A stretch of DNA of 51,388 nucleotides, the filler included, from Jimgerdemannia flammicorona (Eukaryota): the NCBI GenBank assembly GCA_003990765.1. It is 2 parts of 2 records of this genome, joined end to end, with 100 filler letters (N's around TTAATTAATTAA, not from the genome) between each part and the next. Parts side by side here need not be neighbours in the genome. Positions count along the whole stretch, not along the records: positions 1 to 25,651 come from RBNJ01000806.1; 1 more part is not named here. One strand, 5' to 3'. Position 1 is the first letter of the stretch. Each line of letters starts with the position of its first letter. Both the position numbers and the translations under genes were made by a program. A model generated the notes under the pieces. It did not search any database, was not told where the DNA came from, and worked only from the letters and a program-made list of their open reading frames with translations. Positions 1 to 51,388 of this stretch are shown here, piece after piece.

Positions 1-1194
1 AAAAAACAAAAAAAGATTTAATAGTTATCAAATGATATTTAGAAAGTATAATTATTGACCAGATTGTGATGTGAATGATCAGAGAGAAAAAGCTGTCTTT
101 ACTCAGATTTTACTTAGATTTCAACAAAGTATACTCATAAGAAAGTTTTTTATAATAGAGGGTAATTATATATAATATAAACTATCATTATGCTCAATAA
201 AAGAGATATCAATAAACCTAAAAATAATTTCCAGAGATTTTTCAGACTAGCTATATAGTGAGCTATTAGGTTGGTAGACAATTTCTAAGACTATTTATTA
301 GGCTTCTAAAAAAAATTTTAATGGAACTTTCCCTGTATCCTTAAATAGATTCTAGTTATATTAGTCATCAATAGCTGTAATACAGTACTAAAATTTCTTG
401 AATACAATGATACTAGGGGAATATATGATATTTGTAGAAGAGTTCTTTGGGAGAACTTTTATAGAATAAAGGTGGATTGGAGATTATTTCTGCCTAATAA
501 TAGACATTGGAGCTAAGAAGATAGAGTATGATAAATTAGCTATTACTTTGATAATTTTGGTCACCCATTTCTGTGACTGCCTATGATGGATAATGGATCT
601 CATATCTTGTAATTATAAGTAGTGGAGGCAGAGTACCAAATAATAGCAGGCAAGATAACATAGGTGTTACCCTAGGGTATGGGATCTTTTTGACTTTCTG
701 GACCTAATAGATTACTTTTAGAGGACCCTTAAATATAGTATTGTATAGTATATAGAGATAGAGAAGTAATTTAACATTTGATACTTAGTACAAGTCATAC
801 CATATACTTTGAAACTATGGATTTTGCTTCTACCTTTTCTACTCTTACCTCTTCTACCCCCACTCTATCTCCAGCCACCACAACTGCCCCCCCCACCTCT
901 GCCCCCACCATGCCATCACTGTTCTCTATCCTTGGTACCTTAATATAGTTTTCTTCTTAATTTCTTCTTTATCACCTGGTGCTCTTTCTATCTCCTTATC
1001 ATCACTACTATTGTCTAGTGTATCTGCTACTTTGTCTTTATCACTGTCTTCTGAAGGTATCATCTCATTGCTATCTTCTGGAGAGGCCATCTTGTTACTG
1101 TCTTCAAGAGAGATCATCTCATTGCCATCTTCTAGTATATATATTGTCTTTTAGCCTAGTATCTCTATTGTTATCATTATTATCATTACTATAT

Positions 1195-2820
1195 CTGTAC
1201 TCATCAATGTGCCCATCTGTCCCAAACTCATTGATGCCCAAAACTCATTAATGCTCCAAACTCATTGATACTCTGAATTCATCAATACTATACCCTGGAC
1301 TTACCAGCACCCTGAACTCATTAATGCTCTGAACTTATCAATATTATGAACTCATTGATACCCCAAACTCATCAATATATCCATTTTACTCATAAATTGA
1401 CCTATTCTATCAAATATATCTAGTTCCTTTTAATTTGTCTGAGGCCTTGTCTATTCATTTTTTCTGGTATCTCTATTGTTATAATTATTATCATTACTGT
1501 ATCCAAACTCATCAACATGCCCATCTGCCCCAAACTCATCAATGCTCTGAACTTATCAATGCTCTGAATTTATGTTCTGAACTCATTGACACTCTGAACT
1601 CATCAATATATATACCTATCTGCCCCAAACTCATCAACATATCCATCTGCTCCAAACTCATCAATATGTCCATCTGCCCCAAACTTATTGATGTCCTGAA
1701 ATTATTGACACTCTGAACTCATTGATACCCTGAACTCATCCATATCTCAAACTCATCAAAACCCTGGGCTCATTAGCACTCTGAACTTATTGATGCTCTG
1801 AACTCATCAATGCCCTGAACTCATTGAAATCTCAAACTCATCAATGCCCTAAACTCATTAAAATCCCAAACCCATCAATGTCCTTATTGATACTCCAAAC
1901 TCATTAATATGTCCATTTTTCTCATATTGAATTAGCATGTTCTATCAGATATATTGGTTTCTTATAATTTTTTTGGAGCCTTGTCCATCTATTCATAAAT
2001 ATTTTTTCTAATATCCCTGTTGTCATAATTATTATTATTACTGTATCTAAACTCATTAACATGTCCATCTGCTCAAAATTCATCAATATCCCCAACTCAT
2101 TGATATACTTATGTCCATTATCTCATCTAATTCTCTGTTGCTTTTTCTGAACTCATTGATATACCCATTAATGCCCCAAATTCATTGATGCCCTGAACTC
2201 ATTGATGCCCCAAACTCATCAATGCCCTGAACTTATTGATGCCTCAAACTCATCAATATGCCTATTTCTCTCATTAATTGACCTGTTCTATCAAGTATAT
2301 CTGGTTTTTTTTAATTTGTCTAGGGCCTTATCTATCCATCTATACATTTTATCTCGTATCTCTATTATTATAATTGCTATCATTGCTATATTCAAACTCA
2401 TCAATATGCCCATCTGCCCTAAACTCATTGATGCTCCAATATGTCTATATCCATTATCTCATCTGATTCCCTGTTGCTTTTTCTGAACTCATCAATATAT
2501 TCATTTCTCTCATGATTGGTCTGTTCTCTCAGGTATGTCTGGTTCTTTTTAATTTATCTGAGGTCTTGTCCATCTATTTATAGATATTTTTTCTAGTATC
2601 TCTGTTATTATAATTATTATTATTACTATATTCAAACTCATTGATGTCTTGAACTTATTAATACTATGAACTCATCAATGTGCTGAACTTATCAATACCC
2701 CAAACTCATCAATGCTCTGAACTCATCAATACTCTGAACTTATCAATACCCCAAACTCATCAATGCTCTAAACTCATCAATATCCTGAACTCATTGATAT
2801 TCCAAACTCATTGATATGCT
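1195..2820 (+). repeat. Degenerate 17-bp tandem array (family A, ~AACTCATCAATGCCCTG) with a higher-order repeated block
   Basis: Dozens of copies of ctcatcaatgccctgaa / ctcattgatgccccaaa. A longer block (ttctc..tgacctgttctatca..tttaatttgtct..ggccttgtccat) recurs at ~1385, ~1918, ~2265 and ~2503. Boundaries approximate. Confidence 0.85.
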
Positions 2821-3699
2821 TATTTCTCACATTAAATTGCTTATTTCTGCTGTTTCTGTTTTTACTGTATCATTATTATTATCACTATATCTTTGTTATT
2901 ACTAGTCTCTGCTATCCATCCAAATATACCATGATACTCTATCTCTTCACTATCCTTTTTCTTACCACTATTGCTATCTGGTATCTCTTTGTTACCTACT
3001 GCCTCTTTATCATTATTACTACTAGTTTTATTCTCTCAAACTGGCAATAGTCCCAATAGTCTATCTAAGCTTGGAAAGATTTATGGAATTGATCTTGACT
3101 TGGTACATTCTCAACCTCCTATTAGTAAACTTAAAGCTATTATAGAGACTATCAACAAATACCTACCACTTGGAATGAGAAAATTATGTAAAATAAAAAA
3201 AAAGCAGAATTTATTTGATGGTTTGTTTGATCTTTATGAAGTTCCTAATGATGAGTGAATGATATAGCCAATCTCAAAAGATCAGTAATAGCAAAATTAA
3301 GCTAAAGAGTTTACAATAATTGATTTTGGATAGAAAAATATAGAAAAATCATAGAATAGACAATTAGATAAAAAGTCATTTCAGATTATTTATATTCAAG
3401 TTATGAAGATAAAGTTTGGCAAAGAGGAGTATTAATAAGAAGAGTACAAATACCAATTATAGAGTCAACTGTCATTACAAAACCAGAGCCACTAGTACTA
3501 ATAGCACTATATTATATTTTAAAGGTACTAACTGTATATACTGTAGAGGAAGCAATATTATAAGTAGAAAGTGGACTTATTGCAGAATTTAGAAATAAAT
3601 ATAGCAGCAACAAGAAGGCTTGGAAATCAATAAAGAAAATAGTTAATAAATATATTCTAAGTTGAAAATTTATTATAATAGAGTAGTGAGTGAGTATAG

Positions 3700-4160
3700 T
3701 ATATAGTATCACTTCAGCTTGAGATTGGATAAACAATAGATATATACTGCCCCAGCCTGAGTTTGGGTGAATGATGGACATATATATACCACCTTAGCCT
3801 AATATATTACTTCAGCTTGAGATTAGGTGAATGATAGTCATATATACTGCTTCAGCTTGAGATCAGGTAAATGATAGATATATATACTACTTTAGCTTGA
3901 GACCAGGTGAATAATAGACATATGCTGCCCTAGTCCAATATATTGCTTTAGCTTGAGATTAGATGAATGATGGACATATATACCACTTCAGTTTAAGATC
4001 AAGTGAATGATAGTTATATGCCACCCCCATTCAATATGCTGCTTCAGCTTGAGATTGTATGAACAATGGATATATATATTACTTCAGCTTGAGACTGGGT
4101 GAATAATAGACATATATTACCCTATTCTGATATACTACTTCAGCTTTGAGATTGGATTGG
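3700..4160 (+). repeat. Tandem array family B (~40/60-bp units, core CTTCAGCTTGAGATTGGGTGAATGAT)
   Basis: Repeated cttcagcttgaga(t/c)(t/c)(g/a)g..gaa..at..acatat units; boundaries approximate. Confidence 0.85.
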
Positions 4161-4449
4161 AGCCAGAATATACTTTATTACTATAATTAATTTCTTAAAC
4201 TAAATAACTAATTAATCAATCAACTATATTATATTATAGAAATTATATAAGGAATATATTCTCCATGAAAAAGATTTTCTTCATCTATATACTGATTATA
4301 GACTTACTACTGATCAAAATACTAGTTACTAATAACTGATCTCAAAAATTGAACATAGATGGGCACAGACTAAGATAGATATTCAAGAATGATATATATA
4401 TTTAGAAGTATATTTAATAATTACAATTTATTATTTTTATATATCTTAG

Positions 4450-6800
4450 ATTAAAAACATATACTATGCTATTGATTTTGAAGTACAAAAGCTACTTGAA
4501 GAAGAACAGACTATAGTTGAATGTGATCTTTTAGATAAAGAAGATGAGATTGCAGAACAAGAGGTATTTAATAGACAAAATATAGTATATTCTGATGCAA
4601 TTCTTGCAGAAGCTACTTTAGAAGAATCTAGAAAAGCTATTAGATTTGACTTTACTCAATATGCAGCTCAAAAAGAGATTTAGGATATTGCTCTATATAC
4701 TCTTACTCAATATACCAGATAATATATATTAGTAATATTGATTAAATATATATATATAAAGAAGATTTATATTTATGAGATTTTTTATTAAATATATTTA
4801 GAATCTAGAATCTATATGAAGAATTTCAAGCAATACAATATAAAGAGCTCTTTAATGAGACATTTAAGCCTAATATTATAACAGAATAAACATCTTCAGA
4901 TATTTGTATATATATATATATATATTTCAACAATGTGATTTTCTAGACAAAACAGATAAATAAGGTAATAAGCTTGGCTGTCAGAGTAGAACAGTAAGTT
5001 TTATTTATTATTTATTAAATATTTTTATTAGTCAAATTATTAAGTTATTAAATAATTTATTTATATATTTAAATTATAGTATTTAACTACAATGACATTT
5101 TACTCAGCTGTTAGCTGAAATTATAATAAAATTATACAATAGTCTAATCAAAGATGTTACTTTGATTTAATACAAGGTGGATGAAACAGGAATCCATTTT
5201 TATCTTGTGAAGTTAGTAGATATATATGTAGCCTTTATAAGTGAAAAGCTCAAAATAGTAAAGCTATAGAGTCTGTATATATATTGAAGCTTGAAGATAT
5301 GAAATATTTATATAATTATTTTTAGAAAAATAGAGCAATTAATGTCTGCCAATATGTGGGTATTATTATATTATATTTTACATTTCTCTGGTATATTAGA
5401 AATATGTAGATATAAGAATAAAGACAATGGGTACATTAATGAGTTTAGGGCAGATATAGATCAATAAGTTTGGAGCAGATGTCTAAAATAGTCACCTGAT
5501 CTTAAGCTAAAGTGGTATATCAGACTGGAGTGGTATATATCTATCATTTACTTAGTCTCAAGCTGAAGTAGTATATATATCTATTATTCATCTGATCTCA
5601 AGCTGAAGTGGTATATATATCTATCATTCATCCAATCTCAAGCTAAAGTTTCATATTAGGCTGATGTAACATATATGTATCTATCATTCACTTAGTTTTA
5701 AGCATATATGTCCATCTTTTACCTGATCTCAAGCTAAAGTACCATATTGGACTAGGGTGACATATATCCATCATTCATCTAATCTTAAGCTGAAGCAGTA
5801 TATCAGACTGAGGTAGTATATATCTATTATTTACTCAGTCTCAAGATGAAGTAGCATATATGTCTATTATTTACTCAATCTTAAGCTAAAGCAGAATATT
5901 AGGCTGGGGTGGTATATATCTATATTCACTAATCTCAAGCAGAAGTAGTATATTGGACTAGGGTGATATATGTCTATTATTTATCTGATTTCAAGCTAAA
6001 GTGACATATTGGGCTGAGGTGACATATGTTCATTATTTATTCAATCTTAAGCTAAAGTGACATATGTTCATTATTTACCCAATATCAAGCTGATATGACA
6101 TATATCCATTATTCTCCCAATCTTAAGCTAGAGTGATATATATCTATCATTCTCTTGCAAATTTCATAGGTAATGGAGATAATTACTAATAAGTTTTACA
6201 ATTATATATAATATCTATTTTTCTATCTATGTCTTCTTTGTAGAGAGAAAGTAATGAAGATTGATCAAATAAATATTGAATATAGAAAAAGTATATTATT
6301 TTAATATTGAATTTTTACAAAACAGCTCAAAAAGATGATATGTAAGTATAAAAGTATATATTTAAAATGAGTAAACAATCAAGATTATTACTATAATATT
6401 CATTTTATTTTTAGAATAATAGGTGTTAAGCCATTTGTTCTTCATCAAAATGACCACAACAAATATCTCTATTCTCTGTATGTATTTCTCAGTTAGAGAC
6501 ATTTCCATGGAACTTCTGCTGGCTTTTTTTTTCTACTAATAGATTGAATTAACTGCCTTAATTTGCACTACTCACTGAGCTACAAATCTTTTAAAGATCA
6601 GTTTGAATATAATTTGCAAGCTATTGAAATTGCAAAATGGTATCTATTTGATACTTATTTTGATATAGTAGATATCAATACTATTACTACTATATAGACC
6701 TATTAAAGCAAATTAGTGAAATTTGTGAATGGTATGGATAGAGCAAAGAATTTGATAATATAACTATTTTTTGTTATTTGAAAAATAAATATAATATCAA
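4450..6800 (+). pseudogene. Intron-containing tyrosine recombinase remnant (Crypton-like YR transposon), heavily C>T/G>A mutated
   Basis: Manual translation, reverted residues in brackets: 5176-5320 GG*NRNPFLSCEVSRY..L..*KAQ....ES....KLEDMKYLY; 6221-6260 FYLCLL[R]RE[E]V (catalytic Arg box); ~6300-6337 LILNF[R]KTAQK; 6422+ GVKPFVLH; ~6647-6682 F[G]T[H][S]..[RRGGC]QY; ~6721-6780 ICEW.G[W]SKEFDNITIF[R]YL (catalytic Tyr). Motif order matches fungal YR domains. Not in the ORF track because of stops. Confidence 0.72.
5495..6150 (-). repeat. Tandem array family B, inverted, inside an apparent intron of the YR pseudogene
   Basis: Repeated tcattcacccaatctcaagctgaagt, the reverse complement of the family B core. 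Confidence 0.85.
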
Positions 6801-6934
6801 ATAAAGGATAAGGGACAATTTTACCTGACCTTATAGAAAGAGAAGATTTGAAGAGAATTAGTATATAAATAATTTAATAAATATAATTATTATGATGAGA
6901 GTAAATTCTGACCATAATAAATGAGATTTCATAT

Positions 6935-8330
6935 AAGATTAGGTAAAAGATGGATATATACTACTTCAGTTTGAGATTTGATAAATGATGGATATATGCC
7001 ACTTTAGCTTGAGATTGAGTAAATGATGAATATATACTGCCTTAGTCTGATATACTATTTCAGCTTAAGATTGGATGAATGATGAATATATGCTACCTCA
7101 GTCTGATATACTGTTTCAGCTTAAGATTAGATGAATGATAGACATATACTACTTCAGCTTGAGATCAGATGAATGATGAATATATACTGCTTCAACTTAA
7201 GATTAGGTGAACAATATACATATGCCACCCTAGTCCAATATGCTGCTTCAGCTTGAGATTAGGTAAATGATATATATATACTATCTCAAATAGTATACAA
7301 ATACTACTCTAGCCCAATATGCCACTTCAACTTGAGATTGAATAAATGATATATATATACTACCTTAGTTCAATATATTGCTTCAGTTTGAGATTAGGTG
7401 AACAATGAATATATACATATACCACTTTATCTTGAGATTAGATAAATGATAAACATATATCACTCTAGCCCAATATATTACTTTAGCTTGAGATTGGGTG
7501 AATGATAGATATATATGCCACTTTAGCTTGAGACTAGGTGAATGATAGACATATTTTGTTACAGCTTAAGATTGGGTGAATAGTATACATATGTTGTCCC
7601 AGTCCAATATGCTGCTTCAGCTTAAGATTAGGTAAATAATATATATATATCACTTTAGCCTGATATGTCACTTTAACTTAAGATTAGATAAAAAATAGAC
7701 ATATATACTATATCAGCTTGAGATTAGGTGAAGATATATATATGCTACTCTAGCCCAATATATTGCTTCAACTTAAGATTAGGTAAATGATAAACATATA
7801 CTACCTCAGTCCAATATACTACTTTAGCTTGAGATCAGGTAAACAATGGACATATATACCACTTTAGCTTGAGACCAGATGAACAATAGACTTATACTAC
7901 TCCAGTCTGATATGCTACTTTAGCTTGAGATCAGGGAAATGATGGACATATTTCACCCCAGTCTGATATGTCACTTCAGCTTGAGATTAGATAAATGATG
8001 GACATATATACCACATCAGCTTGAGACCAGATGAACAATGAACATATACTACCTCAGTTGGATATACTGCTTTAGCTTGATATTGGGTGAATAATAGATA
8101 TATGCTACCTCAGCTCAATATACCACTTTACCTAACCCTAGCTCTAATTATTATCTGGACATAAATACAATGGACAGCTTGAAGTACAGATGGTCAGATG
8201 GTTACATTAGATGTGAATACTTAGGAGAATAATGAATATATATCACTTTTGCTTATGATTAGGTAAGCTACTTTAGCTTAAGATTGAATAAATAATGGAC
8301 AGATACTACTTCAGCTATGAGATTGGGTCA
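6935..8330 (+). repeat. Long tandem array family B
   Basis: More than 20 copies of the cttcagcttgagatt core in the same orientation as 3700-4160. Confidence 0.88.
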
Positions 8331-8962
8331 AGGGACATGAAGACCAAACTGACATCAATGTGAAATTTTTTCTAAAAACTCTTCAAAAGATTGTGTAAGA
8401 CTTACATATATATAATATTATAAAAAAATTCACCCCTAATAGTGCTATTATATAATAGATAAAATATCTAAGAAAATAAAAAATGTATAGTATATTTTAC
8501 ATATAGATAGAGAGACTATGAGCAGAATTTTTCTGCAATACTCTAATCATCTGATTTGCTGCTTAATTAGCACAGAGTACCGCTTTATTCCTTTTTTTTT
8601 TTTTTCCACACTTCGCGCGGGGGCTTAGAGTTCTTGGATCGGTTTTCTTCCTCAAAAAACAGTCATCCTTTGGCACCCCACCCGGCTTTTTCTGGGCCAC
8701 CAGAATTATGACTCGGGACCGTCGGTACCCTGAGGCGAAATATTTCCCATTTCTGTGACTGCCCAAGACGGTTAACAGATCTCGTATATACCTTGTATAT
8801 ATTTTTCAACGTCATCCCTTGTTCTTTGTTATTCCTTCACAAACTGTCTCGGATGCCTAGCTGAATCATTAAGTAAGGTCCTGATCTCTTTTCATTTCCA
8901 ACTTCACACTCTGACCTTGGTTATTCTTTCGCTCATTCTCTGTCCATTTTTTAGATTTCAAA

Positions 8963-11346
8963 ATGGTCGATATTGTTACCCTCACTTGTTACATTCCCAG
9001 CACGTGGTCCATCTTTGACATCATCATTGAGAAGGCGCACTCCGTTGCAAATCTCAAGCACCATCTATGGGAAAGGAAGGCATCGACTTTCCCCGACACT
9101 GACCCAGATGATCTCCAAATCTGGCATGTGAATATTTCTTGCGATTCTAACAATGCCACCTTCGATGCTCTTCAGCGCGAATACAGACCAGACATTGAGT
9201 TGCTTGGAGGTGAGGAATTACATCCAACGCAGAAATTATTTGAGGCATTTTTCAATGTCCCCCAAGAAGGAAGACATATTCATGTGATCATGGTGGCTCC
9301 TGGTACGTCTATTTTTTTTTTTCGTTACTTTATTAGATTGTGATTAGATTTGCTTTTTATTTCTATCTTCGCGTGTCCTTTCTTCGGGAACTCGATTAGT
9401 ACTCTTATCTGTTTCTCTCTGTAACCGTGCTTTCGCTGCTTCAATTCTCCTTAACTATCAACACATCAAGTTACGTGCATACTCTAATTAGGGTTTGGGA
9501 AGAAAAGAACTGCAAAGAGTGGAGAGGATATGCAAAAGTTCACAGAACTAGGGTTTCCAAAGACTTTCGTATTCCGTGTCTATGTATATATCTATTTTTA
9601 CTGAAGCTTTATATTTTGTTTCTTATATTTTATTTCACATTCTACATGGATTCTGCCCTATTCGTTCATTAGTGCTGTGGTACCGGTGGGAGAACCTAAA
9701 GGAACCTGGGACATTATCAACAAAATTGTTGACTAAATGCGTCAATTTGGGAGGCCTTGTCGTTGAACTTTCTTACAGTAACCTGTACGCCAAAAACCTT
9801 AATCCATTTGAGATCTTCTTTGTTGAAAGTGATGATCTCCGCTGCACCAAAATCCTTCGCAGAGGCATTCCCCTTTGTGAGCTGAAAACATCTGACGAAT
9901 CTCCTGTCATCATTCGTTTTCCATTCTCGGGGCGTTCCGGTGAGCCAAGTTATTTCTCTCTCTCTGATAGTGTCAGTAACCTAAACAACATGGTTTTACT
10001 TTTTATACGCATTTGTAATTAAGCCATTGCTTATTCGACTTCATCGTACCTTGTAGTATATATGAACCTCACATTTCTCAACGTTCCCGTTGAGATAATT
10101 CTTGGCCACGATACCGGGACATGGCATATGCTTTTGAATGGCACCAAGAAGAAATATCCGAAGTTGGAAGAGGCCGAGAATGAAATCTACTATGTTGACG
10201 CAAAGAAAAATATTATCGAAAATGATTTTACTTTCAACAACTATTTGAAGAATGCTCCCTTGAGCGATCAAGATGAAATTTTTCTCACTTTTTTTGTTCG
10301 AATCAAAGGTGCCTTTATTTTTATTTTTATTTTATTTTATTTTATTTTTTTTTCGAATTTGTAAAAATGTTGCTGTACTGTTATGGAATTTTTACACTGC
10401 TCTTACATACTATTTCTTAACGCCCTTCGGATAGGCAAGAGAGTTTACGGCGAGTGGGACGCAAAAGACGTGATCCGGGAGATCTTGCACCAACAATACG
10501 CGAACATCACCTTCTTGCCTGAATTCGACATAGGTAAAGTTTTCACGTCACGGTCTTCCCATTTTTATTAATCAGCATTGTTACTGCATTACTGCATTTT
10601 TATTAATTGATTGGGATCTTTTCTCGTAGAGGACACCTTGGAGAACGAAGTCGAGATCACTGACGACGATAAGCAGACTTTCGTCACTGCCCTCAACGAA
10701 ATTACAAAAGCATTCCATAATTTTGTAACCAGCAACGAAGCTACAGTGTGGAATTACATAAACCCTTTTATGACCAAGGCGGTTGCTATTGTCCAACATC
10801 AACATCCTTCAGCCCGTCTCGCAGTAGAAGTGGACTTTGATGGAAGTCGCGGCTTTGGACGTCTAGACTCTTGTGACGGAGGCCAAAATGACTGAAGTTA
10901 ATAAGGGAATAACACAAAATCTTGTACAACTTCATTCTGCGGCAGAGGTATGCAATGTTGTTGCTTTTAGACAGGTTCTACTTTATTTCTCCCTATTCAA
11001 GTCTCATTAAACCTTTCCAATTTAATTACATATTTCCCAGAATATTCGCAAATGCAAGCGTAAAGAGTCACATCACCCCACCGATTATCTCGCCAATGTG
11101 TATGGGATAGTCATGACTGGATTGGAGTTGCGATTCATCCGCTGGTCGGACACACTGGAATCCCTGAAGGTGGTTATTTCCAAACCTTACAGGTGTATAT
11201 TTAACAGAGAAGGCATAGAGGACGCCGAGAAGGTGCTCTCTATCATAATCCGCATTATTCATTCGCAAGCCATTGTCGTGGAATCACAAATCGGAAGCAG
11301 CGAAGGAATATATGACGTGGCAATGAAAAAAGATAATGTCCTATGA
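8963..11346 (+). pseudogene. Crinkler (CRN)-family effector-like gene: N-terminal ubiquitin-like CRN header plus C-terminal PD-(D/E)xK nuclease-like domain; frameshifted at ~10869
   Basis: Exon 1 (8963-9302) has LQIWHV (LxLWKV/LFLAK-equivalent) and HIHVIMVAP (HVLVxxP). GT-AG exons follow at about 9491, 9672, 10057, 10436, 10630-10947 and 11041-11346. The C-terminus has EATV..YI, G.RG.GRLD, EAK...G..QN..QL and YGIV.TG...RF. D (10866-68) and LVTEAK (10870-87) are out of frame by 1 nt. Confidence 0.8.
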
Positions 11347-11848
11347 CCATCTCAACGCCAATGCTCTGACAAGGACGACGAGGAAATCGTAGAACCTGAA
11401 CAAAGTCTTTTTGAGTGATACAGTATGGATGGAGGATTGTTTTGTGAAAATGTTTGAACTTGTCTCCTCTTCCTCTCATTTTGCTTGCGAATAGTTTTGT
11501 AATTGAATTTCTAATTGTCATGCTATGTTTTGTCAATGGAAGAAAGTCATCTCAGAATATTGTGTTTTAGTTTGAATTATGACATCTCTCTCAATAACAC
11601 GCTCTTCCAGAGTAGTCGAATATGGATACTGATGTGGTTTACAAATACAGAAAGATGCATAGTTGGTAATGTTCCTCAGAAAATAAATTGTTTCGTTAGT
11701 AATTGGCTTTGGTTTTGATGTTTGTAGTGAAGAATTTTTTACAATAATTCTATTTACATATATCTTAAGAGCAGTCCACCTATTTTAATAATATCAAAAT
11801 AATCTAGTACTCCATTTTTAAAATATTAAAATAACTATTTATAAGTAT

Positions 11849-13117
11849 TGTGACAAACCAAGACGTACTACCCGAATCATATCTTTACCAGATGACGCGA
11901 ACAAGATGACGTGAACACTCAGCTTAGTAACCAGCAACCATTTGCTGCGGAAACTGTATAAATAGCCAGACATACCAGAAAGGGTCTGTTTACCTGTACA
12001 GACTCTGTACACTGTACAGACTCTGTACACTGTACAGGTCCTGTACACCGTACAGACTCTGTACACCTGCCATAAGTAGCAGATCTATAGTTAGCCACAT
12101 AGTAACCAGATAGCAACCAACTTGTATAAATTACCCCAGTGGCGAGAGTGAATAAAACCTCAGTCCAAAATACAAACACCAAAGAAGTCTCTAAAGATTG
12201 AGCATTGGTCCCCTTTCCACTCCGGTCCACTTTCCGATACAAAGCTTGAAGATTTGCCGCCTAAGTTCAAGGAGAACTTCGCTGCCTTTGAAGAGAAACC
12301 CTTGGTTTGCTTGCCAGCTAAGCCTGAAGATTCCGCCTTTTCCGCCTTTCCAAGAAAGCTGCCTTGCTCAAGCCAGTTTCTGATGCAACTTCGCAGTGAT
12401 TCGTCGCGCAAACGAAGCCAGTCTTTGATGTAACTTTGCCAAGAGACCCTTTCCCAAAGAATGCCGCCAGTTTTATCTGCCATATTCCCAGTTAGAGCCG
12501 CCGATTCAGGAAGAATCCACGCCATTGTATTCCCAGAAAGAGCCATCTGAGTTATTTCCCAGAAACCTGCCGATTCAGGAGAATCCGTGCCATCCGACGT
12601 TTTCGAGTTATCCACATCCCCAGAAAACCCATGCCATCTGAGTAGTATTCCCAGTTGAAGCCAAAACTGCGACATCCGAGTTATTTGTCATTCCCAGTGA
12701 GCCCAAGTTATCTAGTTATCTGTCGCCATACATTCCCAGTGAGCCAAATCGAGTTATCCGCCAAGTTATCAGAACGTCCGCATAAGGAGAACCTTTAGAT
12801 TGTCAGACCATCACACCCAGAGATCGCATACTTTTGGAGATCGTCGCGCTACACAGAGATCGTCACCCAGAAATCGCTACACAAAATTGTACCATTCCCA
12901 GTTGACCCAAGAAGGAAGTCCATTCACACACAAATCGCCGCTACACCCAGAGAACCGTCCCAATAAGGAAATCGCTCGCACAGTATCCAGATCTTGACTA
13001 TTATACCGCTAAACACCAAGAACATTTTGTTGCTTTTAACAAAGTAACTGGGGGCTCAAGCCAAACTACATCAACCCCCAACCTTGTAATTTGCCTCCAT
13101 TGAGCCAGCACGTTACA
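11849..13117 (+). repeat. 5' LTR (1269 bp)
   Basis: Starts TGTGACA, ends CGTTACA, followed by the PBS; homologous to 20715-22016. Confidence 0.93.
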
Positions 13118-13119
13118 TT

Positions 13120-13137
13120 TGGGGGCTCAACTGGGAA
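13120..13137 (+). promoter_or_regulatory. Primer-binding site, tRNA-Pro type (TGGGGGCTCAACTGGGAA)
   Basis: TGG begins 2 nt after the LTR end. It resembles the MLV tRNA-Pro PBS TGGGGGCTCGTCCGGGAT, and its reverse complement looks like a tRNA T-stem/acceptor/CCA end. Confidence 0.8.
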
Positions 13138-16100
13138 GATTTCAAAATCAATGTGACTTTTCAGCTCACAAGAACCCACAGTCAAACTGGATACATTTGA
13201 TACAACACCAACCTCTGCTACTACAGGAGAACCAGTCATCACTAGCATCTGGACAGGAAGAGAAGTAATCACCTCAAGACTTGCCAACTACCCAGCATCA
13301 GAAGGATCTCAACCAGAAGCAGGAGGCAGTACAGCGCGAAATCCTCAGCCAGATCAACCAGATCAATCAGATCAACCAGACAATACAGGCAGCCCTGCTG
13401 GAGATTTTGGAGAACTTGCACAAGAACTAGAAGACTTTATTACCCGGACCCAACATCTTACAGCCAGATACCCCACACCAGTCCCACCAATTTCACCAAT
13501 AGAACCCCTACCACAACCTCTTGGAGAACCAGAAGTAGCTCCTACAAGGATACCTAGGTCTACTCCACCTCACCCAAGAACGAGGACACCATCTTCAAGA
13601 TATCCAAGCACCCGGGCCTCTAGTGACAGTTCAGAAAGTGAACCAGAATCAGAATCCGAATTTGAACCAGAACCAGAAGAAAGTGACGAAGAAATGGCCA
13701 CCTCATTGCCAATCTTTGCAGGATACCCAGAGGAAGACCCCAGAGAATTCCTTGATGGAATTGAAGGAATTGCAGCCTTGAGGAATCTCTCAGATGAAAG
13801 GAAAATCGCCATCTACAAAGCTCAGCTCAGAGAACCAGCCAGAGGGATTTTCCATCGAACAGCAAACAACCCAGATTCCGAACTAGCAAGGCAGATACAA
13901 GCAGCAGTCTCCTATGAGCTAGAATATCAGGCCATGGTCTACTGGCTCATAGAAAAGTATGCAGGAAATGAAACCTGCCACAAGGCTCAAGAATCCATTA
14001 TGGGAATGAAGATGAATCTTGGAGAATTACCCAGAGCCTTCTTCACAAGAATCCAGAAGAGAATGCACTCTGCCGGGTTCAATGCCACCAACCAGGACAT
14101 CATAGGTCCAATGACCTTCATGAATGGAATTCCCCCGAATATTGCCCAGCATGTCCGCACCCTAGGCATCAGAAGGTCTGAAGAGCAGGTAGATGCAGCC
14201 TAAGGATTCTTTGATGTCAGGCAAGGAACTACCTAGAGTGACCATGACAAGAAGGAAGATAAAGAAGATATCCTGGTCAAAGCCCTGCAAGGACTCCTTC
14301 AAGGACAAGAAAGGTCTGAAGAAAGAAGGCCAGCCAAGGAAGGAAAAAAGGACAGAAGCAAAATTCAAGACCTCAGCTCCAAGTTAGACCAATTGGTTGG
14401 ACAAATTGAAAAACTCACCACATGCGAAAATCAGGACTACCAAAACAACAGAGGATACCCACCACAGAGGAGCCAAGGTTATCCACCCAGAGATAATAGG
14501 AATTACCAGCAAGAAGAAAGAAGGTACCCAGCCCGAGACAGAGCCCAAGTCCAATGCTTCTACTGTGGACAATTTGGACACTATGCCACTGAATGTGACA
14601 ACAAAAGAAGTGACCGAAGGGACTCAGAACCACCAAACTGAAGGAATGACACCCAGTACAAGAAGACTGAAGCCCATCCTGTTGAAGATTTCGAGGAAGC
14701 AAGCAATAGTGAAGACTACAGTGACCTAGACTTGTACCCTACCAAGGTTACCACCCGAAAGACAGTCTACCCAGCAGAAAAAAGAAAGAGACCTGTGGGA
14801 AGACCATCCAGGAATATCAGTAGGAGAATTATTCAAGAAGAAGATGAAGAACATGAGGAGGAACAAGTTGAAACACCTCCCCGAACCCCTTCACCTTTTG
14901 TGCCCAAGACAAACGAGTTGCTACCAGAAGATGAAGAAATAGAACAAGAAGAACGGGAACCTGTTGCTCCAAAGCCTAAAAAGAAGTACACCCCGAAGAC
15001 CATGCCTAGGGATATTTACAATGAAGCCTGGCAGAAGATTCAAGAAGCCAAGATGGAAGTTCCTCTCCTGCAGTTCTTGCAACTGATACCAGCTGGAGTC
15101 CAAAACAAATTGCTGAGAACCACCAGGTCTAGCACTGACTGAGTTCCAATCCCACAGCAAGAACCAGCCTCCATTCCTGTCCAAGCAGCTGAAAGACATG
15201 TCAGCACCTACTTACATGGAGACATTGGAGGACAAAAAGCAAAAATCCTCATAGATACAGGAGCAGCTGTCTGTGTCATCGCCAAACGATTCCTGGATAC
15301 CCTCCAATGGCCCATTGATGGACCATCCAACCTCAGCATCATAGTAGCAGATGGAGCCTGAACTCAACCCCTTAGAGAAGTACGAAATATCACCATCTCC
15401 CTTGGACACATTCAGTTCTCTATCCCCAAAGCTGTTGTCACCGAAGCTGTCACCTATGACATGATTCTTGGCACCAACTGGATGAAGGAAATGAATGCAG
15501 TTGTTGATATTGGCCAACAAGTACTCAAGTTTGACTACCGAGGCAAGAAGTATAGAGTTAAGGTGACCAGCTATGAGCAATCGAAGAAGAAGAAGAAGGT
15601 TACCATTCAAGAAGAGTATGCCAGCAGTGAGGATTCTACTACAGAAGAAGAAGAAGAATCTGAAGATGGAAATGATCCCAGACTCAATCCATGAATTAAC
15701 CTGGTGGACGACAGACCAGAAGACAATGTGTGGGCTAAGAACACCATCCCCATCACTATTGGAGCCATTGCAGGAGAAGCCAAAGGATGCCCCACATACC
15801 TCAAGAGACACAAGTGCCCCGAACACTCCTCCAAGATTATGGGAAAAAGGAAATCGCCTGGTACAGCTTGCCCAGAATGCAGAAGAAAGAAGAAGAAGTG
15901 CAGACATATTCCAGAAACACCTGCGACCAAAGTTGCAGAAGTACAAGCAATTTGGGGTCAAGAATCATCTGAGGAAGAAGAAACTTCTGACCAAGAAGTT
16001 CCTGAACAAGAAGCACCTGGTGAAGAAGAAGTTCCCGAACTCATCCCCTGGGATGACCCTCGGTGGACACCACCTGAAGACAATGACCCCTGGAATACAG

Positions 16101-16882
16101 AGGAAGGACCCAGTACCATCACCATTATTCCCAAGAAAGAAACCCACCAAGAGAAAGCTTTCCGGCTAGGAAGATGTCCACATCAAATGGTCTTCCACTC
16201 TCCCCGAGACTACTGCTATCAGTGCCATCTGTTGGACCAACAAGAAAGACAGAGACCCCAGAGGCCAGAACCCCCAACTACTCTTGCACAATCCACCACC
16301 TTTCAAGAAGTCACCACAAGGTTACAAAGTCGATTTAGGGGACAAGGCTTCTTCACCTGAACAGAAATATACCCCTTGTCTACCCTTCCCCCAACCTATG
16401 ATCAAGATGGGTACCGATTTCCAAGACAACAAGAGATAAATAGCCAAGAACATCATTTCTGGGCAATGGGATATTGCAACCATGGAAGACACCCTGATTG
16501 CCGAGACTGCAGAAATCAGAAGATTCACCTCAGTCATGATGTTGCAGTACACACCCTGAAGAAAGGAGATAACCGAAGCCAGATCCGAAAAAGCCAGATT
16601 CGAAAAAGCCAGACCAAGAAGCCTGGAAAAAGAATTCTCAAGATCTACGATTTGGGAGAAGACATCCTAGCTCTTATTAGACATGCAACCCGCCAAGGAT
16701 GGGCAGAAGATGCCACCAACTTCATGGAAGCCCTTGATCCTACAGGAAGAAGGGGAATCAATTACCTCCGAGACCCCTCTACTGGAGCCAGATGGCCACA
16801 CCTCAACCTTAGAGCTTGGAGGCTTTCTGCCAGTGGAGCTTCAGCCTTAGGGAAGCCCGAACTCAGCGAGGATATTGCTCAG

Positions 16883-17284
16883 TATGCCCTGCTGCACCCC
16901 AAGGCCAAACCCCCGACCAAAGCCCACCCAGAGGATGTAGGATATGATCTTCACAGCCTGGAGGATGAAAATATCAAGCCAGGAAAAACCTTCATGGTCA
17001 GAACAGGAATAGCCATACAGCCACCCCAGGGAGCTTATATTCAACTGACCTCAAGGTCTGGACTTGCCAGACAAGGGATAACTGTAGAAGGAGGAACTAT
17101 TGACCCTGGATATACAGGCGAAATCAAGGTTATCCTACACAACAGCAGTACAGAATGGCACCGAATCATTAGAGGACAGAAGATTGCCCAAGCAGTCTTC
17201 ACGAAGGTCAAGACCCCACAGTTACAGGAAGTCTCTGAACTAACTGAAGGAACAAGACAAGCTGAAGGATTTGGAAGTTCAGAC
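16883..17284 (+). other. dut: Trimeric dUTPase domain within ORF1
   Basis: All five motifs are present: VGYDL, SRSGLA, GTIDPGYTGEI, GQKIAQ and RQAEGFGSSD. Confidence 0.95.
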
Positions 17285-17634
17285 AGGAAAGAGGTACATC
17301 TCCTTCAAGTCAACCACCTCAAGAGGAATGTTCCCCAGCAAGTATACCGGCAACCAGTCAGACTGCACAAGAATCTCATCCTGGAGCCTGGAGAACAAAC
17401 TACCTTCGAAATATTTGTACCACCTGACCCCAGGAACCTTTTCTTCAAACCCAAGGAAGACATCCCACACCTGGACATAGAGGGACACACATTCCCTGAC
17501 AAGATGAACCCAGTGCACTCTCGAGGAACCAACCAAAGTTGGGAGACCATCATCTTGCCAAAAGGAACCATCATAGGACACCTGGTGTCTTTTCTCAACT
17601 GAACTCATAGGGAAGTTTATGAACTAAACCTATC

Positions 17635-17682
17635 GGGAAATGGCAAAAGGTCCCAGAAGAAAGGAAAGGCCCCTCTGCGACC
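17635..17682 (+). promoter_or_regulatory. Putative -1 programmed ribosomal frameshift signal
   Basis: G_GGA_AAT heptamer (17635-41) in ORF1 phase, a 7-nt spacer, then a stem GGTCCCAGAAG/CCTCTGCGACC (9 of 11 pairs). It lies in the 70-nt overlap between ORF1 and the -1 RT frame. Confidence 0.7.
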
Positions 17683-19099
17683 CAGGAGACAGTGAAGCCT
17701 TCCACCAACATTGGAGAAGAATTGACACCTCAACAACAGCAACAACTAGTAGAACTCCTCAACAAATATCAAGATATTTTCACCACCGATTTTGGCAACC
17801 TGCCATACAATCCATCATATCATCACAGCATAAATACAGGAAGTGCAACACCCATCTGGCAGAAACCCTATAGAATACCCCATCACTTGAAAACATTTGA
17901 AAAGGAGCACATCCAAGAACTCTTAGACAATGGAGTCATCCGACCCTCTACCAGCCCCTGGGCCAGCCCTATACTTATTGTACCAAAGAAAGGAGGATGG
18001 AGACTCTGCGTGGATTACAGGAAACTCAACTCAGTCACTGAAAAGGATGCTTATCCTTTGCCCAGAATCGATGACCTTTTGGACCAGTTACAAGATGCCA
18101 GATACTTCAGCAGTATGGACCTCTTTGCAGGATTTTACGAGATCCCCATGGACCCCAAGGACATTCAAAAGACAGCCTTCCTTGCCTTAGGAAAACTGTT
18201 TGAATACCTCTGAATGCCCTTTGGACTTTGCAATGCACCCCCCACCTTCCAGAGGATGATGAATTCAGTCTATGCCCCCTTGATCCACCACTGTCTGATT
18301 GTATACATGGATGATTCCAACATCTATTCAGCAAATTTCGAAGAACACCTGCACCATCTAGAGGAATTCTTCAAGCTCACCCGCAAGAATCACTTGAGAC
18401 TGAATGCAAAGAAATGCTACTTTGGAAAACAGAAACTCGAATTCCTTGGATTTGTGGTCTCCAAAGAAGGAACTCATGCAGACCCAAAGAAAACCGAGAA
18501 GATCAACAATTGGCCAGTACCCAAGACTCCGAAGGAAACACTATCATTCCTGATGCTAGTATCCTACTACAGAAGGTTCATCAAGAATTTTGCCCAAATC
18601 GCTGCCCCAATCCAAATCCTTCTCAAGAAAGGAGTACCATTCAAATGGACAGAATCACAGGAAAAAGCCTTCAGAGAACTCAAGAACCTCATGACTACAG
18701 CACCAATCCTTATGTGCCCCAATCTACAGAAGCCATTCATCCTGTACACAGATACTTCCAAAGATGGCCTAGGAGCAGTTCTAGCCCAGGAAGGACCTGA
18801 CCAACAGCACCATGTGATAGCTTATGCAAGCAGGGCTACCAATCAGCAGCAGATGAACTATGGCAGCACCAAACTGGAATGCCTTGCAGTCATATGGGTG
18901 GTCACTCTGTTCAAGCATTACCTCATCAGAAAAAGGTTCACCCTGATCACAGACCATGCAGCCCTCAAATGGCTATTCAACTGCAAGGAACCTGCCGGAA
19001 TTCTAGCCCGCTGGATCCTTATCCTCCAGGATTACCATCATTCACAAAGCAGGGAAAGCTCACAACAATGTTGATGTACTTTCCCGCCAGCCCCAATGA
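17635..19099 (+). pseudogene. pol: ORF2: reverse transcriptase - RNase H
   Basis: Motifs: SPWASP, WRLCVDYRKLN, YPLPRIDDLL, [R]MPFGLCNAP (TGA at 18211), YMDD 18304-15, YTDTS, LECLAV, TDHAAL. After a small deletion at ~19033 the tail TIIHKAGKAHNNVDVLSRQPQ* is shifted by one frame. Confidence 0.93.
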
Positions 19100-20163
19100 A
19101 CTAGAGGAAGGGTGTCCTGAGGAACCACACCTTAAAGGAAGCTCCTCAGACTATCAAAGCACAAGAAGATCTTATCTGAAAAGAACATCAGAAAGCCCAC
19201 CAAGGACAGACAAGCACAGAAGACAAGATTCGAAAACAATATCAACATTGGCCCCACCTCAGAACTCAAGTCCGGGACATCATCCAGAAATGTGACATCT
19301 GCCAGAAGTACCAAGGAAAGAAGAACTATCAAGCCCCTCTGCAACCGATTCCCCCACCCACTCACATCTTTCAAAGATGGGGAGTAGATGTAATTGGACC
19401 TCTACCAGTTACACCAAGAAGAAACAAATACATCCTTGTATTTGTAGAACATCTGACCAAGTGGCCCAAGGCTTTCCCAATGGAAATCGCAGATGCCTTA
19501 ACCATTGTGGGCCTCCTCCATGGGCTCACACTCAGATATGGACCCCCAGAAGAACTCATCTCTGACCGAGGCACAGAATTCATCAATAACATAATCACAA
19601 GTTATGCCCGAATTCACAAGATCCACCTCAAAAGGACCACATCATACCACCCACAGACCAATGGCATGACAGAAAGAATGAACCAGACCATCAAGAAAGG
19701 ACTTGCCCAAGTCAACCCTACTAATTGGGACCTCTGCTTACCTGAGATCCTATGGGAAATTCGGAATACCCCTGCCACATCTACCAAACAAAAGCCATTC
19801 AAAATGATGTTTGTCAAGAAAACCAGAACTGCTGACTATGAGAATCTTGGAGACCTCCTCAAGAAGGCAGAACAGTTACGAAATCAAGCCCAAGGACAGA
19901 TTATCAAAGCCCAGGAAAGACAAAAGAAGTACTATAACCAAAAACAGAAAGATCAGGAGATCAAGATTGGAGATCAAGTCCTAGTCTGGAGAAGTATGAT
20001 TGAGACAAACTTTGCCACCAAACTAGAACCGAAATGGAAAGGACCTTATCTTGTACACAATATCAGAGGAACCAGCATCTATTTAAGAAGCATGGATGGA
20101 TGAACCCTGAGAACACCAGTACATATCAATCGCCTCAAAGTATATTTCCCTTCTACACTATGA
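19096..20163 (+). pseudogene. ORF3: integrase (HHCC, DDE, GPY/F; no chromodomain)
   Basis: Motifs: EHQKAHQG...CDICQK; WGVDVIGPL; ISDRGTEF; GMTERMN; KWKGPY; VHINRLK. Internal stops at 19102, 19177 and 20101. The ATG 19096 start is inferred. Confidence 0.9.
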
Positions 20164-20675
20164 GCCAAAGGATTGATCAGCGCCTCCAGACATTGGTCCT
20201 TAGCTCCTTCCAAGCCCTACCTGTTCCTCTACCTCAATTCGGCCAAGCCAATGGGAACTCCCTTCAAAGGATCTAAGTTCATCAAGAAAATCTCACCTTG
20301 GCCAGACGCCTACTACAAGTCCATCAACTGCAGGCCTATTATGCAATCGGTGAACAATTGCAGAACCTCCCAGCCCCAGAACAGACCTACATCAGAAATA
20401 CTATGGGTCTGACCAGAAGAGACACTACTGCTGCAGACAGACTATACACCATTTACAAATGAAATGTCACAGCCCTGATACAGGCGCAATTCTCTCTGAA
20501 TGACATCCAAGGAATGAACCCTGTTACCTACCTGAGTATCATCAACTCTGTCGAAATCCTCTTCTCTGAAGAAGAAGAAGAGCCCCTAGAATGGAGTAAC
20601 CCCAGTACAGACAACGAAGATGATGGAACAGGTATAGATGCAGAAGCAGCCTATGCTTATTGGAATGATGACTGA
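20160..20675 (+). pseudogene. ORF4: unknown 171-aa protein in the env position
   Basis: ATG 20160 to TGA 20673-75 in one frame with two revertible stops (TAA 20274, TGA 20460). It fills almost all the space between integrase and the PPT. Confidence 0.72.
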
Positions 20676-20679
20676 AGAA

Positions 20680-20714
20680 TAGTCTGGGACAGACTACCCT
20701 TCAGTGGGGGCTGA
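20680..20714 (+). promoter_or_regulatory. Pre-PPT hairpin (TAGTCTG-GGA-CAGACTA) and short PPT-position tract (AGTGGGGGCTGA)
   Basis: Perfect 7-bp stem at 20680-20696 and a G-run immediately 5' of the 3' LTR. Confidence 0.6.
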
Positions 20715-22016
20715 TGTGACAAGCCAAGACATACCACCTGAATCATATCTTAACCAGATGACGCGAACAAGATGACGTGAACACTCAGTCTAGTAACCAA
20801 CAACTGTTGCTGTGGAAAACTGTATAAATAGCCAGACATACCAGAAAGGGTCTGTTTACCTGTACAGACTCTGTACACCATACAGACTCTGTACACTGTA
20901 CAGGTCCTGTACATCGTACAGACTCTGTACACCTGCCATAAGTGGCAGATCTATAGTTAGCCACATAGTAACCAGATAGCAACCAACTTGTATAAATTAC
21001 CCCAGTGGCGAGAGTGAATAAAACCTCAGTCCGAAATACAAATATCAAACAAGCCTCTAAAGATTGAGCATTGGTCCCCTTTCCACTCCGGTCCACTTTC
21101 TGATACAAAGCTTGAAGATTTGCCACCTAAGTTCAAGGAGAACTTCGCCGCCTTTGGAACTATTGGTTCGCTTGCCAGATAAGCCTGAAGATTTCCACCT
21201 TTTCCGCTGCATTAGAAAGCTGCCTTGCTCAAGCCAGTTTCTGACGCAACTTCGCAGTGATTCATTGCACAAACGAAGCCAGTCTTTGACATAACTTTGC
21301 CAAGAGACCCTTTCCAAAAGAACGCCGCCAGTTTTATCCGCTGTATTCCCAGTTAGAGCCACCGATTCAGGAGAATCCGCGCCATCTGAGTTAATTCCCA
21401 GTTAAGCCGCCGTTTTCAAGAAACCCGCCAAATCTGCATCATCCACCACTTTCGAGTTATCTGCATTCCCAGAAGAGCCCGATTCGGAAGAACTCACGCC
21501 ATTCGAGTAGTATTCCCAGTTGAAGCCGAATCCGTGACATCTGGGTTATTCGTCATCCCCAGTGAGCCTGAGAAGAATCCACCACCAGCATTATTCCCAG
21601 AAAGGAGAACCCGCGCCTTACATTCCCAGTGAGCCAAATCGAGTCGACCGCCAGAAATCGCATACTTTTGGAGATCATCGCGCTACACAAAGAAATCGCC
21701 CGCTACCCAAGAAGGAGAACTGCTAAATTATCAGACCGTCACACCCAGAGATCGCATACTTTTGAAGATCGTCATGCTACACAAATTGTACCATTCCCAG
21801 TTGACCCAAGAAGGAAGTCCATTCACACACAAATCGCCGCTACACCCAGAGAACTGTCCCAAAAAGGAAATCGCTCGCACAGTATCCAGATCTTGACTAT
21901 TATACCGCTAAACACCAAGAACATTTTGTTGCTTTTAACAAAGTAACTGGGGGCTCAAGCCAAACTACATCAACCCCCAACCTTGTAATTTGCCTCCATT
22001 GAGCCGGCACGTTACA
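20715..22016 (+). repeat. 3' LTR (1302 bp)
   Basis: TGTGACA...CGTTACA; colinear with the 5' LTR at both ends, rearranged in the middle. Confidence 0.93.
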
Positions 22017-23499
22017 CTATATATAGGCAAATTTACCTGCAAAAATTATTATTTTACCAAATATAGTATTTACAAATATATATATTTAGTATAAAATCTC
22101 TCTTTTTATATATATTATAGTATAAATATATATATAATTACTATAATATAAATAAAAAATATTATAATAATATTTCTATTAACTATTATTATCTGCTCAT
22201 AATATTGTTATCTTAAGTTTAAAATTTTCACACTTTTAATAAAATCTTAATATAATCATTTTGTTATCTGAAGTTCAAAATCCTCACACTTTTAATAATT
22301 GTTAGAAATTCTCAAGATCTTAAAATGGCCAATTGTCATATATAACTATAAAACCTCAAAGTGACTATGAAATCTCATAGCTGATATAAAGTTTTTTATA
22401 ACTAACATATCTTTTTAATAACAGTTTGCAAATAAATATTAATCAAAAGATGAGCATCCCAATTAATTACTTTAACCTCCCAACTAATATTAAAAACTAT
22501 ATTTATAAAATCTAAACCTTTCTTATTAAATTAACATTGAAAGAAGTATGCATTATAGTCAATGAAGAAATATTTTATACATCAAGAACTGGCATTACTT
22601 CTTCACTAACTTTAGCCAGTAATAAGAATACTTCAGATAATGAGAAGTATATTTGGATGAATTGAAAAGCCAAGGCAAGTACTATATAAAATATCAGAAT
22701 ATATAATAAGTAATGAGCCTAGAAGAAAGCTACCACTACAATCCAAAAGAAAGCTATTACTATCTCCTAAAAGAAAGCTACTACTGCTATCTAAAAGAAA
22801 GCTACTACTGCTGCCACTATTATCATTGTTACCTCTACCACTACTACATATCCCCACTACTACTACTACTATTATCACCCCTACTATTACCCCTACTATT
22901 AAATAAAAAAACAAAGAGGATATTAAGCAAGCTCAGAAGAAAGCTTAAGATATCAACAAAATATAACAAATTGGTACTGCTCTGTGAAAAGCCTAAGCAA
23001 TTCCATTACAATATATATAATCTATTGAGATTTATATATACCTCTATGCCAAGAATACTACTCTTGAAGATATTTTCAAGAACTATCACATTTTTGGAAA
23101 AGTTTTATATTAAGATGAACATGAATAAAAACAGAAAGAAACAGATTTAGAATGAGTACAAGTTATTATAAAACTTGTCAAATTATCACTATCCTATCTT
23201 GATGAGTCAAAGAAGTTAAATAAGTATATTTGAAAGACAAGCAAAATATATGATATTACTGCCTAGCTAACCCCAATCAGGTATAAAATTATAGGAAATA
23301 ACCAAATCAGACTTGATTAATATTGCTAAAAACTATATTCCAATATACTTTATATGTTTGTAAATAATAATAGTTCTACTATATCTACTATAAATATTAT
23401 GAACAATATGTAATTATGATAAATAAATTATATAGATACTTATAATGATCAGTTTTGGCTCTCAGGGTCCAGGGAATATGGATTGAGATACTATAGTAA

Positions 23500-24000
23500 A
23501 AGGTGTCTATTTTGAATGAAAGGTGGGTGATCATGAAGGCTATAAAGGATGGGTGACTATGAAGGCCATAAAGGGTGGATAGCTATAAAGAGCATGAAGA
23601 ATAAGTAACTATAAAGGCCATGAAGGGTGGATGGTCATGAATGTTATGATGGATTGGTCTCTGTCTCTCAGATGAAAAGTAGTTGAAAAAAAAACTACTT
23701 TCGAAAAAAAAAAAAAGTATAGAGTGGTCACAAAGAGAGTGAGTGGCCACAAAGAGAGTAGATGACTACAAAGAGGTTAGTGGCTATAAAGGGACCATGA
23801 GTAAAGGGTGAGTAGTATGGGTGATAGTGAAGGAGATGTGTTGTTATGAAGGCTGCTCTGGTGGTTGAAAAAAAAAAAGCATAGAGTAGCTGCAAAGAGA
23901 GTAGGTGGCTGCAAAGAGAGTGGGTGACTACAAAAAGGGATGACTATAAAGAGAGTGGGTAGTGGGAAAAAAACATAAGTAAAGGATAGATAAGTGAGTG
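23500..24000 (+). repeat. Degenerate ~18-bp purine-rich repeats (ggccatgaagggtgggtg / cacaaagagagtgggtgg)
   Basis: Recurring short units separated by A-runs; boundaries approximate. Confidence 0.55.
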
Positions 24001-24009
24001 AAGGGCAGA

Positions 24010-25560
24010 ATAACTTATCAAATAAAATAAAAATAAAAGAGAGATATAATTATTAAGGCAGATAGCCAGACACAATATATAATTTATCAAATATAATAAA
24101 AATAAAAGGAAGATATAATTGTCAAGACAGATAGCCAGACACAACATATAATCTATAAAAATAAATAAATAAAAAGTAGAATCACTGAGGCAGATAGCTA
24201 TATATGAAATATTATCTATCAAATAAAATGAAAATAAAAGAGAGATATAATTGTCAAGGCAGATAGCCAGATATGAAAATAAAAGAGAGATATAATCATT
24301 GAGGCATATAGTCAAAAATGATATATAACTCATCAAATAAAATAATAAAAAAGAGATATAATTATCAAGACAGATAGCTAGACATAACATATAACCTATC
24401 AAATAAAATGAAAATAAAAGGGAGATATAATTATTGAGGTGAATAGCCAGACATGATGTATAACTCATCAAATAAAATAATAAAAGTGAGATATAATCAT
24501 TGAGGCAAATAGCCAGACAAGATATATAACCAATCAAATGAAATAATAAAAGGAAGATATAATAATTAAGGTAAATAGCTGGACACAAAATAAAACTTAT
24601 TAAATAAAATGAAAATAAAAGAGAGATATAATTGTTAAGACAGATAATCAGATATAAAAATGACCCATCAAATAAAATAAAAATAAAAGAGAGATAGAAT
24701 CATTGAGACAGATAGCCAGACATAATATATAGCCTATCAAATAAAATAATTAAAGGGAGAAATAATCATCAAGGCAGATAGCCAGACATGATATATAACT
24801 CATCAAATAAAATAATAAAAAGGAGATATAATCATTAAGATAGATAGCCAGATATGAAATATAACCCATCAAATAAAATAAAAATAAAAGAAAGATATAA
24901 TCATCAAGACAGATAGTCAGATATGAAAATAACTCATCAAATAAAATGAAAATAAAAGGGAGATATAATCATCTAGACAGATAGCCAGACATGATATATA
25001 ACCTATCAAATAAAATAATTAAAGAGAGATATAATCATTGAGGCAAATAGTTAGATATGATATATAACTATTAAATAAAATAATAAAAGAGAGATATATT
25101 CATTGAGGTAGATTGCAAGATATGATATATAACTCATTAAATAAAATAATAAAAGGGAGATATAATCATTGAGGCAGATAGTTAGACATAATATATAACC
25201 AATCAAATAAAATGAAAATAAAAGAGAGATATAATAATTGAAGCAGATAGCCAGACATAATATATAATCCATTAAATAAATAATAAAAGAGAGATATAAT
25301 CATTGAGGTACATAGATAGCCAGATATGAAAATAATCCATAAAATAAAATAAAAATAAAAGACATAATTATTAAGACAGATAGCCAGACATGACATATAA
25401 CCCACCAAATAAAATAATAAAAAGGAGATATAATTATTGAGGCAGATAGTCAGACATAATATATAATCTATTAAATAAAATAATAAAAGAGAGATATAAT
25501 CCTCAAGGCAGATAGTCAGATATAAAATATGATCCATTAAATAAAATGAAAATAAAAGGA
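24010..25560 (+). repeat. Tandem array family C, 66-69-bp unit, roughly 20+ copies
   Basis: Unit ~GAGATATAATCATTGAGGCAGATAGCCAGACATGATATATAACCTATCAAATAAAATAATAAAAGA; spacings of 69 and 66 measured at 24353, 24422 and 24488. Confidence 0.9.
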
Positions 25561-25651
25561 GTCTTTTCAAGTGGTTAGGTATAAAGAAGATGAGCTGCAA
25601 GAAATAAAGAGTCAGGGAATGAAGCAGAGAGAGTAAAGACTCCTTAAAAAA

Positions 25652-25751
25652 NNNNNNNNNNNNNNNNNNNNNNNNNNNNNNNNNNNNNNNNNNNNTTAAT
25701 TAATTAANNNNNNNNNNNNNNNNNNNNNNNNNNNNNNNNNNNNNNNNNNNN
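25652..25751. other. Artificial assembly gap/linker (44 N + TTAATTAATTAA + 44 N = 100 bp)
   Basis: Symmetric N runs around a six-frame-stop linker. Confidence 0.95.
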
Positions 25752-25759
25752 AAAAAAAA

Positions 25760-25810
<51 letters not shown>

Positions 25811-25935
25811 AAAAGGCAAGACGAGCATCTACACAACATCCGGCTCCCAAAATAAACCAATTCATCACTGCCGAACGAGATCATGAATCATACCCTTACA
25901 TTCCCCTCATCCTGGGCCTACGCACCACTCCCACC

Positions 25936-26145
25936 CTATGGCTGCGGTGGATTCTGCGCGTTACTCGGCGAACCCTGCTGCCCATTCTGCCCCTGCTGCT
26001 GGCCCTGCGCCTGCGCCTGCGCCTGCGCCTGCGCCTGCGCTTGGGCCTGTGCTTGCGCTTGGGCCTGCGCCTGAGCCTGCGCATGAGCGACGGCCTGAGC
26101 TTGCGCTTGAGCCTGGACATGAGCATGAGCGACGGCCTGGGCCTG

Positions 26146-26177
<32 letters not shown>

Positions 26178-29100
26178 GATTGGCACGCATCGAGGCGAGA
26201 AATCGCTGAAGATGGGCCTGTTGTGCGAGTTGCGGGTATTGCGCGGCCAGTTGGGCAGCAAAGGCAGGATTGGCCTGGGCAGAGGCTACGATGGCGTTGG
26301 CGGAGGGGTGCATTTGTGGTTGCGAGTCATTGCCTGTGGGGACACCGGTGATCGAGTGGGCAACGGAGGAGACGGGCAAGATATCAGATTTTTGGACGCT
26401 CAATAATCTCCTCTCACCAAGTTCAGGGGGGCGGCGTTCATGAACACAACAATCGCTAACCTGAGGGTTGTCCTCCTGGTACGGTGACCCCAAACCTCTG
26501 TAACGGTGCCGACACCGGTGGCCTTCCACCAGCCGCTGCTGCAGCCAACATTGCCATCTGTGAGATACGTGGGGGTAATACAAATGTCAAACATCAACGC
26601 GACAAAGCAAAATATAATTCCACAATTGATAAAGATGGCAACCAACCTGTTGCTGCTGCCGCATCATAAGCGCCGCCTGTAACTGCTCCGGCGGCAGAGT
26701 CCTCGTAGCCGCAGGCGACAACCGATTGATGGGCAACTGGCCCGGTTGTTGAGCTTGTATTCCTGGTGCAGATTGTTGTCCTGGTGCGCCGGGCGGCCGC
26801 ACCATCGGTTTGTTCTGCGGAGATGCTACAGGGATGCCACGCCCGATGGCGGCTTGCGGCGGTCGGACTTGTTGCACGAGCGGGTGAGTCATGGGGATCG
26901 CACCTGGATGCGGTGGACGAGCTATCGGAGACTGGTGACAAAGTTAGAGAGAAATGAGAGAAATAAAAATATTGTTCGAAGTACGTATAGGTTAGGGGTT
27001 ATATCTTATGTTTACAAGGCTAATAAAGAGAAGTACGCGGTACTATAGCAAGAGGGACGTTTCCGAGAGACATGTACATTTGCCTGCGCTCCACTAAGCG
27101 CGTACGCCGCCATGTTCTGTCGCTGCTGTTCCATGAGGGCCTGCGCGATTTGCCTCTCCCGCTGGTGCTTCATCATGCTCAATTCCATGGGTGAGGGTAG
27201 TCGTTGTCCGGTGGAAGACGTGCCGTGCGCCTCGATAGTACTCTTGGGCGCTGGTGCAGCTACTAATCCGAAAGCGTTCGCGGAAAATGTTTCAGTGGAG
27301 CTGCACAGAAGTGTGCATATGAAATGATTCAACAGGTGTGTATACACCAATTAAGTTTCATAATGTGCCCATCGACGCGATGAAAGAAAGAAAGAAAAAA
27401 TCGTACCCGATGGCTTTTGCGCATGTTCTCTCTTTTTCTGCGTCTTCTTTATGGCCTCGAAAATGCTATACTGCCTCTGCTTCCTCCGCATACTCTCAAC
27501 TCGTGGCATCGCCTTTTTAAGCGAATCTTTCTTTTGCCTTGCCTGCAATGCGAGCGCGGCACTAGCAACAGTGGGGGAGGGAGGTGTTGACAGGTTCGAT
27601 GAGGCATTGAGTAGATTATTGGGCAGGTTGCCCAGTCCGAGGGGAAGAGGCCGAACAGGAGTCACGGGTGTTGTTGGCTGCGATGTTGATGTAGAAGACG
27701 AGCCCGGTGCTGACGCGGCGGTGGGAGTGGTGGTACTCTCCTTTTGCTTGTAGCGCTCAAAGCAGTCCCACGACACGCGGTGCTCGCCCGTAATGGGCGC
27801 CCGGATTGAGTTCATTGAGTCGCAAATCAGATCCCAGTTGTACTGGAATGGGCGGATTAGGGACGTAAGCAAATTGTCGTCCTCTTCTGTCCAATTCAGG
27901 GGCGTTCGCTGAAGTGCTGGGTTCGGTGGCGCAGGCTGTGGGATTTGCAGGCCAGGGAGATCTTTTGATTTCTTCGGTGCAAAGATCGCTGTTTCGAAGC
28001 AAACCGAGATTGTCAGAATGATTAAAATAAAATAAATAAATAAAAATGAAATGGCCGCGTTGCCCAAAGACAATTAAGACAACTCACGAGAAATCAGAGG
28101 CGCCGTATCATATCGCATAAATGACGCCAATGGCTTCACAGGCTCATCTCTCAACCTTTCCTCTTCTGCATCCATATTTCCATCATCCCAGTCTTCCGGC
28201 CGCCGCCTCTTCTTACCCGCAATCGCTGGCTCTTCCCTTCTGACGGCCTTCCTCGCAATGAACTTTGTGATGGGCACCACGCGACCGAACTCTACCTCGT
28301 CCCAATACGCATCGTTATCTTCTGGCTTGGGCGGCTCGTACATTGGTAAGTCTGGGAACAGAGACTGCGGGTCCAAAAGCATGACGTCAGCCATCGCCGT
28401 CAGCATGAAAATGGTCTTGTCAGACTGCAGGTCGACGATGGCGGACCGATACTGATGAATTAGGTTAGGTGATACCGGCGGGGGCATCGACAGCATATCC
28501 GAGGGCATGACGGCCTTGCCCTTGAGTTTGAGCGTCGTCTTGGACTCCTCGAGACCGTCGATGGCCATGGCATCGATTAGCTCGTTGTCAGATTGCGACC
28601 GGAGCTTTAACGGTTTGAACGCATCCGTCGACTCCAGCTGCGGTTCGGCCTTGACCACGGGCTCCTTTGAGGCCAGTCCGAACATGGCGTCCGATTTTAT
28701 TACAGATGAGAAATCCACGGGCGTCTCTGGCTCTTCGACCTTGAGCTCGGGTTCGTGGGAAGTTGCGGAGCTGGCCTCCGCGGTTACGGTTAACGAAATA
28801 TCCTCCATCTCGTCTACATCTTTGCTTGTCGGCGCATCCCCCTCGACTTGGTCTTGCTCTAGATCCATCATCTCGTCTTCGGGATGGAAAATGCGTGGGC
28901 TTGGGCTCCGCCGCTATGGGCAACAAAGTAAGATCATTGTTGATAATAATAATAATAACAAAACACAAAGGCACTGAGGAATATGCCACAGAAAACGCAT
29001 GCACTTACCCTCACACACACATTCTGCTTGTCATCTGCCTCGTGCCATTCCATTACCCACCGCGCCACCTCGTATGCCGTCGCAATTTTCCATCTGCGCT

Positions 29101-29780
29101 CCTCTTTGAAGTCAGTCTGCATCCATTTCTAAATAGGGTAGCAAGAATAGAAACCTCATCATTTAAAACTTGCCGCGAAGTGCCGAGCTCACACTATCTG
29201 AACGAACATAATGTTCTACACACCATTTCATCAAGCAACTGATCCCAATGAGTTTTCGTCCGAGGGACCGCCTTGTGCCTCTTGAGCTGTTTGAAGCCCC
29301 ACGCGTGGTTCGCCTTCAAGGTTTCAATCCGTTGCATGGCTCGAAGCAATTTCAGTTCATCTCGGGCAATCTAACAATGAAATACACATCCGTCATAAGA
29401 TTCAGCGAGTGAAACAAGAGGTATTGATCAATGGAAGAGTTCAACTACCTTCCAATCCCTCGTTGACAGCACCTTCCCGGCGGTCTGCAACACCTTATAC
29501 AGCGGCTGCTTATGGATCCGCATATGCCATGCATACAAATCGACGGCTTTGGAATGCTCGCGGGGCGCCTCGGGGTACTTGTGGCCGCCGTAGGTCTGCG
29601 CGTAGTAATGCTTCGAGTCCATCCGACGCGAAGGCGGGGTAATGGTCCGTTGTGGTGGTCGCTTGGCTGTCATTCGGATCATAGGATACTTTGGTTTCTC
29701 AATTGTGGGTGTCGTCGCGGGCGAGGTGCGGGTAGATGACGGGTGGATACCGGCGCTTCTCTGTGAGAACGGTACATGTG

Positions 29781-29812
<32 letters not shown>

Positions 29813-30905
29813 ATTAGATAGATGCTCACAAACGATACGATACGCGTCATACGCACAATCTTCTCCATTTTTACTTTTCGAGTTTACCTCTCCACTAATG
29901 TCGTAGCAATACCAACCTCCGAAATGATCTCATCGACGCTCTTGTGTCTAATCGCGCCGCTCACCCCCCTCGTGACCATCCTCTCTGGAGGCGGGAGCAC
30001 GCGTTTGTGCTTCCTGGTCGGGGAGGTCTCGGCGGACTGGCTCCCGTGCTTCTGAGAATCATCTGATCCAGACGGCGAGCCCGCGCCGCCGTTGGCCAGC
30101 TCGGCGTGATCTCCTTCGAGTTCCACGGGAGGAGTCGCGACGGGGGAGTCGGTGGTGTCGAGTGGATGACACGGGATCGAGAGGTTGGTGTTGAGTTTGA
30201 GTTTTGGGGGCACGGTTTCGTGGGTGGTGTGAGGTGGCGTGGAGAGGAGGGGTTCTTGACTGGTATTTCGGGGTTCGTAAAGTGAGGATTAGTCACGCTC
30301 GTTTGAATCCCGGTTGTAAGTTATCCAAACTTCAAAATCTGACAAGTTCCCAGACCTACCCTAATTTGTTGTTATCCAAGAACGCCTTCAGCTTATCCTG
30401 GTTCACCTTACTGGCATCTACATCTACATCCATGTACCCTAATTTGTTATGATCCAAGAACTCCTTCAGCTTATCCGGGTTCACCTTATTGGCATCTACA
30501 TCCACATCCATGTACCCTAATTTGTTATTATCCAAGAACTCCTTCAGCTTATCCGGGTTCACCTTTGCGGCATCTAGATCCACATCCATGACAGCCTCGT
30601 TGCTGTCCGAGTGGTTCATCAAAACAAATAATTGTTTGAGCAATGTCTCTCTCCGATCGATGATCCGTCTATGGGGCATGAAAAAACACGGGCGGATGTG
30701 AGCAACATTCTATGAAAAATCATTGCGACAAAGACTCATATGTGAACAAGATACTGACTTCAATTCCTGTTTGCGAAGTTCTTCGGCTTTGGTGCGAAGG
30801 TCTTCTATTTTGGTCTGATGATGAAGAAATTGAAATTCGCGATTAAGTTTTTCTTATCGTTTTTTTCTTTTTTTTCTTTTTTTTCTTTTTTTTTTTACGT
30901 TCGTT

Positions 30906-30953
<48 letters not shown>

Positions 30954-31260
30954 ATAAGGGTGGGACCAATATGTATTTCGCTCTTCATCTGTACCATTGG
31001 GAAATAAATTATGAAATCTGCGAGCGTTGTTCCCTTTGCTTGTCTGCTCTCATCATTGCTCTTCCGATCCTCACACCCCATGGCCCTCGACGAATACGCC
31101 CCTAGCGACATTATCAACCCATCATGCAAAACACCACGCACACGCATCACCTTATGCAACCTTTGAGGTATTGCACACATACCATGGACGTATTATCCGA
31201 TTCGGCTTCTTGGGTCAATTCCTTCCCCACGTTAGAGACTTTCGAGACATCTTGAGCCAT
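25936..31260 (-). CDS. EAF1: NuA4 complex scaffold Eaf1/Vid21 (HSA + SANT/Myb, Q/A-rich C-terminus), multi-exon
   Basis: HSA: KTHWDQLLDEM / MQTDFKEERRWKIATAYEVA (~29260-29030). KVLSTRDW upstream. SANT: WTEEDDNLL...NWDLICD...WDCFERY (~27895-27750). Inferred exon 1 is 31260-31183 (MAQDVSK...SM|GT) and splices in phase to the next exons. Stop TAG at 25936. Confidence 0.88.
30357..30590 (-). repeat. 3 x 78-bp coding tandem repeat in an EAF1 exon
   Basis: MDVD.DA.KVN.DKLK.FLD.NKLG three times; units start at 30357, 30435 and 30513. Confidence 0.92.
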
Positions 31261-32763
31261 AATACAAAAGATATTGTCCGCTTGTTTCTGGGCCAGTCAG
31301 ACCTCCACGTTGACGAGGAGCGACTCACGACCGAAGAAACGATATAGTTAAAAAAATAAAGGGGGGGTTGCGGAGCGAGGGGCTGGACGAGGCAGCGGAC
31401 GGAGTCGGTGCGGTGGTATGTGAATAGGGTTGGATTGAAATGGGTGATTGGAATGGGAAATGAAATGTAACGTAACGGTTTGCAGAGCTGTTGACGTAAG
31501 AAAGTGGGAGACGAGCCGGGTGGTTTTTGCCTATATTATATGCATACAAACATTTCTGTCAGTAGGTTTCATTCGTGTCGGCCGTCTAAAAATAGATTAG
31601 CATGGGTGTTCGGAACTTCGTCACAATGTAGCCCATGTCAAGCCTGTGCAAGGAAACCCAGGCAAACATGCTATGAGTGTTTCTAAACGCCCTGTAGCTT
31701 CACACCTGTCCTCTTTTCGATGATGGGTAAATGGTTATACTATGGCCGGTGCTAAGAATCAGTGGCAAATCTGCAATAAAGCACCATATTCCCACCAGGC
31801 AAAGCCAACACAATGGGCCATCATCTTCCTTCATCTTGAAAATAAAGAGATTCATAAGACGTACCCGTACAATCTCGCAAAGATCTTGCAAAGACGACGC
31901 CGGAAATCCGTGCGGATGGTCCTCTGTTGCGGTCGTACCTCTGTTCGTGTTTTTTTTGCCGTGTCTTTCTTGGCGCTGCGCCTTGGGGTTTGTTGACGAA
32001 ATGACCCGGTAACAATTTTTCGGGGTGACGTCGTTGGGTCCCAGGTGGCCCAGCTGATTTTGCGACATCGTCCGGGGAAAATTTTTACATGTAAAAATGG
32101 GCTCAAGAGGAATGGCATAAAACATTTACGATAAAGGGGTAAACATATGAGCTCCTATACCTTGTGATAACGATTCTTTGATTGCTTCTCTAGATTTTCG
32201 CTTTCGAACTCGGTCAGGGAATAATTACGGCCAATTATAATATCACAAAGAGTGTTTGTCAATTAGATAGTTTTCTTGCTGTTTCCCAATCCGATCAAAA
32301 ATAGTAATAAAACATATTAATAGTAATAGAACTGCTTTTATGTCAGAGCCAACAATTCGTTTTCGGTATCCTTGTCATTTGCTGCAGCCTTTGATATTAT
32401 CCCAATCGGGTATTTGCCACCAACGCGGAGAAAGCAAAGCGATAGCCTGAAAACCCCTATTACGTATGAAGGGCGCTTGGCGCACTGCAACAAAGAAGCT
32501 ACTGAGAAAAACTTGAGGCGACACACCTTGGGAAACAATAGCGCCTATGACAGCGTAGTGCACAGAAACGCGTGGTTTGAGCGCGTTTTGTGTAATGACG
32601 TCACGCTTTGTTGATGGGTTGCCTTACCACAAAAATATCGTACCCTTTCTCTCGCATCTTTCTCCAGTGCGTCACTTGCAATCATGGACTATCCTCCCCC
32701 TTTCTATCAGTCAGGAACATTTGTTTTCACTTGTCTGCTCGCGACGACTTATGTGGCACTGGC

Positions 32764-35700
32764 ATGGGTCCGACCGGCGATACGCGAGAAGCAAATGAGG
32801 AAGTACTTGAGAGCACAGGGGTACGTTGCTCAATTTTCTTTTTGACAATCCTCGGTTGGCAAATGGTGAAGGGGCTGCTAAAACAGCCAGGATTCCCAAT
32901 TTTACGTGTGCAAAAGTTTGTGAGATTTCACGGCGAAGCCCTTTGGTGTCCGCTCTCCATTACGTTAGTGCCAACCTCGTAACGCCACCAGTTTGACAGG
33001 CGTCTCAGGAATTACAGGGGCACGCGTATCAAATCCCAGATGAATCTTGCAAAGCGCCACAATATGCTTGATGCGCTACCACCAACGCATTCACTCTCTG
33101 TTTAATTAGACCACGGAGAAAGATTGCAAAGCCCAACGATCCCCTTCCACCCCTGACTCCACCTGCTCCACGACCATCAGTGCTCGACAGGCAAGTCCCA
33201 CTGACTTTGCCCCCCGGTGGTGTCACGGAAATCCGGACATCCTCGCAGCTGAAGCACCAACAAGGTAATGTCCGGCTTTGACATTTTTATTACTGATGCT
33301 GTCTTATCCGCGGCGCTTGTCTGACCCCCCCTCCATCTTATGTCGTAATTCCAGAATCCGTTGTTCCTTCTGCGCGAGACATGTATTCCCCATCGAACTA
33401 CGATCCCAAGAAAGACCATGGCAACACAATCGCTCGGCAAACTCGTTCTCGGCAAACGGTGTCTCACTTCGATCCCGCAAGGTTTGTGATTAGTTCTCTA
33501 TAGTGTCACTGATTGTATCAGACTTCATAAGTCTCCTAGACTCATATGCGACTTACCTCTATTTCTATTAGCCATGATGTATACGGCAGGCCGACGGTGT
33601 TGTTTGGTAATGATTACCGTAGCGTCCAGATAGTTCCAGCCACTTTCGTACCTCGATCAATCCCAACGAAAGAAGAAATGGCGAGAGGGAAAGATGTATA
33701 TCTTGATGGCAAGTGCTCGCATAATGTTTGGCTGTTCAAGCGATTTCCGGTACATAAAATTTAGTTGTACCGTTACTCATCAAATTTCAAACACATTTTT
33801 CCATTAACAGATGTCGCCGATAACCTTCTTAAGCAAGCTGCTGACGGTAATTATTTTGTATGCTAATACTTGGTGAAAGCATGACAAAAGGCTTTCTCCA
33901 GACACTTATAGCACATATTTTTGCGTTTGTGGTATGCTTTAGCGCGCTATGGTTATTATCCCCCAACGTTCCGTGGTGGCGATATTTCACCTGCTATTCC
34001 GATCTACGAAGAAGACGCATTTTTGCAAGAATACAACTCCACCAGAAGCACGCATAAATACGCCGCTGGGGAGTCGGCAGAAATGCCAGCGACTGGTCGT
34101 AAAAAGTTACATGTTGACGAAAAAGCCTTTGGATACGTAGGAAGACCGGGCGGCAGAAAGTACAAACATACCGAGGTTTGGAAGGAGAAACGCAAACAGC
34201 AAGTGAGGAAAGTGGACAGGAGCACGTCGCCAATGCCACCTGAAAAGGTAAGCACTTTTGACATCCAAGATTACCTGTGTCGATCACTGCTGCTACTGGC
34301 TAGACTTGATAGTTAATCGAATTGTTTTTTGGCGCAATGCGTCTTCCTTAATTTAATTTAAAACAGCCAATCGAGAAACATGCTGGGTATAAGCGCACTA
34401 TGGCAGAGCAGCCAGAACAGATATCTCAGAAACGCTCGCGTAGTATAGCCAGGACAGCGTCACTAATGTATGAGGCTGACGGTGAAAGCGGCGAGTCTGA
34501 GGACATCGTGTTTGAGCGGGAGTATCTGGCGAAATTCAATCGGCCACCACGGAAGAGGAACATAACGGAATCGGTTGGGCAAAATGCCGTTCGGAGCGAC
34601 GGGATGAAGAAGCAACGGATGGGGCCCATAATAATGCCCTCGGATTCTCTATGGAGGGTGAAGTGTTTATTTATTTATTGACTAGATGTTTATCATCACT
34701 ATGTTGAGAGCGTCAACGGAAATTCCCGCGGTTTCTTATACCAGTCTGACTTCATCTTCACTGTTTCTACACAACGCATTAATACGCGCTTACAGCCGGA
34801 TGAGAAGGAGAATGTTGGCGAGTCTTCCGCTCCGTTAGCTTCCGTCTACACACCCACGCCCACGCCCGTGTTAATACCGAAGGTTCCCAAACGAGCCACT
34901 GACCACAAGGATACATCTGTCGCTGTGCAATCGCCGATCCCAAACACACGCGGTCGCATCAAGCTCTCCGGCACTCCCGCCAAACCGAGCACCTATCGTG
35001 CCCAAACCGTTCTGAAAAATACGATCATGAGCAAATCCTATGGAAAGGCAGTTACTCCTTTACGATATCGAGTTCCCGATGGAGAAGAGGAGGAAAAGGA
35101 GGAAGAGCCAGCGGAAGTGGCGGCCGATGCTCAACGGAAAGAGAAGGATTCAAGCCCGCTCACCAAACCGACACTGCTTGAACCTACTACTAAAGAGACC
35201 TTAACGTTGTTGGTCGTCGATAATGAAGCTGTTGCAGAGAAGCAGAAGCCGAGCAAACAGGAAATGCCTTCGGTTCCCGAGACACCGAGGACCATGGTTG
35301 CGTCGATGGTACCATCCGCCACTACTGCTGCATCATCGAAGTTTAGTTTCAACGCCCCAATACAAAATGTCGCAGAAGAAGGGGCCCAAGTGCACACTAG
35401 CTCGAATACCAATGAACCTGCCAAGGCATCCGTGATTCCATCGATCTTTGCTCCGCCAGCGGTCATCCCTGACAAGTCTGACAAGATCCTGGAAAGCAAA
35501 CCACGCTTCACTCTGCCCCGTGGACCGAAGGCCGAGGGCTCGGCGGCCTCTGCGACTCTGAAGTTTAATTTCGGCACGTCGACGGGTGAATCAGTGAAGA
35601 CTCAGGCGTTTAATTTCAATTTCAATGGATCATCAGCCGTCGCCCCTTCGACTAATAATGATAAACCAGCTTTCTCGTTCACTGGCGCCTCAACAGCTAC

Positions 35701-38161
35701 CACTTCAACTCCTGCGTCGACTGCAGCAGCTACTCCTTTCGTGTTTGGTGCTCAACCTACTAAGGAATCGATCGTTTCCACCTCGAGCACGATTCCAACT
35801 CCGTCAACCTTTGCTTTCGACGCCACCAAGGAAGCGACCGTATCCACCGCGAGCACAGCTCCAACTTCATCGATCTTTGGTTTCGGCACCACTAAGGATT
35901 CGACCGTTTCGACCGCAAGCACGGCTCCAACGCCGCCAACCTTTAGTTTCAGCACTACTAAGGAATTGACCGTTTCGACCGCTAGCACAGCTCCAACTCC
36001 GTCAATCTTTGGGTTTGGCACCAATACGCTAACGACTAGTTCGACACCGGGTCCCAGCGGATTTGGCCTCGCCGCCACGTCTTCCACAACAGCGCCAGCA
36101 CCAGCGACCGCGTCCGTCTCGGCTGCATCTTTTCCGATTTTCGGCAAACTTGATGCCAGTACGACAACCGTGATGGCGGCACCAAGCACAAGCGCTCCTG
36201 CTGCCTCTGCGCCTACGATGCCGTACTCTTTTGGTGGTCCGACCGTTACGACGGCACCAAGCACAAGCGCTCCTGCTGCCTCTGCGCCTACGATGCCGTA
36301 CTCTTTTGGTGGTCCGACCGTTACGACGGCTTTTGCGTCCTTGGGAGGGAACCCCACGACAAGTGCACCGGCACCATCGGCTATCTCAACATCCATGCCA
36401 ATGTTCTCGTTTGCGCCCGCGGCCGTGTCTGGCACAACGACTGCCACACCATCTTCATCGTCCGGAATGTTTAGTGCGCTGAAGCAACCGACAAATTCCG
36501 GTTTTGGATTTGGTACGTCTGTGCCCTCGACTGCACCATCCATCTCGGCTTCCTCAACAACATCAGGGTTCACCGGATTTGGCGCTTCGACAACCACTTC
36601 AGCTGCAACCGCTCCGACGACGCAGGCTTTCACGTTTAGTACACCGGCGACGAACGCGCAGTCGGTACCAACGGGGAAGGGTCCTTCGTCATTCACGTTT
36701 GGTAGGCTGTTTTTCTTGCAACCTTTCGAATTTTCGATAGTTATCAACTATACCACCTCTACACCAATTCTAGACGTTCAATTTATGGTTCTGACTTGTC
36801 CCACACTTTCATGTCACGCTGTGCCTCTCCTCGATATACTAGACCAAACTTCCACGACGTCGGTCGCTCCAATCAGTTCTTCGATCCCTTTGTCCGCTCC
36901 AACGTCGTCCTTCAATTTCGGGCAGTCTACTACCTTGCAACCAGGCACCGCCTCGTCTAACCTCTTTGGCAGCACTGTTCCCACTGCTTTCGGTTCGTGG
37001 TTTTGTTTCTAATAAATTAGTTGATTTATTATTCCAGTACGGTAACGCTCATCAATTTATCCGTCCGCTCGTCTGCATCCTTCCATTTTATCATACCTGT
37101 AGGTACGACATCCGTACCATCATCCACCGCCGGCTTCATGTCTGGCTCTACAGCGACAGCGACTTCGTCTGGGTTTGGCTCCTCGTCTAATCCCTCCTCG
37201 GCGCCATCTGTGTCTACTGCTTTCGGCACACCTGCTCGAGCCCCACAACCTACGTTTGGAGCGCAGGCTGCATCGGTCCCGACCAGCTCGTTTACGTTCG
37301 GTAAGGAAGTTACCAGATGGAATAGTTTGCATTCCTTAGCTTATCATTCACGCAAATTAATACATTTCTTCCAGCTGCCCCCACGCCCAATTCTACTTTT
37401 CAATTCAGAGCGACTTCTGGTACATCTCAACCTATGTTTGGGGCATCCGGTGCAAAAAGTACAAGTATGCCTTACCAGATTTTTTTTTTTTTTTTTCCTA
37501 ACCTTTTCCGCCTGAGGTATCTCTTCGTGAATTCAATGTCGGAATGTTGAAGGGATTACGTTCTGACGTTCATCTTGCACTATCAATCAATGTTCTAGCA
37601 TCTATGTTTGGTGCGGCCCAGACTCCAGCAGCTGGCGGCGGATTCGGCTTTGGAGGCGCCCCACAGCAATCGGCATTCGGGTCGACCAGCAACACGACGC
37701 CAGCCGCTTCAGTCTTTGGTAATCAGAGCGCGTTCGGTAGCGGATTCGGGGCTGCGCCGCAACCGTCGACCTTTGGACAACAGCAACAACCCAACGTTTT
37801 TGGAGGTGCTGCGCAACCACAGCAGCCACAGGCATCGTTTACATTTGGGCATTCGTCAGCGCCGACGATGGGCTTTGGCGCCGCTCAGCCGCAGTCGGCC
37901 CAAACCTTTGCCGTGTTTGGTGCTCAATCCGCACCAAACGTGTCGATGTTCGGCCAACAGCCTCAACAGCCAACCAATATCAACGCTTCTGGCCCTACTT
38001 TTATGTTTAGTGCTGCAACTACCCAGGGCACGTTGCCAACTACCTTCAACCAGGGAGATGGCGGCCAGCAGCCGCAACTGTTCACGATGGGGAATCCGGG
38101 TGACCCTCCTGATGGCAAAAGGAAAATTGCTAACCCAAAATCCCGCTTTAGGAAGAAGTAA
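32764..38161 (+). CDS. FG/FxFG nuclear-basket nucleoporin, Nup1/Nup124/Nup153-like, multi-exon (5' end uncertain)
   Basis: S/T/P/A-rich with many FxFG/FG motifs (34868-38161) and the characteristic basic C-terminus FTMG...KRKIANPKSRFRKK*. Upstream exons have GT-AG borders; the ATG 32764 start is tentative. Confidence 0.78.
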
Positions 38162-38393
38162 TGTGTTGCCGTTGTGGGATGACAGATTTTGGAGGGACGA
38201 GGTGAAGATAGCAGGAACGCATGTGAGGAATTGACGTTAGGCCAAACAAGTTGGTTATCTGTATGACTGGCATATGCGTTGATGTTTGGATGTTGCTAGC
38301 TTCATTTTACAAATATCCTCTTGTGATGGTATTCTACGTGTTATTTGGCACATCTCTATCAATACTCTGGGTTGATGTATGTCAAATTGCTCC

Positions 38394-38434
<41 letters not shown>

Positions 38435-39760
38435 GCCAAGCTCTTGGACATCATGGCCCGCAATTGAGAGCCGCGGTCTGCTAAACTAATTTTGCTCCCT
38501 ACCTTACCCTCCTACTCTTTTCTTTTTCTTCAAATATTTTCTTTGCGGCATCACTTTGCACACCATCCATATTATCCATATTTCTCTAATGCTGGTCATG
38601 TTGAATGCAATTCACTTTTGATGAACAATGCCAACTTCGGGTGTAATGTTTAATTTGTCTCTTTTATCATTTCGAGAGAATTTGTTGGGCGAAATTGAAG
38701 TCCTGGTTTACAACTAAAAATAAAAGAATTTTGAATTCTTCGAATTCATTGAAAATAGGCTAAATTTTCTACTGATTTCTATACTCCGTTGCCATGCAGA
38801 AAATTTATCCTGCTTGGATGTCCTTTCTGCAAAATTCAATATAAGAAACGATGCATTCGTTTCTAAGTATATATTTTTGTAGGCAATCAACAGCGAAAAC
38901 CTTGTATCTGGAATCTGCAACATGATGTCGGAACACGTTTACCTTAGCTGGAATGTTGGATGTGTAAAGGCCACGGTTATGCGTTTTCGGATATTCATGT
39001 CCTACGTATAATGATGCCTTGGTATGGTGGATTGGCCGGGTGCATTGAATATATTTGACGACCACCCATAGACCGTGTAAAATCAAGTCCCAGATCAGTA
39101 TCGGCAAATGCAGAGTAGGTCAGTTCGAAAGAGATCGCCTCCACACCGTCGCTGTTTGGATTGAATGATGCCGTAAAAGTGGAATAAAACAAACATGATC
39201 AGACCCCTCCCGTGACTTGAGCCATTAAATTGGTCTGGGAATTATTTATTGGAATGCTTGCGGAAACCGCCATTCTTACAATTGACAGACATCAGATTTT
39301 CAATCACACCCTCAAATGCCAATCCACCAAACACCATAAAGCTTGAGAATGTTTACGCAAAAAAGACACAACGGTGCGTTTTTGGCTCGGGGCTTTTTTT
39401 CTAAACATGCCGAGCCGATTGACTGATCCAGGTTCGAGAGAGGCGTGGGCATCGACCGGGATATCGTTTCCCGTTCGCCGCAAGTCCGGTCGATTCCACC
39501 ATCGTGACATGCGGACTTATATATCTTATGAAATTTCCCATATAATTGATGTTGATATGATTTTTGTGTTGGGACATGCCGTCCGATGTTCAACGCAAAG
39601 AACCAGGTGTATGGGTGCCAAAAAAAAAACCCCCCGCTTGGGGAGGTGTTAGCTGATGCTAATGCGTTCGGGTGTGCTGCTGGTCATCTTCCGTCTATTG
39701 GTCCCGACGATCTTTGCAGTTTGGTTTACTCACGTTTGCGAAGTGGACAATGCAGGTGAC

Positions 39761-39793
<33 letters not shown>

Positions 39794-41839
39794 GTTTGAA
39801 TTAATAATGCCTGCATATCATTTCACGCATTATCCAAAAATCTGGAAACCCCGATCATCCCCCTTAAAACACGACAATACTTGCCATTTGTAGGCAGGTT
39901 TCGCCGTGTGATGTCAGAACGATCTGAACGGAATGAGCCATATAAGTAATGGTTCTTTTAAGGTTCTGACATTGAGTTTTGCGAAATGAGTGTTGACGAA
40001 TATACAGGATCAAAGACCATACAAGACGTGAAGAGATTAGTTCGTGGTTCAATCCGAAAGTGGTTAAAGCCTGAATAGAACGTTGGTTCGGAGCGCAAAA
40101 CAAGTCTGCAATTAACTCGAACCAGCCTTACCAAAATAGGATTTTCAGTATCTCGCATGATAACCACTTATCTGACGTTTCACAACCCAAGATCTGTGAG
40201 ACGGCGTTCTGACAGCACACTCGCGTTAGAATACAGTGTATATTATGTGAAACCTAAAGCAGTCCAAACCTGGTTCCAGGATTGGTCGCTTCGTGGGATT
40301 TTGGGATCACGTGATCAGGAGCTTCCATATTCGTTCACCTTGCGGTGAAAGGACCTTGCCGTGATATTGGTAAGACATTTAATGCAGAAGACTTCTTCCG
40401 AGAACGAAAACAAATACTGGTGTCCGAAAAGACGTGGTATGTATATATAAAGGATGTGGGAAATGAACAAACTTGTCGAGAGTGTTGTACTCCCCACAAT
40501 TTTTGAATCGCATCGAAATCGTCCAACATCGTGCGTTGAGGCGTGTTCGTCAACAAACTGCAGAAGCAGAACCGGGGCAAAGGCAACAGAGTGAACAGAT
40601 TTGGAGGCAGAAAATAGATTCACAGCGGCTCGAGGGCCGAGGCAAGCCACTGGTCCGTTCAACAATGTCGCCGTAAAGGAAATTCGTAACGTCTGAAAAA
40701 TCATTTGGATAACACAGCAGCAGCTCCACATATTGTGACATGACACATGGCACCTGGTGGAAACGCTCAAGTAAATTGTGTAACTGTTGGGCCGGCTTCG
40801 AGACTCGCAACAAATAATAGAAACTTAACACATTCCTGGGCATCTAATTGATTTTGAACAGTAAGCGTGTATCCCCTCCCAATTTTGGCGCATTCGTCCC
40901 GGTTAACTAGGCAATTTCACATATAGATCATCTATAGGGGAAATCCCTCAATACTGATAACGGGAGACCCGAAATCCCTTGAAAGGGACAGCTCCCGTGA
41001 TATTTGTTGTACTACAACATATCAACAATTGGAAGCCATGCGCGTCGTCTCGCTCAGACTCGTGAGACACTTAAATCAATATTATCATGGAGATTATCGT
41101 CAATTCCTCGTGCTGATCTGCTGTGGATCAGCTGTCAAAACAAGCTTGCTAACCACCGAGCAATATTGCCAGAAAAGCAACGTGGTGTTCGCACCCTCCA
41201 ATTTTTTTTTTTTTTTTTTTGTTTATGCATGATGCTCTTAGGTAAGATATGAAAGACCCTTCGTCCACGTTACCGTGGGCCATGAAAGCGAAACGTGCAA
41301 GTGTTTCTAGAAGGTAGACGTGTTGTTGGTGAACGAACGCGTAGACGTTGATTGTAATCATTATGTTTATAATAAATATAAATAAACCATTAAGTAGTTC
41401 GACGCCAGTGCTCTTATATCGACGGTCTCTCCAAATTGTTTGTCGATCTCCCTCTCCACGTTGCCAGAAATAAGACCAAAAACAAAAAACAAAAACAAAA
41501 CAAAAAGGTGCGAAAATCACCTGGAGAGACCAATGCCCCAAGGTCATGCTGCCAGGTTCCAGAAGACTGGGCGAGGGCATCTTGGCAATGGGCCAATACC
41601 TGTTCGACAGCCGAAAAATGGGCTTGTGACACTGCTAAAAGTGGAAGACCATTACACTTTCCTTCCCACTCGGCACACCACATATGCCCTATAGCGTCGG
41701 CTCGCCGAATAGAACCAACCAACGAGCAAGTCTATATATTTGCTCATCGACATCAGCACCGCGAGCTTTCCAGCATCAAAGAATCGGAGATATCCTTCAT
41801 ATCAACTCTTTTGCCGCCATCGAAGAGTAAACAACAAAC

Positions 41840-43464
41840 ATGGCAAGCAACACGATGGCCATGGCAGGAAACACGACCATCCCACACTACGACCCCGGCG
41901 ATGTTTCCTGGGTTTTGACCTCCACTGCTTTTGTATGGCTTATGATTCCTGGTATTGGTTACTTCTACTCTGGAATGTCCCGGAGTAAGAACGCACTGTC
42001 GCTCATCATGCTCAGTGTTATCTCTGTCGCCATTGTATCCTTTCAGGTAACGCTTTTTTTTTTTCTCACCTCACCTTATTTGACTTCACAAAGTCGCGCT
42101 GTGTAATTGCTTCCTGTTTATATGCGCTAATCTATTGTGATTTTCGAAACATCCTCCATTCTTGTGTAGTGGTTCTTTTGGGGATTTAGTTTCACGTACT
42201 CCAAGACGTCGACCAACCCCTTCATTGGTGACTTTAGCAATGCCTTCTTCCGTGGAGTCAATACCTCACCTTCCATGGGCAACCCCAAGGTCCCTGACGT
42301 TGTTTTCGCTGTCTACCAATCCATGTTCGCCTCTTTCACCCCCGCCCTCGCCATCGGTTCGGTTGCTGAACGCGGTCGGCTTCTCCCCACAATAATCTTC
42401 ATCTTCATCTGGACAACCATCGTCTACGATCCAATCGCCTATTGGACGTGGAACACCAACGGTTGGTCAAACAAGATGGGCGTTCTCGACTTCGCCGGCG
42501 GTACACCCGTTCATATCAGCTCCGGCGCTGCCTCCCTCGCCTACGCCCTCATCCTCGGAAAACGCCAGGGCCACGGCACCGAGGAGTTCAAGCCCCACAA
42601 CATGGCCCACGTCGTTCTCGGTACCGCCTTCCTGTGGTTCGGCTGGTTCGGCTTCAACGGCGGCTCCGCCGTCGCCGGCGACATCCGCGCTGCTATGGCT
42701 TGCCTAGTTACCAATCTTGCCGCATCCGTCGGCGGCCTCACCTGGATGCTCATGGACTACCGCATCGAGCGTAAGTTCTCCGCACTCGGTTTTTGCAGCG
42801 GCGTCGTCGTCGGTCTCGTCACCATCACCCCGGCCTCCGGTTTCGTCGGGCCTGCATCGGCCGTCGCCTTCGGTATCATTGGCTGTATTACCTGTAACTT
42901 CGCCTGCAATCTGAAGCACGCGTTCAACTATGATGACGCTCTCGACATTTTTGCCGTCCACGGTGTTGGTGGTTTCGTTGGCAACATTCTCACTGGTATC
43001 TTCGCCGAGTCTTACATTGCCGCGCTCGACGGCTCTACCGTCATTGCCGGTGGGTGGGTCAACGGGCACTTCACTCAGATTCTCTACCAACTTGCCGATG
43101 CTTGTGCTGGGATGACGTACTCCTTTGTTGTCACCTACTCTATCCTGTTCCTCATGGACAAAATCCCCGGTCTTTCACTGCGTGTTGATGCTGAAACTGA
43201 GATCAAGGGTATCGACGTCAGTGAAATTGGCGAGTTGGCGTACTACCACGTTGACAAAATTCTAGTGATCGATTCCAAGGTAATTAAATTCATACACCTC
43301 CATGACCACTGAAGATTGCTCGAGGGTATTTCTTGCCTTTTCAGCACAGATTTTTAACTTTGCCTTCTATAATCAATTAGACTCATGAAACCAAGTTCGT
43401 CGAGCAGATCAGGAATGGCAACAACAACAAAGTTGCCGACTTCTCGCGGCTTAACAATGTTTAA
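41840..43464 (+). CDS. Amt/Mep ammonium transporter, copy 1 (466 aa)
   Basis: Exons 41840-42046, 42170-43279 and 43381-43464 are in phase. Motifs DFAGGTPVH, WFGWFGFNGGS and DDALDIFAVHGVGG; the twin-His pair is intact. Confidence 0.96.
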
Positions 43465-45139
43465 ACCTTTTCACAAATCAAACCTTATGGACATTGCATC
43501 ACCTATTTATTAGTTGTTCGTATCAACGACACAGCTGTGCTTGGGTCCAACCATATAAGCACAATTACATATGAGAATCGCTCAACAAAAATATGTAGCC
43601 GACTTGCTGGCTCTGCAACGATTTTGTTTTTATTTTTTGTTCTCGCAAATGTTTTACCTTCACTGTAATTTTACCAATCCCCCGCTCCTATACACAAAAT
43701 ACGTGCCGCTTTCATGATCCAAACCCGTTCAACTTATACCTTTTATGAGCTGATTGTTGCGAAACAACGCGCAAGCCAAACAGGATGCATAGCAATGCAA
43801 GCCGGGAACGAACGCCGCATTTAATGCTTTGTGAGGAAAGTACCAATTCATTCCAGATTGGATGGGTATTACAGCGTAAAGTATAAGTCAACCGACAAAC
43901 TGCGTACGAATATCATTTTCTATTTGTCCCTTATCGTCCTTCGTCGTTTCCTGCATCTGCGTATTTCGCGCTCCCGCCCACCTCCCTATATGTACTTAAT
44001 TCTTCTATGTCCGTGACGCACCGCACACGCGAAATGTGCCCAAATAAATCACATACACGTACCTAGAGAAACAAGGATTTGATGAACGTTTTCGCAAAAA
44101 AAGGAAGTTTTGATGTAATTACTGATTGCATTATGCTCAAAAATTAATCTTTCTTACATTTTGGTAACTTAATTAAAAAAAAAAATAATAGTAAATATAT
44201 ATATTCAAGTAATCATTCTTAACCCTAATCTTATTTTATAATATAAACTAAATGTTTTATTATTAAATATGACATTTATTATATGTTTAATATAATAAAG
44301 CTTCTCAATAGATTAATTTAAATTAATTATTAAAATATTATATTAGCTTTAAGTTATATCTGTCTCAAATTTAATAACTCAACTATATTAAATAGAACTA
44401 CCAAATTAATAAATAAATAATCTGAAGTATATGCATATTTGCGACCCAAGCCGTAACTTTAATCCAAATTAGTGAAAAAGTATAAAAAAAAAAGAGTATA
44501 TCAGAAGCAAACACCAGCGAGACTATAGCATATCTAGAATCAAACAAACCCTTGAAGTGACAAAGATATAGATAGCAAGCCTGTGGTATCACAATGAACT
44601 GATTCCTCCTCGTCAAACACCCAAATTCGTAAAATCCGAAGGCGAAAAACGTTCAAACCTCACGTTCAAACTTCACATTCATAGACCCGAAGGAAACTGC
44701 ATCGCTAACGGAGAAAAGGGTTGTGATGGTCGCCTACTAGCCAAATGCCGCGATACTCTACGCTGGAACCCATCCAATCTCGAATGGATTTGTGCTTCAT
44801 CCACACAGATAAGAATTGGTTTTTTTTTTTTTTTTTTTATTTTTTTTTTACTTTTATTTTAGCTTGCGCGTTTTTTTTTTTCGTATTAGCCAGCGCCTCC
44901 TAAAAACGGCGTTAGATTATGAAAAGAAGTACGTATTATGTGTATAGAGCGAGTCCCTTTTACAAATTCCGGGATAAGTGTTTTCAAGAACAAACAAAAA
45001 TTGTTGCAGAGCTGGCATGCTAACTATAAATTTTGCTGGGCAATTCTCATATGTAATTGTGCTAGGTTGTATACTAATGTACCAGGGCACAGCTGTAAGA
45101 CGTTTATGTAAACAACTAATAAATAGGTGATGCGAGTGT

Positions 45140-46752
45140 TTAGACGTAAGTGATAGGTAACTCTTTGACATCCCTTGGCCGCTCGTTTTTGTCATGCCTT
45201 ACCCGCTCGACGGGCTGGATTACCTGAGGCTAATTGATTATAGAAGGCGGAGTTAAAAATCTGTGTTGAAAAGGTAGGAAATAACCCTAGCAATCCAGTT
45301 CTGTAGTCACGAAGATGTGTGTGTGAATTCAGTTACCGCAGGATCGCCTTGAAGCTTGTCAATGTGGTAGTATGCCGACTCGCCCATTTCAGAGGCGTCG
45401 ATACCATTGGTCTCAGTTTTGATATCAACACGAAGTGAAAGACCGGGGATCTTGTCCATGAGGAACAGGATAATGTAGGTGACAACAAAGGAGTACGACA
45501 TTCCAGCACAACCATCGGCAAGCTGATAGAGGATTTGAATGAAGTGCCCGTTGATCCACCCACCGGCAATGGTGGTAGGGCCGTCGAGCGCGACAACTCT
45601 ATAATCGGCGAAGACACCGGTGAGAAGGACGCCAATGAGCCCACCAACACCGTGAACGGCGAAAACGTCGAGAGCGTCATCATAGTTGAACGCCAGCTTC
45701 AGCTTGCAGGCGAAGTTGCAGATAATACCGCCAGCGACACCGAAGACGATGGCCGGTGCGGGCCCGACATAACCGGCGGCGGGGGTGATGGTGACGAGGC
45801 CGACAATGGCGCCGCTGCAGAAACCGACTGCAGAGAACTTGTGGTTGAGGCGGTAGTCCATGAGCATCCAGGCGAGTCCGCCGACAGATGCTGAGAGATT
45901 GGTAACGAAGCAGGCCATGGCAGCGCTGATGCTACCGGCTTCGGCGGAGCCGCCATTGAAGCCGAACCAGCCGAACCACAGGAAGGCGGTGCCGAGGACG
46001 ACGTGCGACATATTGTGGGGCTTGAACTCATCGTTTTCGTCACCTGTGCGTTGACCGAGGATAAGGGCGTATGCGAGGGAGGCAGCGCCGGAACTGATGT
46101 GGACGGGAGTGCCGCCGGCGAAGTCGAGACCTCCCAGCCTTTTTGACCAACCGTTGGTATTCCACGACCAGTAAGCAATCGGATCGTAGACAATGGTTGT
46201 CCAGACGAAGATGAAGACTGTCATGGGGAGAATACGACCGCGTTCGGCAGCCGAGCCAATGGCGAGGGCGGGGGTGAGAGAGGCAAACATGGATTGGAAG
46301 ATGGCGAAGGCGAGTCCAGGGATTTTGGGGTTGCCCATGGAAGGCGAGTTATTGACTCCGCGGAAGAAGGCATTGGTTAAGTCACCAATGAAGGGGCTGG
46401 ACGATGTCTCGGAGAACGTTAAACTATATCCCCAAATGAACCACTGCACACACGAATTAAGGGTGTTTCGAAAATCACAATCGATTAGTGCATATAAAAC
46501 AATTACGCAGCGCGACTTTGTGAAGTCAAACGGGATGAGGTGGGAAAAAGGAACAAACGTTACCTGAACGGATACGATGGCGACGGATAAAACACTAATT
46601 ATGATGAGCGACAGGGCATTCTTACTCCGGGACAAGCCAGAGTAGAAGTAACCGATACCAGGAATCATAAGCCATACAAACGCAGTTGAGGTCAAGACCC
46701 AGGAAATATCGCCGGGGTTGTAGGTTGGGAGGGTCGTCGTGTTGCTTGCCAT
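45140..46752 (-). CDS. Amt/Mep ammonium transporter, copy 2 (461 aa)
   Basis: Exons 46752-46564, 46443-45337 and 45229-45140. Same motifs and intron positions as copy 1. The 519-aa track ORF reads through intron 1 and adds upstream sequence. Confidence 0.95.
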
Positions 46753-49700
46753 GTTTTGTTGTTTACCCTTCGATAATGGCAAAAAAGGATGTGGCGGATT
46801 CTTTAATGCCGAAAAGCTCAGGAATGAGTTGTGGTGCTGAACAGATATCAAGACGATTGACGACAAGTATAGGCTTGTACTGGTTCTGTTCCATAGGTCA
46901 TATATATAGGCTTCACGGTGTTTTTTATGGATGGTGTTTCGATTGACCGATTATTACACCAGTGTAACACATGCCTCTGCCCTTAACCACGTCCCCCAAA
47001 CGGTGCGCCTGAATCTTAATGTGCAGAATACAAACTACAGCGATCGCCTTCAACTCTTTGAGAAAATCACTCTTTCGGAAGCGGAATTTATTGCCAGTTG
47101 GAAACAAGTTGAGGACGTTTGGTACCAGACAGGCAGTGAAGAATACTGGCTGGTCAAAAAGCTTAGTGGACGACGCCGTTTGAAGTTGAAAACGATGAAC
47201 TTTGAAACGCTGGCAATTGTATTTTACATGGTGTAAAAATCGCCTTTCAACATGTCATGCCACATGGTGAATACCAAGCAAAAGGCAATAGCCTTCCGCT
47301 TTTGGCAGTATGAGCCCGGTATCGGCCCAATTACCAGATACCATAGCCCATTTCTTAAACTTCGCAGCATGACCTCGAGGCTAAAAGAGGCATATTCTTA
47401 TCAGTCTTTCCAGGTGACCTGACAAGATAACTCGCCACCACCTTTTTGTGGGAAATTATATTTTTGTCAAGCAATGGTAGTTCCTGACGTTAGAGAGACA
47501 CTGTCGACATAGAGCGCCGACGTCGAACTGCTCTTCTCGGTGGTTTATTTATTATGATTATAATTAACGTCTACGTTCGTCTACCTTCAAGAAACGTTTC
47601 GTCTTGATCGGGCGGTTCTTTCATGCCCCACCCTGATAAATCCATAAGGTTTAAGGCTTTGTTTTGATAGCTGATCGACGGCAGATCAGTATGGGAAGAT
47701 AGTTCCACGTTTGGATGTCATACAAGATGCATAATTGCCTCCAAATGTTGAATCTAGTAGGACACAATTATTCCGGTTACTGTCCCTTTTCAAGGGATTT
47801 TCCGTTATCGGCAAGGATCAGGTTGCCGTCCCGATACGGTTGCACCGTTTACTCTCGGTCAACTTGATGTAAACAGCGGGCAGAGCGTTATCTATTGGAC
47901 ATTGACACGACATAATATGTGGAGCTGCTACAGTATTATCCAACATTTTGTTGAATGGCTTTTCTCAAAAGCAAAGACGTTTTTAGGGGCACATTGTCGA
48001 ACTGACTGGTGGCTTGCCTTGGCCCTCGAGCCGCTGTGAATTTCCCCGTTTCTCTTGGGGTTCGGAATCAATTCGGCAGCTAGTCCGACAATGTCGAAAA
48101 TAGCTTAACGCATAGTTGGTTTGTTGAGACCAATTCTTGCTTTATGCGAACCTTTTATACGAGCATAGACGGCAAGCATGTATTTGAGGATAATCGGTTA
48201 GGTCACATTCAATAATCCTAACCTAGTAGACAATTGTTGTCACTTGACGAGCAAACGTTGGGAACCGCCTGAATATAATTGCCTATTTCACATTCTGTTT
48301 TCAAATCGTGATTTCCAACTTCCAGAAATTATATTGCTGGTGCTTTTATCTTTATCTTCTCTCTTTTCTTTTTATTATATACTCTTAAAATATGTACAAG
48401 TTTGAGAAATAAAATAAAATAAAATAAAGCTTAAAGATGGGAATAAATCTACTTTTTAAATATTAATTAAATTAAATTAAATTAATTTATTAAAAGTAAG
48501 AATAAAATAATAAAAAGATAATATTATAGAAAATATTATATAATTAATATAGTTGTGAATACAGTTCAAACTACAGTAAAGTGGTCATTGTGTTTAACAT
48601 TCATGTGCTTAACATTCATTGCTCAAATATTCATATAATGTAATCATGCAATCCACCATCTTAGTTTAGACAGTTTTAATTACTTTCTGTACTCTATCTT
48701 AGCTAGTCTGAGTTTTAGCTATATGCTCAAAGTTAGCAGCCATATATATAGTATATTTCCCTCTTAGTATTCTATAGTATTCAACATACTCTAGCAATCA
48801 TTATTAGTAATTTATATTAACCAATTTCATGCACTTTTCCCAGATATATCATACCATCTATTCATTGATCTCAAGGCCTACCTTCTAGCCCTCCAGTCTT
48901 TATATCTAGCACCTCATATATATCTCTATCAATTTCCAACTTATATATTATATAAAGACTAGCTTATCACACTTTACTATAAATATAATCTCTCTATAGA
49001 TAGTCAGAAGACTGTTCTGATTATATATCTTAGTATTAATCAACTTGACCCTAACTCTCCAATTGCCAAACCTATGGCACTGACCTCAGTACTATTCTAT
49101 AATAGTTATGAAGTTGATATATTAATTTAATCACTATTCTAATACTTACTATATCTTTATAAATCTTCAGCTATAGCTATAATGCTTACAGATACTAATA
49201 TTATTCTCTCTCCAGTTCTACCATCTGGCTTATTATCAGTAGTCTCTCTTTTAGCTATCTTCATCTCTCTAATAATACTCTCACTTATATCTTATTAGTA
49301 TCCTCACTAGTGTAGTCTTCAATCTCTTTAAATAATAAGTTATCTAACTTCTTATTTATCTCTAATACTATATTATATCACAATTAGATCTCATCAGAGC
49401 TACTGATCTTACTTAAGATAGAAGAATATAAAATACTGACTAAATAAATAAGAAATACTTTATTATTACACCCAAGCAACTGATAGAAACCTGATTCTTA
49501 TCCACTAGACTATAATTTTAATCTACAACTCTGACTGAAAGCTATCTTCAATATTTAGAATATATATATATTGCTATCTCTGAACATTATCTAGACTACT
49601 TCTTATATTATATATACTATATAGTTACTCATATATTATCTTTATTATTAAGACTATTAATAACTATTATGACTGAACTACTAATTAGTAGTTTGATCAG

Positions 49701-49844
49701 TAAGTTTGTATACTCAAAGTATCTTTTATAGAGCTGGACATTAGAAACTCAGATACTGTTCAGTATATATATTCAAAACTATTGTTAGCTAGCTAATATC
49801 AGTACTATTTATTTATTAACCAATATTAATATTCTTAAATATAA

Positions 49845-50381
49845 TACTCTAAATGAGCCAATTTAATCCAGATTAGATTCAAATTCCATCCAGATTGGTT
49901 TGAATCAACTATTGTTTTGATTCCTAAATTAAATAATTAAATATTATATCAATAACTTGATGAATAATTATCTAATTTTGATAATCTTGATATCATTTGA
50001 AAGCTCTTAATAAGGTCTTTCTAATGATATCAAGAATATTAAAATTGGATTATGCATTGCCAAGCTATTAAGAAAAACATTCTTTTGAAGAAATTTCCAA
50101 AATTGGTAAGTTAAATAATTTTCAAAATTGGCAAGTCAGATGTTTTCCTTAATAACTCAGTTACTTATTATTATTAGAAAGACCTTATTAAGGGCTTTCA
50201 AATAACACTAAGATTAATAAAATTAGGTGATTATTCATTGAGTTATTGATGTAAAAATTTAATTGTCTAATTTGGAAATCAAAACAATAGTTAATTCAAA
50301 TCAATCTGAATGGAATTTGAATTCTATCTAAGTTGATCTAGATGGAATTCAAATCTGATCTGAATTAACTCATTTAGAGTA
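49845..50381. mobile_element. Foldback MITE-like element with ~185-bp inverted arms, TA-flanked
   Basis: TACTCTAAATGAG (49845) ... CTCATTTAGAGTA (50381). 49845-50030 is an imperfect reverse complement of ~50168-50381. Confidence 0.75.
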
Positions 50382-50384
50382 CTA

Positions 50385-50733
50385 CTTAAATAAATTGAAT
50401 TAATTCAAATCAAATTGAATAGAGAGTCATTCAAATCAAATCAAATTGGAGTTTTTTCAATTTGAATCAAGTTCAAATTAAATTGAATTTAAATAAAATT
50501 GAGGGTCTAATTCAAACCCTATTTTTCAAAATATAATAACTCAATAAAAATATATCCAAAATTAATAATCTTTAGCTTATTAGATTTCTTTTATATAGAG
50601 AAATCTAACAAGCTAAAGATAATTAAATTTAGATATGTTTTTGTCAAGTTATTATATTTTGAAAAATAGGGTTCAAATTAAATCTCAAATTGAATTAAAT
50701 CTGTAATTCAATCAAATTGATTCATTAGGAGTA
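50385..50733. mobile_element. Second adjacent foldback element with a ~95-bp-arm central palindrome
   Basis: ~50497-50590 pairs with ~50598-50692 (aaccctatttttcaaaatataataact / agttattatattttgaaaaatagggtt; ctttagctt.ttagatttct / agaaatctaa.aagctaaag). Outer ends approximate. Confidence 0.65.
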
Positions 50734-51388
50734 CTAACTAATATATTATGATGGTATAGCCAGATTAGGAAGAAGAAAATAGGGAATAGACACTTGATTG
50801 CACCCATTTCCAAAGTAGTATAGTTTTATAGTTAGCAGTCGTCAATTTAGACATTGTCTAAATTTCTAGACATTGTCCAAATTGAACACCCTGATTTAGT
50901 ATAGCATTTCGACATTATCTAAATTTCTAGACATTGTCTAAATGACTCATAACTTAGCTGCGTAACTCAGTAGCCATCTCATAGCTAGCAAACTTGTATA
51001 AATAACCCAGTATCTTCAAGTAAATAAACCTCAGATCAAAAGTGTTAGAAAAGAATAAGTATACTGATAAAAGGACCTTCAGAATTACCTCTTTAAAAAA
51101 AAACACATTTGGCCTCAAGGAACTACTGACTCTGGGAGTCAAGAAGACAAGAATTCAAGATAAAAAAATCCAATATACTTGCCCACCTTAGTATCCGCTA
51201 TGTTACAATATATATCAGTCTATGCAAATAATAGTCTTCTTAATAGAAAGTTTCAGAATTGCCTCATTATATTTTCTTTTATACTTTAGATGAGAGAGAT
51301 GGAGAAAATATATGGGCAGAGTGAGGGGAAAGTTGGAGTGGTAGATGATAGAGTAGTTTTTAAGTATGAGAGTGTGGAAAGGGGGGGG

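Follow-up and report, generated by a model that had tools for sequence, protein, structure and literature searches.

A Ty3/Gypsy element of Jimgerdemannia flammicorona with four tiled reading frames and a separate integrase cistron

Structure and coding regions of the element

The window, i.e. the whole stretch of 51,388 nt that was analysed (Jimgerdemannia flammicorona, GCA_003990765.1), contains an old, dead copy of a Ty3/Gypsy LTR retrotransposon at 11849-22016, inside the part that derives from RBNJ01000806.1 (positions 1 to 25,651). All features described here lie on the plus strand. Direct repeats and the LTR alignment place the 5' LTR at 11849..13117 and the 3' LTR at 20715..22016, both with TG...CA ends. 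The two LTRs are identical at 1082 of 1218 aligned bases (88.8%), the differences comprising 93 transitions and 43 transversions; the CpG o/e of the 5' LTR is 0.74. No clear target-site duplication is present at the LTR ends. A putative primer binding site (13120..13135) begins with TGG, 2 bases past the 5' LTR, and a putative polypurine tract region (20701..20714), which includes a run of five G, lies directly before the 3' LTR. Both were read from the sequence, and together with the paired LTRs they are the features of an LTR element. There is no tRNA to compare with the candidate primer binding site; ARAGORN finds zero tRNAs in the window.

The internal region consists of four tiled frames in the order ORF1, RT-RH, integrase (IN) and ORF4, each of which is -1 relative to the preceding one. 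ORF1 (13151 or 13157 to 17695, window frame 2), delimited by translation, Pfam and motif coordinates, encodes Gag with a CCHC motif (zf-CCHC, 14555-14596), an aspartyl protease (PR; DTGA at 15245-15268, Pfam match 15218-15487), conserved Cys/His motifs (15785-15826, 16172-16228 and 16466-16510) and a dUTPase (16904-17281, Pfam, 1.4e-27). The RT-RH cistron (17623..19099) contains the reverse transcriptase (RVT_1, 17980-18456) and RNase H (18646-19035). The IN cistron (19096..20163) contains Integrase_H2C2 (19159-19314), rve (19369-19653) and a GPY module (20032), just past which it ends. ORF4 (20160..20675), an orphan, has 171 codons and an acidic C-terminus. It has no match in Pfam or in the atlas; only 4 representatives were found in the database, with the query's own locus among them, each of them short and stand-alone, and its AF2 model is helical with a pLDDT of 49.6.

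The domain order Gag(CCHC)-PR-RT-RH-IN, with IN after RT-RH, is that of Metaviridae. The chromodomain of chromoviruses (PF00385) was not found by Pfam in IN and ORF4. In the textbook Ty3/Gypsy arrangement there is one usual enzyme gene, and integrase is not made as a protein of its own. The best named RT-IN matches to the element reach at most 49% identity, and it is best explained as an insertion, dead for a long time, that belongs to a Ty3/Gypsy lineage not described so far.

Decay of the copy and conservation of its layout

The window copy carries 14 internal stops (8 in ORF1, 1 in RT-RH, 3 in IN and 2 in ORF4) and an additional TGA at 13154, immediately past the proposed ORF1 start ATG. 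The comparison of ORF1 stops with relatives extends from 16300 downstream, where the TGA at 17600 corresponds to CGA in the metagenome relative L001. RT-RH is interrupted by a single TGA (18211) and by an 8-bp deletion after about 19033-19035. The 8 bases are present in the relatives L001-L003, in one X2 contig and in loose ends of X1, hence the deletion is private to the window copy. As a result of this deletion, the last 20 codons of RT-RH are read in window frame 2, and the cistron reaches its stop at 19097-19099 only across it. The preliminary description of this locus had obtained the tiling by reverting C>T stops. Its frames and ends hold, but reversion is insufficient: the private deletion has to be bridged, and the TAG at 19102 does not derive from one C>T change, because all three relatives have CAA at this position. 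The deletion is absent from that description.

L001-L003 share about 79-80% nucleotide identity with the window copy, and 87-89% amino-acid identity in IN. Despite about 21% divergence, the ends of the four ORFs and the three -1 steps are all retained in them. For the ORF1 stop (17693), L001 has TAA, and the RT-RH stop is found at the same place in 4/4 copies (three times TGA, once TAA). The RT-RH homologue of L001 is open throughout (0 stops), and its IN is likewise without internal stops. Five further database copies of IN are intact, with 354-355 aa and starting MNQRKGVP or MSQRKGVP, so that IN is intact in at least six copies. No indels are seen at 17500-17760, 19036-19633 and 20012-20610 among the 12 listed of 22 aligned rows, and one X7 contig crosses 17561-17855 without gaps.

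Each of the four ORFs is under purifying selection, with pN/pS far below 1 in the proposed frame only. For ORF1, the ratio is 0.17 in the proposed frame versus 1.06 and 1.65 in the remaining two. For RT-RH it is 0.07-0.17 over 6 pairs (0.08-0.26 for the 20-codon tail), and for IN about 0.09-0.12 in 5 of 6 pairs, with 0.34 for the close pair L002/L003. In ORF4, pN is 0.16-0.25 compared to a pS of 0.58-0.92, again in the proposed frame only. Since ORF ends and frame steps recur in diverged relatives and each frame is under purifying selection, the layout is real: the four tiled frames are not a product of decay, and the four-cistron layout goes back to the ancestor of the family and has been maintained by purifying selection.

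The preliminary description had set its reading against the possibility that the frame changes are private to this copy. They are not, since L001-L003 share them and RT-RH and IN of L001 are intact. Given its 14 stops and its deletion, decay or assembly error in the window copy could be suspected at the junctions as well. Independent metagenome contigs nevertheless show the same three frame steps, and nothing but the 8-bp deletion is private, which makes this explanation extremely improbable; private decay or assembly error at the three junctions is refuted by the same steps in L001-L003 and by the per-frame pN/pS.

A wider clade with stand-alone integrase

A separate integrase is not restricted to the family. 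We find 29 IN-only database proteins (37-45% identity) that begin at the homologous position (profile position 1), where a database start 'M' may reflect GTG or TTG calls by prokaryotic gene finders. The IN ORFs of L016 and L017 also start at profile position 1, and that of L018 starts with Met. In the IN tree, a branch with an SH-aLRT of 100 divides 41 rows including the window (39 stand-alone, 2 fused) from 42 rows (38 fused, 4 stand-alone); the stand-alone and fused rows were drawn by searches with different length limits, and the clade may contain more fused members than were sampled. In ordinary relatives (L005, L007 and L008), RH continues into IN in one frame. The window element has the characters of the clade, namely an own start at the homologous position, a stop just past the GPY module and its place in the tree. 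The stand-alone integrase cistron is therefore a trait of a far wider clade, for which metagenomes are the only source.

The clade also bears on the reading that the frames were broken once, in a defective master copied in trans, with IN and ORF4 unexpressed from these elements. All close copies found do come from one family, and L002 and L003 are decayed like the window copy. Against such a master, the low pN/pS of IN (about 0.1) and a pN of ORF4 far below pS are found between lineages with a pS of about 0.4-0.9, IN is intact in the six or more copies mentioned, and stand-alone IN is shared within the clade down to 37% identity. We consider this reading very unlikely.

The junction between ORF1 and RT-RH

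The frames of ORF1 and RT (window frame 1, -1 relative to ORF1) overlap at 17623-17695, i.e. over 24 codons. This overlap contains the slippery heptamer G_GGA_AAT (17635..17641) in the phase of ORF1, and the heptamer is conserved in phase as G_GGA_AAY, with G_GGA_AAC in L001. In-phase heptamers of the form X_XXY_YYZ (Y = A/T) are rare: only 3 occur in the 1513 codons of ORF1, one of them inside the overlap, where about 0.05 are expected at this density (3 per 1513 codons). In L001, the heptamer at the homologous site is the only in-phase one among the 459 ORF1 codons compared. In both copies the RT frame has no Met for 164 codons, the first being codon 165. The variant G_GGA_AAC is ranked among the shiftiest -1 sites (PMC5009743). 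A weak stem follows 7 nt past the heptamer in the window and in L001, and it is not better than shuffles (z of +1.04 and -0.20, respectively). The preliminary description had proposed a -1 frameshift here. With an in-phase heptamer within the overlap, its conservation and the lack of an AUG in the RT frame, a programmed -1 frameshift at a classical signal is the well-supported, probable route into RT-RH.

The junctions flanking the integrase

The two remaining junctions are of a different kind. The upstream stop overlaps a possible restart codon in another frame, in the form of ATGA at 19096-19099 (IN ATG over the RT-RH stop) and at 20160-20163 (ORF4 ATG over the IN stop); both signals, like the heptamer GGGAAAT, are present as named in the preliminary description. 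At each junction 3/4 copies have ATGA and the exceptional one has ATAA. At junction 2 this exception is L003, and the ATG occurs in the window, L001 and L002. At junction 3 the IN stop is retained in 4/4 copies (window, L001-L003), and the L001-type subfamily has ATAA and a 12-nt deletion, though its IN is intact; no Met occurs within the 82 codons of its ORF4 that were compared. Otherwise the overlapping AUG is the sole Met for 128 codons in IN and for 81 codons in ORF4. We note that ATGA alone is weak evidence, because any TGA preceded by A yields it.

A hairpin at 19049..19087 ends 8 nt before the IN AUG, with its arms in A-G-K/R and L-S-R codons. RNA folding gives a z of -2.84 in the window and -2.67 in L001, and L001-L003 retain the arms. 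L003 has a change in each arm (GCG/CGC to GCA/TGC), but each falls on a CpG site. Taken together, this is weak evidence for the hairpin. The stem at junction 3 has a z of -2.49 in L002 and of +0.51 in the window. No UGGGA-type motif complementary to 18S rRNA was seen by eye near the junctions.

Frameshifting of a non-canonical kind (-1, +2 or hopping at the stop) could also join IN and ORF4 to the upstream products, giving Gag-to-IN fusions like those of retroviruses that use two frameshifts. Such a mechanism would match the common -1 direction of all three steps, would solve the packaging of integrase and could use the hairpin adjoining junction 2. The canonical signal is nevertheless missing: in none of the copies does the RH tail, or the IN frame over its whole length, contain a slippery heptamer in phase (0 in each). 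Upstream of the RT-RH stop the IN frame is open for 8 codons only, and none of these permits re-pairing (window and L001). The hairpin lies upstream of junction 2 and not downstream, the AUG is kept exactly at the IN start across the wide clade, which is unexpected for a fusion, and between the ORFs of L016 and L017 every frame is closed by stops. We therefore regard fusion by such means as quite unlikely.

Harder to set aside is the possibility that the layout is real but is expressed without reinitiation: subgenomic RNAs, arising by splicing or from an internal promoter, could serve for the translation of IN and ORF4, or ribosomes could enter internally. Precedents are foamy-virus Pol and retroviral Env, for both of which spliced RNAs are used. 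In the distant relatives L016 and L017, about 100 nt of AT-rich spacer, containing stops in every frame, precede the IN AUG, which is the first AUG past the upstream stop; a strict stop/start overlap is hence not a rule of the clade. The ORF4 AUG at the overlap is missing from the L001 subfamily, and no excess of synonymous-site conservation was detected just upstream of junctions 2 and 3 in the only 3-4 sequences compared. An exact AUGA overlap at both junctions in 3/4 copies, on the other hand, is not required by subgenomic expression, and the AG that precedes the IN AUG by 7 nt in the window has no counterpart in L001-L003, hence there is no conserved splice acceptor before IN. We judge expression of this kind to have a minor but appreciable probability.

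Proposed expression

Because of the AUGA overlaps, the sole-AUG starts, the lack of a slippery site and the clade with stand-alone IN, we infer, in line with the preliminary description, that coupled termination-reinitiation would best account for integrase and ORF4. The element would be expressed from one genomic RNA with four consecutive cistrons, encoding Gag-PR-Zn motifs-dUTPase, RT-RNase H, integrase and the orphan ORF4. Ribosomes would enter RT-RH by the -1 frameshift on G_GGA_AAY, and a minority of translations would yield the fusion Gag-PR-dUTPase-RT-RH. Integrase and ORF4 would remain unfused, each begun by just-terminated ribosomes at its own AUG, and the hairpin might aid the restart at integrase. 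On what the sequences provide, we give this scheme as a whole about an even chance.

In such a scheme the dosage of integrase would be set apart from that of RT, and integrase would enter the particle by binding and not as a part of Gag-Pol. The element may in this way control stoichiometry through recoding. How a free integrase would get into the particle is not obvious, which is a point against the scheme.

Comparison with known systems

Retroviruses of the MMTV type express gag-pro-pol by two -1 frameshifts, those of the avian sarcoma-leukosis type have gag-pro/-1/pol. These systems share successive -1 steps with the window element, with the protease (in MMTV also the dUTPase) read before the shift into RT and a classical heptamer at that shift. 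In retroviruses, however, each step is heptamer-driven and IN is fused to RT-RH, whereas junctions 2 and 3 of the window element are heptamer-free and IN has its own AUG.

A dUTPase between PR and RT is described for PosPlaTy3-5 of Postia placenta and for Juno, Vesta and TelKA of bdelloid rotifers (PMC2864245, PMC5408684). These Ty3/Gypsy elements share with the window the order gag, PR, dUTPase, RT, RH, IN. A further likeness is the extra Zn knuckle of Juno before RT, to which the conserved Cys/His motifs of the window between PR and dUTPase may be compared. Compared by description only, the dUTPase-bearing elements have conventional gag and pol ORFs (with an ORF3 in the rotifers), while in the window PR and dUTPase are in the gag frame and IN is separate.

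Termination-reinitiation at AUGA or UAAUG is described for caliciviruses, influenza B M1/BM2, the victorivirus HvV190S, the hypovirus CHV1 and SART1; the viruses have their structured element upstream, which in HvV190S, a virus of fungi, is a pseudoknot, and the non-LTR element SART1 has it downstream (PMC10275272, PMC5972666). Shared with the window are a stop/start overlap in another frame after a long ORF and possibly structure close by; unlike these systems, the window has two such junctions serially, within the pol of an LTR element. The retrotransposons named for reinitiation in both reviews are non-LTR only, namely SART1 and LINE-1 (PMC10275272, PMC5972666). A reverse-transcribing example is provided by the Caulimoviridae, with reinitiation along closely packed ORFs of one pregenomic RNA (PMC10275272). 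As in our reading of the window, a relative of Ty3/Gypsy here carries consecutive ORFs on one RNA. Caulimovirus reinitiation requires a viral transactivator protein. The window element differs in having LTRs and an integrase, and no transactivator gene was found in it (ORF4 is without detectable relatives).

The preliminary description knew of no element with this combination, and the literature searched likewise contained no description of an LTR element with such separate overlapping cistrons. If the proposed expression is correct, the element would be the first among LTR retroelements with demonstrated coupled termination-reinitiation and the first case of an integrase uncoupled from Gag-Pol in dosage and packaging. 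We tentatively extend the proposal, with somewhat less than even confidence, to a widespread undescribed Ty3/Gypsy clade of soil eukaryotes that would be truly polycistronic, producing free integrase (and ORF4 in the family of the window) by termination-reinitiation after a frameshifted Gag-PR-dUTPase-RT-RH. The hosts of the clade are possibly early-diverging fungi, since the contig of one relative is filed under an endobacterium of Gigaspora.

Reading frames and lesions of the window copy

ORF1 (Gag-PR-dUTPase) of the Ty3/Gypsy element is read in window frame 2 up to the TGA at 17693-17695, and the RT-RH frame begins in frame 1, at 17623. The ATG of the integrase (IN) at 19096 overlaps the TGA at 19097-19099; in the same way, ORF4 has its ATG at 20160, across the integrase stop (TGA, 20161-20163), and ends at 20675, 40 bases ahead of the 3' LTR. 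The coordinates that the preliminary description had assigned to these frames and junctions are correct on re-reading the sequence. Its tiling of the frames stands as well, but it overlooked an 8-bp deletion in RT-RH, located after ~19033-19035 and private to the window copy, and only across this deletion does RT-RH get to the stop at 19097. The eight bases are present in three metagenome contigs of the same family (L001-L003), and also in read-derived sequences, namely a contig from X2 and two loose ends from X1.

The window copy is dead: it contains 14 internal stops (8 in ORF1, 1 in RT-RH, 3 in IN and 2 in ORF4), 10 of which are TGA. Where covered, the relatives carry CGA opposite the stops at 17600 (in L001), 18211 and 20101, CGA or CAA opposite 19177, CAA opposite 19102, CAG, CAA or TAA opposite 20274, and CAG or TGA opposite 20460. 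With TGA accounting for most in-frame stops, a host code in which TGA is a sense codon was considered; this reading was rejected, because relatives carry CGA at four TGA sites (CAA in L002 and L003 at one of them), because ORF ends switch between TGA and TAA from copy to copy, and because the internal CpG o/e is 0.22.

Pfam matches to zf-CCHC, aspartyl protease and dUTPase (E 1.4e-27) fall in that order in a first reading and are followed by RVT_1, RNase H, Integrase_H2C2 and rve in a second one; this predicted domain order matches Ty3/Gypsy. Pfam detected no chromodomain in the element. Cys/His motifs without a Pfam match are located between protease and dUTPase at 15785-15826, 16172-16228 and 16466-16510; the motif at 16466 (C-x-H-x2-H-x2-C-x2-C) is kept in L001. 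A dUTPase between PR and RT has been reported from basidiomycete and bdelloid Ty3/Gypsy elements (PMC2864245, PMC5408684).

Conservation of the layout among family members

A scan of metagenomes yielded the three same-family contigs, spanning window 16300-20433 (L001), 18379-20679 (L002) and 18953-20513 (L003). Their DNA identity to the window is 79-80%, and the integrase proteins are 87-89% identical; synonymous sites have therefore strongly diverged (pS 0.4-0.9) while the proteins were kept. The ORF1 stop is found at the homologous place in L001, as TAA. In the relatives RT-RH lies in the -1 frame, IN one further -1 step away and ORF4 another, and the stops of RT-RH and of IN are each at the same codon in all four copies. 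The RT-RH and IN frames of L001 contain zero internal stops, and intact integrases of 354-355 aa occur in five additional database copies.

Selective constraint was assessed by Nei-Gojobori counts that compare, for each ORF, the proposed frame with the other two. For the ORF1 tail, pN/pS is 0.17 in the proposed frame versus 1.06 and 1.65 in the others. The corresponding values for RT-RH are 0.07-0.17 versus mostly 0.6-2.3, the extremes of 0.27 and 5.8 stemming from 26-codon pairs with L003. IN has ~0.09-0.12 versus 1.2-1.7, with the close pair L002/L003 at 0.34 versus 0.5-0.8; for ORF4, pN is 0.16-0.25 and pS 0.58-0.92 in the proposed frame, versus ~0.7-3.6 in the others. Constraint is thus confined to the proposed frame of each ORF, which argues that the frame steps are ancestral and functional.

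The preliminary description had named a continuous pol frame, with the frame changes private to this decayed copy, as the outcome that would count against a four-frame layout. No such case was found: the relatives repeat the four frames and the three -1 steps in a comparison among natural copies. Private decay of the window copy is disfavoured by the same ORF ends and -1 steps in L001-L003. Descent from a defective master copy is disfavoured by the purifying constraint in the proposed frames and by the intact integrases of other copies. We note that a search for intact relatives of ORF1 (proteins of 832-2648 aa) returned only 4 distant matches, at the level of the dUTPase; Gag, PR and all else upstream of 16300 are therefore without a sequence relative, and this region is known from the window copy and the read layouts alone. 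Further contigs comprise distant or decayed elements (L004, L005) and a match of 43 residues (L006); L005, L007 and L008 serve as ordinary controls with a fused pol.

Expression signals at the three junctions

Junction 1, between ORF1 and RT-RH, contains the heptamer G_GGA_AAT at 17635-17641, in ORF1 phase and within a 24-codon overlap (17623-17695). The homologous site in L001 reads G_GGA_AAC, which ranks among the shiftiest known -1 sites (PMC5009743). In-phase heptamers of that type number only 3 in the 1513 codons of ORF1, and in the 459 ORF1 codons compared in L001 the homologous heptamer is the sole one; the junction was sampled in two full sequences (window and L001) and one gap-free contig. 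The RT frame has no Met until codon 165, in the window and L001 alike, so that RT would be made only as a fusion. The fold downstream of the heptamer is no better than shuffles.

Junctions 2 (RT-RH/IN) and 3 (IN/ORF4) are of a different kind. No in-phase slippery heptamer occurs in the RH tail or the whole IN frame of any of the four copies, and stops keep the IN frame closed up to a point 8 codons ahead of the RT-RH stop (window and L001); canonical frameshifting is thereby excluded at both junctions, and non-canonical frameshifting is disfavoured by the same two observations. Both junctions carry ATGA, present in 3 of the 4 copies at each, and the junction ATG is the sole Met over 128 codons for IN and over 81 codons for ORF4. 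The exception at junction 2 is ATAA in L003, a decayed copy; at junction 3 it is the L001 type, which has ATAA, a deletion of 12 nt and an ORF4 whose covered portion contains no Met. The possibility that junction 2 holds a very short intron was rejected, the candidate GT/AG sites not being conserved.

A hairpin at 19049-19087 has its 3' end 8 nt ahead of the IN AUG (z of -2.84 in the window and -2.67 in L001). The evidence it provides is weak, because its arms lie within conserved codons and the single double change (in L003) falls at CpG sites. A sliding count of synonymous differences gave no clear dip upstream of junction 2 or 3, with little power at 3-4 sequences, and structure downstream of both AUGA sites is no better than shuffles.

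The best-supported reading of these patterns is a frameshift at junction 1, with IN and ORF4 translated from their own AUGs after termination. The -1 frameshift would yield Gag-PR-dUTPase-RT-RH; ribosomes terminating on the overlapping stop would start IN at its own AUG, and ORF4 would follow likewise after termination on the overlapping IN stop. The main rival is production of IN and ORF4 from a subgenomic RNA or by internal initiation, to which the L001 subfamily, being without an ORF4 ATG, lends support. In the excerpts of two reviews of termination-reinitiation, the only retrotransposons named are the non-LTR elements SART1 and LINE-1 (PMC10275272, PMC5972666). No paper on an LTR element that encodes integrase in a cistron of its own, or that couples stop and start, was found in the accessible share of the full-text literature, whose coverage excludes most subscription journals and Repbase reports. 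One RNA with two serial natural AUGA junctions beside a classical frameshift site provides a compact system to compare recoding mechanisms.

A wider clade of stand-alone integrases

Searching proteins of 195-623 aa with the intact L001 integrase revealed many integrase-only proteins of ~400-435 aa with 37-45% identity to the query. Their source contigs reach 18.5 kb; within several clusters, many members are equal in length. A total of 29 integrase-only proteins, as well as the IN ORFs of the distant relatives L016 and L017, begin at integrase profile position 1, although the start residues of database proteins may reflect GTG or TTG calls; the stand-alone starts directly precede a motif that is internal in fused elements. 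At the DNA level, a Met codon opens the IN ORFs of all three distant members (L016-L018).

The integrase tree comprises 83 rows: the window integrase, 42 stand-alone proteins and 40 of 104 fused ones (20 best-scoring, 20 random); excluded were 17 proteins classed as 'other' and, separately, any protein with <340 profile positions matched. A branch with SH-aLRT 100 sets apart 41 rows including the window. This group consists of 39 stand-alone and 2 fused rows (P0015 and P0062, ordinary gag-pol proteins), the remaining 42 rows of 38 fused and 4 stand-alone ones, where both labels derive from searches with different length limits.

In L016 (1147-1252) and L017 (139-236), an AT-rich spacer of ~100 nt, interrupted by stops in every frame, precedes IN, whose ATG is the first after the spacer; these spacers favour the subgenomic or internal-initiation rival. 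The RT-RH ORF of L016 has a C-terminal extension of ~300 aa, acidic and Cys-rich. L018, whose assembly is filed under Candidatus Glomeribacter gigasporarum, encodes a Ty3/Gypsy integrase of eukaryotic type that shares 37% identity with the query, and is probably host-fungus DNA carried into the assembly of a bacterial endosymbiont; this filing hints that the hosts of the clade include Glomeromycotina fungi. Apart from L016-L018, the only informative ones, the scan of genome contigs mostly returned MAG sequences with ordinary retroelements or unrelated transposases; in the scan of viral contigs all IN relatives, L007 and L008 among them, had <=30% identity.

In the textbook scheme, LTR retroelements and retroviruses make Gag and a single Pol polyprotein, and fusion to Gag brings RT and integrase into the particle at a fixed ratio. 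A lineage keeping integrase as its own cistron across deep divergence contradicts this rule. It raises the questions by which route free integrase enters the particle, what sets its amount, and whether host eukaryotic ribosomes reinitiate after an upstream ORF of ~490 codons. Annotation pipelines built around a fused pol will rate such elements as degraded.

ORF4

The last frame, a conserved orphan, spans 171 codons, ends in an acidic tail and has no Pfam match. A whole-library search gave only 4 related proteins, short and stand-alone, one of them from the query's own locus. The AlphaFold (AF2) model is helical and of low confidence (pLDDT 49.6), and an atlas search with ORF4 gave no usable match. 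Chromoviruses bear a chromodomain where ORF4 sits in the element; a targeting role of ORF4 is only a guess. In the homologue P0129, a database protein, the start was called 41 residues ahead of that of ORF4, within the stretch of the ORF4 frame overlapping the integrase 3' end, and a Met is retained at the homologous junction position.

Age and surroundings of the element

The element measures 10.2 kb, with LTRs at 11849-13117 and 20715-22016. The LTR pair is 88.8% identical (1082 of 1218 aligned bases; 93 transitions, 43 transversions), and the insertion is therefore old. There is no clear target-site duplication at its ends, and the window contains no tRNA to match against the PBS candidate. 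An identical G5CT motif occurs in the latter (13120-13130) and in the tract preceding the 3' LTR (20703-20711). The CpG o/e is 0.22 in the interior (13118-20714), 0.74-0.77 in the element's own LTRs and 1.07 in neighbouring host genes (26001-48000); on the coding strand the TpG excess (1.36) is greater than the CpA excess (1.14). The contrast between LTRs and interior would not be expected from equal post-insertion decay.

AT-rich satellite arrays flank the element, and ordinary host genes adjoin. The tandem arrays on both sides (1147-2900, 3700-8100 and 24010-25600; 25-32% GC) have periods of ~17, 56/96 and 66/269 nt and look like a pericentromeric or satellite-like context; two short runs of N lie beside them (25652-25695 and 25708-25751). 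The neighbouring host genes include a pair of paralogous ammonium transporters (PF00909; the second matches with E 1.2e-109) at 42170-43312 (+) and 45307-46950 (-), arranged tail to tail ~2 kb apart. A long nucleoporin-like ORF at 34682-38161 (+), without a Pfam match, is rich in Ser/Thr/Ala and contains FG repeats, and an ORF at 27351-28913 (-) carries a Myb-like domain.

Follow-up and report, generated by a model that had tools for sequence, protein, structure and literature searches.

In victoriviruses, which infect fungi, stop-restart translation is described as being driven by an AUGA or UAAUG overlap together with RNA structure directly upstream, and for HvV190S the same account reports that a 38-nt region comprising the AUGA and an H-type pseudoknot is both required and sufficient for restart (PMC6631646). 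For caliciviruses and influenza B virus the arrangement is summarized as an overlapping or adjacent stop and start, a long upstream frame and a needed upstream RNA element, TURBS, while in the non-LTR retrotransposon SART1 a UAAUG coupling is stated to allow translation of ORF2 after ORF1 (PMC5972666). A search of open-licence literature and bioRxiv yielded no account of an LTR retrotransposon that uses termination-reinitiation or starts its integrase separately. In the textbook view of LTR retrotransposons and retroviruses the integrase is the tail of the Gag-Pol polyprotein and is thereby carried into the particle; ordinary Ty3/gypsy elements have reverse transcriptase (RT), RNase H and integrase (IN) in one frame, the integrase being released by the protease, and integrase and RNase H were found on one protein in 119 of the 120 long relatives listed (39-52% identity).

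The window analysed here, a stretch of 51,388 nucleotides (filler included) from Jimgerdemannia flammicorona (GCA_003990765.1), contains a decayed copy of a Ty3/gypsy element. Direct repeats and mutual alignment delimit on the plus strand a 5' LTR (TG...CA, 11849..13117), directly followed by a candidate primer-binding site at 13118, and a 3' LTR (20715..22016), both of the form TGTGAC...GTTACA and differing by 137 mismatches over 1219 aligned bases plus 10 gap runs. The TG...CA ends flank the coding region, as in Ty3/gypsy elements (Metaviridae), and the Pfam order gag (CCHC)-protease-RT-RNase H-integrase is that of the same group, with an extra dUTPase located between protease and RT. Gag with its CCHC knuckle, protease and dUTPase lie in a single frame throughout (13157..17670, plus strand), recognized by zf-CCHC, gag-asp_proteas and dUTPase (E 2.3e-28), of which the gag-asp_proteas match falls just under the curated cut-off (26.2 vs 28.2 bits). 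Inside the dUTPase/RT overlap a canonical -1 heptamer, G GGA AAT, is found in the zero frame at 17635..17641 (plus strand), with G GGA AAC at 1322 as its counterpart in a second copy of the family, the metagenome contig L001. A stem-loop begins 7 nt downstream of this heptamer, and the 40-nt segment downstream has stability rank 29 among 4062 for L001 and 225 among 6968 for the window. Betaretroviruses arrange gag, pro-dUTPase and pol with successive -1 frameshifts, and the present element resembles them in the dUTPase beside its protease and in the canonical -1 heptamer that leads into RT; it differs in that gag, protease and dUTPase make up one frame and in the lack of a slippery site at its second change of frame.

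The coding region is interrupted by 8 in-frame stops in the gag-protease-dUTPase frame and by others at 18211, 19102, 19177 and 20101 in the RT-RNase H and integrase part. An alternative genetic code, with TGA and TAG as sense codons, was rejected, given that each of the five in-frame stops covered by other copies is replaced there by Arg or Gln; the stop at 17600, for instance, is an Arg codon in L001, where this part of the gag-protease-dUTPase region is comparable, and for the stop at 20101 the residue was taken from protein comparison. Because of these Arg and Gln residues, and because the element is poor in CpG (observed/expected 0.35 within the element vs 0.92 outside), the stops are read as decay and not as code. 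Over positions 11800-22100, Rfam returned no match at the gathering score, either to recoding or to any other RNA family.

The RT-RNase H frame (17623..19099, plus strand; Pfam RVT_1, and RT_RNaseH with E 3e-36) is broken in the window by the TGA at 18211 and by an 8-nt gap at 19036. Its last part, 19040-19099 (ATT CAC AAA ... CGC CAG CCC CAA TGA), translates as IHKAGKAHNNVDVLSRQPQ followed by a stop, so that the RNase H tail ending in QPQ-TGA at 19097-19099, as announced in the preliminary description, is indeed present. So is the overlapping ATG at 19096-19098, which forms with that stop the tetranucleotide ATGA (19096..19099, plus strand) and opens a frame (19096..20163, plus strand) translating as MN-stop-RKGVLRNHTLKEAPQTIKAQEDLI-stop-KEHQKAHQGQ...CDIC; Pfam (rve, Integrase_H2C2, zf-H2C2) identifies it as the zinc finger (HHCC) and core of an integrase. 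This frame is broken by TAG at codon 3 (19102), TGA at codon 28 (19177) and TGA at 20101, the last of which ends it ahead of its natural stop at 20161-20163. For codon 3, a reversion to TGG or CAG had been proposed: the TAG is as claimed, but the reading as Trp (TGG) does not hold, the other copies having Gln (CAA in L001 and in a further DNA copy, L002; Q in the proteins P0122, P0123 and P0125). Likewise, at codon 28 L001 has Arg and L002 has Gln. In domain order, RNase H tail (..GK.N.AD.LSR) and HHCC finger the element matches an ordinary Ty3/gypsy pol; unlike in ordinary members, however, the stop in this family comes 3 codons past LSR. In the relatives aligned some 50-60 residues separate LSR from a GLLY-like motif, and among contaminant loci in bacterial metagenome-assembled genomes (MAGs) the stop lies 15-630 residues past LSR in 9 of the 9 with a stop in view.

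In a copy with so many other lesions, the ATGA could be a chance product of decay, generated by a pair of indels that flank the RNase H tail and compensate each other, and in fact the body of the window RNase H (18214-19030) shares its frame with the integrase, with the 60-nt tail shifted between them in the +1 frame. This common frame is due to the 8-nt gap at 19036, which corresponds to the small deletion suspected near 19033 and is seen against each of the other two DNA copies. With respect to L001, however, it is the sole indel of the window RT-RNase H-IN part, with none at the ATGA, and L001 has an identical ATGA with both frames open, which refutes a pair of compensating indels and makes a chance origin extremely improbable.

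Three DNA copies could be compared, namely the window, L001 and L002, and both the window and L002 are decayed. L001, the best preserved, has an RT-RNase H frame of 494 uninterrupted codons that ends in ...LSRMTQ-TGA, and this TGA overlaps the ATG of an integrase frame of 354 unbroken codons in the -1 frame; it thus keeps TGA, and not a CGA that would let RNase H read into integrase in one frame. The junction tetranucleotide is ATGA in the window and in L001, an overlap of the AUGA/UAAUG kind used in victorivirus-type termination-reinitiation, and ATAA in the decayed L002. A stop is kept in all 7 family sequences that reach the junction (TGA in the window and L001, TAA in L002, and four proteins), and independent protein fragments ending there are P0126 (QPQ), P0127 and P0128 (both MTQ) and P0129 (MAQ). 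The integrase Met is kept in 5 of the 6 sequences that reach the integrase start (the window, L001, P0122, P0123 and P0125), L002 having ATA, and is the first residue of the integrase proteins delivered by gene callers. Given this recurrence in other copies, the ATGA is not a matter of chance in a dead copy; judged by the open frames, the overlap splits the pol of the family in two, with integrase in a frame of its own that lies one base back from that of RT-RNase H. No further DNA copy of the family was found in viral contigs, including with three integrase peptide patterns; genome contigs gave 19 eukaryote-like loci in bacterial MAGs, none from the family of the window, and the two nearest MAGs, searched whole, held the same loci only and no family copy.

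Between L001 and the window, RT-RNase H shows a Ka/Ks of 0.085 over 490 codons (Ks 0.84) and integrase one of 0.093 over 342 codons (Ks 0.65), and between L001 and L002 the integrase value is 0.121. By these ratios purifying selection acts on the integrase as strongly as on RT-RNase H, and the split is conserved across lineages that, going by Ks values of 0.65-0.84, differ at most synonymous sites. Conservation of the split together with purifying selection on the integrase indicates that it is ancestral to the family and functional. A defect shared throughout a non-autonomous lineage, in which a frameshift in the founder was propagated and the integrase borrowed in trans, would explain why close copies all inherit the split by descent, and a wholly intact element was seen in none of the three DNA copies, the dUTPase part of L001 itself carrying an in-frame stop (849-851). 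Nevertheless, an unexpressed frame would drift towards a Ka/Ks of 1, whereas that of the integrase stays at 0.09-0.12 across Ks of 0.56-0.65, as for RT-RNase H, and the same break point is found in distant families (50-60% RNase H identity) and in stand-alone integrase proteins (42-46%); a shared defect is accordingly very improbable.

The integrase could also be reached by a -1 (or +2) shift at a non-canonical site within the last 8 RNase H codons, which would yield an RT-RNase H-IN fusion and make the ATG irrelevant. The integrase does lie in the -1 frame, the commonest among retroelements, the element already has one -1 shift at the dUTPase/RT heptamer, a fusion would settle the packaging of the integrase, and the -1 frame is open further upstream in L002 and P0122. 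However, a scan of the zero frame reveals no X XXY YYZ heptamer over the final 195 nt of RT-RNase H in L001, in the window tail or in L002, although it does detect G GGA AAC/T at dUTPase/RT, and a TGA 8 codons ahead of the ATG shuts the -1 frame in both L001 and the window. Furthermore, no stimulatory structure is found 5-9 nt downstream of the junction, the strong structure being located upstream of the stop, and upstream hairpins attenuate -1 shifting. With a Met in 5 of 6 sequences standing as the first residue of the predicted integrases, we regard such a shift as quite unlikely. Transcriptional slippage was rejected as well, the 130 nt upstream containing no homopolymer of at least 5 in any of the three copies.

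The structure upstream is a 39-nt hairpin (19049..19087, plus strand) with its 3' end 8 nt before the ATG and predicted energies of -15.8 kcal/mol in the window, -20.6 in L001 and -17.4 in L002. In all three copies it is the most stable 40-nt segment of the RT-IN region, none of the 2502, 2507 and 1191 other segments of the window, L001 and L002, respectively, being as stable. Five of its pairs vary; three stay paired through A-U/G-U changes and one is altered on both sides, the latter by two CpG transitions in a decayed copy, and the only mismatches, two A-C pairs, belong to the decayed copy of the window. Since the hairpin sits in codons of a conserved protein motif (AGK..VLSR), part of this conservation is due to coding. 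Candidate pseudoknot-type pairing, an 8-nt complement between loop and 5' flank, is found in L001 only (1 of 3 copies).

Because the junction lacks a slippery site, its Met is conserved and the most stable hairpin of the region lies 8 nt upstream, we infer that termination-reinitiation is the best reading of the junction. On balance, and with some reserve, we favour the view that the ATGA of the window is the decayed remnant of a conserved stop-start overlap at which the integrase was restarted by termination-reinitiation. In such a mechanism gag-protease-dUTPase would be translated from the 5' end, some ribosomes would slip -1 at G GGA AAC/T into RT-RNase H, and after termination at UGA some 40S subunits would stay on the RNA and restart at the overlapping AUG, releasing a free integrase that begins Met-Asn, outside any Gag-Pol fusion. 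The hairpin 8 nt upstream may form again once the terminating ribosome has passed and retain or place the 40S subunit, the role that structure upstream of AUGA plays in victoriviruses.

The likeness to the capsid/RdRp junction of victoriviruses of the HvV190S type, as far as that source describes it, extends to the AUGA, the downstream frame one base back and the strong predicted RNA structure directly upstream. The present element is, on the other hand, an LTR retrotransposon and not a dsRNA virus, its downstream product is an integrase, its upstream frame would itself be entered by a -1 frameshift, and the family shows a hairpin with pseudoknot-type pairing in 1 of 3 copies. With caliciviruses and influenza B virus it shares, in the terms of the summary cited, the overlapping stop and start and a proposed restart after a long upstream frame, but the core of the defining TURBS motif 1, UGGGA, is missing from the 130 nt upstream in all three copies, and a calicivirus TURBS-type restart was therefore rejected. 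SART1 provides the likeness of a retrotransposon with a stop-start overlap for its second frame; as outlined there, it couples a gag-like ORF1 to the entire pol and has its required structure downstream (PMC5972666), in contrast to the present family, an LTR and not a non-LTR element, which splits inside pol and has its structure upstream.

Frames that are truly separate, with a conserved Met for the integrase, could also be served by an RNA of its own, spliced subgenomic or internally promoted, or by an internal ribosome entry site, to which the strong hairpin could belong, the ATGA then reflecting tight gene packing. Stand-alone integrase proteins are common in relatives, and in a more distant element, L004, the RNase H frame ends in ATGA but the integrase frame begins about 118 nt later, a spacing that would fit a separate mRNA or scanning equally well as tight coupling. 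Against this, no splice acceptor is conserved upstream, L001 and L002 having ATG where the window has CAG in front of the start codon, and independent RNAs would not require a one-base overlap and a stop kept over a Ks of about 0.7; we therefore consider an independent RNA or entry site unlikely. A 29-nt intron (GT at 19076, AG at 19104), whose removal would place ..NNVD in frame with RKGV, was rejected because its AG is missing in L001 and L002, and splicing to the following AG would remove 31 nt and leave the frames mismatched.

Outside the family, the break point recurs in distant families and in stand-alone integrases. Among 85 RNase H fragments with the motif LS[RHC], 15 end 3 residues past it and 7 end 4 residues past it, every other distance accounting for at most 5 of the 85. 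Five of these 22 short-ending fragments end in H, F or Y, whose codons cannot end in A, so that an exact ATGA overlap is impossible in their families. The stand-alone integrase proteins (12 in number, 394-453 aa) share a homologous start, M[N/D/E]xxxY, which is MN in 5 of the 12, as expected from an ATGA followed by A. That the whole lineage, meaning the family and its relatives down to about 45-60% identity, makes a free integrase by hairpin-guided restart at AUGA or UAAUG is a tentative proposal to which we give slightly less than an even chance. If true, an LTR retroelement would for the first time be seen to carry a termination-reinitiation signal, and a third, purely translational tier of expression (Gag > RT > IN) would be added.

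A conserved and selected split of pol at a stop-start overlap would imply that integrase can be delivered without a Gag tether, that its dose is fixed by a second recoding step, and that the AUGA and upstream structure of fungal dsRNA viruses also serve retroelements. The candidate reinitiation signal is compact, comprising 140 nt around the junction, and is directly testable. An integrase free of the Gag-Pol chain also poses the question of how it enters the particle, a point that counts against restart as the explanation. Gene predictors mishandle such elements, and pipelines that score an intact pol as one frame would call them dead. In a Rhizophagus clarus model, P0002, the RNase H tail is missing where the frames change, an omission probably caused by the predictor bridging that point.

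The window carries a single LTR retrotransposon of about 10.2 kb, flanked by LTRs at 11849-13117 and 20715-22016, both of the form TGTGAC...GTTACA. The Pfam domains along the element follow each other as CCHC knuckle, aspartic protease (slightly below the curated cut-off), dUTPase (16900-17290; E 2.3e-28), which shares its frame with gag and protease and lies upstream of the reverse transcriptase (RT), RT, RNase H (E 3e-36), and the integrase (IN) H2C2 finger and core. This is the Ty3/gypsy domain order plus an extra dUTPase, a domain also encoded in L001, a copy of the same family from a metagenome contig. A CTGTACAGACTCTGTACAC-like unit is repeated in short tandem arrays in the U3 part of both LTRs (12150-12230 and 21010-21090). 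The copy in the window is dead: its LTR pair shows 137 mismatches in 1219 aligned bases and 10 gap runs, the gag-protease-dUTPase frame holds eight in-frame stops, and the RT one, at 18211. TGA represents 10 of the 12 in-frame stops of the element, and the region 11849-22016 is strongly CpG-poor, with an observed/expected ratio of 0.35 versus 0.92 in the remaining window. Five of these stops are covered by other copies, which display Arg at four TGA and Gln at the TAG (20101 by protein comparison). A different genetic code was rejected, since CpG decay accounts for the TGA stops; together, the stop pattern and the CpG poverty look like C-to-T decay that is driven by methylation and targets the transposon.

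The stop-start overlap between RNase H and integrase reported in the preliminary description is found in the window copy, in which bases 19040-19099 read IHKAGKAHNNVDVLSRQPQ-TGA, carrying the RNase H tail into its stop, and the ATG at 19096 overlaps this TGA and opens the integrase frame. The TAG at codon 3 of this frame, also pointed out there, is present, and is accompanied by a TGA at codon 28 and another at 20101, ahead of the natural stop at 20161. The small deletion described just upstream corresponds to an 8-nt gap at 19036, which shifts the tail of RNase H into a frame different from that of its body; as a consequence, the body and IN are read in one common frame in the window copy. 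This shared frame raised an initial suspicion of two compensating indels with a chance ATGA, which was overturned by the comparison with L001: across RT-RNase H-IN a single indel, the 8-nt gap, separates the two copies, and none is found at the ATGA. An origin of the ATGA in chance decay is largely excluded and the least probable of all readings.

A short-protein search of JGI, ENA and Logan returned fragments of the family at 77-92% identity. The fragments P0126, P0127 (which stands for 37 member sequences), P0128 and P0129 share a common end point, in QPQ, MTQ, MTQ and MAQ, respectively, and MSQRKGV opens both P0123 (354 aa, 19 members) and P0125; P0122 continues through in the -1 frame, containing PMNQRKGV. 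A metagenome scan returned two family DNA copies, L001 and L002, bringing the readable copies to three with that of the window. In L001 the RT-RNase H frame is unbroken for 494 codons (1310-2794) and terminates in LSRMTQ-TGA, the ATG at 2791 overlaps this stop, and 354 unbroken IN codons then follow in the -1 frame; its dUTPase part holds one in-frame stop, hence the element is not fully intact. The junction of L002 reads ATAA, the Met being lost and the stop kept, and its IN is broken. All seven family sequences that reach the stop have it, and Met is present in five of the six that reach the start. Using the Nei-Gojobori method, L001 and the window copy gave a Ka/Ks of 0.085 with a Ks of 0.84 for RT-RNase H (490 codons used, 4 skipped) and of 0.093 with a Ks of 0.65 for IN (342 used, 12 skipped), and L001 versus L002 gave a Ka/Ks of 0.121 for IN. 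According to these values, lineages bearing the split have diverged at most synonymous sites with IN kept as tightly as RT. A defect shared by all copies is hard to reconcile with such conservation across diverged lineages, and this explanation is largely excluded, being very improbable. We are highly confident that the split is conserved in the family.

In the overlap of the gag-protease-dUTPase and RT frames a canonical -1 heptamer is found in the zero frame, G GGA AAT at 17635-17641 of the window, and likewise G GGA AAC at 1322-1328 in the dUTPase/RT overlap of L001. A stem-loop begins 7 nt 3' of the heptamer, and its 40-nt window comes 29th among 4062 in L001 and 225th among 6968 in the window copy; the position of this heptamer would make RT, rather than protease, the first product behind a frameshift. 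In the identical scan, the RNase H/IN junction lacked such a heptamer in all three copies, and in both L001 and the window copy the -1 frame is closed 8 codons ahead of the ATG. A non-canonical shift producing an RNase H-IN fusion ranks third among the readings and is unlikely. Neither a homopolymer of at least five nucleotides nor UGGGA was found in the 130 nt upstream of the junction, and Rfam gave zero matches. A 39-nt hairpin ends 8 nt upstream of the ATG, with -20.6 kcal/mol in L001, -15.8 in the window and -17.4 in L002. In an unbiased scan of all 40-nt windows of the RT-IN region (mean about -3.9, sd about 2.7) it is the most stable in each copy, and no equally stable window is found elsewhere (0/2507 in L001, 0/2502 in the window and 0/1191 in L002). 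Five of its pairs vary among copies; three are retained through A-U/G-U changes and one is altered on both sides, by two CpG transitions, and the two A-C mismatches both belong to the decayed window copy. Coding contributes to this conservation, since the arms encode AG(K/R) and VLSR. In L001 the 5' flank contains 8 nt complementary to the loop, in a pseudoknot topology; this complementarity is lost in the window copy through the gap and in L002 through a loop change.

We rank first, with somewhat better than even confidence, the conserved split together with termination-coupled reinitiation, as suggested in the preliminary description, in which a restart at the AUGA after the RT-RNase H stop would yield IN. 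This ranking is based on the lack of a heptamer at the junction, the conserved Met and the AUGA with structure directly upstream, as in known stop-restart systems. Victoriviruses are known to use an AUGA with structure directly upstream as their stop-restart signal (PMC6631646). UAAUG coupling is described for SART1, a non-LTR element, and tethering elements upstream of the restart for caliciviruses as well as influenza B (PMC5972666). Production of IN from a separate RNA or entry site ranks second, and is a rather doubtful reading. SART1 and LINE-1 are the sole retrotransposons named in the accessible text of a 2017 reinitiation review (PMC5972666), and in the accessible portions of open-licence full texts and bioRxiv neither termination-reinitiation nor an integrase with its own start was found for any LTR retrotransposon. 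On that basis, the junction would represent a known recoding signal in an element class and at a gene boundary without earlier description in open-licence papers and bioRxiv.

In order to follow the split beyond the family, 127 RNase H fragments were examined (P0126-P0253, leaving out P0130), comprising the 120 best matches listed for P0126 and those of the short-protein search. The motif LS[RHC] is present in 85 and absent in 42, and the fragment ends exactly three residues after it in 15 of the 85 and four residues after it in 7, with at most five fragments at any other distance. Of these 22 short-ending fragments, 18 come from outside the family, as the family accounts for four of the 15, and the piled-up ends are real stops, because contig ends would not cluster at one position. 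The last residue is H, F or Y in five of the 22, whose last codons cannot end in A, which implies overlaps or spacings other than ATGA. An exhaustive search with P0123 returned 78,459 proteins at E <= 0.001, and 148 of the 150 listed were examined. Its best matches include stand-alone IN proteins at 42-46% identity, and among the matches listed at least 12 of these (394-453 aa) share a homologous starting position, M[N/D/E]xxxY, and carry the first His of their finger at residue 59-72. Five start with MN, four with MD, two with ME and one with VN; ATGA with A as the next base encodes MN, and MD and ME are impossible from ATGA, which requires further kinds of overlap or spacing.

Among the long relatives (39-52% identity), selected by a length of at least 454 aa, a single protein combines RNase H and integrase in 119 of the 120 listed (count from the table). 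The best long match, the Rhizophagus clarus gene model P0002, is missing the tail ..GK.N.VD.LSR, and its RNase H body joins the integrase N-terminus directly (residues ~580-600); the likeliest explanation is an intron introduced by the gene predictor to bridge the same split. Rhizophagus is the only named close relative among the matches listed, which, along with two ammonium-transporter genes elsewhere in the window, hints weakly at a fungal host. Eukaryote-like loci in bacterial MAGs stop 15-630 residues past LSR in nine of nine with a stop in view. In the nearest of these, L004 (region 2955-3085), a more distant element whose record is partly masked with N, the RNase H frame stops 15 residues past LSR, also in ATGA, that ATG opens merely a short frame, and the IN frame (MERKKYRNVLEHL...) begins ~118 nt after the ATGA.

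Elsewhere, the window contains large AT-rich minisatellite arrays at 1100-2900 (periods 17/51/85), 3700-8100 (56/96/152) and 24000-25600 (66/135/269), a run of N at ~25650-25750, and an open frame with a Myb-like DNA-binding domain at 27351-28073 on the minus strand (PF13921, E 5e-08). Long Ser/Thr/Ala/Pro-rich open frames at 34682-38161, with zero Pfam matches, hold FG-type repeats (..FGFG.., ..FSFG..) and internal tandem repeats of 66 and 75 nt, and their predicted product looks like a nucleoporin. Two genes for ammonium transporters, which have long open frames, lie at 42170-43312 (+) and 45307-46950 (-) (PF00909, E 7e-104 and 1e-109, respectively) and face each other ~2 kb apart.

Follow-up and report, generated by a model that had tools for sequence, protein, structure and literature searches.

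ORF4, an accessory gene of a fungal Ty3/gypsy element whose versions pair with palindrome arrays in the LTR

Many LTR retrotransposons carry extra open reading frames (ORFs) 3' of pol, most of them without an assigned function (PMC7264820). Additional sense-oriented ORFs located 3' of pol and before the 3' LTR have been described in plants (PMC7264820), rotifers (PMC5408684) and, as the 'add. ORF', in fungi (PMC2864245); according to the available text of these papers some encode Env-like, transmembrane, GDSL or DEDDy proteins, and for the rest no function is assigned. Here we describe a gene of this kind, ORF4, from Jimgerdemannia flammicorona, located in a window of 51,388 nucleotides (the whole stretch of DNA analysed, in which two parts of the genome are joined by filler). 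ORF4 shares position, orientation and family-wide conservation with these ORFs, and its carrier places a dUTPase between protease and reverse transcriptase (RT), as do some fungal and rotifer elements. In contrast to ORF4, none of the additional ORFs covered by the accessible parts of the three papers is paired with a cognate array of LTR motifs.

Foamy viruses are known to encode a protein that recognizes specific DNA sequences in their own LTR and activates it. This protein, Tas, binds the LTR directly, carries a C-terminal acidic domain and forms a dimer (PMC517496 and PMC4929722, available sections). ORF4 and Tas/Bel1 are both accessory genes, located at the 3' end of their LTR elements, and they would also share functions: an N-terminal DNA-binding part, a C-terminal acidic activation part, dimer formation, response elements in the LTR and an internal promoter. 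It differs from Tas/Bel1 in lacking a sequence match, in residing in a fungal Ty3/gypsy element without env, and in that its putative targets are perfect tandem palindromes in which a 3-bp spacer separates two 7-bp arms (7-3-7). Moreover, no response element was found at its candidate internal promoter, unlike in foamy viruses, and several ORF4 versions coexist on one backbone.

A comparable role exists in plant DNA transposons. VANC proteins of the Arabidopsis VANDAL elements recognize short target motifs in tandem arrays, which change with the protein between related families (PMC5735166, available text). The tandem motifs linked to ORF4, its presumed targets, likewise vary with the protein, in concordance in 133 of 138 copies. 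VANDALs, however, are Mutator-like DNA transposons with non-palindromic 8-9-mers across non-coding regions, and VANC removes methylation, as the same text describes, whereas the carrier of ORF4 is not Mutator-like and a Pfam comparison found no domain common to both proteins. A further non-Env accessory protein of an LTR retrotransposon is CERV of C. elegans Cer1, a nuclear protein made from a spliced mRNA that acts on RNA export and regulates the expression of its own element (PMC10309623, in part). No similarity between CERV and ORF4 was found. ParB dimers bind 16-bp palindromes, and ORF4 residues 55-140 gave weak leads, below significance, to ParB/KorB-type domains; unlike ParB, ORF4 has no N-terminal ParB domain.

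The accessible portions of PMC13547354, PMC6338049 and bioRxiv 10.64898/2026.08.24.746577 hold no closer parallel. A literature search, mostly of papers free of subscription, found no description of the ORF4 family, nor of any LTR retrotransposon that encodes a sequence-specific, DNA-binding activator for its LTR or pairs such an activator with cognate operators. By comparison with these systems, ORF4 most likely works like foamy-virus Tas and evolves like VANC, and by sequence it belongs to neither.

The carrier element

ORF4 is carried by a decayed element at window positions 11849-22016, bounded by two LTRs. The LTRs, the order gag-PR-RT-RH-IN and a Ty3-like RT place it among the Ty3/gypsy elements; when the RT was compared with solved structures, Ty3 came out on top (E 1.5e-90) and the next family followed at 2e-52. 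Pfam matches cover a zinc knuckle, protease, dUTPase, RT, RNase H and integrase. Its main features are:

11849..13117, plus strand: 5' LTR (TG...CA), by sequence comparison with the 3' LTR
13120..13137, plus strand: primer-binding site, from sequence, which we take to be tRNA-Pro-like
13157..17695, plus strand: ORF1, with gag (zinc knuckle), protease, an uncharacterised region and dUTPase; stops in the window copy, start position approximate
17635..17641, plus strand: slippery heptamer at a conserved -1 junction to ORF2, suggestive of frameshifting
17635..19099, plus strand: ORF2, reverse transcriptase and RNase H, with Ty3 the closest solved relative; broken in the window copy
19096..20163, plus strand: ORF3, integrase in its own frame, without a chromodomain; broken in the window copy
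20703..20714, plus strand: purine-rich tract 5' of the 3' LTR, from sequence
20715..22016, plus strand: 3' LTR

Among the nine copies that hold the junction, all have the RT-RNase H frame at -1 relative to gag-PR-dUTPase and six retain the slippery heptamer. As the junction lies 3' of the dUTPase, protease and dUTPase would be made in the gag frame. In 107 of 113 copies integrase has a frame to itself, which opens with an ATG that overlaps the stop of RNase H (window 19096-19099); a separate integrase ORF is unusual for Ty3/gypsy elements and is suggestive of stop-restart translation. The element has four frames (gag-PR-dUTPase, RT-RNase H, integrase and ORF4), so the name ORF4 reflects the correct count. 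Between protease and dUTPase (window 15695-16900) lie about 400 codons that lack a Pfam match and contain several Cys/His clusters, 88-97% identical across copies.

The two LTRs of the window copy differ at 136 of 1218 aligned bases. This divergence of 11% is concentrated in the middle of the LTR and no target-site duplication was found at the flanks (window 11836-11848 and 22017-22030), so two insertions may have recombined to give this copy. In the distal LTR (window 12180-13000 and 21050-21900), short modules occur in shuffled order, and TTCCCAG is repeated about six times in each LTR. Its mosaic make-up differs even among copies of type A (see below) and between both LTRs of this copy. At window 13045-13110 the opening bases of the primer-binding site are repeated inside the LTR end; a partly complementary stretch follows downstream, with which a hairpin could form. 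Within type A, CpG is the fastest-decaying context, with 0.49 of CpG sites differing vs 0.06-0.12 in other C contexts. One copy (L193, contig G000:C77) carries a deletion from the dUTPase region to just 5' of ORF4 that leaves gag, protease and ORF4, and is possibly a non-autonomous form.

Elsewhere, the window holds a Crinkler N-terminal domain (8915-9340) and three unrelated degenerate tandem arrays (1147-2897, 3705-8133 and 24010-25596) of about 17-bp, 38-56-bp and 66-69-bp units, one of them with an inverted block. Off the element's contig lies an inverted pair of ammonium transporter genes (42163-43265 and 45348-46450), 85% alike; an ammonium transporter in this part is closest to fungal Mep2. 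Together with fungal chitin synthases in the assembly, this marks the host as a fungus.

ORF4 and its predicted protein

Is ORF4 a gene at all? A sequence-only reading of this DNA had reconstructed a frame of 171 codons broken by two stops, and had named lack of frame conservation, lack of purifying selection among copies or a match to a characterised domain as reasons to abandon it. The frame lies between integrase and 3' LTR, with its terminal TGA at 20673-20675; the peptide stretches quoted in that reading are present, as are both stops (TAA at codon 39, TGA at codon 101).

20160..20675, plus strand: ORF4, 171 codons with internal stops at 39 and 101; its start codon shares bases with the integrase stop
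20080..20087, plus strand: TATA-like box in the integrase tail, 80 nt 5' of the ORF4 ATG; candidate internal promoter
20373..20456, plus strand: predicted helix 3 - turn - helix 4 (residues 72-99, AlphaFold), putative DNA-reading segment
20568..20672, plus strand: disordered acidic tail with a conserved aromatic-acidic end motif (residues 137-171), putatively for activation or co-factor docking

The 30 nearest genome copies, a sample biased toward close copies and counting the window copy, all have the ATG; the stop at codon 172 is present in all 29 that are gap-free, and ORF4 is open throughout in nine. A protein search gave 1687 candidates, 150 of which were scored and proved 83-100% identical throughout. 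Across eight representative ORF4 versions, all have a length that is a multiple of three. Selection was assessed pairwise, without a consensus, on up to 25 copies per group. Net dN/dS is 0.16 (kappa 2) or 0.24 (kappa 8) between types A and C and 0.33 or 0.54 between A and B, and masking CpG codons left the values the same. Between A and C, pN/pS is 0.27 in the ORF4 frame, and the two remaining forward frames give 1.58 and 2.40. Judged from these sequence comparisons, ORF4 is almost certainly a real gene.

Its product had been described as helical, with an acidic-aromatic end and without a membrane segment, and all three descriptions are supported. AlphaFold gives a confident model of an all-helical domain without strands, comprising a long helix, a helix-turn-helix-like segment and a disordered acidic-aromatic tail. 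Over the last 40 residues the net charge is -7 to -18 in 11 homologues, and -11 to -18 in the nine full-length close ones, matching the acidic C-terminal feature of Tas; this tail is among the least variable parts of the protein. The best 19-residue hydropathy of 0.62-1.46 in the 11 homologues speaks against a transmembrane segment. An Env is excluded by the lack of a signal peptide and transmembrane anchor, with few or no cysteines and a soluble helical model. Likewise, there is no Pfam Chromo match, and the strandless model contrasts with the beta-barrel-plus-helix of a chromodomain.

Pfam, PDB and fold searches returned no significant match of ORF4 to a characterised domain: no Pfam family rose above noise for the 11 homologues, and no viral proteins were among the homologues found. 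None of the reasons for abandoning ORF4 named in the sequence-only reading thus arose. The weak structural and language-model leads for residues 55-140 also include DUF3102 and DUF1016_N, all below significance; the ParB-family fold hits lie far under the reliable range of the aligner, level with unrelated helical proteins. No arginine-rich RNA-binding stretch is evident.

For ORF4 expression, the internal TATA-like box is one candidate signal: among 105 copies of types A, F, C, E and D, a sample outside which type B lies, 100 retain it. Since it lies within conserved integrase code, this conservation is not independent evidence. No operator-like site was found near this candidate promoter (the best had four mismatches). 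An A stands at -3 of the ORF4 start in all contexts listed. The integrase stop overlaps the ORF4 ATG in 52 of 55 type A copies and lies 14 nt inside ORF4 in types F, C, D and E; because a stop-start overlap also occurs at the RNase H-integrase junction, coupled translation is an alternative.

Versions, palindrome arrays and stand-alone homologues

At least seven ORF4 versions exist (A, B1, B2, C, D, E and F), several of them on a near-identical integrase backbone. In full-length copies gag and pol are alike among types A, B and C and ORF4 differs. Transversions in the integrase core among A, F and C amount to 0.4-0.7%, approximately the within-type level, against 6.7-10.2% in ORF4 (up to four copies per type). 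The closest pair, B1 and B2, differs mostly in residues 60-100. Residues 84-90 hold nine of 81 type-distinguishing positions (p 0.02), a weak signal in a window chosen by the author, and windows 28-34 and 116-122 score as high or higher; type differences are spread across the protein.

Between both TATA-like boxes of the LTR lie tandem 17-bp palindromes of 7-3-7 geometry, with a period of 18-19 bp and one to seven units per copy:

11957..11964, plus strand: first TATA-like box, 5' of the array, from sequence; kept in 133 of 138 copies
11995..12065, no strand assigned: type A array of the 5' LTR, four 17-bp palindromes with half-site TGTACAG, 3-bp spacer and period 18; putative ORF4 operators
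12125..12131, plus strand: second TATA-like box, 3' of the array, from sequence; kept in 132 of 138 copies
12151..12156, plus strand: AATAAA, candidate polyadenylation signal, from sequence
20861..20931, no strand assigned: type A array of the 3' LTR, four units, from sequence

Across versions there are six different half-sites on this one geometry. We gathered 171 distinct copies, 138 of them with a complete segment; the remaining 33, stand-alone genes included, were excluded as truncated or without anchor. The array patterns were derived by the author from the same copies, and assignment was blind to ORF4 type. ORF4 type equals array type in the 133 concordant copies; three are off-diagonal and two unclassified. 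One off-diagonal copy, L142, represents the seventh version, E, whose palindrome gave 59 exact matches in a search vs none for the control. Ten of these sites were examined: four have an ORF4 in the stretch, all with the E helix, and six have none. L222 combines an F-background gene with altered helix-4 residues and an A-like array, and L069 is a true mismatch, with its ORF4 of type B2 and its array of type B1. The same palindrome occurs in types D and E despite their different helix residues, which argues against a simple residue-site code.

ORF4 and the promoter-proximal LTR are a rapidly exchanged cassette: distal LTR and gag-pol backbone swap freely between types, and ORF4 and array remain together. 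Gene and array are only about 190 bp apart and the intervening proximal LTR also tracks type, so linkage alone predicts that they co-segregate, and the 138 copies correspond to only about six independent switches. What linkage would leave unexplained is the constant geometry with letter changes on both arms, a pattern that suggests a symmetric binder with shifting specificity. ORF4 appears to be the only protein of the element that changes in step with the array.

Two intact homologues stand alone, head to head and 404 bp apart, on contig G000:C2821 (L141):

4540-5019 of L141, minus strand: SA1, 44% identical to type A
5424-5918 of L141, plus strand: SA2, 61% identical to type A

In 16.6 kb of this locus, neither integrase nor an LTR gave a match. 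A DNA search here gave 674 candidates; among the 40 scored, identity of the nearest relatives does not exceed 73%. SA1 clusters with type D (support 100/100), whose seven sampled element copies are all broken by 8-14 stops; its flank retains 80 nt of integrase tail, beginning at the internal TATA-like box, a remnant that gives the direction of transfer as element to host. The helix-4 start of SA2 is the same as that of type E. CpG retention is 0.23 and 0.36 in the pair vs 0.00-0.16 in element copies. SA1 and SA2 are possibly older ORF4 versions captured by the host, or such small fragments may simply have escaped repeat-directed decay. Their neighbours are host genes (Crinkler-like, hydrolase, caspase-BTB and Zn2Cys6), and short repeats nearby suggest local rearrangement.

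A proposed mechanism and its rivals

That ORF4 binds the LTR palindromes as DNA is quite probable when activator, anti-silencer and repressor readings are taken together. For the more specific proposal, that ORF4 acts as a dimer to activate its cognate LTR in a sequence-specific way, as Tas does but without relation in sequence, we see slightly better than even chances. The mechanism would build on a selected protein gene of a Ty3/gypsy family, with a predicted small helical domain of long helix, helix-turn-helix-like unit and disordered acidic-aromatic tail, and on the cassette of ORF4 and promoter-proximal LTR with its seven or more versions, each with its own 7-3-7 array. A dimer of each version would bind the cognate palindromes and read them through the start of helix 4, and the conserved tail would draw the host transcription machinery to the adjacent TATA box, closing a private positive feedback loop. 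ORF4 itself would come either from stop-restart translation or from a transcript begun at the candidate promoter within the integrase tail. Of the functions guessed in the sequence-only reading, transactivation gained support from the version-specific arrays in the LTR; integration targeting gained none.

On the same palindromes, ORF4 might instead be a VANC-like anti-silencing factor that clears DNA methylation or heterochromatin from cognate copies. The fastest decay at CpG indicates that the family is probably methylated, and VANC targets are tandem arrays that co-evolve with the protein (PMC5735166, available text); the ORF4 arrays, however, are limited to one promoter position, between the TATA-like boxes, whereas VANC motifs spread through non-coding regions, the short acidic-aromatic tail suits an activation motif, and no VANC-type domain was found by Pfam, all of which makes this rather unlikely. 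A repressor, exerting self-limiting copy-number control or immunity against sibling elements, would have to be reconciled with a tail among the least variable parts of the protein and with families that reached at least 150 near full-length ORF4 copies. We regard it as very unlikely, even though transcription from the first TATA box would start within the array, a position that suits a repressor, and the retention of two intact host homologues, when every sampled element copy of the related versions is broken, is easier to understand for a repressor.

Other readings take ORF4 away from the DNA of the array. Should transcription start at the first TATA box, about 30 nt 5' of the array and widely kept, the palindromes would form a 5' hairpin, and ORF4 could bind it as RNA in the manner of TAR with Tat, or act like Rev or CERV in elongation or RNA export. 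The array RNA does fold into a strong hairpin (-39.6 kcal/mol, z -6.1) and CERV sets a Ty3/gypsy precedent for RNA export (PMC10309623, in part), yet any tandem palindrome is expected to fold well. Fixed unit variants break pairs (A-C 393 vs G-U 131 among 3122 pairs) although C>T decay on the strand should favour G-U, and the varying unit number and the lack of an evident arginine-rich stretch add to making RNA binding quite improbable. We also consider it doubtful that the pairing is linkage only, with ORF4 serving nuclear import, integration tethering or host antagonism and diversifying under host pressure, and the arrays binding host factors and hitch-hiking along. The proximity of gene and array, the discordant L069, the scatter of type differences and fold searches without a significant match to a DNA-binding domain all agree with linkage; different host factors, on the other hand, would hardly share one geometry and period across six half-sites, and exchange of distal LTR and gag-pol across types has left ORF4 and array together. 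Finally, a more far-reaching scenario seems unlikely: that the host twice captured older ORF4 (SA1 and SA2), which occupy or mark matching operators, that this drives specificity switching as an arms race waged with a transcription factor of the element itself, and that ORF4 and its operators are an activator-operator pair of a new helical DNA-binding family.

What is new here is that ORF4 comes in at least seven versions, that each is paired with its own LTR palindrome array, and that stand-alone homologues are present. The activator proposal, drawn from co-variation, would be surprising for an LTR retrotransposon. With six palindromes and seven protein versions the genome offers a natural specificity series, so a few oligonucleotides and small proteins would suffice to test the hypothesis. 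Were it true, it would provide a function for a class of orphan ORFs, reveal complex-retrovirus logic in fungi without env, and yield a set of small, possibly orthogonal activator-operator pairs.
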